A stretch of DNA of 63,957 nt, counting the filler. It is 7 parts of 7 records of this genome, joined end to end, with 100 filler letters (N's around TTAATTAATTAA, not from the genome) between each part and the next. Parts side by side here need not be neighbours in the genome. Positions count along the whole stretch, not along the records: positions 26,076 to 32,257 come from SRR7504441_2319; 6 more parts are not named here. One strand, 5' to 3'. Shown here piece by piece: positions 1 to 63,957 of the stretch. Under the pieces are notes generated by a model. The model searched no databases. It was given only the letters and a program-made list of their open reading frames with translations, and was not told where the DNA came from. A program made the position numbers and the translations under genes. Positions within the stretch are counted from its first letter, which is position 1. Every line of letters starts with the position of its first letter.

Positions 1-33
1 GAGAAGGAGGAGAAGGAGGAGAAGGAGGAGGAG
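1..33 (+). repeat. (GAGAAGGAG)n simple repeat, encoding EGG in the giant-protein frame
   Basis: Seen directly in the sequence. Confidence 0.8.
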
Positions 34-3000
34 TAGAAGGTAGAGCCCCAGTGATTAACGCAAATACTACACCGCTGAGTAACCTGGCCACTGAAATCCA
101 AATCACTGGATCGAACCTTCAACCTCCAGGAGCCCTTGCAAGCATAGACACTGTCATAAACTTCTTCATTGAAACTGAATATCAGGTTTCAGGCTCAGAG
201 CAGTACACTGTGAGAGCTCCATCTGGATCCGTCGATGCTTCAACCTACACCGACACAAGCCTGACTGTAAAGTTCAAAAAACTACATACCTCAAGGCGCG
301 CAGGGCAAACTGAGCTAGCATGGTCGCTTGCAGGGCCACTCTATGCTGTTATCACAGTTGCCGGTAACATCCAGTGCCCTCGCCCCTGCCTGACTGCTAT
401 ATGCCGCAGGGATTTCATCAGGACAGGCTGTCATGGTAGCAAACATTACGCAGCCGCCATCAATTCTGGAGAGTGAGCTGCGGCATGTGCTCAGCGCTGA
501 TCAAGTCGTGGTAAGCGGCTACAATCTTCCGCCGGCATGCCCGCCACTTGCAAGCGTTCAAGTCAACTCTCTGCGCAACATTGAAGTGCACCGTCCAAAG
601 CTCGACCCGGAATGGCTGCTTCCTGAGTTCTCTCTGGCAGACTGCCACACGTGGGGATTCACACTGGTCATCTCAAATCAGTCTGCATGGTCCAGACTTC
701 CTGGGTTCCTTACTCTCAAGAAATATGGCCTATCCGATGTGCCAACCTCCTGGGAGGGCAATGTCAAGATTGCCAACCTTATTGCGGATTCTCCGTTCAC
801 CCCAACAATTCTTGCAAGCTCGCAAATGCTTGCCAACACCGCATCTGAGATCGTCGTGTATGGACTAAACGTCCTACCTCTAGGAGCCTCTGCAGACGAC
901 ATTGCAATCGCGTATGAGTCTGCAATCCCAGAGCTCTCTCCACTGCAGCGTGTGAGAGGAACTAATTGGACGACGGAATGGTGCACCTGGGGATCACAGT
1001 ATTGTCCACTAGAGCATGTTGATGCAGCGCAGCGCTCTGTAGCTGGCAATGACGTGCAACTTCTGAATGGTGCACAAACCCGAAGCACCGATGCAAGTTG
1101 GGAGCCAGTACAAACAGTCATGAAGCTGCAGATGCGGGACCCATCACTGCTGCATGCCAAGTGCCCTTCGACGCTGATTGGACCAGATGGCAATCTTGTT
1201 GGGAGAGAAACTGAATGTCCTCAGACTCCTGTATTCCTTGCAGAAGGCTCCCTGATGCAGAGTCCGGCAGGAGCCTTGAAGCTGGTGGCCGCAGTGGCTG
1301 GCAAGCGCACTAACTCGGCGACAGTGGCTACAATACAGGCGCCACCAACAATCTACGCGAGCAATCAGACTCTATCTTACATGGCTGAGAGCCTAACTGT
1401 GTGGGGTGTGAATCTGCCGAGTTCATGTTCGAGCCTAGCTGAAAGCATATCTATCTTCATCAGCAATGTAGTGATGTCAAGCATTCACCTCAGCCAAGGC
1501 GACAAGGTCGAATTGACCGTTGATCAGGAATACAAGTTGATGAATTGTTCCCCGAGGAGTTTCATGATTGTTCGAAATCCTGGATACCGCTGGGGCTGGA
1601 AGCCTGGGCACATCTATATTCATCAAGTAGGAGATGCTGTCTTGAATGTCGCAGTCGCTGATACGTCCTCTGTATTTACCTTAGCCCTTACTCCCAGCAC
1701 AGACATTCTCCACAGCTCGGCAACCAAGTTGAAAATCAGGGGCAGCGGGTTCAGGAGTCCTGACACGTTTTTGACAGAGCCGACATCAATATTTGGAGAC
1801 GATTGTGTGATCAGTGTGATATTTTCGGTAGATCTTGGTGCAGCCCCAACTGGTCATGTTACCCACTCTCTGAGCTCATCTCACTTGAACGACGAAGTCT
1901 CATTCTCACTCTCTGGTCTTCGTGAGGCCAAGTCCGGCCCGTTGTACGCTGTAGTCACAGTAAATGGCCACAGCAGTGGTGCCCCAGTCCAAGTGGCCAC
2001 AATTGTATCTCCGGAAGTTTCTGGGAGCACTCGACTCGTCGCTCAGAACGCTGAGTTCGTTCATGTGTACGGGACTGGCCTCCCAGCTAGATGTCCCGAC
2101 CATGCTGACGACATCGGCATAGACGGACTCAGGTTGTGGGACGACTATACAGCCCACGATTGCTCTGAAATGGGCTTTACTCTGATGCTGCACACAGGCC
2201 GGCTGTGGAGCCAGGCAGACGGGCCGCTGGTGCTCACAAGATATTTCAACTCTGGAACAATTCGAGTCGATATTGGGGTGATCGCAGGTAGCTTCGCTGG
2301 GGCTATTACACCATCAAACACACCAATCGTCGACCAAGCAACAGAAATCAACATTCAAGGAACGGACCTTATGCTTGCAGGCGCCGACCTGGCCGACGTG
2401 GCTGTTCACTTCAGGGTGGACAACGGTATAGCGCCACAAGCTGCAAACTTGACAGCTTACACCAACACTGGGTGCTCAGTCTCACTGAAAAGATTGGGTA
2501 GTTCTTGGTCAGGACCACTGTATGCACAACTTACTGTTGCTGGCAAGTCTACAGCTATGACGCAGGTTGCGACTGTGGAGGCGCTGCCTACGGTGTTCAG
2601 TACGAGTCAGAATTTGGCACAGAATGCACAGTCTCTTGTTGTCTATGGTACAAACTTCCCGGAAACATGCGACTGGAGTGCATCTCATTTCGAGCTCTCG
2701 ACCGGGATCAAGTTATGGCAAGATGTGCGTGTGAACCAGTGCAACGCCACAAGCTTTGTGCTCGAGCAAATCGAAAAAGATGGCACGTTTGACCGTGAAG
2801 CTTATTGGTGTGTTGCCAGCGCGTGCTAAGCGTTGAATGGTGTGTGTTGCAGGGGCTCAATTGGTGAACCTCTCCGCATCAAAATGCTAAGAGGGATTTG
2901 GATGGACACAGTGGTTGCCAACATCATTCCACCGTTCAATGGCATTGTTGTGGAGGATGATAGTCAGCTGGATCTTGATAATTGCCACCACACGCCCAGT

Positions 3001-6000
3001 GAGAACACAGACTGTATTGACACAGTCACAATAAACGGGACACTACTTAGACCGTCTGGCATGGAGCATACCGACGTAAAATTGCAAGTGTGGTGTGATC
3101 CTCCTTCTCCCAGCCCACTCGTTGCTGGACTTCCAGTCCAAAGTTCATATTCGAACTCAAGCATTACATTCCAAGTCAGCGGTGTGGGACACGTGACGCA
3201 GACGAGCCGACTTATGATCAGCCTTGTGGCCGCTGGCCGAGACATGACCACAGACATACAAGTCCGCTCTATTGTCAGTGCACCGCTCCGGATCACTACC
3301 AATCACAAGGCAGTCTCAAGCAACGCCCCGTCGATCACTGTTCAAGGATTCAACCTGGGTCACGAGTGTCCAACGCACATGGTTCTATCGAATCAAGAGC
3401 TTGAGCTCGGACGTGACTTCGAAGTGAACAACTGCAGCCCCGCTGGCTTCACACTTTCTCTCATCGAGCCCAACTCATGGCGTGCAGTGGAACCATTCAA
3501 CATAGCTGGGGACGGTGCAGACTCTAGCGCAGCACCAGGGGAGGTGCCAGCTGGACATGAACCTGGAAAATTGCTCTTGTCGTATCTGTCAACCGGATTG
3601 GGCGAATGCCCTGGCCAATACGTCCGATGTCCATACATGATGTATGCAGGCGGGTGTGGATCGCAGCCTTTTGAGCTGTGTAGAGGAATTTATAGCTTCC
3701 CCTTTGCAAATGGAGAAGGGTGCTGTGACGTACCACCAAAACCAGATGCCCACAGAAAAATTGTTGACGTTGTTCTTGGTACCATTGTTCCTTCTTTCGA
3801 AGGTTCAATCACTGTCAACAGATCGCCGCTGCCTAACAAGGCAAAGACCCTGCTGATCCAAGGGCGAAACCTGAAAGGAAATGGGGTCGAGGATCTTGAT
3901 GTCCAGGTTGAGTTGAGTGTCGTTTCTGGACATGCTCCTGATGCCAGCCTCAGAGCAGGCACGTTCACAGCATCGTCATTAGAAGTGGATCTTTCTGACT
4001 TCGAGCTTACACGTGCTGGTCCGCTCTATGCTGTTGTCACTGTTGCTGGGGCCTCTACTGGAGCCCCTATTCAGGTGGCTCGTGTGACCTCGCCTGTAAT
4101 CCAAGCTGCTGACTCCAACATGGCTCAGAACGCAGCGTCGCTGTTCATTCGAGGTAGAAATCTGCCTACTTCTTGCTCATCTGACCCTAATCACATCTCG
4201 CTGGGTGCTGGCCTCGAGCTCGACCACGACTTCCATCTTTCTGGGTGCACAAGCACCGGATTCACAGCCTGGCTACGCCCAGGACACAAATGGGGTCCAC
4301 CAGGTCCGATCACCCTAAGCAAATACTCTAGCTCTGGCACTTTGAGCACAGTGGTTGCTACAATTGTGCCTGCTGTCGAAGGCAGTATTACCGAAAGCTT
4401 GGAAGTTCTCTCGAATGTGGACGATGCTAGACTCTACCCATCGTCTAGACTCTACCCTGCCAACAGTGCTCAGCAAGCCACTCTGCTGACATTTTCTACT
4501 GCTTTGCCAGAGGCATTCGCAGATGACGAACTGGCGAGGCAACGCGATGCCCAGGCAAGGGAAAACCAGCCCCGTCTGCATGTTACTGGCACAGGATTCA
4601 AACCTTCTGGCGTGAGTGAGCAAGACATATTCCTGCGCTTCTATGCTGATGCTGGCTGGAGCCCTGTCGGACACGTTGTCAAGGGTTCTCTGACTGATAC
4701 AGGTTTCACTGTGCGGCTCACAGGCTTGGACAAAACCGAGTCAGGCGGGCTGCACCTCTCGATATCTGTGGCTGGAAAGGCGCTGGACAGCTGTGGCAAC
4801 CTCCTGGGATGCAATACCACTCAGGTTGCTCGGGTGGTAGCCCCAGTCATTGTGTTTCCCAACAACGCACGCTTGGCCAGTAACGCAGAGGAGCTCACCG
4901 TGTCTGGGATCAATCTACCAGAGACATGCCCGAATAACCCCCTAGCGATACTTATTACTACCACCCAGGTACAAGGGGGGCCCGGCCCGACACTGGTACT
5001 TGGTGTCGATTTCGACCTGGAGGAGTGTAGCAGTACGTCCTTCACGCTGGCGTTGAAAACTTCAAAATGGTGGGGCGCTCCAGGTACTCAAATCCGAATC
5101 CGCCGATATGCCTCAAGCCAAGAGTTGGACGAAGTGGTTGCTATTGTTTCAGCCCCTTTTGTTGGTACAATCGCAGATGGCGAAACAACAATAAAAAACA
5201 CCGACACTGAGGTGGTCTTGCACGGGCTTCAGCTTCAACCAGACGGCATCGAAGAGTGGGACCTAATGCCCAAACTGCAAGTGCGCACTTGCGCTAATGG
5301 AAGCTGCACTGATTGCCAAGAACCTTCAATCGAGCCTGAAATCAAACCTGGTACATTCAACGACACGAGCTTAGTGCTGCTTCTCAAGCAACGCAAGCGC
5401 GCCGTCAATTGGGGACTGGGCGGGATCCAAAGCGACAAGAGCACCTCTGGGTTTTCGCACATGTGTGTCGAGCCTGAAGCTGAACAGTTTGTGGTAGCAT
5501 CCATTCGTGTTGGTGGCCGCACTTCCGAGATAGCAACCATTGGGCGATTTTCCGCTCCGCTCAGAGTGATCCCGAGCCGTGACTCGCTGGATCTTGCGGC
5601 AGAAGGTTCCAAGCTGTGGGTAGCTGGGGACAACATGCCAACCGAATGCACAAGTGACTCTGCAGAAATCACTGTCGCAGACAAAATCCTTGGAACCGAC
5701 TATACACTCTCAGATTGCTCCTCGAACAGCTTTGCGCTCAACCTGATCAGAGGGAGAAGTTGGGGCAACTCGAATGGGGAACTACTGAAGCTATGGCGGT
5801 ATGGGAATCAAACTCTGGATGGCATCACTATCGCTACTTTGCGCTGCGTGTTCTCCCCACGCCTACTTTTACCAACAGGCACACGGAACATCCCATCCCA
5901 CAGCCGCAATATCACACTGAATGGAATTAACCTGAGGCCATTTGACGTATCTGCACGGGACATCGAGGTCTTCCTGACCAGTACCGGAGATAAGACTCAC

Positions 6001-9000
6001 TGGGCGCGCGCCCTGAAAGAATCTTACACCAACAGTCAGATCGTGATACAGCCATCTGAGAGCTTTGCACGTGCAGCTGCTGGCAACCTGCAAGCGACTG
6101 TCAGAATAGCAGGGAAGCTAGCCGGCTCGGAGTCGCACGTCGGATCATTAGTGTTGCCTGAGATCGCCCCGCAGACAGGTCAGATCTGTAGCAATGCTCG
6201 AGTACTCAAAGTATACGGCTCATATTTGCCTTCGGATCACTGTCCAGAAGAAACGAAGGACATCCACCTGAGTGGCAACCTCACCTACGGCGAGGACTTC
6301 AATATGGAGCACTGCTCAGCAACCAGCTTTAGCCTCGTCCTACGGCAAGGTAAATCATGGGGCGCAGCAGGGTCAACCCTTCGAATTCTTAGCTACAGCA
6401 CCACTGGCGAGATAGATGTGATCATCGCAAATATCATAGAAATGTTTGAAGGGAAGCTCGAAGCTTCTGATGCTTTGTTACCAAACGCAATCTCAGAGAT
6501 CACTCTTGCAGGCTCGCAGCTGCTGCCATCAGGCGTCAGCATTGAGGCTATATCAGTCACATTCTGGAGCTCTGCTGGAACCAGTCCACTAGGCAGCGTT
6601 ATTGATGCAACATCGGAGTCCATCACAGTGTCTCTCGACCATGCAGACTCTCTGACCGGGCCAGGGCCGCTTCTTGCATCTGTGACTGTGGCTGGGACAG
6701 CAAGCCCGTTTGTGCAAGTGGCGGTGATCACTGCCCGAATTGCTGTCCTGGAGCAAAGTGATAAGTTAGCTCTCAATGCGCCTTCAGTGAGGATAAAAAC
6801 ACAAAACGCGTGGGACCTTGCAGATCGCTGTGCCACAAGCAATGATGTTGTAGTGCTTTTCGGCCTCACTGCAGGCGAGCACTTCACTGTAGCTGATTGC
6901 AGTGAAACTGGCTTGGAACTCGTCTTGAGCCGAGGATCGTCATGGGGCCTAGCAGGTAACAAGTTGATTGTGACGGAGATCTTGGGCGAAGCAGTTAACG
7001 TGAATGTCGCCTCATTGGTTGAAGCATATGAAGGTCGATTGGTCGCTTCCCGTGATCTAATTGCTCTCAGTTCAACAAAGCTTGTGGTCAATGGAACAAA
7101 TCTCCTGCCTGCGGAAGGTTCAGTCGAAGATTTGCGCGTAGCTGTCTGGACAGGTGACGAATGCAAGCTGTCTGCCACTCCAATCAGAGTTACAATGATT
7201 GGAAACTATAGCTTGAATGCGCAGCAGCTCGAGATCAGTATCAGCGGTTTGGCACACTGTGCTCCTGGAAATGTTTGGGCCTCGCTGCAATATGCAGGGA
7301 AATCCAGCACAGAATCACGAGTATCGGCTGGGCAGGCAGGCGTTTTCGAAAGTCCCGGGGGACAATTTGCTGGTGTGCAAATCGCCACCGCTGTCCATGA
7401 AACACGGTTCCGCCCAAGATTTTTTGCCAACAAGTCTGAGCTTCCAAACGTCGCTTCAGAGCTGACCCTAGCTGGCATCCACCTCAACATGCGCAGCTCG
7501 ACCTCAATGGAAGACATCCGAGTTGTTCTCCTTGCTGAGGAAGGAACAAGTCCTAGAGCTGAAGTCATCTCTTACGCAAACGAATCGATCAAAGTTAGGT
7601 TGTATGGACTTCACCTCTCTCGTCCAGGTGCCCTGAAGGCAAGCGTGTGGATCGCCGGAGCTATCTATGCAGAAGGTGTTTTGGTTGCGACGCTTACAGC
7701 CCCTGTCACAATCCGGCCGTCAACTCAGCGCCTGGCTAGCAATGCGCCAGAGCTGCCTGTTTCGGGATTCAATCTACCCCTGAGCTGCCCAATGTACTAT
7801 GGTCTCAGGAGTAATTTGAATAGAGACCCGCAGTATTTGTCGCCAATTGAGAAGAATTGGGTCAGTCTGTCCGGCAGAATACTTGGCGTGGATTTCTACC
7901 TTGAACACTGCAACTCACATGGGTTTCTCCTCCGACTGCTGCCTGGCAAGAACTGGGGCGAGCCTGGGACATCCCTGAGGATCTTCGGCTATGGCAATAG
8001 TCCTGAGGGCATGGATGTCGAAATTGCAATTGTCATAGGACCCTTTGAGGGTTCAGTAGCACCATCGCTATCTTTGCTGTCTGCTGAGCAGCAGATTGTG
8101 GAGATCCAAGGAGAGTTCCTTAGGAATGCCAATGTCACCGAGGAGGATCTATCTATTGTGTTCACCATGCCGGGAGGTAACCCGTCTGTTTTCAGAGGTA
8201 GTGTAGTGCCAGGAAGCCTTACAAACACAAAGTTGTTGGCAACTGCTGCTCACTATGCGATCTCCCACAGATTGAAAACATGGATGCTGACGTCATTGAA
8301 GGACACTGGCAGTGCTATCGAAGCTGAAGCATTCGGACTGCAGTCACTTTCGTTGGCCAATCGGCGTGGTGAGGGCAGCCAGACGAGCAGTGCTCGAGGC
8401 GGGCTTGGTTGGCAGCCTCCTGGACAGCTCTATGTCAACGTCACAATCGCAGGAGTGCTAGCAACAGCAACTCCGGTGCATATGACTCCAGAATGGGACC
8501 TGGAGAATGGGAAGTTGATGCCAGTGATCAAAGGCGCATCGCCACCTGTCTTGATCGCTATCAAGCACGGCGCTCAAGTGACACCCAGACTCCGGAATCT
8601 AGCGGTGGACGCACCTCACGTTCTGTTGCAAGGCTCACGGCTGCCATCGATGTGCTCTCTAGCAAATCAGTCGATCCCTGGGGCAGTTGGGAGCGAATTT
8701 GGGCAGGCAGCAGTTGTGGCGGTATCAACGCTTGATGATACAGAAGTGGATCCCGTTTTCACAGTTGAGTACTGCAATTCGACTGGGACCCTACTGCGTC
8801 TTCAAAACAATCAGACATGGGGCGAGCCCGGTTCGATGCTGCGTGTGCGCAGCTTGGGGCTGTCTGGTTCGATTGATGTAGCAGTGGCACGGCTTATTCC
8901 AACATTTGACTTGACCATCGAGCGGTCCACCAAAGTGGTCCCGAATACCGCAACAAGCATTGTCATTCGCGGCACAAACCTCAAGCCAGAGGACGTGCTC

Positions 9001-11337
9001 GAATCTGAGGTGAAACTGCAGCTTGTCGCACAGCATGGCAGCTCACCTGCTGCACAGCTCCTTCCAACAAAATGGAGTGCAACCGAGGCTGAATTCCGGC
9101 TTGTCGGATTCTCGCTTGCGCGAGCTGGGAGTTTGACTGGGCAGCTTTCGGTTGCAGGCCGGACAACTGCGTTTACTGTGATTGCAATGGTGTCTGAACC
9201 GATTGTGCCCTACCCTTCCAGTGCCCCTTTGGCAGACAATGCCCTGACTCTGGTCGTGCGGGGCGCCAACCTGCCAGATCGCTGCCCAGCCCAGCTGGAC
9301 ATCCCAGGGCTGCGACTTGGGGTGCACATGACGCTATCGGAGTGCACTCGAGTGGGGTTCACTATCTCGCTGATACCACCAGCCAAATGGGGTCATCGGA
9401 CCGCAGGAAAGGATTACATCGGCGATTCTACCAGGGAGTACCTCAAGCTGAGGCGCTACGGAGCCAGCGGTCCTGTCGACGTTGTCATTGCTCGTGTTGT
9501 GCCTAGAGCTCCTTGTACAATTACAGCAGCTCATTTCAGCAGTTATGCCAGCATTAGTGTGCAAGGGATTGGGCTAGAGTCCGAGGCGTATCTATCTGCC
9601 CAACTCTTCGCGGGCTCATCTACTCAGCCACTTACTGAGCTGGACCTATCTCTGAGCACTGAATTTGGCTCCGCCACCGTGCTTGTTGCCAACTGGTGGC
9701 TGCTCGAGAGAGTAGCCAAGAATCGTCCACTATTTTTGTCCATCACTCGTGCTCGAATGGCGTGCGGACAGGCGATCTCAGTAGGGCTCCCACCCTCAGC
9801 TGTGCCGCCACAGCTCAAGAGGCCGATGGCATCGAGGATCGAAGTCGGATTCGGCCCATTCCACCTCCAGCTCCCGCAAGACACTTTCGTCGACCGAGGT
9901 ATCTGCTGCCTGCCTTGCAACGCTCACGAATGTCGTTGTCCAGTTCACAGAGGCAACCTCCAGATATCGGTCCAAGGACTCCCAGCCTGGCTGAAGTTCG
10001 ACTCGTCTAACAGAGTGTTCCACGGGACGCCGCAGCCCTCTGCTGCATTCCAGCCTGTCCACAAGCTCCAAGTGATTGCAACAAGTCCAGTCTCTGGGCT
10101 GTCCGCCCGACAGCAGGTCGAGCTCGCTGTAATTCCTGGACACGTTGTCCGAAACCGTGCCACCCGTGGTGACTGGCTTTGCCCGACCAAGACTGGTAAC
10201 ATTCGGTGTGCAGGGCATTTTGACTCCGAGAGCTTCGAGTTTCCAGCTATAAATCTAGTGCACACAGTCGTAATCCAGAACGAAGGCGGAAAAGCACCAA
10301 TCGCAAGCACCAACAAGTCGCCAAACTACGATAAGGCGACCTTGAGAAGCGACATGGTGTGCCTGAGCCGGCTTGTGCAGGACTTGGTGACGCTTCGCAT
10401 GGATGTGCTCAACCCAGCCTTATCAGAGTGGGAAAACGGTGCTGCGCCCTGGCTGCCACCTGCTGGGCTGACTCCTCTCGCAGTGTGGCTGCGTACCATT
10501 GAGCATGGGGAGCGCTTCGATTTCGATTCACTTGAAATATCAATGCGGATGCGCTCCGTTGCCGGTCTAAGGCTGTCCTGTCAGCCAGCCCAGCGTAAAT
10601 GCTTCCACCACTGGACACGAGTCAGGTTTGCGCTGCGTGCTGATGAGAACTGCGGCCAGCTGCCATTCCTTGACGGTCCTCGCTGTCAGTGGGAGTGGCA
10701 ACGCTCTGGTATGGCTGGAGTGTCAGGCAGCAGCGCTGGATGCCGCTATGTCACCAAGACAGGACCACATTCCGGAGCTGGCGGGAGCTGGGAAGCTCAG
10801 GGAGTTGATCAGGCATTCCGAGTGGACCCTGCTCGGGCTTCAGTGGGCCGAGCTCTCTTCTCAGCCACAGACTTTTCGACTGGTGTCGACGCTGTCCCTT
10901 GGCAGACAGGGTATGCACTAGGCAAGCCCGGCCTGCTGACCGCCTGTTGCAGGCCGTATGGCAACCAATGGCCTCTTGAGATTTTCGAGGTCTGGCCTGC
11001 GTCAGCCTCAATGTTGGGGGGCGGCACGGTGCGTCTGGAGGGCCGGTTCGAGCTGCACGCCGAGTACGAGATCAGATTCTGGGCAGTCTGGGCAGTCTAC
11101 CTAACCGACTGCGGAGCTCCTCAGAGTGCCAGTTCGCTCGAGTGCCCTGTACCAAAGGACGAATTCGGGGTGGCTCGGGGTGCCTGTGGTTCTCGGGGTG
11201 GCTTCGGGGTGGCTGGCAGCTGCAATGGGCAATCCAACACATACCAACTTCAAATACGAAACAAATCACCCTATTGTCACACTTCGTGGCAAGGTGGCAA
11301 GAACGTGAGCTTCACGTTTTTGCCACTATCCTTGTAA
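3..11337 (+). CDS. Giant (>3700 aa, 5'-truncated) probably extracellular protein of tandem Ig/IPT-TIG-like repeats, with a C-terminal dystroglycan-type cadherin-like (He_PIG) domain and an IPT/TIG domain
   Basis: ORFs 51-476, 433-2829 and 2833-11337 join via GT-AG introns 364-409 and 2808-2852 (possibly also an in-frame 8232-8270). The frame is open back to base 3. About 14 copies of GPLYAxVTVAG..VQVA modules alternate with GxNLPxxC..DF..C..F.L..WG modules. LPAWLKFDSSNRVFHGTP and IFEVWPASASMLGGGTVRLEG lie near the end. Confidence 0.8.
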
Positions 11338-11555
11338 TCTTTTTACTTATTTTTTACTTCTTCCGATATAAGACCAGAAAGCAAAAGAATAATGCTGAGT
11401 CGATCAACTTGCTCTCAAATTGTGTGTGTTTTAGTTACAATTGAAATCTTTTGTTTGCATGACTGTGTAATCGTACTGTACCATCATGGATTGCAATCAT
11501 GTGATACGAGCAGCAATGACTTATGTCATGCACGTGATTAGAGCATCGAATGAAG

Positions 11556-12626
11556 CTAGCTTATTGCTTGATCCCTGTGCACTAGGTGTGCAAACTTGAC
11601 CACCGCATCGAGCACAACACACCGCTGGCCCGTGATCATCCGTAGAGCAAATTCAGCGTGCCCTTCATCCACCAGCAACCTGAGCTCGACTCGCGCCTTG
11701 TCCACTCGGCCGCTCTCCACCAGCACTCGGGCCAGTCGGGCTGATTGCTCTGGCGGGACCACGTTGTCATCTTGCCCATGGAGCAGCAGCACCCTGCAAC
11801 CGAGCTGACGGATGGGCTTGGACAGTTCGAGCTGGCTGGGGATAGAGGCATCGGTGAACAGCCACTCACCCGACTGGCCCCGCCGCCCCCTGCACGCCGG
11901 CCGCATCGGCGAGACCTCGGCCACCCCGCGGGCAGCCTCGAACAGCGCGTGGCTGGTGGGGTCGTACACCCCGCCTATCCCAATAAACCCGACTACCGAC
12001 CGAGCAGGCCTGGGCTCCCTCGGGGAGAGCAGGTGGAGCGCGCTGATGTGGGCACCACTCGAGTGCCCAACCAGCAGCACCGGAGCCCCGGCCCGCCACC
12101 GGTCGATCCAGTCGATCAGCCGGCCCAGGCAGTCGGCCTGCTCGAAGCAGTCCCCGTCCGGATAGTATTGGTACCCCGGCACGACGCAGCAGAGCCCGCG
12201 GCGGGCGATCCGCTGACCGAGCAGCCGATAGTACCCGCGCCGGCTGAAGCTCCAAACCCCGCCGTGCACGAATATCACAATCGGTCCGGCCGCCAGGGCT
12301 GTCCGGGTGCAGTTGTAAACGTCCGCGCAGCAGTGCTCCTGCGGACCGTACCGCAGCCCGCGCGCCGAGCCCGGGGGCAGGCCGGTCAGCATCCTGCCGG
12401 CCACCTTTGGGTTGGCGACCAGCGCGGCCAGCCCGGAGCCCAGGAGCAGCGGGGCCTCCGCCAGGCAGCGGTGGGCGGCGCGCGAGTCTCGGAGTGCCCT
12501 AGCCACCCGGCCCGGGATCAGCCCGAGCAACAGCCCCTGCAGGTCCCGCTGCCGCCGGGCCAACCGGCGCACCGCCAGCGCTACCGCCACCACCACCGCC
12601 ACCGCCAGCACATGGAGAGGACGCAT
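11556..12626 (-). CDS. Alpha/beta hydrolase, isoprenylcysteine methylesterase (ICME)-like carboxylesterase
   Basis: Intronless 356-aa ORF with N-terminal hydrophobic anchor, FVHGG oxyanion motif, GHSSG nucleophile, HGQDD Asp and GH His. Confidence 0.8.
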   Translation of the reverse strand: MRPLHVLAVAVVVAVALAVRRLARRQRDLQGLLLGLIPGRVARALRDSRAAHRCLAEAPLLLGSGLAALVANPKVAGRMLTGLPPGSARGLRYGPQEHCCADVYNCTRTALAAGPIVIFVHGGVWSFSRRGYYRLLGQRIARRGLCCVVPGYQYYPDGDCFEQADCLGRLIDWIDRWRAGAPVLLVGHSSGAHISALHLLSPREPRPARSVVGFIGIGGVYDPTSHALFEAARGVAEVSPMRPACRGRRGQSGEWLFTDASIPSQLELSKPIRQLGCRVLLLHGQDDNVVPPEQSARLARVLVESGRVDKARVELRLLVDEGHAEFALRMITGQRCVVLDAVVKFAHLVHRDQAIS

Positions 12627-12819
12627 TCACCGGTCACGGCTGGTCGCTGCAGGCTGCAGCTGCCCGGCTGGACCCGCTGCAGGCCTGCAGTCAGGAGATT
12701 CAGGCCAGCTGCAGGTTCTGGAGCTCAGTGAGCCACGCAAAGTGAAAACCTGGCTGAAATGAAATGTCCTCCCAGCCCAGCGACGGGCAGCTTGCCCTTC
12801 CGAGCTAGGGTGTGAGCCG

Positions 12820-15800
12820 ATGTCGGTCGAGCACGCTGTAATCCGGTGCGCGCCGCATGGGCTAGCCTGGGTGAGCCTGCTCGCAGCGAGGTGCTGCTCC
12901 AGTTCCAGGCGCTCGTGGTCCAGCGGTACAGCGGCCACCTGGCCGCCAGCACCCAGAAGAGCGGGGTACTCGAGCCCCGGCTATGCGAGACGGTGCCCCG
13001 AGCCCCCCCCACAACCCCAGCCCGCTCATCTGGCCACTGCTCAGCTCGATGCGCTCGACCCGGTGCAGATCGACGACGCCCTCCGGCGGGTTCAAAAGTG
13101 GCTCGCGCTGTTCGCCCGACAGTACCTTTCAGACATCTGCGTCACGCTGCTCAAAGTGCACGGTGCGCGCCTGACCTCCGCCCCGAGTGTGCTGATCTGG
13201 GCGGGTGGGCGACAGGCCTGTTTGACCACCGCGACCCGAGCAGGGCCCAGGTGCCGCGACCGTCGCTGAGCGAGAGCGGGGCGGCCGCGCTGGTTCCGGA
13301 GGAGGTGCACGAGGACACGGTCGAGTTCCTGCTGTTCGACACGCTGAAGAGCGTGCTGCAAGCCGCGGTGGAGGACGGCACCACAGAGCTCGACAAGCAG
13401 GGCTCGATCATTAGTTTCTGCTACGAGCACGTGAGCTACACCAACACGCTGCCGGTCCAGATCCGGGCCTCCGAGTGCCTGGGGCTGCTGTCGGTCGGAG
13501 GCGGGCTGCCGGCGATCTGCACCAGACTGTTTCAAGATCTGGTCGCGATCAAGGTGCCGCCCAGCAGTGCCCGGCCGCTCACAGGCTGCCCAGGACGATA
13601 AGCAGATCCGAGAGTACGTGCCCTACCAGCGCGCTGCGGTGAGGGGCGGTCGGTGCCGGGCTGAGCTGGGCGGGCAGGGGTACCTCAAGTTTGGGTTCGA
13701 AAGCGCGCTCCAGACAGATACAACGCTCGAGTACTTGTCCAACCTGCATCAGGTGACCCGGGCCCGGGCTGCAGCGTTAGGCAAGTCTCAGGTGATGGCT
13801 CGGATGGACCGCGGAGTGCTCAGGGCCCAGATCTGCTACTCGCTCGGCCGGATATTCATGTGCGCTCTGCTGCCAATCTAGCTGACCGGAGCTGGACAGG
13901 GGGGTGAAGGACAATGGGAGCGAGAGCTGCCGGGTAGCCTTCCACCAGTTCTCGCTCTCGGTGCGGGCTGACAAGTTCTGGAAGCTCTTCTCGTCGGTGT
14001 ACGCTCTGGTGTACGAGTGGTCCAAGACTAAGAGGTGCCGAGCCTGCCGGCCGGGCAGCGAGCCTAGGACAGGCATGCAGTGTTCTGCTACAGCCTGATG
14101 CACCAGATGGTCTGCCTGGGCACCAAGGAGTTCTACTTTGACAGCAACCGAGCCGACCTGCTCGCGCTGCTGATCTCGGGGACTACAGTGGATGGGATGA
14201 AGATTGCGTGCCTGCGGTGCCTGGCCAAGTACCTGCAGGAGCTCCCTAACGACCTGGTGGCCATGGAGCCGGAGAAGTTCATAGGCCAGATGACCAAGCT
14301 GATCAGCGTGATCCTGCCCAACAACAGCCCGGTCCAGCCGGACGAGGTGCAGATCATCGTCGCCATCCTGCTAGAAGTGGCCCGCAAGCACGTACACTTT
14401 GTTGCCGACCAGATACAGGAGGTGCTAGGTTCGTCCGACTACTCGATTGAGCAGCACACCATCATGCTCAAGGTGCTCTCCAAGATCGCTCTCGAGTACC
14501 AGCACGACGTAACCGCGCACAACTATCTGCTGGCGCCACTGATTCTACCGTTTGCTTTCGAGAAGGAACGGTCGCCCCCGGCGCTGGCTGCGATCAGAGC
14601 TGCAATCGAATGCTTCCCGCACCTTCAGATATCGCCCGAGGAGAAGCACCGGCAGATGGTGTCGTGCATCGGCGGCTTCACGGTGAGCGAGGATCCACAG
14701 ATGGCCAGTGTGGCCTCGGATGCGCTCATGGAGCACCTGAAGCTCTCGAACGGGACCAAGCTGCACGAGGTGATCGGAGTGCTGGTCAACGAGCTGGCGC
14801 TGCACTCGATGGACAGGGCCAAGGTGCTCATGTCGTTCAACCTGATCACGAGCGTGGTCGAGAAGTTCCTGGAGATCAGCAGCAGTGCACGCCGCCAGAG
14901 CAGCTCAGATACGCTCTCTGTAGCACATAATGACGACACTTCGTCGGAGGAGATGTCTATAAGTGAAGCCACTACTGCCACAGCCAGCACCCGACAGATA
15001 ACTACCGCGACGGATTTCTCCTCTAGGAAGTGGTTCACGCAGTCCGGGGCGAGTGACTCGAAGAAGTGGGGAGGTCGGCGGCACCGCAACATCTCGAGTG
15101 CCACCAGCCGGGCGGACTGGGACCCAAGCAGCTCGAACGCATGGCGAGTGATCGACTGGGTGGCGCTGAGGCGGATCAGAGACCACTTGGACGGGATCTG
15201 CCTGATGTGGATGTCCAATCCCGACATGGAGATGCGCAACCGAGCCCTGTCGGTGATGACGCTACTCGCCAACGACCAGTTCAACGAGGCCGAGGAGCTG
15301 CACACTGGCGAGGCGCCGCCCGTGTCGATGGCAGCCATCCTGCACGAGCCGAACGTGGAGGCAGGCACCATCTGCAACCCTTTCTGGTCGTCTCAGCTGT
15401 CAACAGTGATTAATCACCGACATGCGGACTTTGCCAGGATAATCTCATGGGCCTGGTACCGACTGTCCTCGGGCTGGAACATTATGAAGAACAAGTCTGA
15501 GGACTGCGTGAACGATCTGGACGCCTTCCAGCTGTGGATGAACAACCTTCGCTTCCTGTGCACAGCTCTGCGCTTACCCTTCCACTCCAGCACAGCTCCT
15601 TGGGGTCAGGATAGCAGTGCTCCTCCAAACTACCCCCCTTTGGGTGAAGAGCAGTTCCAGGAATTTTTCGAGGAGTGCTTTGAGCTGATGTGTCACCCTT
15701 CTCTCGACATTGTCAATGCTACTCTGGGAGAGCTCGGGGATGTGCATCACTCATGCCATGAGAGATTGGTGGCTGCCCTGAAGCTTTACGAGGCCCGGCG

Positions 15801-18800
15801 GCCCTTGCCGAGCAAAGATGGCGAGAAGGAGAAGGAGAAGGACAACAACAAGAACTACAGCATGGTCTCTGCATATGATTTATACTTCAGAGAACATGTG
15901 TTGGATCTGATTGCTCGGTTGTATGATAACATCTCGCCGCATCATTTCTTCACTATGGCTCCCAGCGTGAAGCAGACTCTGATCGACAGTGTCCAGGTCT
16001 GGATGCAGGCCTCAAACCAGGCTACCAGCGAAGAGACTAGCATAACAGCACGAACTAATGCAGCGCGACTGGTCAGCCACTACCTGCGCTTCTGCACATT
16101 TGCAGCATCACAGCATGATGACCGTCGAAGCAACAACTCAATCGGGCGCATCTCGAGCGGCTCCGACGAAAAGGACAAGGAATCTTCAATTGGGGGCGTC
16201 CACTTGCTCGACTTCAGCCAGCCGTCACAGGATCACTGTGAAGTGCTGTTTACACTGGTGATGGGGTGGGTGCCACTGACTGAGCCGACCAATTCTCAAC
16301 GCTTGGGAGGTTGCGCACCCACCAGCTGCACTCCGCGAACCTCTGAGAAATCAGTGCGCGCGCTGGATATTGCTGTGCTCGGGTGTATCGCTACAATTAT
16401 GTCTGTGGGCCCCACTGCCCTCGAACTGCAGAGCAAGGTGTACAAGGCAGTCAAATTCTTCTTGGAGCGCTCCACCCGAAACCGAGAGGCCGTCACCGAA
16501 GTGCTTTCTGTGCTCCTGCTGCATAATCCAGAGAGTTCCCGCCACTTCTTTGTGTCGAGTTGCCCGGAATTGCACATCCCAAAGCAATCTGAGCATTGTC
16601 CAAAGGCCCAAAGCCTGGCAAGGCAACTATCTCATGCATTCTTTGATGCGCTTGCCGACAATCTCTTGAACGAGCTACCAGATTGGTTGGCTTCAAAGCA
16701 TATCTTTCCAGCTCAGCTGCTGCTTGCACTGTTCCTCTTCCAATGCTCCCCAGATCCAGAAGTGAGACAACTCACAATAAATATTGCCAACGAATTGATG
16801 GCAGAAAGAATACTTGACCCAGGAGATGGAATCCTGAGAGCTTCGCCACACCCTTCACCACACATTTACCTCGAGGGTGCTTTGTGCTACTCCAAGTCGC
16901 TGGCATCACGCTACAAGGAGCTCACTGCACCGTTACTCCTGGAGCTTACAATGCTCAACGAGTTTCTGGACCAGGGTAACAAAGAATGGATGCTTCGGGT
17001 GATTTTGCCGTGGGTTGAGAACTTTTCATTCAATTTAAAGCAAGAGCGGACTTCACCAGCCAAGGATACCAAGAACACACGCTCAATCTTGGAGAGCTTG
17101 TTCACCCTGACTCGACAAAACGCCTCAACAGCGCTACATCTGGGAGATTTGTGGAAACAATTGATGAAAAACCAGGAGAACATCGAACTTGTGGTAATGG
17201 AAGTCATTGAATTCTTGCTGTTGCGGCACTCCTCAGCAAGCTCCCAAGAGGATCGATCCTTGTGCTCGATGATCATTGTGTTTGTATCTCGCACTCGTGT
17301 CTCCGGAGTGATAATTGAGGCCTTGGTCTCTGAGCTTCGAAACTACGACGCACCAATGCCAGAGGCTAATGAGGTATTTTATGCGGCAATTGTCCTGCTC
17401 ACCCTGTGGCTGTTAGGTGTTTCTGCAGTGGCATCTTACTCGGGGTTCGGATCCTCAACCACTGAGCCCTCGTGAGCAATCAGCATTCGAGTTGCTCGCC
17501 GACTTTGCTTACGAACACAACAAGAAAATGGTCAAGTTCTTACCACTCATTCTCCAGAACGCATTTGTTGTGTCAGCAGCCCGAGGGGAGGACCAGGAGA
17601 ATGCCCAGCAGTCAGAGAGGCGAGGAGACGAGGAGCGAGCAGACAGAGAGCTTCTGCTCAACTTGATGGGCGGAACTGGCGCTCCAAATGCCGCAGATAC
17701 GTTTGCTGGCGACCTCGTGAGCCGTGGATCTGTGAGAGGGCACGTGTCTGCGCTCTCGAGTCTTCAGCCCGACATCCACACCAAGTGGGCCTCTATGTCC
17801 TTCAAATGGGCGGTGCTGAGCACCGATAAGACAATATCTCAAGTGTCATGGCGACTGTTCTCTTTCCTTAACAAGGACTACTCGATCGAAACCATGCACC
17901 GGGTTGCTCTGTGCTTGCACACAGCGACCGCATGCAACGAGTACGATAAGATGCTCGTCCTGCTCGGAATCATTGCCGACATCCCAAGCAACCTGCTAGC
18001 AACGAATCGTCAAATGTGGGACTTTCAAGCAAGCGTGGCTCTGGCGTCCCTGTCGACGACTAATGTCAACTTGTTTAAGATGGCGTTAAACACATGGAGG
18101 ATACTGATAGACGGCTGTCCAGACCTGCAGAAGAGAGTTCGAATTCTGGACATGGGTGAGCTCTGGACATTTAAGGGCCAGCGGATAGACTCCGCACTCT
18201 GTGGCACAATGCTGCGTGGACTTTTGTCCCCATTGACGGCCAAGCATACGATTGCAGAGCTCGAGAGGTTCGTGCAGGCCTATGCACATGACATGGATCC
18301 AAACAACGAGATGCTGATGGCTGTGTTACTGACGCAGATGGTACAAGTTTGTGTACAGGGTAATAGCGAGAGCTGTGATAAATATTGTCGATTCCTCGAC
18401 GATTCCGGATATGCTGTTGAGGCTGTGGCGACACTCTTCCATGACTATCAGAATGGCGTGGCACCCGAAGAGGTGGGCCATCCACTACCCTTAGTGCGAA
18501 GTTGTTGACCTTGATGGCAGGTGCCCAAGTTCATTGTTGATTTTTGCCAAGCGTTTCTGCTGACTTTCCCAACTCCTGACGACTGGAACCGGGTGATGAA
18601 GATTTTAGGCAAGTTCCTTCATCGAGGGATGGAAGAGTGGCAAATTCCAATCATGTACACATTAGGAAACTTCCTATCTCGGGCGCCACATCTCTGGACT
18701 GACAAGCTATTCGTGAACATTACACAGCGCGTTCTTGATTTCTCGGGTGATGTGGGCAACCTGAACGATGCTCGGTCTGTTGCTGCCGATTTCCTGATGC

Positions 18801-19325
18801 GGTCATTGATGGATAATGCACCTGCAACGCTTTTGGCCAACTCAAAGGAGGTCTTCAACTTCATCCATCATCCTGCAGATGCAATCAAGAAGCTGGCGAA
18901 TAAGGAAGAAATAAAGAACAGCAATCGGTTCTCAGGAGCCACCTTGAAGGAAGGGCAAGAGGCGCACGACCTGATGCTTCTCAGGCTGTCCCACCACTCA
19001 CTCAAGATGCATAATGTTACCGAAGCCACCCGGCACAAGCTGTTCAATTATCGGGATGACTTCAACAGCAAGGACAAGAGAGATCTGCATCCTCTGCCAA
19101 GGATCAGTCGAGAAAATAGTCGCGGGTCGCCAGTTTCGACCTCCACAAAGGGTTCACCACTCCTAACACCACACTCACTGCACCTAGAAGGCGACGAAGA
19201 GTCGTACACGGAAGATGAAGAGTCTTATACATATGTCACCGACGAGGAGGGGGACGAGGAGGGGGATGAGGAGTCCTACGAGGACGAGGAGTCCTACGAG
19301 GAGGACGAGGAGGATGAGGATGAGG
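12820..19325 (+). CDS. Furry/Tao3/MOR2-PAG1-like HEAT scaffold protein (3'-truncated at contig end)
   Basis: ATG 12820. Small introns e.g. 12846-12886, 12993-13044, 13163-13215, 13554-13603, 13639-13677. Furry-like motifs: GYLKFG, YSLMHQMVCLG, MLRVILPWVENF, ISQVSWRLFSFL. Acidic tail runs into the gap. Confidence 0.7.
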
Positions 19326-19425
19326 NNNNNNNNNNNNNNNNNNNNNNNNNNNNNNNNNNNNNNNNNNNNTTAATTAATTAANNNNNNNNNNNNNNNNNNN
19401 NNNNNNNNNNNNNNNNNNNNNNNNN
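19326..19425. other. Artificial contig-joining spacer
   Basis: 44 N + TTAATTAATTAA (stops in all six frames) + 44 N. Confidence 0.98.
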
Positions 19426-19618
19426 ACGAGCAGCACGCCCGGCACTGCCCACAAGGCGAAGATTAATTAAAGATTGAAAAGAATTTATTTTTACGTTATG
19501 TGTACAAATTTGTGGTGCATGCATGTGCTAGTGTAGCGCTAGCTAGTGCATGCGCGCGCATACTTAAACAAACAGAATACAAGGACTTCAAGTCGTGATC
19601 TTCATCGCAGTTACGAAA

Positions 19619-20963
19619 TCAAATGTCCATTGACTGCTTTGGCAGTATTTGCTCGCCATCTGGTCGGATGAGAGGCGACGAGCAATCGCTTTGCCCGTCT
19701 ATGTCGTCTAGGTCAATCCCGACTTGATGTTCCGCGACCATATTGTCGAGATCCACTTCATCAGTATACATCGGGTTTACAACTGCTTCGGTATCCTGTA
19801 CCTGGGATTCGTATATGGGATTCGCAATTTCTTCCTTCATCGTATCTACAGTTTCTTCCTTCATCGTATCAGGTAGGACTCCAACTGTGGGGGGCAGATC
19901 GCTTTTGAGGTGCTCTGGATGCGCTGTAGCCATTGGATTCGTTGAACAGTGGGATATAGTTGGTATTTCAATCTGAGAGCTGGGGTTCAGCGGTTCCTTC
20001 TCTGGAACGATCTCTGGTTTCAATGCCTCTGCGAAGTGGTTCCTGTAGAAGATGAACCCGATTACTGTGAGCATGATACAGAACAATGATGCAGCAATGA
20101 TCATTCCGATAAAGAGTGGAGTATTTGTATTGCTTTCCTCAGCGGGCGTGGGAGCGGGTGTCGTCATGACCAGCTGTACAGCTTCACCCGAGGCAGCGAT
20201 CAGACCTGTGTGCACTCACAAAATCAGCATTTATCTACGCAAGGGTAGCAGCGCAAGAGTCACCCGAAAAATTGCCACCAGCGTCCCTGAGCTGCTGCTG
20301 AAATAGCGACGATGCCATGAAGGAATTGACTTCGCTGGCTGCCGCTGCTGCATCTTCAGCGGTTGATGTCCGCATCGCGAATGTCGCCTGCAAACCAGCA
20401 CCTCAGCGCCCGACAACTGATTGGATTGGGGCCTCGTAGGTTCGACGGCTGACCATGTCGGTGGTGCACAACACGCTGGTCGAGGGCAATCCAACAGCCT
20501 CCGCCAGGACATTCTCCAGTCGCTGCGCACTCCCGTCGCCAAATTGAGACGCCGAGATCCCGACCAGCGTCGTTTCGCCCCTGCTCGCCCGTGTCAGGGC
20601 CATGTACGGCACAATCACACTGCACCGTATGATGCAGTCGGCGCACGACTGTACCGACCATCCGGCGTAGCGTCGCCTGCTCGGATCAGCGGTGGGGCTC
20701 TGGGTGGGGGGCGCGGTGGGGGACTCTGTCGGGTTCGCGGTGGTGTTCGAGGTGTCGCCGGGGGTGGGGGCTCGGCGGCTCCAGTGGATGTGAGACCTGG
20801 GATCGTGCGCCAGGATCTCGCTTAGATCATCCGCCAGCATCGACGCCTGCTTCCGCAAGAGCTCGGCCTCCTGCTCTAGCTCGGGAGGGCTCTTTGCCAG
20901 CACCAGCGCCAGCGCCATTGCCAGCACGGCGGCGAAGTGCAGGAGTCTGCTCGCCATCCACAT
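19619..20963 (-). CDS. Type-I membrane protein: signal peptide, PT-rich linker, SEA-like ectodomain, TM helix, NPxY-containing tail
   Basis: ORF 20403-20972 gives the signal peptide and PTESPTAPPTQSPT. ORF 19619-20215 gives TM PLFIGMIIAASLFCIMLTVIGFIFY plus NPIY and NPMY. Middle exon junctions are not fully resolved. Confidence 0.6.
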
Positions 20964-21242
20964 CAATTCCAACCTCCACGAAAATGGAGGCGCGTGATGG
21001 AGGCGTACAAAGCTTGATTACGGTACTGCCGCGATTAGATGTAGATTAGTACGTGAATACTTACATCTGCCTCGGCTTCAACTAATAATCGACGTAGACT
21101 CATTCCTACATACGCTATTGCAACGAGACTCTGCGGATTGGTGAGTCGGGTCGTAGATTAGTCGCGCATGACCATGATGGTACTCATGCCAATGACAAGC
21201 GTTTCAAGCCTTGTTACGCGGATGCAACAGAGCAGAACCATT

Positions 21243-22750
21243 CTAATTGGAAGCGGCGGCCGCGACTTCCTTTGCTTTCTCAGGTGCATCCTTGACCTGG
21301 GTCCAACCATAAAAAAACAAGTTGATCGGCACCGACTGTCACCTGTGGTTTGTCCTCTGCATTCTTGTTCTCGATCTTATTGTCGATCATGTTATGAAGG
21401 GCAATGATCGAACGAATCATGGAAGACAGGTAAATGACCATTGTCATATCGTTGGTCTGGCCAGCACAGCAAGCACAAATGAATCAAAAGGCGGCATTAG
21501 AGCTGGCACAGAGGGCAAAAGTCACAAGAGCAAGTTCGCACCTTGATGGCAAAGGCTTTGACCATCTCCTCCATGGTAAGATTCGGCAAGAGATTGAAGA
21601 TGTCCTGAATCATTCCAACGATCTCGTTGTTCACCTGGATTAGGATCACTCGGGACCAGCTGAGAGGTGAACCGGAAGCTTCTTGGAGATAACATTCTCA
21701 AGGTACTTGGTTACGTCTTGCAGTCTAGAGTGCAAACCCTTCATTGCATTGAGCTTTGTGCCCACCTGCGAACAGGAATTGCTTCATGTGGTGTGCGACG
21801 GGGGGGTTCGACAGGAGCCAAATCTAGTGCTGGTCGACACTTTAGATCGCTGGGCTACTGTGACAGCCCTGACTGGGTGATTGCACACTTTGCTAACCAG
21901 GACGGTTCGGGACCTGCTGAGCGAGAGTGCTTGCGTTTGCGTGCTTGATGTCTCGTAACAAGTGCTCCACACCAATCTCTTCTGCTTCCTCGGCCCCAAT
22001 TTCAGAGGGTATGTGATGAAACGTGTACACAGAGGAGGTACCGTCCTGCAGCACAGCAGTGACCTTCAGTTTCAACGGCGAGCACAGCCCGTAAGAGACA
22101 TGCACTTGGACAGTAGCGTCCACAGCTCAGGCGCAGTGACTTAATCATGGGCAGAGACCTCCTTGTCTTCTTCTAACGCTACGTATGCCTCCGTGGTCGT
22201 GCCCATTTCGCGGGCCTTTACGTCTATGACTACATACACCGGATTGGGGGTGTAGTTGCGGAAGAGGTCGTGCACCTACGGGAGGCAGGCTGAGTCGCGC
22301 ATGTGCTAGCTCCCGACACCTCAATGTCGACGGGTTTGATCTTTGGGCCAGTCGAGTACCAGCCGACGATCTTCTCCTTCGCTGCCAGCACAATGTGAAT
22401 CAGTGGTGCTGCACAGCTGGGGTGCTCGCGTCACGGCGCACCTGCCACCTTCCGGAACATACTGTACATTACCTCCAGAAAGTCGTGGTCCACGAACCAG
22501 GTGCCCGCGTGCTTGTCGTCCTCGTCGAACGGGACTGCAACAGCAAAACCACACGGCGGTGAGAACCCGCGCCGGCAACGGCACACAGACCGGCGAAGCT
22601 GTTGGTGACGTTCACCACGCCCTTGGACACGTCGCCGAGGAGCACCCCGACAACTCGCTTGCGCGGCCCTCCCCCGCTGCGACTGTAGTGGTCTACCGTG
22701 CTGAGCAGTACCAGCGGATGCACGACGACAGACGAGCCCGGCGCTGCCAT
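21243..22750 (-). CDS. RPN8: 26S proteasome lid subunit Rpn8/PSMD7 (MPN family)
   Basis: Spliced model gives [61 protein letters not shown] and [10 protein letters not shown]; 8 GT-AG introns. Confidence 0.95.
22066..22148 (-). ncRNA. Candidate intronic box C/D snoRNA
   Basis: Lies in the 113-nt Rpn8 intron 22046-22158. Box C-like ATGATTA, internal CTGA (D') and terminal CTGA (D), spanning about 83 nt. Confidence 0.4.
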
Positions 22751-22971
22751 GCTAAACAACCCTGCTGTACCACCACAGCCCTGCCTTGCCGGAGTGCGAG
22801 TCGAGCTGTTCGTTCCGTTGAATTTTTTGATTGAGGAAGCCTTTAGGAAGGCGACCCCTGCTTCTCGGGCCGCTGCGCTGCGCGTGCACAGCCCGGCTGC
22901 GCCCAGCCTGCTCCTCGCTGCAGTCCAGGAGAGCGCCGCTTTTACCCGCCGTGACACCCCGTGGTACCGAG

Positions 22972-25900
22972 ATGAAGCGCAAGTCGCTCGGGGGCTCGCG
23001 GGAAGGGAGCAATCGCACCGCCTCAGAGGCCATTCGGGTGGTGGTCCGCTGCCGACCGCTGATCAAGCGGCAGGTGCCCCCAGCCCTACTGACCCGCTGG
23101 CCTCTTAACGGTGTCAACCAGATCCACGGCCGCGAAAAGTCGGTGATCCAGTGCGTGGATCATTGGACAGTAGCCTTGCCCGGTCCAAACCACAAGAGAT
23201 TCACGTTTGATCGAGTGTTTGGCGAGGCCTCGGAGCAGGAAGAGGTGCGGCTCGGCTAAAGCAGGCGGCTGAGGATCTGTCGGTAAGGTCTACCAGAACA
23301 CAGCGCTCACCCTGGTCGAAGCAGCGCTCGACGGATACAACGGCACTGTGTTTGCATGTAATTCGCCGCATGCATCACTGCTGCCTCCTCACGGTTGCCG
23401 ATGGTGCAGATGGTCAGACTGGGAGTGGCAAGACGTACACCATGGTGTGGCGTGCCGCCTAATTGTCCCTTTTGACTTGCTCTATGGCGGCTCACAGCAG
23501 TCTTAGCCTGAATTGTGCAGGACGGCCACACGGATAAGCAAGGGATAATGCGAAGGGCATTCGAGGTTGCGATGGCCTGATTCAACGCGAGTGACACGCG
23601 TGCACCACAGGACATTTTCGGGGGGATAGACCGGGTCCATGAGTCGGGCGCACACTCCACGTTCTTGGTTCGGGTCAATTTCGTTCAGATCTACAAAGAG
23701 GAGGTGACATCAGCCAACTCTAGGGTAGATGACTGATCGTGGTTGAGGTCTACGACTTAATTTCGAACCAAGAAGGAGTTGCTGGAGCTCCAGGCCAGGC
23801 CCTCGAGCTGCGTGAAGATCCAAGGCATGGGTTTTTCATTCAAGGGGTCACAGCAAAGGTGGGCGCAGCCCTAAGCCGCTATGCCACAACTGAGTGTTGG
23901 GTTTAGGTGGTGCGGAACGCATCCCAGTGTACTGCAGCCCTTGAACGTGGCATACAGAAGCGGGTGACGGGTGAGACAGCAATGAATGTCAACTCGTCAA
24001 GGTGCACACCACACATTGGACCCACTGTGCTGAGACTGAAGACGCAATCATCCACTTGTGCAGGTCACATACCGTATTTTCAATTACTGTTGAGCGTGAA
24101 GACATCGTGGACTCCTCAAATGCAGAAGTGGTGTCATAGCCTTAGTAAATGCTGTAAATTAACGCCATCGTAGGTTACTTCGGTGGGGGTGCTCAATTTT
24201 GTGGATCTTGCCGGCTCGGAGAAGCTGACTCGCACCAAGGTTGGCAATGCTGCTGCTTTACTTGACTCTATGTGCTTTCTTCAGTCGGAGGGAGTGCGCA
24301 AAGATGAAGCTCGCTACATCAACTCATCCCTGTCCGCTTTGAATAATGTTATTCGCGCTTTGGTCGCAAATGCTCGCAGCAGCAAGAGCAACCATGTGCC
24401 TTACCGTGATTCTACATTAACCAAGATATTGCGGGAGTCGTTGGGTGGCACAGCTCGGTACCTTTAAAGCATGGCACAATGCTTGAAGCTGTGTCATTTT
24501 CAGGTGTGTGATGGTGGCAAACATAAGCCCTTCTGAAAAAGACGTCGAGGAGACGGCTTCGACACTGTGGCATGCACACAGGTGAGTCCTTACTGGTCTA
24601 TAGGCATGTCTTTTCAAACTCACCACTTTCCCTGTGCAGTGCTAAAGAGATCAGAAATAAGCCAACCAGACATTATGGTGCTGGTGTCTCGAGTATTCAG
24701 GGCTACAAACTAGAAATTGCGAGACTCAAGTCCGAGCTGCACACCTGCATGCGTACTGAGTATAAGATTGCAGGCAGCAACTTGAAGACCAGACCTTTTC
24801 AAATGAGCAAAAAATTTCAGAGCTGACCGAGGCACTGATGGTTCCGACATTTGTGTCTTCTTTAGCTGAGCGCTGGCGAACAAGCGCGGAAGCCCATAGA
24901 GAATCGAATGTGAATGACCGCACCAAGGAGCTTACTCTCGAAATCCAGTCAATGGCAGCTGAAGTACAGCGTTTGAAGGAGGAACTAGAGGTGCTTTGCA
25001 GTTTCTGAAGAGAACGATGCTGTGTGTGCAGGTGACCAAAGTCCGTGACAAGTCAGAATATACGAAGATGGATCGCGATCTTAAAGATGCAAAACAAGAG
25101 ATTCTACACCTTCGGAAGCTCAACGATGAGCAGTCACTAACGCTTGCCAGAATGGAAAGTGCACAGATTGGCTTTGCTGCCGAGAGACAAGAATTGCTGG
25201 TCCGGGCCTGCCAATCACAATCCGAAGGAGGTGCCACGGAGAATATGGCTGAGAGCGATGCTGATACGGAACATCTGGCTGCCACAAAAAGACAGCTTCA
25301 GCAGGCCCTCGAAAGGTTGGGTGACAAGTCGAAGTCGCAGGCCCAAGTAGAGCAGCAATATCAACATGCACTGGATAAAGCGAACAGTGAGGTTCACCTA
25401 CGAGAAAAACTCGAGCAGCAGCTGGATCAAGTCCTGGAGATAGCCCAACAATGCGAACAAACCGAACAGGAACTAGCGTCCGAGGTAAAGAAGCGAGAAA
25501 ACACGGAGAAGGAACTAAATCATACGAAGAACACACTTGGTGAAGAGAGGCGGCAGCGAGAGAGGGTAGAAGAACAGCTGGCCAAGGCTCTGGAAAGCCT
25601 CAAAGGGCAGTCTTCGCAAAACTCTGGTCAATCAAATGAAATGCACAGTGCCATGCAAAGACTAGATAGCACCATTCGCGACAAAGAAGAAAGAGAGAAG
25701 CAGCTGCTCGAAACCATAGGGGATTTTAGGCACAAGAATGAGCACCTGGAATCAAGTATTCAGCAGCTCGAAAGAAACATGGAGAAAGTGAGAGGCGATG
25801 CTCTAAAACGACACAAGACAGAGCAGGCACATTTGCAGCAGGCTGTCGTACGACTTCAGAATGCGTCTCACAAACAGGACGAAACTGAGCAGCGGCTGCT

Positions 25901-25975
25901 TCATGCAATGAATCAAGTGGAGAGTGAAACCAAACACTGCGAGCAAACCGAGCAGCAGCTCCAGCAGGCCATGTG
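22972..25975 (+). CDS. N-terminal-motor kinesin with coiled-coil tail (3'-truncated)
   Basis: Spliced motifs [62 protein letters not shown]; heptad-rich tail 24996-25975. Confidence 0.93.
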
Positions 25976-26075
25976 NNNNNNNNNNNNNNNNNNNNNNNNN
26001 NNNNNNNNNNNNNNNNNNNTTAATTAATTAANNNNNNNNNNNNNNNNNNNNNNNNNNNNNNNNNNNNNNNNNNNN
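25976..26075. other. Artificial contig-joining spacer
   Basis: 44 N + TTAATTAATTAA + 44 N. Confidence 0.98.
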
Positions 26076-26364
26076 CTATGAGCGTTCAGGCCCGGTGGTG
26101 TAGGGGGGCTGAACATTTGGAGCACGCCCATGTCAAATGAGTCACTATAGACACATAAAAATTGAAATTAATTGGTTAATCAACTACGTCAACTAATTAA
26201 CTTAGTGGTTACAGCACGCATGATTGTACACATGTGTAACGTATGAGCATTAGAGATCAAAGCTTGAGATCAGCAATGCTGACATCGGTAACAGACGGGT
26301 CGTGCCCGCCCGCTCCGCCCCGTCAGGCTCTGCTGCAACCGAACTTTACCGAGACCTGCAGCCG

Positions 26365-28091
26365 ATGGATCCAGAGCCTGGCGAGCCCGGGCTGTTTGAG
26401 GCAGCCCTGGGGCGGGCGGCCGGGGCGATCAACGGCAGGTGGAAGCGGACCTAGCCCGGGCGGTACCACCGGGGCCCTCCGACGAGCCGTTACTCGCCGG
26501 GGCTGGATCGGGCAGTCGGCCGCCAGGCTCAGCCGGCAAGCGCCGGCGCCGATCGGAGGAGCAGCTCACGTGCAGGTTGGCCGGCGGGCGGGGCGGGGCT
26601 GACGGCTGCGCCCAGCGAGGTGTGTCGGCAGAATCCGGGCGAGATCTGCCTCGGCGTGCTCGGGCTGCTGGCGGTGCTGCTGCTGGTCCTGGCGTTTGTG
26701 GAGTTTCCCACCGCGTCCGCCCGGCCGGCCGGCGGGGCTGACGAGCTTGCAGGAGAGAGCAGTCGATGCAGCACGCGGCAGCAGTGCACGACAAGCGTGA
26801 GGCGCGGCCGCACAAGGCAAACCGGCCCGGGGTCCCCTGTGATAGAGGACAGGCACCGGCCCCGCCCCGGTCGGCCGGAGAGCGGCCGCTGATCCCAAAG
26901 ACATCTGAGCCGAGCCGGAGCCGGGACCCGCTCGATTCGGCCTACGAGAGCGGGCGGGAGTGGCATAGCATCGAGCTGCGGGATCCTGTGCTAAAGAGGA
27001 AGATCACTCGATGGTTCATGATTTACAAGCCGGAGAGAGTGCAGCAGCCAAAGACCCCCGCGGTGCTTGTGATGCACCCGAACCAAGGCTCGTTCCAGTT
27101 CACCTCCGAGCTATTCCTGCTCGAACCACTGGCCAAGGAGCAAGGCTTCGTGCTCGTGTATCCGCAAGGACTGCCAAACGGCAAAACGCCCACCTCGAGC
27201 CTGTCGCTGGCCAGCGGGCCGAGCTGGAACGCCCTAGGCACCGGCGCGGGCGACCGAGACACGTGCATACACCCTAAGCGGGCGACTCAGACCGCGCAGC
27301 CCACCTGCAAAGAGGCGGGGCACACCTCGGGCTCAGGAGATCCGCTCTCGACTGTGTGTGATTCGACTCCTTGTGCGTCGGACACAGCGTTCATCGGGGC
27401 GCTGATCGATCGGCTGGTGGACACGGAGGGTGTGGACAAACTGCAGGTGCACATCACCGGGCAAGGGCTCGGCGGGATGGCAGCTGAGCAAGTCGGGATC
27501 AGCCTGGCCTCCAAGATTGCCTCGGTGGTCCAGGTCTCCGGCGCCCCGCTCGTGGGCTACAATGATCTGCCGACCGGGCCGGTGTCCCTGCTCTCGATCA
27601 GGGGCCGGTCGGACACGACCATGCCGGCCTCGTCGGACCAAGCATCGAACGGGGACGCTCACTGGTGTCCACACAACTGCAGCACCAACGTAAGCTTGGT
27701 CTCGCCAGAGGGTTTCCACTTTGTGCCAGAAGTGAAAGTGGTCCAGACCTGGGCGCTGGCTGCCGGCTGTAAGGACCTCCGGAAGCGAGCATTCCAACCG
27801 TCGGTGCACATCCCCGGGCACAGCAAGACCCATTTCGCGGACCAGTTTGCTAAGATCAATGGCAGCTGCACTAAGATCGGATCCAGCTGCGGCTCGACGG
27901 TTGAGGTGGTGACATGCATGGTAGACGGCGGGCACTCGCTACCCTGGCACGGTTCGGAGGGATGGACCGCTCAGCTGGAGCACGGCAAGGAACAGCTAGG
28001 GCGAGCTAGTCGCGGCTGGACTAAGGTTGCTAAGGCCAAGCTGCTCTGGCCGCGTCTGGCCTGGAGCTTCATGGCCGCACATCCAAAGTGA
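26365..28091 (+). CDS. Type-II membrane-anchored PHB-depolymerase/LpqP-like alpha/beta hydrolase with the nucleophile Ser absent
   Basis: TM segment ICLGVLGLLAVLLLVLAF joins ORF 26766-28091 via intron 26715-26752. Motifs GFVLVYPQG, SWNA, DTAFIGALID, ITGQGLGGM, GRSD, GGH. Start is uncertain. Confidence 0.7.
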
Positions 28092-28304
28092 TGGAGCCTA
28101 GATGGAGCCTAAGTAAGTACTACGAGCACTAGCCAACTAGATGAAGTTACGAGCAAACACTAAATTGGGTACGTACATGCACGCAATTGTTGATGAATTG
28201 TGTATTGAATACTAGAACAAACTAGCGGTTAACCTAACTCCAGTTTGGCCCGCGAAATCCGGCTTCAGCAGCCGATCCATAATACATTCAATGAGCTCTG
28301 TTGT

Positions 28305-30237
28305 TTAGCGCGAGCCGGCTGCAGCAACCATCGCATTGCGTGAGAGCCGGGCAGTCACTTCATCCGGCGTCCCGTGCAGATAAACTACCACACAGCTCAA
28401 ATTCTCGGTGCTCTCACCATCAAACGCTGCAGTGGTGATCCGCTCCGCTGCCTGCCCCGCAGTCTTGCCCTGATCCTTGGCGGTGGCTGCATGCTCGATC
28501 GCCTCCCTCGGCTGCATGATCGACCAGACCCCGCGCGAGGCAATCACCAGCAAGTCGTCCTCGTCCGTTAGCTCCCAGCAACTCACGCTCGGGGCAGTCT
28601 CGACCAGCCGCTGCGGGTGCTTGTGCCTTCTGTGGCCTACGGAGCGCGACACGGGCAGCATGGTGGCCGGGCGGGCCCACGGGTCCACTCCGCCGGTGTG
28701 CGGCGGCTTCTTCTTCTTGAGCTTCCACTGGGCGCCCGGTGTGGCCAGCGGGTTAGTGTGCACGATCTGGCCGGCCGTGTCGACAAGCACCACCTCGCCG
28801 CCCGCCGCCACGATCCTGGCGCCTTCAGCCTCCACATCCGGAGTATGCTTCGAAGAGCAGTTGACCGCTTTGCCGGCCCTGCGACCATGCCGTTATAATG
28901 CCGTTGGGGTTGCAGCCACCTGTTGAGCACGACCATTGTATCTCCGAGCGAGATTACGTAAAGCTTACGCCCGAGCACCAGCGCAGCGCCCACCGTGCAG
29001 CCGTCGTCTCTCTTCTCCTTCTTGGCGTAGTCAATAAACCGTTGGTCCAGCTCGGCCAGACAGGCGGTGAACGCTAGCCCAACTACCTCGGCCGTGAGCA
29101 CCTTGGGCATGCTGTACTCGACAGCCTGCATTAACTGCCCGCCACTCAGCACCGGCCACCGGCTAGCCTTGCCTGCTGCCCGAGCTCCCCGGCGAGGCCC
29201 ACCCGGCAGAACTCGGCCGCCTGCTCGCCGTTGTGCCCATCGAACTGTGCCAGCCGGTCGGGTCCGGCAGGCTAGCCGGCACACACCACTGCATAGAGCG
29301 CGGCCGGCGAGTTGAGCAAGCGCGTGTGGTCGGGTGGATAGAGGAAGAAAGGGCGCTGGGCCTTGTACAGGTTGTCAATCAGCAGGCAGCGGTCCTCCTG
29401 GTGCCCCCGCCGGCCCCGGTTTTGGTTGACTCCGCCAGTCGAGGGCGCCTCCGGCATCGGGCCCGCGGGCACGGCAGGCTGGTGCACCACCTGCGGCTGT
29501 GGGACGGCCGGCTGGGCCGGGGCGATCTGGCCGGTGTACTGCCAGATCTGCACGTTGCTCCCGCTGAAGTAGCCGGCCGCTTGCCACTGAGACATCGTCT
29601 GCCCGTCGAACGGGCCTGCACACTAGGCTCGAGCCCGCACTCAAGCAGGCGGCACCGTGGGTCTGGCTAGGAGTGCCGTGCAGGTCTGTCACGCAGTACT
29701 GCCACCAGGAGCCCGGGGCCGAGAAATCGTACTGCTGGACCTGCCGGCCGTTGGTTCGGCCCCGCCCGCGTTGGGACCTCCGGCGGTGCCAGCTCCGGGG
29801 CCACCGGCTGTGAAGGGTCCTCCCGCTTGCTGCCGAAGATGACCTCGACCGCCGAGACGTCCTGCGCGTACGAGTGTGCCCAGATCTCTTCGCGCGGCTT
29901 GGTGTAGATGTCGTTGTCGCCGTGGTCATTCAGCTGCATGGCCATCTTGGTTACGCGGTCAAACGTCCCGGAGTCCCCCTTGCGCAACCGCCTGCCCGGG
30001 GCTCGGGGCCGGCCGGCCGGGGGGCTCACTTGAGCGCGTGCGGGACTGTCTCCCGGGCCAGGAGCACCGAGCCTAGGAACTTGCGGCAGGCTGACTCATC
30101 GAATGGCTCCTCAGGCTCCTCCGCGGCCGGCTCCTCATCCTCGGCCGGCCGCTTGCGCGAGGCGCCTGGTCCGGCCGGTTGGGCCCGGGCTTGCCGGCCA
30201 GCGCACCGGGCAGTCCCAAGAACATGTTCGCATCCAT
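28305..30237 (-). CDS. CD2BP2/Lin1(U5-52K)-like region + GYF domain fused to a PP2C-fold domain
   Basis: Spliced model: ETVPHALKRL..FDRVTKMAMQLNDHGDNDIYTKPREEI, then WWQY..HGPFDGQTMSQWQAAGYF. The same exon continues to GRRGHQEDR, followed by FDGHNG, GCT, LGD and EGARIVAAGG. Confidence 0.8.
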
Positions 30238-30270
30238 CCTAGAGAACCCTTGGCCACTCGCCCGAGAGCA

Positions 30271-32074
30271 ATGCCGACCCCGAAACCAACGGACAAAGCA
30301 ACGGAACGTGCTGAGGTGCAGACGTCTGTGATGGCCCAGGCCGAGAGCGGCGTCGGTGCGCGGGCCTGCAGGCGGGCCGGGGGCAGCCGGAGGGCAGCCT
30401 GCGAGCTGGAGCCGGCGGACGAGCTCCGGTCGAGTGCGGCCGCGCAGGCGGTGGAGGGGGCCTGGAATTGCCTTGACCAGATGGAGCGCCGGCTGCGGTG
30501 CACAGCAAGCCGGTGGTGAGGGCCCAAGCCCGGCGGACAGCTGCTGCGACGAGCACGGCAGCCACTGGCGCCGGGTGCAGCGGCTGGCGTACGAGTGGCC
30601 GTTGGGGCTCGCGCTCTGGCTGATGCTGGCGGTGCCACCTGCGCGGCCGGCCGGAGCAGGGGCAGGCCACCGTGCCGACCGCCCTCTGGGAGGGCCATGA
30701 CGACTCGCGCGAGTTCCAGACGCTCGACCGAGTGGTGCTTGGGGTGCCCTCCCCCCCCGCGCCCGCAAGCACCGGCAGATTACGTTTGGGCTCACCATCA
30801 CCGAATGCGGATTCCGGCTCTGGATCTCGTTAGCCGACCTGCCGGTGCACCGACTGCCGCCCCCCCCCGACCGAGGGACAGCCGCGCTGGCTGTCGCTGG
30901 TGCCGCGGCAGGAGCACACGCGGGCCGAGTCGGGGGCGGGGCCTGTATGGTCGCAGTGGTTTCTGTGCTCGCAGGTGGGTGCTGCCTAGTTGGTTGTGAG
31001 TCGTGGGCAGTGCTGCTTGGACGACAGGTTTGGGTCGGACCCAGAGTACAGGGCGGTGCGGGCCGCAGGCTGCGGGGGCAGGACGGGCCGCAGATGGTGC
31101 TCCGGGTGAGAGGATTTGTGATCCTGCGGGCGCTCTGGAACTGGTCACCTAATCATACTACCATAGCATATGGCGTAGCGCCGCTCTTTATATCTCCCGG
31201 CTGCAGCGTCGACTTTGGCGGGTGTGTGTTCTTCCTGGCAGCTGCCTCGACCGCATTCTACCACTACATCGAGGGCGTCAACAAGGGTGCTGCCCCCCCC
31301 CCCAGCTCAGCCCGGCCAGCCCGGCCCAGCCCAGGCCATCAGACTATTCTTCCTGCTCCCTCGGATCCCGGGCGCCGAGCCCGTCTGTGTGGCCGCCTTC
31401 CAGTCCGGTGCCTCGCCCGCAGGCCGGCCGCCAGCCGGTGCCAGCTAACCGGATTGTGCCCACGCTGGTGGTGAGCCTGCTGATGATCTTTGGGTGGTCT
31501 CTTGTGTTCCACTACTTGCTCCAAGGCTTCTGCGACCAGAGCGACGACCCTTGCAGCGGGTGGGCGTACGGGCCGCTCAGCTGACTCGCCGGCTGCAGCT
31601 ACGACTACTGGGGCTCGATCTACGCCGCCATGTGGAGCTGCCTGCAAGTGATGACCATGGACAGCTGGTCCTCGGCGATCGCACGTGACCCCCCCGCCCG
31701 GCCGCGCCAGCCAGCATGCAGGCCCCACGTTCGATGACCACGCGTACATGTGGGCGGTCTTCCTGTTGGCGATTGTCTCACTCGGATTCATTCTGACCAA
31801 CCTAATCACCGGCGTGATCGTGGACGCTATTAGCCGGGCTCAGGACGCGCTAGAAGGCGGCCAGCTAGACCGGGAGGACATCTGGCTCAACTATGCACGG
31901 ACCGGCCAATTCCTGATCGGCCGACAAGAGCACCCGACCGAGCTCCGGCTGGCCAGGCTGGAGGCCATGCTGGGCAAGCTGCTCGCGCACGAGGGGCTCG
32001 ACTGCGGCGGGGCGGAGCTGCGTGCTAAGCCGGATGAGGCCACCCCGGCGGCCGGTGCTGTCCCTTTGATATAA
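30271..32074 (+). CDS. Single-domain (6TM) voltage-gated-like cation channel (BacNav/CatSper/EukCat-like)
   Basis: Pore YWGSIYAAMWSCLQVMTMDSWSSAIARP, S6 FILTNLITGVIVDAI, C-terminal RLARLEAML coil. The N-terminal exon structure is approximate. Confidence 0.75.
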
Positions 32075-32257
32075 CTAAGTGACATAACTAACTCCGAGTG
32101 AGATTTATGTTGGTTCTAATTTTGATTAAGCGCAGTAAATTTGAGGCTAGCTAGCTCAACATGCTGGACCGTGCGCTTCGGCCATATAGCTCTTGTATTG
32201 CTGCCGTGCTTCCATGTAAGCCGAGTACGGAGTCCGGTCCCTAGCCCGCACCGGCCG

Positions 32258-32357
32258 NNNNNNNNNNNNNNNNNNNNNNNNNNNNNNNNNNNNNNNNNNN
32301 NTTAATTAATTAANNNNNNNNNNNNNNNNNNNNNNNNNNNNNNNNNNNNNNNNNNNN
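32258..32357. other. Artificial contig-joining spacer
   Basis: 44 N + TTAATTAATTAA + 44 N. Confidence 0.98.
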
Positions 32358-32561
32358 CGTACGATCGCGACGCGTACGAGTGTACATGTACACGTCAATT
32401 GAGTACGTAGTACTTAACATGTACTCGTCTTGAAATCGGCGTACGAAACTCAAGAACAGTAATTATTTGTTTGTGTTTATTTGGGGGTTATCGCAAGCTA
32501 TCGGTATTAAATTGAGACGTGACGTGAAATGCGCATACACGTGACCATCCAACTGGCGGCA

Positions 32562-33870
32562 TCAGACGTTGGTGAAGTAAACGTCTTGGCCAAGCGATAA
32601 GTGGTACATAACAACTCGCTTGAACGCATTGCTGTGGAATAAATGATCTCCTGACGCCGCCGAATCCTCGCCAAACGACTTTTGCTCGATGCATATGCTC
32701 CAATCGATCCGGACAAATCCTTCATTCGAGTCCAGCGGCACCGGCTCCAGCCCTGCAGCAAGCCGTGACCTACATTAACCACTGGCACGCACCGCCGCCA
32801 TTTGATGCATGCTTCATCAGATGCTCATACATAGCATCGATCTCCTCGGGGCAATCATATGCGCACGACGGATAGGCATCATCACTCAGTTGGTCCGCAC
32901 CCATGAACACCTTCGGGTTGCGCCGCTGGCCTGGCGCTCATGGTCAGCACTCGGCCAAAAGCAATTTCACCACCTTCAGCGGTTGCCGCCAGCCGCTGCA
33001 AAAGCATCTCTGTGGTACCGAATTCGCCCCAGCGGACAACCATCACATTGGTCTTGCTGGTCGTGCCGGCCAGCACCTGGAGCAACATATCGAAGTACAT
33101 GTCGTCAATTCCTTGAAAGTACTCGAGAGGAATCAGCTGCTCTGATTCAGTCTTGCGCAGACAGCGCACTCGGTGCTGGCAGTCGGCCGGCTCCACGTCC
33201 AAGTACACTACGCAGTCCACGCTGTCCGAGGCAGTCTCCCGGAAGGAGTCGGCGGAGCAGATCCGGTCGTACAGCTGCCATTGGTCCTGCCGCCCATAGT
33301 GAACCACCGGCGTGGCCGCGCGTGGCGCTCACCGGGTCCATTTTGCCCTGAAGCCAGTTCAGCTTGGCGAAACAGGTGTCGCCCAGCCCGCCTCGGTCCA
33401 TCAGCACAAGCTTGCCCTGCCCCGGCCGCTCATCTGTCTCCTCCGGATCGCGGGTCACCTCCTCTCGAGCCAGCCGCACTGCCGACACCATCTGCAGTAG
33501 CCGAGTCTTGAGCATGTACACCTGGAAGCTGAAGGCGTAGTCGTGCGGTTGGTCGTAAAAGTACTATTCACACCATCAGGCCCAGCCGCCAGGGACGGGC
33601 ACTCGCCTTCAGAAAGAGCTCATCTGTGGTCTCCTGACACACGTGCACCGGCTCATCTTGGTGGTCGGCGTTGATCAGCTTGCGGATCCCGGCGCAGAGC
33701 GTCGACTTGCCGGAGGCGATGTTGCCTTCTATCACCACGTGCTTGCCCCGGAGGGCGTCTACGATGGCATTCGGGGAAGCGGCCTCCATGCCTGCGCAGG
33801 GGCGTCGGCCGGGACGAGCGGCTAGGGGAGCGTGACCTGTTGCTTGGGTGGGGGTGGTGATGAGTTCCAT
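32562..33870 (-). CDS. Deoxynucleoside kinase family protein
   Basis: VVIEGNIASGKST P-loop, YFYDQPHDYAFSFQVYML, LMDRGGLGDTCFA, VVYLDVEP..C..RV, IPLEYFQGI; includes GC-AG intron 33564-33606. Confidence 0.88.
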
Positions 33871-34005
33871 TGGGCGCCGAGCAGAGATCACCCGCTTTTT
33901 CAAAAAGTCCACGGTGTTTGAAAGTTGATTAGTTCTCAGCCCGCTTTTTTGAAGCTCGAACAAGAGCTCGCGTGCAGCCATGTCAATCAGTCGGAGCGAG
34001 AAGAC

Positions 34006-37000
34006 ATGCTGATGTCCACCTGTGGCGCCGGACCCTCCGTCGCCGAGGCCGAGGAGGAGCTGGAGGACGACTCAGTGTGTGCGGTGTGCGGCGGCGGCGA
34101 ATCCGAGGTCGGGCTGCGACCAGGCCCCCACCTGACCGGCGCGACAGGAGGGCAACCAAATCATCTTCTGCGAGCAGTGCGACGTGCCAGTGCACCAGGC
34201 GCCCTGGGACGGCGCGGGGCGGCCGGTGCGAGCGGGGGCTCGGCAGGAGTGCTACGGGGTGGAGCATGTGCCTGAGGGTGAGTGGTACTGCGACCTGTGC
34301 CGGGAGCAGCGCGGGTCGGCCCGAGCTAAGCCGCCCAGCTGCGCCCTGTGCAAGTCGTCCGAGGTGGGGGCGTTCAAGCCTCTGATCGACCCGGCTGGGT
34401 ATCCCTTTGACTGGCGAGCTGGCTCACTCGGCCTCCAGGAAAGCCAACCAGTGGGCGCACCTCACCTGCGCGCTCTCCATACCGGAGACCTGGCTCGTCT
34501 ACAACGGCAGCGAGATCCAGGCAAACCATCCACGCTAGCACCAGGCGGGGCTCAACCGGGCGGCAGGGTATCAGCGGGGTGGACACGGTTGCCAAGGCAC
34601 GCTGGAAGCTCGAGTGCTCGCTGTGCTCGCGCAAGTCGGGTGCCTGCATCCAGTGTTGCCACGGGACATGCTCTGTGGCCATGCACCCGATGTGCGCCCA
34701 GCAGCGCGGGTGAGCCGCCAGCCCACAGCAGAACGCTGAGTGCCAGTCCAGGTTGAGCTGGCTGGACGCCACCACTGGCTCCTTCAAGGCCCGCTGCCCA
34801 AAGCACATGCAAGCCATGGCCGGCTCCAGCGCACCGCCACGCACACCGAGCGAGGCCGAGAGCGCTGCGAACCGGTGATTGCTTGGGCAGCAGGGTGTCG
34901 GACTGAAGGGTCGGCAGGCATTCAAGGAGTGGCAAGCAAGGTGAGAACAAGACACTGCCCAAGCCCAAACAGCCGACTGACCCGAACCCGGCGCTGTTCC
35001 CCAAACCCAAGCGGTCGCTCCCTGGCTAATCAGCTGGCTGAGCCGGCCTTGGCAGCTGCGGCAACTGCAAGCATTGCCTCAACCCGCACCTCAAGCAGCG
35101 GTGTATTCACATGCCTCGTGGCCCAACCCGAGCCAGCAAGATCGGCCTTCCACCGCGCGGTGCTGCACCTGGCCAATCAGCGACCAGCCACTCACTGTGG
35201 GCCAGCCCCAGTCCAAGAGCGCAACCCACCACCGGAGCAGCCAGCCGCGCAGCTGCTGGATGAGTGGGAGGTCTGGTGGCGGATTGAATCAATCTTGAGT
35301 GGCTGTGCAGGTGCCTGTATCGCTTGAGCAGCGCAGGGCGGTGCAGAAGCAGATGTGGGAGCACGCCGGGCCCTGGTTTGAGCTGTGGGACCCGACGGGC
35401 GGGATTGGCCTGCTGATGGAGGGACTTGAGGCCCAGATCAACAAGCTGGCCGGGGATCAACTTCCTAAGAACGGAATGTTTGAGCTACTGAGCGAGCAGA
35501 TGCAGCGGTTTGCGGCGCTGGAGGCTAGACTGGCGGTGGCGGGTCAGCTTCTGGTTGAGGCTGAGCAGCTTCCGAATAATGTCGTGACCGAGATCCCAGT
35601 TGATGTGGTGAACAAGCAAGCAGTGCCCGAGCTATCAGAGGAGGGCGAGCCGAGCGAGCCGAGTTATAAGCTAAAGATGCGTCTGCGGATTCAGGCCGAC
35701 GGCGAGGTATCCATCGAGCCTGGCAAGTCGCCAAGCTGGTGCTTGGTCTCAATTGATGCGAACCGGCTCTCCGTGCAGGTTGTTGGCTAACTAGCGAGCT
35801 GTTGAGCCAAGGGCTGCAGATCGATATGGCGGAGCCTGATCAGCTGCTGGGGGTAGCCGGCAATGGCTGGGAGGCCAAATGTGTGGAATCCAGCGTACTC
35901 AGGCGGAGCATGCTGGTGCAGGAGCAGCCAGACGGTGAGCAGCTTTGCAGTAAGCAATGACCTGTGCGCTGCAGATGAGCCAATTGAGATCGTCCAATGC
36001 CCCGCCGACTGTCCAGAGAGTGAGCTGCTCGCGAGCCAGCTGGCCGAGCTGCAGGTCATGCCCTAATCGACAATATGCTGACAGAGTGCAGGGCTCGCTC
36101 CAGCAGCTGAGTGCGAACAATGCAGCCAAACTGCAGCAGTTGGAGGCAGTGGCAGCAGGCCAGCTAGCTATGGAAGCAGCCAAGCGTTGCCGAAACGATG
36201 CTGTCGGGAAGTTGGAGGTCCGCTTCCTGGAAGAGCTAGTGACAAAGTCGACCCCGGTTGACCTCGGGATCACGCTCGCTGACGACGACAATGACGACAG
36301 CTGCGAAATGTGTGGCAACGGCGGCGAGCTTCTCTGCTGCGACGGGTGCCCGGCCGCGTTCCATCTGTACTGCCTCACGCCACCATTGAAAAAGATTCCA
36401 ACGGGCGACTGGTACTGTACCCAGTGCACTGCCAGGCAGGAGCGGCAGGCTGCCATCCAGCGCAACCTTGGCAAGACTGACAAGCCAGCAAAGAAGAACC
36501 GCAAGAACGAGTGCGGTTATTGCCAACGAAGGCTATATGATCTGAGTAAGCCTAAGCCAGCAATTGAGAACTCCGACGTGCTTGTTTGCACCCAATGCTC
36601 GCGTGGTTTCCACAAGCAGTGCTGTGGGCAGCCGACCCCCGACCAGGCTGATTTCGTCTGTGAGACCTGTCTCAACCCCCCAGCAACCAAACCCAAAGCC
36701 ACCAGCAAGAAGCCCCCAAGCGCTCTTGGGCTGTTCAGCGCTGCACACAGGGCGGGTGAGTTGCCTATATGAAGGTGGATGGGCTGACTAGGCGGGTGCA
36801 GGGCTCAAGTCTGAGCATCCACACCTGACAGGCGCTGAGCTGAGTGCCAAGCTGTCGGCCATGTGGAAGGCACTGAGCCTGGAGAAGCGGGCTCCATTCC
36901 TGCAGGCTGCCAAAGCAGGGCGGACTGAGGTGGATCCGGGCGAGCCAGACCAACCACTGATGGCCGCACTGGATCGGGTGGATCCAGGCCACTGGGACCT

Positions 37001-38185
37001 CAAGTGCAAGCTGTGCAGCCACAAACAGGGTGCCGCCGTCCAGTGCAGCATTCCCGAGTGCACCAACTGCTTCCACCCTATATGCGCGCACGCTGCCGGG
37101 CTGCACATGGTTATGGACAAAGTCTCTGTGCACGGGTACGACTCTGTGGCGTATTGCCCAAAGCACTCGCGCGAGATCCGCAAAAACTCGCGTCGAGCAT
37201 CTGGCAAGGAATTTCTTCCGTCGCTGCAAGCAGACAGGCCGCTTAGCTGCAGCGTGTGTCATGCTGTTGGGAGCACTGAGAACGAGGGCGAGCTCTACGT
37301 GTGCGAAGACTGTGGAGTCTGCGTGCACAGCAAGTGCTACAACATTGAGCCAGGCACCTCTCGACTTGGGTGGCGCTGCCTGCCATGCACTGCCGGGGTC
37401 AAGCAGCCGGCCTGTGGACTGTGCTCACTCCGAGGCTGTGGGGGGGCGATGGTTCCGGTGCACGGCTCGCCCGGTCTGTGGGCGCACCTGTTGTGTGCCA
37501 AGTTCGTCTACGGTGCAAGGTACGGAGCGCAGCTATCGATTGGTTGATTGTTCGTGTGCAGGGTAGTGGGCAATGCGGTGACCGCCCCACCTGCTGCGCC
37601 AGAGGAAGAGCTCTTCTGCCTGTGCCAGCAGCCCTACGAGGAAGGCGTGCTGATGGTGGGATGTGACGTGTGCAATGGCTGGTTCCACCCAGCGTGAGTC
37701 TACAGCTTGATGTCAAGCGCATGACTGTTGAGACTGCCAGGTGCATCGGGCTCTCGCAGGAGGAGGCCGAACAACTCAAGTTCTATCAGTGCCCACAATG
37801 CGCTGATTCTTCTGAACAGCCCGGTGTGTGATCTATCAATGGATCTTTGGCGTTGAGGCTCATGCAGGCGAAGATCATGAACAGCCTGTCAGTGCGAGTG
37901 GGGCAGTGTGCCCAGGCTGCGGCCACGTGTCAGCCACGTGAGGGCCTTAGACTAATGCCAATTGAGGCGTGGGCAGGCATGCTTTCAATTGTGAGTCGTG
38001 CGGCCAGCTTCTAGTACAGGAGCGGCGGCGTAGCAAGCCAGAGGCCAAGCAGCGCTGGCGCACAGAGTCGAGCAGTTCGCCATACGAGCAGGTCCGCAAT
38101 AGATTGTAAGGTGGCACTGAGCCCACGCCAGAGTGACGACGATGACTTGTTGGACGAACCGCCGTTCAAGAAAGCCAGGCGATAG
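34006..38185 (+). CDS. Multi-PHD chromatin reader (BRPF/JADE-like PZP module, several PHD fingers, HMG box)
   Basis: CAVC..IIFCEQCDVPVHQECYG..WYCDLC; WAHLTCA; DSCEMCGNGGELLCCDGCPAAFHLYCL; AELSAKLSAMWKALS (HMG); FCLCQQPY..CDVCNGWFH. Confidence 0.85.
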
Positions 38186-38667
38186 TCACCATCTGGAGCA
38201 TTGTAGGTTCACGATCTCTGTGTTGTCATTCATTGCGACTAATCAATCAATCGCAATGGTACTCTATGATCACTACATCGCGATTGTAGCTAGCCTTCAC
38301 AATCATGTAGAAATGATGTACATGTATGGCTGAATCTTTACTGAATCGTACCCTAAAGTCTCTAACTTTAATAAACTCATTCCGTGCCTTTAAGTACATT
38401 ACAATGATATTACAATGATTATAAGTCGTGTAGATGGCAAAATTAAATTAATGTTGTACATGACATTGGGCAGTCTTTTAACCATCTTCATTCAATAATT
38501 CTACCATGACAGTCATTGTCATAATCAAAGTCAAGGCGGAAGTTTAATTAGCGTACACGTCAGGTTAATATTAACCGTCACGAACAAAGATGATCACGAA
38601 TTTATAATTTGGAATGTATCGTTGCAGGGTGTATGGGCGGTCCGCCGACTGCCCCCCAACTTGGGTC

Positions 38668-38767
38668 NNNNNNNNNNNNNNNNNNNNNNNNNNNNNNNNN
38701 NNNNNNNNNNNTTAATTAATTAANNNNNNNNNNNNNNNNNNNNNNNNNNNNNNNNNNNNNNNNNNNN
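38668..38767. other. Artificial contig-joining spacer
   Basis: 44 N + TTAATTAATTAA + 44 N. Confidence 0.98.
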
Positions 38768-39091
38768 AGATAGCGGCGGCACTGATTGAGGCGGGGGCCG
38801 CCGAAGAGTAGCCGGAGGGAGATTCCTCGTGGCACGGAATAGTAGAGTAGATTTACTTGGACCTGTAACCGCATAGATTTAGCACAGATTCCTGCTTGTA
38901 CGAGTACCGTATAGTCTAAAATCGGTGGCCTCGTAAGCCAAAATAAATAGTCATAGGTAATTAGAATAGTTTACTGAGATAATGCACTCATTAAGCTACG
39001 ACGCCAGTAAGTCGCAGTCGAGTCCGCTATATCACAAATGTCCGTTGGGGTTGAGGTCAAATGTCGGTTGGAGAATGCACGCACGTGGTGT

Positions 39092-41039
39092 TCAATTCTC
39101 CTCCTTGCGCGGCCGTCGGCCGCTTTGAGTTAGCTCAATGCCATGTTCTGTTGCATCCACCTCATCTGATCCTTCACCTCCTGAAGCAAGCTGCGACACT
39201 TGATCTGATTCCAACAATCGAGTTCCGAGTCTAGCGTCGGACTCGAAGTCTTGTTGCACTTACCCAAAGGCGAAGAGCATTAGCATCGCATATTCATCCC
39301 ACCTATCCCATGCTCTCAGCAACAATCAACAACAGCACTTAGCAATCTCGGGTACAGGTTTCGACTCACCAGCTCATCGCAGATGCTGCGAGCAGCCATT
39401 CACCAATCCCATCTTGGCTCCGCACTGTGAAATAAATGCCCATCGACAGGCAGCTGGCTAGCGTATCGCATACCTGGTCCCACAGTCAGCATGAGCTCTA
39501 GCTGCGCTTACTGCCTGCTCGCCACCAATGTAAAGTTGTCCATTCGCTCGGAAGAAGAGCACAACAATGTAGATGTAGCATAGCATCAGCATCATCAGAA
39601 ATGTGATAGCGACTGCCTTGAACCTCGTGAAGAAGATCGCCTGCAATATTCTGCGGATCCATGGAATCCGAAGAAGCACACATACACAGAACCCAGCATC
39701 AAAGAAGATTGACACTGACGAGCCGAGAACTGCTATTATAACCATTGCTGCCATCCAGAGCGTGTCGAACTGCCAGGCCACCTATAGCAGCAAGCATTCA
39801 ACCCAGGCCATGTGATACAGCGCACATGCCAGCACTCGGCCATTCTGCCCGAGGTCCTGGCATCATCGCGTTGTGATACTGAGCCAAAGTATCGACCAAC
39901 ATGACGAGCTGCTGCACGTCTAGCTTTGTCCACAAGACTTCGAGGCTGCATGTCTAGCTTTGCCCAAGAACTGGCCCGACGGGTTGCTGTTTCTTGGCCA
40001 AGTGCGTATTCTTGTTGCCTATCCAAAACAACCTGCACAAGCCAACCTCAGTCGCAATCGGGCAGCAAAATACTCACCTTTTCCTCGTTGGTCTTGCGCA
40101 TGGTATATAACATTGCTTTGAGTCGGATTCTGCTAAAGCCATAGGTTGCCAGCAGGACGCAGGTCAGGATGAGATACTTTAACGTGCTCTGAAGCGTGCT
40201 CCAGGTGGACGAGTAAACGACATATTTATACTCGTTGCTGCTTGGTGTTACCCCCGAAGACGAGAGGCGAAGCCCTTCGTAAGTGACCATCAGTATCAGA
40301 TTCAATACTACAACGCTTGGCTGGTTCTTGTTGCGCACTGCCGGTCGTGCAGCCAGTGAAGCAATTCGCACGTTCAGACTGCATCTCCACTGAAGCATTC
40401 ACCATCATTTGGAGCAAAATATGGATCTGGTCGCTCAACTTCTGCGATATTTCTTTACTCTGCGACTGGTGTGCCGACAGTCCAAGCCTGTCGTCTTTGG
40501 TGATGTTGCAAGCCAGCTGGACGATATAGGCTGTCATACCCAGGCGCTCCATGATTCTATGAGCCGAAACCTTCTCTCGCCTAGTACCCAGGAGCTGCCT
40601 CCACAGTCCAGCTTGAACAGGCCCTCGGCCGACTGCTCCCGGCACAGCCGGGCCCTGGAGCCTCTGGACGGCATTACAGCATAGAAGCCGGTGGCACAGT
40701 GCTGGAGTGAGACCACGCAGCCGTCGATCAGGCCCCCCCCGGCATGGTGAGAGAACTCCGGATCTTTGTCAAGCGCTGTGTCAATCGCCCTGTCGAGTCC
40801 AGTCTCGACGGGACACACCCTGAAGGTCACATCCTGCAGGTTGCTCACCCCGGCGCGAGGCAGAGTCCTTAGGTAAGTCAGCCCGTCAATCGCTAATATT
40901 TGCTGGTCCACAGCGGTTAGGTAGACTAAATCGCCCGGCCGCACAGCGCTGGCGTGGGAGCCCAGCTGCCCGTGGTACGGTTCCAGCCGCATCACAGCCC
41001 TCCGACTCTCGGGCGCCGGCCGGTGCGCGGTCACTCCAT
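39092..41039 (-). CDS. Miniature IP3-receptor/ryanodine-receptor-like channel protein (or internally deleted pseudogene)
   Basis: Suppressor-domain motifs GDLVYL, LQDVTFRVCP, GCVVSLQH. IP3R-type TM4-5 (AVLGSSVSIFF..ILQAI..LCYIY) and pore VCDTLASCLSMGIYFTVRSQDGIGEWL. One junction near 40580-40640 is unresolved. Confidence 0.7.
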
Positions 41040-41275
41040 GTGCTGGCGCTTTCGGTGGGCCGTCGGTATTCCGTTGGTATGATATATAAAATTCCGTTGG
41101 TATGGTACACGTTTGCAACGGCAATTTTATTATAAAATAAATGCCATGTGTGGTAGACCTCTATATAACAGAGTCTGAGCTACCGCAGTCCTTCAACTCG
41201 CCCAAAGCTCATAAAAATAATAATTCCAATCGGCTCTCACATAGTATCTCAGTAATCTCACAATCGGGTTAGCGC

Positions 41276-42729
41276 TCAGAGCTTGCAGATCACTGGCTTG
41301 ACAACCTCGGCGATAACGTCTTTCACGAAGTGCCCGTGCCCCTCATCCTTGCAATCGGTCACGAACGCCGGGTCTTTCTTGGCTTTCTCAGACGCCACGT
41401 ACGCTGGATTCGCTACCTCAACACACATGCCTTCATCCGAACCGCTCGCTCCTTGGAAAACATCCAAGCCAAACTCGAAGAACTTTCCGGCGAAAGAGTC
41501 GTCGGTGAGCGTGAACCCAATCGCGAGCGAGAAAGTTCCGTTGGAGAGCGTCATTGCGTCTTTGAGCACTCCGCTCGCCGCATTGTGTCCAGAGAGTGTG
41601 TATATTCGGTAGGAGCCGGAGACGGGCACGGTCTTGAGGGAGGTGGTGCCGGAGATCTTGAGGCCGATCTTGTCGCCGGCCTTGTACCCTTTGGCATCGT
41701 GCGTATCCACCTCGACGGTTCCAACCGACATGGTATAGCCAGTGCAGCCAGGGTCACGAGGACAGTAGTACCTATGCACACACTGCAGTCACAGACCCCA
41801 CATCCCACTATTCAATCAGCCCGCGCTCAACCCACCAGTCGAGCGCGCAGCCGGGCGGCGGTGGCGGCGGGCCGCACACGGCGCCGGTGACGTCATGTAC
41901 AGGCATCGGGACACCGGCTGGTAGCTTTGAGAAATGGCCATCTCCGTTGTCTTTGCAGAGGAAATCAAACGCCGGCGAGACTTTGGCTTGGGCCTCGGCA
42001 ACGTATTTGTCCGACTCGACCTGAATGCACATCCCTTCGTCGCTCCCGGATTTCTGCAGGAAAACGTCGACACCAAACTCGAACTCATCTTTCGAGGCTC
42101 CGAAGTTGCCAGCTGCCACCTTAAACTTGATCTGAACCGACCGGGTGAGCCGCGGGCACGGGGAGGAGCGACCGTTAGGGTGAATGTGCCGTTGGCCCCA
42201 AGGGTCATGGCGTCGGTCAGCACGCCTTCGGCCACGTTCCCGCCTGGAGGAAGAACTTCAGCCGGCGGCCTCTCCCACGGCGGGTGCCTTGGAGGGCGTA
42301 GACACGGTAGCTCCCGGAGACGGGCACTTTGGTGATGGTGGTGACCCCGCTGATTGTGGCGGTCAGCTCTGAGCCCACCGCGACGTCCTGACCGGGCGGG
42401 TAAGACCGGCCCGGAGAAGCGCCCCGGGGGCGGACCTGGATCTTGATGCCGGCGGTTGTGGAGTTCCAGCTGTCGTCGTGCACCTGCCGTGGCGGTCGGG
42501 CCGTTGGGATTGTTGCGAGGACCTGGACATTGTGGACCGACATGGTGTAGCCGGGGCAACCAGGGTCTCGCGGGCAGTAATTGTACCTGTGGCCCGGCTC
42601 AGGCCGCGCCGCAGGGGACGGAGACTTGAGGCCGCAGACGTTGGTGGTCGTGTCGGCCAGCCAGAGCGGCAGCCCGTGGGCGCCGGCGAGCGAGAGGGAC
42701 AGGAGCAGGAGCAGGCGTGAGGGTTGCAT
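41276..42729 (-). CDS. Secreted protein with two tandem ~165-aa repeats, possibly ML (MD-2-related lipid-recognition)-like
   Basis: Signal peptide. Two copies of YCPRDPGCxGYTMSV..VPVSGSYR..FEFGxDVF..SGSDEGMC. The ML fold call is tentative. Confidence 0.65.
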
Positions 42730-43057
42730 GGTTTGCGGAGGGTTGCACACGCTCAGATTCGGTTCACGAACTCAGTGCCGTTTTAACCGAAAAGAAAAAG
42801 AAAAAGCTGAAAAAGGTCAGTCCCATGTACTGTACAGTCCATGGTACAGTCATGTACTCTACTGCCCGGGTCTAGTCCTTTAAGCTTGAAGTCGCACGTG
42901 CCGATCGTTTGAAAGCTGCTAATAGTGGAACGGAGAAGATGTGCACCTTGGACGAGTGTCGCAACTTGTAACTTGGGTGCCGACACGCCACCTTGGTGGC
43001 CTGTCACGGGTGCACCCGCACTAGCTAGCTGAGCGTCCCATGGACATTCCTAAGCTA

Positions 43058-44803
43058 TCAAGCATATTGCTTTTGTAACGTCATACTCCAGGCCGCACAT
43101 GATGACTTGCACGGCAGTACTCGCCCATCCTCAAGGAGCCCCACTTTCGATGAGACGTCGCCTACACTGTACACCATGTAGCTGAAATCGTTGATGTATA
43201 CCTCCACCATCGCCGGCCAGGGCGGCTGCGCGCCGACTGCCCGAGCCACTAGACGAACAGAGACGGGTGCCCCAGGCTCAAAGCGCTGCGAGCGATTGAC
43301 TGTGCCGGTATTTGGATTCATGTTGAGCTCCAGCACCTCGTATTCGCCAGTGGCCGAAATGTTGATGAGACCGATGCGCGCCAGCCCACTGCGTGTATCA
43401 AGTTCGACACCCATTCCAGAAGTGCCGTTATGATCAACCACCAGTCCAATCGTCTCAGCAGACAGTGGGAAGCTAGCCTCGAGTACCAGTCCGACACTGA
43501 GATCCCAATCGAGCCTGCTGAAGCCACTCAGGTGAGGTGAGCTCTGGACGGACTCAATCCGGAGCGGCCGGCCCTTTAGGAGCTGATTGGCCGGCCACCA
43601 CTTGGCATACGCAGCGCCGTGCTCATCGACAACAATCTCCCGGAATAGATCAAAGAACACCCGATTGCCAGCCATCCTTGTGGTGCTCATCAGGACGAGG
43701 GTGCCATTTCCGTTGACGTCCCAAATTCTGGGGTAGTTCCAACAGCTCCGACTGGCGTTAAACCCTGCACACCACTCTGATCAGTTTAAATTCAAACAGT
43801 TTGATTCGGTCACCAGTCAAGCCACAGTCCACCAATCCGACCATTAGAATACCCTTACCAGCCAAGCTCGTGTACTGGCTGGGCTGGTTGAGCAGCTGCG
43901 GGTTGCGCTCCTCCTGAGTGAACTCGCCCCGGACCGTCAGAGCACGCCTGGCAGCAAGCCACCATCACAGATGCTAATTAACGCTCGCACTCACCAGACC
44001 TCAGCATTCGTGATTATATACACAGCGCGCTTCCCGACAGGACCAGCACCAATCCGAGTGATGCTGCCTACTTCGGGTGATCCCTTAAAGTAACTGGATA
44101 CAAAAGGCGGCAGCGCCCGCCAGTGCAGCCCGTCGTCACTTTCAGCAAGGCCAAAGCCCCCTGTGAAGTGTTTTGACCCGCCACCTGCTGCCTGCTTGGG
44201 AGTGGCGGTGAGAGACATATAGTATCCAGCTGTGCAAGGCGCCTCGTCCTCTTTACAGACCACCGATGGGCCATCCCACGAATGATCTGTACTGTTCTCG
44301 GGCGCATAGTACCGGTCGTCACTCGGAAAGTTAAACTCCGGCCGATGTGTCCAGTTAAGCAAATCGCTAGACGTGGCAGCGTGCAGCGACTCCGTGTGCT
44401 CCGGGAGAGGCCCCGCGGCCGAGAAGAAGCAGGCCCATTCGCCCCGGTGCTCGCCCCTCAGGATCTTCCAGCCGTTGGCAGAGCCCATGGTGCCTGCACA
44501 TGCCTCCGTGTCACACTGCGGCTGGGCGCGGCTGTCTCGCGGCGAGTCCCACAGGAGCCCCATCGGGGCCCAGTGCACGCCGTCGTGGCTGGTGGCCCCC
44601 GCCATGGAGCTCCATCCCACCACCCCGCCGGCCATGTGGCCGCTGTTGCGGGGGCCGGCCATCCAATAAACGAAGAACGGCCCGTCCGGCGTCGGCCGCG
44701 CCACCCAGCTATCCCAGCCGTACGGATATTCGAGCAGGGCGAGGCTCGAGGCAGGCAGCGGCAGCAGCAGGCACGCCAGAAGCACGATCTGCGCAGCTGC
44801 CAT
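43058..44803 (-). CDS. Secreted GH32/clan GH-J-like glycoside hydrolase (beta-propeller + beta-sandwich)
   Basis: Signal peptide; WDSW nucleophile-type motif; ATSHDGVHW, ATSSDLLNW and AESDDGLHW Asp-box-like repeats; PEVG; C-terminal MVEVYIND. Confidence 0.7.
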
Positions 44804-45100
44804 TGTGGCTTCGATTACGACCGCGCATTATTCGAACTGAGTTGCCGTTAACCGAAAAGAAGAAGAAAAAGGTCTGAGATACAGTTGCATGTCCCGAGTC
44901 GGCGAGTCGGGGAGTTTCCGACGTTTCGAGTCGAAGAGCTCGGACGGATGACTTCGGAACTCAGCCAGGTGGCCAAGTGTTGGCCGGCATCCCGCGCTAC
45001 AGAGCCTAGCCGCCCCAGGAGCGCAGGAGGAGCGCGAGATCGCATCATGTCAGGCACTTGCCTGACAGCCGGCAACGGAAGGAAAATCTTGGTGATCACA

Positions 45101-45800
45101 ATGGCGAGGCAGTGCTGGGCAGTCGGGCTGCTGCTGGGGCTGGGGGCCTGCTGGGCGGTGCCTCTAACTGGTAGCTGGTCCGAAGCCACCGCAACAGTCA
45201 CCGACACAACGAACTTCCTTTCTCTCAACTCGGGCCCCCCACAGGCACCCCCCCTCCCCGGGGCCCAGGCGAGCGGCGGTGCCAGGCGCACCGGATGGAC
45301 CAGGCGACGCTGGCCGAAATGCTGAACAAGATCCTGATGAAAGCGAACACCATGCGCCGAAAGCTTAACGCCTGGGAAGTGTCCGACACCGACTCGGAGG
45401 AAATGCTCGAGCAAAGATTCGGTACCAGTCTGGGGGAAGGCCAGGGTGACAACGCCGGCGAGACCAGCAAGCTGCACCAAAGTGCGGGCGCCAGGGGCCG
45501 GCGAGGGCTGAGCGTTGGGGCAGTCGGCATGGCAAGGAATTGCGTGGCTGCCGCCCAAGACTGCACCGCGCTTGCGGCCAAAAAAGAGTGCAATGAGGCC
45601 GTCTGTGGCGCCGTGCAGGAGTCATGCGAAAAGGCCGGGTCCGGTGAGTGTGCACTGGGTTATTTTTAGCTCATCCCGGGGTGGCAGTCTGTGGGGTTTT
45701 GACCGAATCCAAGCTGAGCGTGCCTAAGCTGGGCACGCCACATGGAGACGATTTGTTCTCGGAGATGATGTCGTTTGCAATGTCGGAAGATACGATATAG
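45101..45800 (+). CDS. Small secreted Cys-containing hypothetical protein (3' end uncertain)
   Basis: Signal-like MARQCWAVGLLLGLGACWA joins ORF 45295-45669 via GC-AG intron 45245-45285. Confidence 0.5.
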
Positions 45801-46191
45801 GCGGCTGCGAATGGAGCCGTTGGGCTGACGTTGGGTGATCATTGATGATGCTCTGCAGCTCCCGACTACCGAGTACTTATGACTGTAACTCTGAAAGCAT
45901 ACTTATTGTAAGCATGCTAGTCCTGGTAGTGGAGGCTACACCTTTGAGGCGTGCTATCCATGAACAGAAATAAAGTACACAATGCATACAAATGTCTCGG
46001 ACGACATAATTCTCTGCTTCATGCTAGCGCATGCATGCTAGCCCGATTTACTAGTCTAACGCCCCCTTGGGCCGCACTCCGAATTCATGTAATGATTGTT
46101 ACTCGTACTCGTAGTACAAGTAGAGCCACAATGCTCGTACAAGCTTCCGTTTGTGCCGCCCGCTATAGCTCCCCCGAGCCGATTAACCCCG

Positions 46192-47635
46192 TTACATGAG
46201 GCTGCATCCGTTGACGCAGCACACGTATCCGCAGCACGTGCAGGGGCCATCGCAGCACTCCGGCTTCCTACACCGGCACTTGCAGCACTTGAGCAGCCTG
46301 ACCAAACAGCTCATTGGCCAACGGATAATTAACCAAGCCACCGCTTACAGTCGCAGCACCACATCGTGCAATACGCCTCACAAAACCGCTCGCAGAACCC
46401 CGGGCCCTTGTCCCATATCAAATTATCCTCCACCTGTCTCAACCTCTCCAGACGCTCCCGCCATGGTCACACAGGCACCTTCTGAATGGCCGTCAATACC
46501 GTCACGAACGTGTCGCGCACGTGTCTCCCGCCCCGGGCAGCGTTAGTCTCGAAGAACGGTATTTGGAATGAATCTGCGAGGTCGACACCCTCCTCCCTCC
46601 CGACCTGGTCCTTCTTCTTGCTCTTCTTATCCTGCTTCTTCGCATCTACCCCCTCCTCGCTCCCTCGCCCGCTCCACCCACCCACCAGCGTGTGTTGCGA
46701 CAAGCACGATGGGCAGAGGAGGTATCTCCGGCGCGACGTCCTCATCCGAGTCGGAGTCTGAACCGGGCTCTTCGCTGCCTTCGACCGGCTGCTTGGTCCT
46801 GCCCACAGTGACCGACCGAACCCCACCCGCACCGCACATGCGCTCCTGCAGCTCGATCAGAAGCTTCCGAGCTTCGTCGAACGATGCTCTGTCGATCTCC
46901 GAGTACACGACCACAAACCCCTGTGACAGAGGCTCCAACGGAAAATCTATAAATAGCACACCTGCCGGTCCAGCTTGATGTCGAGGGCCGACACAGTCTC
47001 CATTTGCTTTTCTACTAGCTTTGTTTGGTCGGTCGGCGGATACTTAGCCGCCGCCTGACCGACAATTCGAATACGTATCGGCGGCGGCGAGCGGCCACCT
47101 CCACCTCCTGACCGTCCTCCTCCTCCTCCGGCTTCTCGCCGCCCGGCTTGCGCACCCCATCTTCCCCAAACACATACGCGACCGCTGGATCGAGCAGCTC
47201 AGCCGGAGGCACCTGCCCCCCGCATCAGCACCCCCCCTATTCAACGGCATCCGCCTTGGGCTCGCGCTCGTTTTTGGGGTCTGGCAGGTAGCCCGGCGTG
47301 TCCTCGATCTGCCCGGGCTGCCGTTAGCGTCCGTTGGATGCCGTTGGAGCGCCACCTCGAGCAGGCACTTGCCCAGCTCCGGGTGCTCCAGCTGCGACCG
47401 GAACCGGTTCGTCTCCGGGTTGTCCTGCCAACGGAAATCAACGGAATATAACGGACATTCCCCAACGGCACCGAGCTGAGCGTGGCGTCGTACAGCTGTC
47501 CGCGCGCGCTGGAGTTGAGCTCCCTGTGTCGGGCTGCTGGCGGCCAGTCGGGCGGCGGCGGGGTCACCAGTGGGCCAGGGAAGTCTTGCCCACGGCGCGG
47601 GCCCCGACCAGCGTCACTTTGAACTTAGTCGGCAT
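46192..47635 (-). CDS. Divergent Ras-superfamily small GTPase with Cys-rich tail and CaaX box
   Basis: Spliced: KVTLVGARAVGKTSL, IEDTPG, GFVVVYS..RASFDEA, IVLVATHAD, PFFETNAA; ends CCVNGCSLM-stop. Confidence 0.82.
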
Positions 47636-47756
47636 CGTCGACAGCCCCGCGGCACCCCCCGCCCCGCGCCCCCGCTGCCGCTGCTCCTGCCTGCACCCGC
47701 AGGTCCGTGTGCGATGCCGTTATCTTTCGGCAGTGCGTCGGTCAGCTCGGCGGAGC

Positions 47757-48656
47757 ATGCCGTCGGTGGCCAGGCAGGTCAGGCGGGTGACGCTGCGGGC
47801 GGCGCGCGAGGCGGCCGAGACCTCGAGCGTGCTGGCATGGGGCGCCCTGCTCCCGCTCTCCATTGGTGCCTCGCCCGGCCGGCCGCAGTCACCGGTGGAA
47901 CTTCCGCAGGGCTGTCCGCCTTCCTCTTCCGGTCCCCGATCACCAAACGGCTGCCGTTGCGGGTGCTCGGGCTGCCGCTCGGGCGGTGTCCGTTACCGTT
48001 AGTTTCCGTTGAGCTGCCCGCAGGGCGGCGCTGCTCGGCTATTGCTTGTGGCTGGTGTTGCGCGATCGGGACGTCTGCCGGCGCGGCGGGCGGCCGGTGC
48101 ACTGGCTCCGGTTCAACTGGCTCACCCGGAAGTTCCGGAGCTCGTTCCGGGCCGAGGTGTCCGTTGGTCAACGGTTTTCCAACGGCAATCAGGTGACGTA
48201 CGACTTTGACGAGGAGGAGGAGGTGCTGGAGCCTGGTCGGCCGTACGTGCTGGGTGCTTTTAATTAACGGCAAATCGATCTAACGGAATATCAGGCATCC
48301 ACCCGCACGGCGTGGCCTCGGTCGGCTGCTTTGCCAACGCCATCTTCCACCAGCTGCTGCCCTCGTTTGAATATCGAGTGACCCTGCCTCACGCTTAACT
48401 GGCTTTTGATTAACTTTGAATTAACCAGGTTTGCACCATACCAGCCAATATGTACCTGCCGTTCTGGAGAGACCTGCTGCTCGGCTTTGGGTGATTATTA
48501 ATTAATTAATCAATTCGTATTAATCAGTGTTAATTAACCGCCGGCAGGTTTGTGGACTCGAGCCGGTCGACTATAAAGGCGCTGCTGCGGAGCAATATTT
48601 CCGTTGGGATTGTGGTCGGCGGGGCCGAGGAGGTGGGCTGGCAGTGGGGGGGGGGG
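47757..48656 (+). CDS. DGAT2/MGAT-family acyltransferase (3'-truncated)
   Basis: LEPGRPYVLG..HPHG and LPFWRDLLLGFG motifs across small introns. Confidence 0.78.
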
Positions 48657-48756
48657 NNNNNNNNNNNNNNNNNNNNNNNNNNNNNNNNNNNNNNNNNNNN
48701 TTAATTAATTAANNNNNNNNNNNNNNNNNNNNNNNNNNNNNNNNNNNNNNNNNNNN
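48657..48756. other. Artificial contig-joining spacer
   Basis: 44 N + TTAATTAATTAA + 44 N. Confidence 0.98.
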
Positions 48757-48757
48757 A

Positions 48758-51700
48758 GTGGCGATGAGGGAGAGTCAGGGGCTGGAGGTGCTGAGGCACC
48801 ACTCAAAGCTCAAGGAAGAAAACAATGAGCTGTTGAAACAATTGCAAGAAGCCGAGGCTCATGCTCGTGTGATAGAGCATGAACGACAAGACGCTCTGGG
48901 TGAAGCACAAGCAATATTCAGAGAAGTAATGGTCTTCAAAAGTGTCAAGGATAAGACAGCGAATGCCAAGCCTGATATGGTGTTAAATATGGTGAAGAAA
49001 CAGTTGGGAGACGCCAAACTGCAAAAGGGGCAGATGTTGAAAATGGCAATGGCAGCAATTGAAGCCCAGAGTGAGGACTTCAATATGCGGCTGGTTCAGA
49101 TAGCAAACCACGTCGACGAGGTCGAATCAAAGTATCAGTGGGCTTGTGGTGAGATGGAGAGGAAATCTGAGATGTGCGTAGGTCTCGAGAACGATAGAGA
49201 CACCCTGAGAGAGCAGCTCGACAGTAAACAGCAGGCAGCAGAAAAGGCTGCAAACGAGCATGGAAAGCTACTTGAAATTGTCCAGGGAGCTTTGCGACAG
49301 GAGAACACCAGGCTGAAGGAACAAGTAAAGCGAGCTCAGCTGCAAGTCTCTGATTCCAAGAAAGACTACGAAACCTTGGCCAAGGGACACGCTGCAGCAG
49401 AGTGCATATCAGAGAAGTTGGAGCATCATGCACACGTGCTCGAGTCACAGCTTGCAGCGATGGCAAGCACACTAGCTGACTGCAAAGAGAGCCGCGATGA
49501 TGTGCATCAGCAGCATGCAACACTGCGCAAGAACCACGATAAGCTGCAGAAGGAGTATGATAAGTTGGTGTCGCGTCTTGGTGGCGTGACATGGTGAGTG
49601 CTGCTGCTTGTGAGCTGGTCTAACAGCTTGGGCTGACAGGGAGCTAGAGCAAGAGAATAATAAACTCTCTTCTCGGGTGGATGAACTGTCAAGTGAGCTG
49701 CAAGAGTCCAAGGAAGCCACGTCAGAGCAAAGCCAGGCACTGGAGGCGCTGCAGGGGGAGCGTGATCAGTTGACTGGAGAGCTAGCAGAGGCATCTTTTG
49801 CTATTGGGGCAAGGACTGAAGAGCACTCTCTGCTGGTGATGTCCCATAACGAGCTTGGGCAGACTTACCGTAGGCTCATGGAGAAGATGGCGCAATTCTC
49901 TGAAGAAATCCCAACCCTTAACGAAGGGCTGAGAAACGCATTGAGCAACCAGAGCCGGCTGCAGCAAACTTATACAGACCTATCCAAAGAGGCCGGGCAA
50001 CTAGTTGAACAAGTCAAACAATCAGAAATTCAGTGCACCGAGGCCGTTGGGACTCTCAAGGCATTGGAGCAAGCCGCAGCTGACCATGATGAGCAGTCAA
50101 CAGAGCAAGCTGCAAAGCAGCTTGCAAAACAGCTTGTAGAGATGAAGTGCGAGCACGAGAGGATGTCAGTGGAGAATGAAGCACTGGGCCGCAAACTGCA
50201 GGAGACAGTTGGGGCGCTAGCTGAGGCACAGGCGGGCAGTACGCACCTTACAAGTGAAGCAATTCAACTAAAGAGAGAGAATAACGAATTAAAGTCAGAG
50301 AGGGCAGGAATGCAGCAGCACTTGACGGACATGGCCACCCAGGTTGTGGAGTACAAAGGCGAGGCGGCCAGGCAACTTGCAGAAATGGACGCACAAGCCT
50401 CATTGCAGCGTAAATGCAACGAGCTTACAAAAGAGAACCAGAGGCTTTTTGGTACAGTTGCTGAGTATGAAGCTAATAGCCGCAGGTCAATGGCCGAGGC
50501 TGCAGCGACAAAGCAGCGGCTCGATCAAATGGAAATGGAGGCAGATGCTAGTGCCAAGCTGCAAACTGAGCTATCGACGACCAAGCAGCAGCTCATACGT
50601 GCTGTAGAGACATCTGAGAATCTAGCTGTGAGTCTGAGGACCGTAAATCGCGAGTTAGAAGAGAATGACTGTGCTGAAACGATTGACCAATACCGAGAGA
50701 TGCTTCAATTCAAGGACTCTCAGCTCAAAGCACTTGCTGACGGTTGTCAAGCAGAATTGAACAAGGCTCTGAGTCGTGTGACTGAGACACAGGCCGAACT
50801 ACAGCAAGCGTTGCATGACAGAGAGGAGGCGTTTGTGGAGCGGGATCAGCGCGCCAGCACCACATTGCTGCTCGAGAACCGGATCAAATCTCTTGAAGAT
50901 GAGGTGGTCTCTCTCACAGACGAGCTAGATTCTTGTTCGGAGCAGGCCGAGAGTGAGCGCAATCACTTTACTGCAGTTGTTACTGGGCTGGAAGAACAAC
51001 TCGCAAAGAGCAGCAGCGGCCTAGCGCAGGCTGAGAGTAGGCAGTTAGCACTCAGGGACAAAGCATGCACGTTGAAAGCCGCTTGGGCGATTTTAACATG
51101 GCAGTCGAGATTGGATCGACACAAACTGGCCAAATCAGAGCAGGCCTTGAGCCAGGCACAAGAGGCCCAGCAAACATTGCGTGATCTTCAGCAGGAGAAA
51201 GTGTTATGGGATGCCAAGCTGCAGGATCAGAGTGCAGAATTCAACAATTTCATAGATGTAATGCGACGGCATGTCAGCGAGGTTGAACAAGGCCGGATAC
51301 GGGCGACAACTCAGGCTGAGAGTGCGCAGCAAGCACTGATCGCACTGCAGGCTGATGAAAACACCAAAAGTGCTGAGTTGGAGGCAAGTCAAGCTGAAGT
51401 GGCACGATTAACAGGTGGCCTAGAGGAGGCGGCTGATGAGGTTGAAGAGGCCAAAGCGCAGTCTACGCGAAAATGCGCAGACATGCAGGAATTGCTAAAT
51501 GAGCTGGAAGATGAGAATCGAAACCTGATCTCAATGCTGAGGGATGCCCGAGTAGCACTTGCCGAAGCACAAGGTACGGTGTTACAGTCGCCAAGCGATA
51601 AGTCAACTGGTAAGCTCCAGTCTGATTTAGATCGAGCGTTGGAAGAATCCAAGACAGCCTCTGCTAAGCTTAGGGCATCTGAGGAGAACAGAGCGCAAGA

Positions 51701-54700
51701 TATGATTGAGTACGAGCAGATGCAGGATAGAATCAGTGAGCTGGAGCAGCAGAATACGCACCTCACAATAGAGCTCGACCAGCTGGCTGCAGCGGAACAG
51801 GTAAACGAGAGTATGCTGCAGGAGAGCTCAGAGCTGGTCACTGGACTGAAGCAGCTAGCGGACCTGAATGAGCAAGGCAGGGTGCAGATATCTGAGCAAC
51901 ATGACGCACTGCAAGAGCAATCGGGCGATTTGGTTGACACTAATACTGAACTGCTGCACAGGTGTGCAGCGCTTGAAGCAGAGAACTATCAGCTTGGCTC
52001 AGAACTTGCTATCGCAAATGAGAAGCTTGACCAGGAGCTGGCCGAATGTGAGGAGGGAAGAGAGCATGCATTGCAGAAGTATCAAGCTTTGAAGGAGAAA
52101 CACGAGAGAGTCTCGAAAGAGCTTGTACGATGTATGCAGAGCTTGAAACAAGTGTCAGCAGAACATGCTGGGATGCTTCTGGCCAAGGATGAATTGCAAG
52201 CTGAGCTGACTGGTTCTGAGAAGGCTAGAAAGGAAATGGCAGCTGAGCTCACGAGTCTGGGACAAACGAACGAAAAATTGCGGGCTACATTTGACGCAAC
52301 AAGTCAAGAGGAGAAAGAGCAAGTTTCAACGCGCTTTGGGCTGCTACAGCAACAGCTGTGTGAGCACGAGCGGAAGAATCTAGATCTCATGGTGAGTATG
52401 CAAAAGATGAGCGAGGAGCTGGCAGACTCTCGGGAGGTAAACAAACAAGCGACAATTGAGCATGCTATGGCTATGATCAAGCGGGATGAGATGGAGCTGG
52501 AAGCCAGTAGGTTAGCTGTAGAAAACAGCCGGCTCGATACTGAGCTTCAGGAGACCACAAATAAGCTCAAGGCATCGGAGATGATCGCACAGCAGGCGCT
52601 ACACGACCACACCGTGTCGAGGGAAATGCGCAGCCGGCTTAGTGAAGAGACCACTAAATTTGGTGGTCAAATGGATGCATTGAAAGTGCAGCTGGACAAC
52701 GAGACTAACGCGAGGAATGTTGCCGAGCATGAGCTGTGTGAGTTGCATGAGCAAGTGGAGGACTTGACTTCGCGACATACTCTCGAAATAAAAGAGGAAC
52801 GGGAAGCGCGGCAAGTGCTAGAGAATCTGATATCAGACATTGTCCAGGCCGCATCAGTGACTGTCACAGAGAAGGCCTCGTTCTGGAATACCACACGAAC
52901 CTTGCTGGAGCAGGAGAAGAGCGTCCTGGAAGAGGAGGTTGATCAGCTGAGGGGAAAGGTCGAGGTAGCTCAGCTGTGCACACAGCAGCAGGGAGACGAG
53001 CATAAGTTAGCTGTGTCGTTAAAAGAAGAGTTAAAGCTTGAGAACTCAAAGCTACAGGACGCACTTGCCGACGCGAAGAAAGCAAGCGAGGAACTCAGAA
53101 ATGAGAATCATGGATTGGACACCCAGCTGCGGGCTATGACAACTGAGTTGAGCGAGTACAAAGACCTGATTGTTCAGGCAGAGTCTGAGCACGCAACAAT
53201 ACAGGCGTCCTGTGACAGCTTAGAGCTGGAGGCAACCGGACTGAGACAGACTGTAGAGGAGCTTGTGGAGGAGCTGGAACAGTCACAGGAAGGCAGCGCG
53301 CAAGCAGCGCAGGAAAGTGAAAGATTCAAGCTCAAGCACGAGCAAGTTTCGGAGGAGCTGACCAAATGCATGCAGAATTTAAAACAAGTGGTGGGTGAGC
53401 ACGCTGGGGCAATGCTTGCTCAGGACGAGCTAGAAAGTGAGAGACGCCTACTGGAAGAAAAGCTTGCGCAAGTGACAGCAGAGCTGGGTGATCTACAGGA
53501 TAGTAAGCTGAGCGCCTGTGAAGAGTACGCAGCGCTTGAGACGACCCACAACGAGCTTGGTCAGGAGTACGGCAGGTTGGTTGCTCTGGTGGATGAGATG
53601 ACAACACAGCTTGAGGAAGCTTCCACATGCCGCGACCAAGCGAGCTCGGATCACTCGTCGTTGTTACTGGCACACGGAGTACTCGAGCAGGAATTCAGTG
53701 CTTGTGCAGACAAGTTTCAAATGATGGACGACAAGCTGGTCGAGTGTGAGGTAGCCAAGGAAGAGGCAGCGAATGAGTTAGCTGAGATCAAAGAATGCTG
53801 TGCCGAATTCAGCACAGAAAGCGCGCATCTGCTCGGTGAACTAATCGAGCTGGTACAAAAACAGCTCGCCCGAGCAGAGGAGAGCCGACAACAAGTCGAG
53901 GAGGAGCTTACTGCAGCAGAGATTCGCGGCGAGCAAGCCTTGGGTGAGCATGAGGTGCTACTCCGAGCATACAATCAACTGCAACAGGACAATGACAAGC
54001 TGGAACTTCGGCTCGGACAGCTGTCAGGTGAACTAGCTGTGTGCAAGAAGGGCCGAGATCATGCACGGACCGAGCATGCCTCGTTGTTAGAGGAGCACGA
54101 GAAGACTAGTGAGGATTTGTTGGAATCTTCGAAAAGGATTGAGGAGCTCACTGACCAGCTGATTAAGCGCAAAATCGAAATAGAGCAGGCATCGGGTGAG
54201 TTCGAGGTTCTGCAAGAGAGGTGTGACGCATTCGAGCATGAGAACTGCGGGCTCGTGGACCAGCTACAAGAACAGAGCAAGGAACTGGCCAACCTGAAAG
54301 CGGATAAGATCAAGGCGGTAGAGGAGGTGACTGAGCAGGTGGTGGCTTCCGAGATGGCCCGGCAGCAAGCAATGAGCGAGCATGTGGCGCTGCTGCTAGA
54401 GCACGATAAGCTAGAGCAGGAGCATGGAAGCGCAGTAGCCAAGTTACAGGATGTGACTGGACAGCATGTAGAGCTACTGCTTTCCCAGGACAAACTGCAA
54501 CAAGAGTTGGACAAGCTGACAATCCAGCAAGCAGATACTCATGCGGAGCTGGAACAAGTGAAGCGGGAGCGTGACGAGCTCGAGCAGTTTAAAGCCAAGC
54601 TAGCGGACTCCGCGTTGGCGATCCAACAGGTACTAAGCTTACCTAGTGCATGCAAAGCAAACTGAACTTGTTATACAGGCTGAGGACGAGACCAGTGCAT

Positions 54701-57077
54701 CAAAGAAGCAGCTCGAGGACGTGGTGGCGCAACTAGGGGAGTTAGAAGTATCGAGAGCGCAGGATGCAGAGGCTCATGCACTGCTTCGCGGGTCGCACGA
54801 TGAGCTGAAACAGGAGAACAGCAGGCTAGCAAGTCGAATGCGGGAAATGTCCTCGGAACTGGCTCAGTCAGAGAAGCAGTTAGACACGGACGCAGAGGAG
54901 CATGCGTTACTTATGGGTTCGCATGACAAGCTTAGCAAGGAGAATGGAAGACTGAAGGATAGGGTGTCACAGCTTGAGCAAGAATGTACCAGCCTCGAAC
55001 AGAGCTGTAAGAGCGCGAGGGAGGACAAGCAGAGCTTGGTGGGTGAGATGCAGGAGTTCCAGCGAGCATCAGAGGAGGAGCTTCAGGTTATGCACAGGGA
55101 GTTAGCAAACTTGACAGCAACGTATTCATCCAGCGCGGACCAGGAAGCGCGGCAGATGGACCTGTTTGTCGACTCGGTTGTGAATGGGCTGCAGATTGCG
55201 ACAACATGTATTACTCGACTACCCAAGGACCAGATTCCGGTGATCACATGATTCACTTGATATCTGTGTACTTGAGATACCGAGCATTGTATGGTTGGCG
55301 CTGTCCGTAGTTTGTTAGCAGTCCTGTCGATAGACGCTGTCAATTGCTGCGGTTCGAATTTGGTCTAGCGTTATTGACTGCAGACGCTCTACGGTTGAGC
55401 CCTTTGGTGTTAGGTGCTGGGCCCACAAGAGCAAGGTCAAAGGGATTTCCTGCTGGAAAAAGGCACACTATTAGTTAGATTGGACAAGAATGACAGGGCG
55501 CTAGCTGAGCTTGAAAATAGAGAACAACTAGCTCTGCACACGCAAGATGAGCTTCGTGCTGAGGCTGACAAGCTCGAGCAAGATAAGGGGAGGCTTTGGG
55601 AACAGGTGCATGATATGTCTGCGAGGCATGCACATCTGCTTGATCAGCACAGTCTGATGCAAACGCAACTGGCTGATCGGGATCAGGACAACAAGCGCCT
55701 GGAGTTGACCCTAGAGGAAGTCACACAGGAGCTTGCCGAGACAAAGAGAGCGAGAGATCAGGGGCTTGAGGACAATAGCAAGCTGCTGGCCCAACAGGGA
55801 GAGCTGGAGGCCGAGAGCTCTGAGTTGACGCTCAGATTGGAAGACATGGAAGGCCAGCTCACGCTGCAAGCTGCAGAGCAGGCAGCGTTGCAGCAGCAGC
55901 ACATCAGGGTGGAGCAGGAGAGCAGTGTGTTGGTTGCGAAGCTTAAAGAGGTCGTTTTCACGCTGACTGTTCAGTGACCTTGTGTTGTAGGAGCTCATTG
56001 CATTCAGCCAGAAACATGAGCAACTGCAGAGTCACTATAACAAGATTGATAGCGAGTTTGCCCAACTTGTAAAGTGGGCTGCCGGCATCCTGTTAAAAGC
56101 TCACCTAGAGCGCAGGGGGTCGGCTGAGTTGCAGGCCACCTGTGTGCTCCAGCGGGTGGAAAATCAAACCCTTAAGCAGCAGAGGAAGCTTATTCATCTG
56201 CCATTCTCCAAATGGCTGTCCAAGCAGCAGACCAACAAAAGCATCATGGTCACTATGTGGAGGTGCCCGGCCTTGTGGCCTGCTGGTCACATTTCTGCTG
56301 CTAGGCGGAACCTCCTCGAGTCGCTCTTCTCAGGGAGGCGTAGCCAGGAGGTATCCTTGCCTTGCGCAATATCATCGACTGGCGCTATGTGTTAGGCCCG
56401 AGCTTATCAGCTGCGCTGGAGTATTTTGATTGTGGCTGTAAAGTCTCAGCATGCCATGTGCCTAGCTCAGAAGGTTGTCACCCACTAAATGCCGCTTAGT
56501 CTGGCTTGATAGGCACAGCGTAACCTTGCTCAAGAAGGCGCCACGATGCAAGACGAGGTGCCCAGCCTCAGCAGTACTGAGACAGTGAGGCTTGCAGATT
56601 TCCCGTGCAAAGGACGGGCTCTTTCAACGAGCTACAGAGCTGGAGCGACAACTGGTACAGGTGGCGGCAGTGTACAAAGGCCAACTTAATCTTTGATTGG
56701 TGGGCTGCAGCTGCAAGCGAGGGAGCAACATCTGCAGTCACTCTGTGCCGAGTATAAGAACCAATGCGAGGAGTTGAAGATGGTGCTGGATGCCGAGCGC
56801 CGAGCACAGGCGGGTTTTTGCATTATATGTCACCGCATCGCATCACAACACCTAGAGAGCATCAGTTTCGCCTCGCTGAGTGTGGGCGCAGCAGGTTCAA
56901 TTCGGCAAAGCGCTCCCGGACATGCCACTTCAAGAGAGAGTCAATTCGCAAGTTAGTGCCGCGTTGCGAGGCTTTGACACCGGTCAGATGAGTAGTAACC
57001 CATTCTTAAGGGGGAGTCCCGGCACAACGAGCCCTACTTACACACTTGTGAAGCCTAGTTCACTCGTGAGAGAATAA
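48758..57077 (+). CDS. Very long coiled-coil protein (>2400 aa, 5'-truncated) with 42-residue quasi-repeats
   Basis: E/Q/L/A-rich ORFs 48758-49597, 49677-54665, 54646-55251 and 55414-55977, separated by intron-like segments. Confidence 0.8.
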
Positions 57078-57183
57078 AAGATACAAGTATCATAATTGGG
57101 CCGGCCTTGGGCCGCTTGAGCCGCCCATTTTCTTTACCGATTCGACGGCAATCGGTGGTAACGGCCACTGATCAGTCAGGGCG

Positions 57184-59093
57184 ATGCGCGGCTCAGTGTG
57201 GTCCGCTCTGCTACTGTCTCTACTGGCCTCAGCGGACGCGCTTTCTGCAGCGCCGCCCAAGGTGGTGATCCTGATGCTCGGGGACGACTTCGGGTACCAC
57301 AACGTCGGGTTTGCGCACGGGCCGAGCGAGTTGGGCAATCCTGAGATGCGCACGCCGCACATGGATCGCCTGGCCCGGCAGGGGGTGGTGCTCGATAGGC
57401 ACTACGTGTACAAGTACTGCAGTCCAACCCGCTCCAGCCTGATGTCCGGCCGGCTGCCGCCACACGTCAACCAGAACAACCGGTGTGCACGCCGGCCGCA
57501 GGCCGCTGCCGACACGGGCGGGCAGGAACAACGACATCGAGGCGGCTTCAGGTGTGGACCTGCGGTACACGTTCCTGGCGCAGAAGATGAAGCAGGCCGG
57601 GTGATGTGCACCGGAAATGGGCTCAGATCAGCTCCGAATGGCAGGTACTATACTGCTATGGTGGGCAAATCGCACCTCGGCGCACGCTCGACCGCCAACC
57701 TGCCGATCAATAGAGGTTTTGACGAGCACTTTGGCTTCCTCAAGGGCGGCGAGGACCACTACTCACAAGGGAGTGGCTCAGCAGACGGGGAAGGGACGGA
57801 TACGGTCGACCTTTGGGACGGGCACGCGCTCTCCAACATGACAGGTGAGCAGCCTGTAGCGGGTGGCCGATAGAGGCTGGTCCAGGAATCTACTCGGGAT
57901 ACCTGTACGCCGAACGTGCCGTTAAGGTCATTTCCAACTTCTCTCTGACCAACAGGGCACTCGCCCAGGCGGGCCAGCCGACCGACGACGGGCTATTTAT
58001 GTACCTAGCGTGGCACAATACTCATACACCACTCGAGTGTCCGCCAGAGTGGATGTACAGCTCTTACGCGCCGTACAACAACAGCTACCAACCGCGGATG
58101 ATTTACAACTGCATGGCCCGGGTAGATCATGGACAGTGTGCAGTTCGGTGACATGCATGGGTGGGTGTGCAGATCATGGACAATGGGATTGGGAATGTGA
58201 CCAAAGCTTTGCAAGACGCCGGTCTTTGGGACGACACGCTGATGCTCTTTGCCGCCGATAATGGTGGCTGGGTCGGGCAGACTGGATCAAACAATTACCC
58301 GCTCAAGGGCAGCAAAGTGTCCGACTTTGAAGGCGGCGTGCGCGCTGTCTCATTCCTGACCGGCGGTTACCTTCCTGAGAATGTGAGAGGCACCCACCAC
58401 ACAGGGCTGATTTCAATCGCTGACTGGTATGGTACTCTCTCCAAGTTGGTTGGGGTCTCGCCTGCAGATGATGTGGCTGGCTTGCCGCCTGTTGACTCGA
58501 ATGATTTCTGGCAATCGATCCTCACTCCGAACGCGACTCGGACCGGCCGGGACGAAATATTCCTCTCGTGGTCATGCACCCCAGAGAGCGCGAGCGTGTC
58601 AGGCTGTGTGCCTGACGCCCGCTCGATCTACAATACCTCTGGCGATCCCACATCTGGTCAGGCTGCTGGTGATATGGCTCTTATATATGGAGAGTATAAG
58701 ATCATCATTGGCAAACAGCAGGGTCGCGGGATCTGGTTTGGGCCTGTCTATCCTAACGGGACTAGAGACCAGCCGTCCACACCTTGCGTCGATGGCTGCT
58801 TGTACAACATCTTTGACGACCCGACTGAGCATCGTAACCTCAAGTCGTCGATGCCTGCAAAGTGGCGCTCAATGCTCGCCAGATTGCTCCAGCATGGCAA
58901 GACGGTCTATCAGACGGATTATGCAGAGCCTGGCACTACAAGTTGCTTCACCGGCGCTCAAGCTGGGCGGTACTACGTTGGCCACAACACATGCATCGAG
59001 GGCGGTCCAGGCTACCGCCCTTCGCTAGATAAGTGCAACTCGACGATCAAACGCAAATACTTGGGCCCTATGTGTTTTCACAAGCTCCCACCT
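57184..59093 (+). CDS. Secreted formylglycine-dependent sulfatase (arylsulfatase B-like; 3'-truncated)
   Basis: Signal peptide; LGDDFGY, CSPTRSSLMSGR, VGKSHLG, NTHTPL, ADNGG, NYPLKGSK..FEGGVR. Confidence 0.93.
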
Positions 59094-59193
59094 NNNNNNN
59101 NNNNNNNNNNNNNNNNNNNNNNNNNNNNNNNNNNNNNTTAATTAATTAANNNNNNNNNNNNNNNNNNNNNNNNNNNNNNNNNNNNNNNNNNNN
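59094..59193. other. Artificial contig-joining spacer
   Basis: 44 N + TTAATTAATTAA + 44 N. Confidence 0.98.
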
Positions 59194-59388
59194 TGATGGA
59201 CCAGGTCGGCTGGCCTCGTGGGCTGATCGCTCAGTGGGCGGCAGGCGGCGCTGGAGAAGATGCGCAACCCGGACACGGCGGCCTCGAGGGGGCACGCTAT
59301 CGCTAGACAGAAGGCCGCGCCGCCCAAGCCCAAATTTATTATGTCCAAGTTTAAGAATGTCAAGTCGAGGATCAATATCCCGAAATAG
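59194..59388 (+). CDS. 3' fragment of a hypothetical basic protein
   Basis: Intron 59205-59244, then AALEKMRNPD..PKPKFIMSKFKNVKSRINIPK-stop. Confidence 0.4.
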
Positions 59389-59979
59389 ACTGCAAGCGGC
59401 TGATGGGGCACGGGGACGGGTCCAGGGGCGGAGGTGCTCTGGCAGCGGATAGGTGGCTGGTGGCGGCTGCTCTCGACGGTCTTGCATGGAACTTTATAGG
59501 GCAGCAGCCTCGAGCGGCAGAGGGTGTGTGCATGCTGAGCGAGTCGAGCTGCGCAGGCAATCGTGGCTGTCCGTGATAGGTAAAAGAAATGGCTGAGTTA
59601 CGGTGTGTCGATTGTGGCGGTGTGGTCTATCAGCCTTGCATCGCAACAAAAGATCGGCGGCACACGAGTGTGACTCGGTTGAAAGCTCAGATTTAATATC
59701 TTTATTTATTTTAATAAACTGACTAATATGTACTCAACAACATTGTAGGATGCGAAGGAGCCCGTAATCTGCACCTACGGCAGGATATGCAGCTCACGCT
59801 GTTCTCTCTAGATCTCAATAGCCACCATCCGCCAGCGCCGGCACCGCGCGGGCCGTGCGGGTCAGGCTGCATGCAGCCAGACATTCGGATCCTGACCTCT
59901 TCACACCCGCCTGAATAATGGCTGCGCAGTGTCAGTGTGCCGTCTGATCGGCGTCCACTGACCTGAGCTCCAGCGCACC

Positions 59980-61778
59980 ATGTCGAAAACGTGCTGCCGC
60001 CGGTCTCGGGCTGGCCTCACGCGAGGTGGCAGGCTGTCCAAGGCCGAGCGAATCGCCCGCGAGCGAGCAGTGATGCACGAGAGTCAGTCGGCGGCCCAGT
60101 CCACGGCGGTGCCCCCGGTGCCTCCTGCACCTGCGGCTGAGCGCTGGGCAGGGAAAGAGCGCATCCCCCCGCACCTCACCGGTGCGGCTGCCCAACCACG
60201 GGCCGAGCTGAACCGGGCTGGCAGACCAAGCCACGCAAGATGAGCAAAGCTGAGCGGATAGCCCGGGAGCGTGCTGCGATGACCCAGGCCAGGGCCGAGT
60301 CGGTGCTGACCTGGCCAGTCGCTGGCCAGCTGCAGCGAGGGGTCAGGGCAACTTGAGCACCGAGGAGGCCCTGCAGGCCCAGCGCGAGCTGGAGGCGCTG
60401 AGCAAACAGGCCGAGGCGGCCGCGGCCAAGTCGAACGAGGAAGCGCGGCTGGCCGAGGCCGAGGCCGAGAAGCAGAAGGCCGAGGTGCGGTAGGCGCGGC
60501 TGGTGTGGACGTCTGACTGTAATGACAGGCGGAAGCGGCGCTGGCACAGGCCAAGAAGGAGTCTGCTGAGGCAGCTGAGGCGCACGAACAAGCGCGGGCT
60601 GCGGCGGAGAAACTGGAGGCGGCCAAGGCTGCGGGTTGCTTTGTGGACTGGCCGCAGCGGACTGAGCCGGTGCTGCAGGCGACGCGGCTGCGATCGAGGC
60701 GGCAGAGGCGGTGCGGGCTGCGAGCTCGAGCACGACTGCTCACTGGATCGGTGCAGGCTAACCAGCTCGCAAAGGAGAAGCTGGCCAAGGAGCAGGCCGA
60801 GGCAGACGCGGCCACAGCGAATGCTAAGAAAGAGCAGGCCGAGGTGAGCCTGCTGTCTGTCGACACGCAGCTGTATCGGGTGCAGGCGGAGCTGGCAGCG
60901 GCTGTGGCCTCCAAGGAACGCGCGGAAGCCGAGACGGCTGCTGCTGAGGTAGCCCGGTCGCAGACGGAGGTGCGGCTGCCGGCGGATGGCTGGTTTGAGC
61001 GTTTGAACAGGAGCTGCTTGCGATGAAGGAGGCCGAAGTCACGAGCCTCAAGCAGCAGCTGGCTGACCTTGAACAGAGCAGCAAAGCCGCCGCAGCTGCC
61101 CAGCAGAAGGCCAGCGGTGACTCGGCGGAGGTGCCGGCTGGCCGGTGCCAAGCTGGACCAGTGGGCAGCTGGCGGCTGCGAACAGGCAGCTGGAGGAGCA
61201 CAGGACTCAGGTTACTAGTCTGCGCTCCCAGGTGCCAGCCAGGCGGCGGCTCGTGCTCAAAGGCACGATGCAGGTGGCGGCCGCCGAGGCTCGCGCAATG
61301 CAGGCCGAGACGCTGCAGGCTACCTCTCAGGTCAGCTGTCGAGCGAGCGGTGCAGAGCTGGCTGGCCAGGCGGCCTCAGCGGCTGGCCCGGGCGAAGGGG
61401 AGGCGATCATGAGAGAACAACTAGTCAAATTGTCAGCCGAAGTGGGCCAGTCCGACCAGCTGGTTGGTGACAGCCGGGCAGGTGGCTGCGGAGGCGAACC
61501 GAGCCCGGAGGGCTGAGGAGGAGCTGGCGCGAACCATGGCCTCGTTTGTGGAGGCCACCAGGGCAAGGCTGGAGCTGCAGCGTCGGGTGGAGGTGGGCAG
61601 TTGGGCAGCCGGGCAGGGCGAGCAGGTCCGACAGGTGCTACACGATAAACTGGAGGCCGAGAGCGCCCGGTGTAAGCAGATGGTGGTCCAGTCGGCAGAG
61701 ATTAGCGAGTACTTTGCAATTGTGTGCAAGAAGGCTAGCTCAATAACCGGCGTCGAGCACGTCTCACCCTCGCAATAG
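59980..61778 (+). CDS. Intron-rich Ala/Glu-rich coiled-coil hypothetical protein
   Basis: Short exons such as KEKLAKEQAEADAATANAKKEQAE and repeated SKAERIARERA, separated by ~40-nt GT-AG introns; start uncertain. Confidence 0.6.
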
Positions 61779-62065
61779 CGTTGCGGGGCGGTGTCAAGAA
61801 AGTTGCACACACACAAAGTTGGCATCGATCATTAATTTTATCGATCATTACGAGCATTGGCAATGGCATTAATTGGCATAGCGCAACTCATCATAAATTT
61901 CATTGATAACTGAGGAAGGTGACCTATTGGGAGTCTATTGCAAGCCTGCAGCTATTGGTTGATCGTTGAGGCCGGCTCAATCGGTCACGTCGTAGATCAT
62001 GTCGTCATATGTACGTCATATGCATCGTTGGAGTCACTTTGACAACTTCAGCTTGGACTGGCGGA

Positions 62066-63957
62066 TCAATACCCAAGCATCGCGAGCTGCTCCGTGTTGA
62101 GCCCCTCGACCGGCATCTAATCACCCCATCAGAGCCGGCCTCAAGCATGAGTCACCTGGAAGGCCATGTCGTCCATTGTCCGCGGCGGCTCGAACTTATA
62201 CCTGCCAATCGCTCGCGTCGCACTGCTATTATCAAGTGATGGCACCGGATGCGCTTGCCCTGTCGCCTGCGGGGGTGCTGCCTCGCGTCGGCCAAGACAA
62301 ACATGCTCGCCGCTGCTTCTGGCAGCGCCTCGCCCTCACCTTCAGGCAACTGCAACCGGAAACAATCATGCACTCTGATAGCCAACCTTTGATATCACTT
62401 ACATCGAATGGTTCGCCGTGTAACTGAATGGTCAGGCTTGAGCCGGAGTAATCATATACCGAGGAGATATCAGGCATTAGTTTGTTGAAGTTGTCGTACC
62501 TGATACCAGTCAGTTTGGAGCCCAGCGGTGCATCTAGCTGACCACTCCTGGCCGCCCTGGAACGCGTCGTCCTTCTCACGCTGGAATCGCTCGGCAGCAG
62601 TAGCCGCCATGTATTGGTCCATGTAGACTTCTTCCTTGTACATGATCTCACGCTCGGCCTTCTCGGCAGCCATGAGCTTGACATTCTCAACCATGTAAGC
62701 TTGCATGTCCGTCCTCTCTGTCTCCATCACCGCCTGGAATCACACCCGACCCTCAGCGCTGCGTAAACCATCATCACGTCACCTGTTCCTCAGGCCGCAG
62801 CGTCAGCGCCCTGGCCACAAATGATCGGAGCTCTGGCCGCAGGGTATCCATCGCTTTCTTCTCGGTCCTGAACTTGTCGCACAAGTACGATGCCTGGGTT
62901 ACACAGCTGTGAGGGGCTGATCGACGACTTAAGTCACCTGCACGGTCGCGCGGAGGGTCTTGACAAACTCGGCGCGCATTACATCAACCTCAGCCTCGAG
63001 AGCCCGCAGCGTCTCATCTTTCATGAGAACCCGAGTCTTGCCATAGAACATATGCATTGCGTCAAAGAGCCCACCTTTGGCCTGGATGTGATCAAAGAGC
63101 TGCTTTGGGTCCTTGATGCTCGGAGCAATCAGCCAGAACGCCTTCCAGAACGATTGGTGCTCCGGCCTGGCTGGGTAGCCCTGCTTCCTGATGACCAGTG
63201 TATCCAGCATCCCGGTGTAGCGCAGCTGGTTGAGCACGAGAGCAGGTTGCCATGCACCATCTGGCCCGCTCTCTGCGGTAGCTCGAGAGCGCTTGTTCTT
63301 GTTTGCCTTGATGCACCGGACAAATTGGCACTGACACTTGTCCAGCGTCTCATCCACCAGAGAGTGCAAGTTGCCTCGGAACTGGGAGCCAACAGTGGCT
63401 GGTCCAGTGTCTCCTCCTCCTCGCTTCTCTTCGAACTCCTTGAGCATATCGGTTCCTGCCTTTCGCCAGCCAGATGCAGCCATCACATTGTACACCAGAT
63501 CCTGCAGCTCCGACTTGTTCAGCTCCCACCAGTCATCAAGCCAGTACGTCACGAGCGCAGCATAGTGATCCACGCCGAACGCCTCACCGTCGTAATTTCC
63601 GGGAGGCATTTTGCGCTGCGTTGAGTTGGTCTTGACGTACTTGCCGCTAGGATCACTGACCAGCGCCGAGTCCAGCGCTTTTTTCAGATTCCCTGTCTTC
63701 TCGTCTCGCTTCCGGCGATCTTTGTCTGGATCGTCATCACCTCTAAAGGGCTTCATTGTCTCATCATCCAGTACGTTGATTACAGAACCAGCACGCTTGT
63801 CCATCATCATCATGTCAACAGTCAAGTCATTCTCCTCAAACGCAAAGTCTGCCTTGGTCATGTGCTTTCCATTGATCTTGAGGTCCTCGTCCTGGTATGA
63901 CTTCAACTCCAGAGTGAACACACAGTTCACAAAGTGATTCTGCAGCTTCTCGTTGCA
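62066..63957 (-). CDS. Myosin heavy chain (C-terminal motor part, neck and short tail; 5' end outside window)
   Basis: NEKLQNHFVNCVF, FGVDHYAALVTY, TVGSQF, FVRCIKAN, VLNQLRYTGML, RKQGYPAR, GKTRVLMK. Confidence 0.9.

Follow-up and report, generated by a model that had tools for sequence, protein, structure and literature searches.

A gene on the minus strand of the stretch of DNA analysed here (63,957 nucleotides in full, referred to below as the window) encodes a protein in which a GYF domain, preceded by a block resembling the D2 region of CD2BP2, an assembly factor of the 20S U5 snRNP, is followed in frame by a PP2C-fold domain. Block and GYF domain together correspond to the rear two-thirds of a CD2BP2-type protein. 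This fusion is real at the DNA and RNA levels, as evidenced by an uninterrupted exon, RNA contigs, and an orthologue of the same domain order; it is rare and conserved, and is known so far from two or three related marine lineages only. With a probability that we put at roughly 55%, the D2-like block and the GYF domain would target the protein to the U5 snRNP, or to other splicing proteins that are GYF ligands, and would carry there a PP2C module that is non-catalytic or atypical.

Structure and expression of the gene

According to the gene model, positions 30237-28305 (minus strand) hold a complete gene of eight exons and seven introns of 37-42 nt, with a product of 551 amino acids (Table 1). 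The RNA evidence consists of marine poly(A) metatranscriptome contigs from four runs (X1, X2, X4, and X5) belonging to three studies, and it backs five of the seven introns: spliced joints were seen for introns 3, 4, 5, and 7, and introns 2 and 4 have loose ends that agree with the splicing. The X5 contig continues past 29991 with a 15-letter loose end equal to window positions 30030-30044, and the 8-letter loose end of the X2 contig equals positions 29657-29664. Exons 3, 4, and 5 are linked by one contig of run X1, and exon 5 is covered by X1 and X2 contigs over 29399-29616 and 29287-29368. All 15 coding differences between the RNA contigs and the gene (five of them in exon 5) are synonymous third-position changes. 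The locus is a real, expressed, and conserved gene of a marine eukaryote with introns of about 40 nt.

Table 1 Features of the GYF-PP2C fusion gene, in window coordinates
Feature	Position	Strand	Content	Evidence
Start codon	30237-30235	-	ATG	
Exon 1	30207..30237	-	ATG and residues 1-11 (M..LGLPG)	
Intron 1	30166..30206	-	41 nt, GT-AG	Protein collinearity with P0153 only; no RNA contig over the intron
Exon 2	30030..30165	-	NLS-like 'SRKRPAEDEE', acidic tract, start of CD2BP2 D2-like block (...FLGSVLLARETVPHALK)	
Intron 2	29992..30029	-	38 nt, GT-AG, phase 2	
Exon 3	29778..29991	-	Remainder of D2-like block (RLRKGDSGTFDRVTKMA...DIYTKPREEIWAHSYAQDV) and linker	RNA contigs X1, X2, X5
Intron 3	29741..29777	-	37 nt, GT-AG	X1 RNA contig joint 29736/29774, cut placed +4
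Exon 4	29656..29740	-	N-terminal half of GYF (YDFSAPGSWWQYCVTDLHGTPSQTH)	X1 contig
Intron 4	29616..29655	-	40 nt, GT-AG, phase 1	X1 joint
Exon 5 (fusion exon)	29287..29615	-	C-terminal half of GYF (GPF-x4-M-x2-W-x3-GYF), Pro/Gln linker, PP2C motif 1 (RRGHQED) to '...ALYAV'	
Intron 5	29245..29286	-	42 nt, GT-AG, phase 0; in-frame TAG inside	X2 RNA joint 29244/29287
Exon 6	29173..29244	-	PP2C motif 2 (FDGHNGEQAAEFC...)	X2 contig, 29176-29244
Intron 6	29135..29172	-	38 nt, GC-AG, non-canonical donor	Gap-free P0153 alignment over the junction only; no RNA cover
Exon 7	28920..29134	-	Middle of PP2C (..DDGCT..LYVISLGDTMVVLN)	RNA contigs X1, X5
Intron 7	28879..28919	-	41 nt, GT-AG	RNA joints in X1 and X5, two studies
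Exon 8	28305..28878	-	C-terminal half of PP2C and TAA stop	RNA contigs X1, X4, X5
38-aa insert with KLKKKK patch	28790-28677	-	Within exon 8	
H replacing GD Asp	28634-28632	-	Within exon 8	ABI1 alignment
R replacing DG Asp	28535-28533	-	Within exon 8	ABI1 alignment
E replacing DN Asp	28406-28404	-	Within exon 8	ABI1 alignment
Stop codon	28307-28305	-	TAA	

The window protein is 52% identical (271/521) to P0153, a full-length orthologue of 524 aa with the identical order of parts. Pfam found both domains in P0153, GYF with an E-value of 1.2e-6 (28.5 bits, cut-off 25.7) and PP2C with 7.8e-47; in the window gene, exon 5 matched half of the GYF domain (profile positions 13-37 of 45) with an E-value of 4.2e-5, and PP2C matches came from exon 7, with 9.5e-4, and exon 8, with 1.9e-17. 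The exon 1 N-terminus 'LGLPGASRKR' is kept in P0153, the exon 2 part is 70% identical, and the orthologue transcript L001 has a complete N-terminus, its ATG being preceded, 21 nt upstream, by a TGA in frame. Three intron positions are common to the two genes. The counterpart of intron 2 is a 50-nt intron retained in contig L001 at the same place and in the same phase; at the place of intron 4, the orthologue genomic ORFs P0155 and P0156 also run into an intron, and at that of intron 5, the genomic ORF P0158 does so after the homologous '...ALYSV'.

The original prediction had quoted a peptide ahead of the GYF domain, and this peptide is indeed encoded, since '...LLARETVPHALK' closes exon 2 and 'RLRKGDSGTFDRVTKMAMQLNDHGDNDIYTKPREEI' opens exon 3; the intron separating the two (30029-29992) is 38 nt long and of GT-AG type. 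Its placement of the GYF end and PP2C motif 1 in one exon is borne out by exon 5 (29615-29287), which lies within the stop-to-stop ORF 29272-29622.

Two other splicing solutions were rejected: a 64-nt variant of intron 3 disagrees with the 37 nt left out at the X1 joint, and a 68-nt GT-AG intron instead of the 38-nt GC-AG intron 6 would cost 10 residues over which the P0153 alignment has no gaps. An Rfam search of the window gave no families.

The N-terminal half compared with CD2BP2

When profile A1, representing the N-terminal part, was searched against 177,635 PDB sequences, the two top matches were CD2BP2 chains (E 0.0041 and 0.0042 for the whole sequence), followed by GIGYF1, SMY2, and GIGYF2 at 0.025-0.056, with noise from 0.55. 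The CD2BP2 match, marginal as it is, consists of two collinear stretches, D2 (149-225) and GYF (293-314); profile positions 26-89 correspond to CD2BP2 149-225, and the exon 2 part enters CD2BP2 at residue 149. The 'ETV..AL+RL ... Y...RE' block named for CD2BP2 in the original prediction is the one that aligns to this D2 region of the human protein. In human CD2BP2, D2 comprises residues 150-233 and is located close to the N-terminal domain of PRP8 in the 20S U5 snRNP, and D1/UD (residues 62-130) acts as the PRP8 RT/En hook and competes with DIM1 (PMC11102862).

The UD is the central conserved domain of the CD2BP2 family, and the literature defines the family by it (PMC11102862, PMC10454571). 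No PFN or GNY signature of D1/UD was found in the window protein or in P0153, and about 30 residues, no more, stand ahead of the D2-like block. Likewise, strict and loose patterns of the RVxF PP1-docking motif gave no matches in either protein. Family members are PP1 adaptors via RVxF in human and Plasmodium; the motif is not universal, being reported as missing in chlorophytes and dinoflagellates (PMC10454571). Because D1/UD and RVxF are missing, the predicted protein is a D2+GYF derivative and not a full CD2BP2/Lin1 orthologue. The claimed CD2BP2/Lin1-like character holds for the collinear D2-like block and GYF domain, at the level of a marginal match, and fails for the two missing elements.

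It is unlikely, although it deserves weighing, that the protein is a GYF adaptor with a PP2C-like domain and without any tie to the U5 snRNP. The likeness to D2 would then be due to chance or to a short shared helical motif, and the PPG-type ligands of the GYF domain would belong to another pathway, for example, to cytoplasmic mRNA control as with SMY2/GIGYF. The missing D1/UD is compatible with this reading, as are several of the scores: the D2 stretch alone reached 12.3 bits with an i-Evalue of 1.1, and the C-terminal half of the GYF domain scored SMY2/GIGYF-type domains (GIGYF1, GIGYF2, and SMY2) at about 17 bits, above the 5.3 bits of the CD2BP2 GYF. An ESM Atlas search with the N-terminal part returned generic GYF clusters alone, at 0.78-0.81, to be taken as a lead only. 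Single-sequence phmmer searches of PDB with exon 3, exon 5, and residues 1-194 of P0153 gave no CD2BP2, only chance matches to TRPM7, GCP6, TOM22, and RcsB. However, CD2BP2 is still the top PDB match, owing to the non-GYF block, and the arrangement of this block followed, after about 40-55 residues, by GYF reproduces the CD2BP2 order and spacing. Conservation also peaks in this block, with 71% identity between the window protein and P0153 compared with 65% for GYF. Moreover, the window protein has NLS-like basic patches, and its β1-β2 loop is long (13 residues between Y and GPF in the gene-model protein), as in the CD2BP2 type under the published subtype rule, where the CD2BP2-type GYF combines a long β1-β2 loop with Trp at the subtype position (PMC12249416). 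The residue separating the subtypes is V in both orthologues, neither W nor D. In the AF2 model of P0153, confidence in the N-terminal part is low, with pLDDT 55-65 for the three helices formed by the D2-like block and 40-56 for the GYF domain.

The PP2C-fold domain

The AF2 model of P0153 contains a confident PP2C fold (pLDDT above 90), and the best Foldseek matches of the model were PP2Cs, with E-values of about 1e-24. Purifying selection acts on the PP2C region, all nine variants found in it (exons 5-8) being synonymous. At the same time, the domain is the least conserved folded part, with 47% identity between the window protein and P0153.

We take D38, D60, D239, and D282 of PPM1A to be the metal-binding acidic residues and use this numbering below. 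The complete acidic set is not present. At the DG aspartate (equivalent of D239, in 'ASDGVWD'), where 146 of 148 relatives have D, the window protein has R and P0153 has V. The WD aspartate (D243 equivalent) is S or A in the two orthologues and D in 134 of the 148; at the D282 equivalent, the window protein has E, compared with D in 147 of 148. In P0153, the D38 equivalent of motif 1 is N, a position held by D in 86 of 94 relatives. The D60 equivalent is kept; the window protein as a whole retains the equivalents of R33, E37, D38, D60, G61, H62, and 'GDS'. Judging from these motifs, the domain is probably a pseudophosphatase or an atypical enzyme, and it may have residual or altered activity. 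Each of the two lineages lost different further ligands, which points to a relaxation of constraint at the metal site.

The original prediction had envisaged a PP2C fold tethered to U5; that a PP2C activity is tethered there is doubtful, the DG aspartate and other metal ligands being lost in both orthologues. If the domain were active, a PP2C covalently attached to the U5 snRNP would dephosphorylate snRNP proteins during assembly or recycling of U5/tri-snRNP. The reading shares the CD2BP2-like targeting evidence with the one we prefer, and it can appeal to the confident fold, to its purifying selection, and to the residues kept in the window protein in motif 1 (R..ED), FDGH, and GDT. Human and Plasmodium members of the CD2BP2 family recruit PP1 by RVxF (PMC10454571), which is missing here, and therefore the fused phosphatase could take over the PP1-adaptor function. 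Nevertheless, we consider it improbable in view of the DG and WD replacements, the further changes of the DN aspartate to E and the GD aspartate to H in the window protein and of the motif 1 aspartate to N in the orthologue, and the lowest identity of all folded parts.

Proposed function and relation to known systems

Our preferred reading is that of a non-catalytic or atypical PP2C with D2+GYF targeting. The protein runs from a short acidic, NLS-like head through the D2-homologous helical block and GYF to the PP2C fold, all in frame. The GYF domain carries an intact proline-rich-peptide/DIM1-type signature. Together, the D2+GYF module would bring the protein to the U5 snRNP or to other GYF-ligand splicing proteins in the nucleus; nuclear localization and U5 snRNP targeting are both predicted from such features. 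The PP2C-like domain would then act there as a phospho-protein-binding or regulatory module rather than as a standard Mn/Mg phosphatase.

Human CD2BP2/U5-52K (Lin1 in yeast; PDB 8Q91, 8RC0, and 8Q7Q) shares with the window protein the acidic upstream region, the D2-type block, the spacer, and a GYF domain with GPF-x4-M-x2-W-x3-GYF. It differs in having its own D1/UD (62-130) and RVxF, in the subtype-defining Trp, which is Val here, and in ending at GYF (280-341 of 341), whereas here GYF is internal and a 340-aa PP2C-fold extension follows it. Plasmodium GEXP15 and other CD2BP2-like proteins (84 CD2BP2-type sequences are listed in PMC10454571) are also GYF proteins tied to a Ser/Thr phosphatase (PP1, by RVxF) and include divergent protist members of low identity to human CD2BP2; however, GEXP15 has the UD and RVxF and recruits PP1 in trans, whereas here both are missing and a PPM fold is fused in cis (PMC10454571).

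Apart from the orthologue, the sequences closest to the PP2C half are stand-alone protist and algal PP2Cs, which are 38-40% identical to it over exon 8 (E about 1e-18), for example, the partial Cymbomonas tetramitiformis protein KAK3244079.1 (P0002) and a Telonema subtile transcript (P0003). They have the same 35-45-residue AGG-to-SR segment as the window protein, compared with a median of 18, but they keep the DG, WD, and DN aspartates and have no GYF motif. The PP2C domain comes from a protist PP2C subfamily with an insert after the 'AGG' motif.

TAB1 is a PP2C pseudophosphatase acting as an adaptor. The resemblance lies in a PP2C fold that is under selection with its metal-ligand aspartates replaced and that serves as an adaptor, not as an enzyme; TAB1 is without a GYF or CD2BP2-like part. 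PPM1G (PP2C-gamma) is a PPM implicated in spliceosome assembly and has a large acidic insert in its catalytic domain. A functional connection of a PPM-family domain to pre-mRNA splicing is the common element, but the acidic insert is missing here, the only sizeable insert in the PP2C part being the 38-aa segment with its basic patch, and the catalytic aspartates are lost. A relation to PPM1G found no support: sequence and structure searches gave no specific similarity to it, the best matches being plant clade A and protist PP2Cs.

A more far-reaching interpretation, to which we give somewhat less credence than to either alternative discussed above, is that of a true Rosetta stone. The CD2BP2 family would then serve in general to target phosphatases to the U5 snRNP: animals and apicomplexans use RVxF-docked PP1, a PPM fold in cis would have taken its place here, and the PPM-fold domain would read or remove phosphates placed on U5/tri-snRNP proteins during activation. 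If this were true, an unrecognised PPM-CD2BP2 partnership would operate in the U5 snRNP recycling of other eukaryotes.

Recycling of the 20S U5 snRNP and displacement of CD2BP2 are open questions (PMC11102862). The CD2BP2-PP1 link is known, but its spliceosomal substrates are not. The fusion offers a concrete hypothesis here, namely a phosphatase-type module at the U5 snRNP, and supplies a candidate minimal 'D2+GYF' targeting unit. Its PP2C half is a clear instance of what is probably a PP2C pseudoenzyme that selection maintains.

Distribution and integrity of the fusion

The GYF-PP2C architecture is not widespread, in agreement with the original prediction. GYF and PP2C occurred together in one of 68 Pfam-scanned proteins, which was the orthologue P0153, and a GYF motif in none of 150 PP2C relatives. 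In the literature mentioning both domains, including the available text of PMC7159879, no description of such a fusion was found. With the whole protein as query, an ESM Atlas search led to clusters with PP2C only, at 0.86. A word-indexed homologue search among longer proteins with exon 8 yielded 2856 candidates, none significant, and a search among proteins of near length with residues 1-195 of P0153 yielded 1279 candidates, again none, the likely reason being that a truncated cluster representative hides P0153 itself.

That two neighbouring genes or mis-assembled pieces were joined by a wrong gene model can be dismissed as extremely improbable: the RNA contigs each cover part of the gene rather than all of it, together they leave introns 1 and 6, positions 29369-29398 (30 nt), and the 5' end uncovered, and the window, a scaffold, contains 528 N, but the gene itself has none of these, the GYF end and the PP2C start share an uninterrupted exon with no stop, the independent orthologue genomic ORF P0158 has the identical one-exon join, the full-length orthologue ORF is present on contigs of 1897 nt (P0153) and 1724 nt (L001), and the linker variants (2 of the 15 differences) are synonymous.

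One X1 piece placed at 30116-30149, 34 nt in length, has three mismatches and a long loose end; it is probably unrelated and matches through an acidic repeat. Profile A1 gave four matches in a collection of 5.8 billion, all of them fragments of the same orthologue group and none a canonical CD2BP2, and a metagenome scan for P0153 reduced 594 pattern matches to one confirmed locus.

A CD2BP2-like GYF–PP2C fusion gene

Taken together, the results show that the minus-strand gene 30237-28305 genuinely joins a CD2BP2-like D2+GYF module to a PP2C fold, in a fusion that is both conserved and rare. The original prediction of a CD2BP2-like GYF protein fused to PP2C was borne out by RNA support for five of the seven introns and by an orthologue, P0153 (524 aa), with an identical order of parts. 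The interpretation offered with it finds partial support. The encoded protein is not a complete CD2BP2, and its PP2C half has lost essential metal ligands. The domain architecture is new, and the kinds of components are known.

The gene was read from the minus strand (28100-30900) together with stop-to-stop ORFs, and the exons were joined by coordinates. The eight exons give a CDS of 1656 nt and a 551-aa product (hereafter, the window protein), with the same ends as first proposed and with GT-AG splice sites in six introns and GC-AG in one; the peptide quoted at that time is found in the gene, broken only by intron 2. Exon 5 sits within ORF 29272-29622, and one unbroken frame in it runs through the C-terminal half of the GYF domain, a Pro/Gln linker and the first PP2C motif; the GYF end and PP2C motif 1 do share a single exon, as had been claimed. 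Scanning seven exon pieces against Pfam detected GYF in exon 5 (E 4.2e-5, 23.6 bits; a half domain, under the 25.7-bit cut-off) and PP2C in exons 7 (E 9.5e-4) and 8 (E 1.9e-17, 64.2 bits).

Exons of the GYF–PP2C gene in the eight-exon gene model, with the length of the intron following each
Feature	Coordinates	Strand	Following intron (nt)
Exon 1	30237-30207	-	41
Exon 2	30165-30030	-	38
Exon 3	29991-29778	-	37
Exon 4	29740-29656	-	40
Exon 5	29615-29287	-	42
Exon 6	29244-29173	-	38
Exon 7	29134-28920	-	41
Exon 8	28878-28305	-	

Transcript support and constraint

The public-run search for the stretch listed 24 runs, 20 of them with part of it; 14 of those runs, from 11 studies, are on record as RNA, all shares were small (≤0.18), and every matching sample was marine or seawater. 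RNA contigs from four runs (three studies) were placed on the window at a likeness of at least 90%. Their joints exactly skipped intron 7 (in two studies) and each of introns 5, 4 and 3; a single 448-nt contig of run X1 connects exons 3, 4 and 5 (29978-29454), and contigs of run X2 cover 29616-29399 and join 29368-29287 to 29244-29176. Intron 2 is confirmed by a contig of run X5, whose 15-letter loose end past 29991 equals window 30030-30044, and intron 4 is likewise confirmed by the 8-letter loose end of an X2 contig past 29616, which equals 29657-29664. The contigs of the four runs gave no support for introns 1 and 6 or for the 5′ end of the gene. Sixteen differences from the window were found in these contigs, one in the 3′ UTR and 15 in the coding part. 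All 15 coding differences, two of them within the GYF–PP2C linker, fall on third codon positions of the modelled frames and are synonymous, which is strong evidence that translation and constraint extend over the full reading frame and its linker.

The orthologue group

An exhaustive HMMER search of 1.84 billion representatives with exon 8 as query gave 691 matches at E ≤0.001 and just one at E ≤1e-30, the 307-aa P0001 (51% identity), whose 90% cluster of five members includes P0153. In the latter, Pfam placed GYF at 138-180 (E 1.2e-6, 28.5 bits, over the cut-off), followed by PP2C at 216-500 (E 7.8e-47). Global alignment with the window protein gave 271/521 identical residues (52%), distributed as 71% in the D2-like block, 65% in GYF, 47% in PP2C and 36-38% in the linkers.

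A scan of metagenome contigs found one locus, L001, coding for the same protein as P0153. An in-frame TGA lies 21 nt 5′ of its ATG, so the short N-terminus is complete. At 267-316, L001 still carries a 50-nt GT-AG intron that matches window intron 2 in place and phase, and the remaining intron places are all spliced out; the contig is a partly processed transcript, and its retained intron shows that very short introns occur in this related organism too. A profile search added four fragments, all from the same orthologue group: P0155 and, at 88% identity, P0156, genomic ORFs that both run into an intron where window intron 4 sits; P0157, which is exon 1 of L001 extended into its retained intron; and P0158, which runs into an intron where window intron 5 sits. 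In P0158, a single ORF spans the C-terminal half of GYF, the linker and PP2C motif 1, so an independent genome has kept the fusion exon.

The N-terminal half

Queries with single sequences did not recover CD2BP2 from the PDB. A profile, A1, built from P0153 1-194 aligned with the window exon translations, was searched against 177,635 distinct PDB sequences, and its best two matches were the human CD2BP2 chains 8q91_F and 8q7q_G (E 0.0041 and 0.0042; 20.2 bits), both from 20S U5 snRNP structures. Two collinear stretches matched: profile positions 26-89 correspond to CD2BP2 149-225, with "LL.RETV..AL+RL" and "VY...RE", the block that had been described as CD2BP2-like, and positions 149-170 correspond to GYF residues 293-314. 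The next matches, GIGYF1, SMY2 and GIGYF2 (E 0.025-0.056), were obtained via the GYF domain alone, and unrelated proteins appeared from E 0.55.

According to PMC11102862, CD2BP2 comprises D1 (62-130), which hooks onto PRP8 RT/En in competition with DIM1; D2 (150-233), close to the PRP8 N-terminal domain; and GYF (280-341), which binds DIM1; on these boundaries, the matched block is D2. PMC10454571 characterises the CD2BP2 family by GYF together with a centrally placed UD domain (PFN and GNY signatures), here equated with D1, and describes the binding of human CD2BP2 and Plasmodium GEXP15 to PP1 through an N-terminal RVxF motif. Unlike CD2BP2 and GEXP15, the window protein lacks these UD signatures and RVxF: a pattern search found none of the three in it or in P0153. 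The protein is thus a D2+GYF derivative, not a full member of the CD2BP2 family.

The GYF signature GPF-x4-M-x2-W-x3-GYF is intact and the beta1-beta2 loop is long, like that of the CD2BP2 type; the C-terminal half of the domain scores better against SMY2-type domains (A1 versus PDB), and the subtype-defining residue is Val, not the Trp or Asp of the rule given in PMC12249416. AF2 placed three helices (31-43, 48-57 and 60-75) in the D2-like block, with low confidence.

The PP2C half

The PP2C fold was modelled confidently (AF2, pLDDT mostly >90), with plant clade A PP2Cs as the closest structural matches (E ~1e-24, target TM 0.77-0.88). After the orthologue, the nearest sequence relatives were stand-alone protist and algal PP2Cs with the source names Cymbomonas and Telonema. 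Between the AGG and SR anchors, these have 35-45 residues, compared with a median of 18 in the 131 relatives with both anchors and 50, including a KLKKKK patch, in the window protein.

Alignment with ABI1 showed "ASRGVWS" in place of "ASDGVWD", "SVGH" in place of "SIGD" and "TEN" in place of "KDN". In PPM1A numbering, and counting over 148 other relatives, D239 ("DG") is Asp in 146/148 (window R, P0153 V), D243 ("WD") in 134/148 (S and A, respectively), D282 ("DN") in 147/148 (E and D) and D38 (motif 1) in 86/94 (D and N). Thus, the D239 and D243 equivalents are gone in both lineages, and one further ligand, a different one, is gone in each. This pattern fits loss of the canonical metal site in the ancestor and later relaxed constraint there, with the fold still under purifying selection; we infer from the motifs that the PP2C half is either a pseudophosphatase or an atypical enzyme.

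Rarity of the architecture and its possible meaning

GYF together with PP2C had been described as not known elsewhere, and the searches show it to be rare. A regular expression found the GYF signature in 0/150 of the best PP2C relatives; Pfam, applied to P0153 and the 67 relatives of at least 360 aa, gave PP2C in 67/68 and GYF in 1/68, P0153 alone, the 83 shorter relatives having been checked for GYF by regular expression only. ESM Atlas clusters with whole P0153 as query were PP2C-only, and a full-text literature search ("GYF domain" with "PP2C") returned no description of such a fusion. So far, the fusion has been seen only in the window organism and in the P0153/P0156 group. It offers a Rosetta-stone lead connecting CD2BP2-type U5 factors with PPM-fold proteins, beside the CD2BP2–PP1 link already known; that the window protein may be tethered to the U5 snRNP is put forward as a hypothesis.

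Surroundings and other window content

On its 5′ side, the ATG of the gene is adjoined in frame by a Pro/Arg/Ala-rich 359-aa open frame (30238-31152, minus strand). The sequence 30238-31150 (68% G+C, long open frame) has no recognisable coding signal, and the frame has neither RNA cover in the four runs nor a counterpart in the 5′ UTR of the orthologue. It is probably non-coding; a translation start within it, upstream of the ATG, is formally possible. Downstream lies a convergent 449-aa ORF (26742-28091) without a Pfam family, at a stop-to-stop distance of 213 nt.

Elsewhere, adjoining plus-strand ORFs of 811 and 2835 aa (394-11337), nearly without introns and with many alike modules of ~100-120 residues, make up a giant repeat protein; Pfam recognised no family in residues 1-1000 of the larger ORF. 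Very long Glu/Gln/Leu/Lys-rich coiled-coil ORFs at 48713-54665 (294 and 1683 aa) and 24963-26027 (354 aa), all on the plus strand, lie next to N gaps, where GC skew and AT skew are both strongly positive. Rfam found 0 families in the window. G+C ranges from 46% to 68% among 2-kb blocks, and 528 N stand in short gaps, so the window is scaffold sequence from a eukaryotic genome of patchy composition. Two adjoining ORFs at 35954-37547 (plus strand) encode, by Pfam, a PHD finger, an HMG box, a PHD-like zf-HC5HC2H and another PHD, a chromatin reader (PHD-HMG-PHD protein). A sulfatase (PF00884; 57172-59141, plus strand) extends over two ORFs, presumably split by a small intron or frame change, the second stopping at an N gap. 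The minus strand carries an alpha/beta hydrolase (BD-FAE/Abhydrolase_6) in one 356-aa ORF (11556-12626) and a myosin motor domain (Myosin_head, E 3.3e-31; 62929-63957) that continues past the window end.
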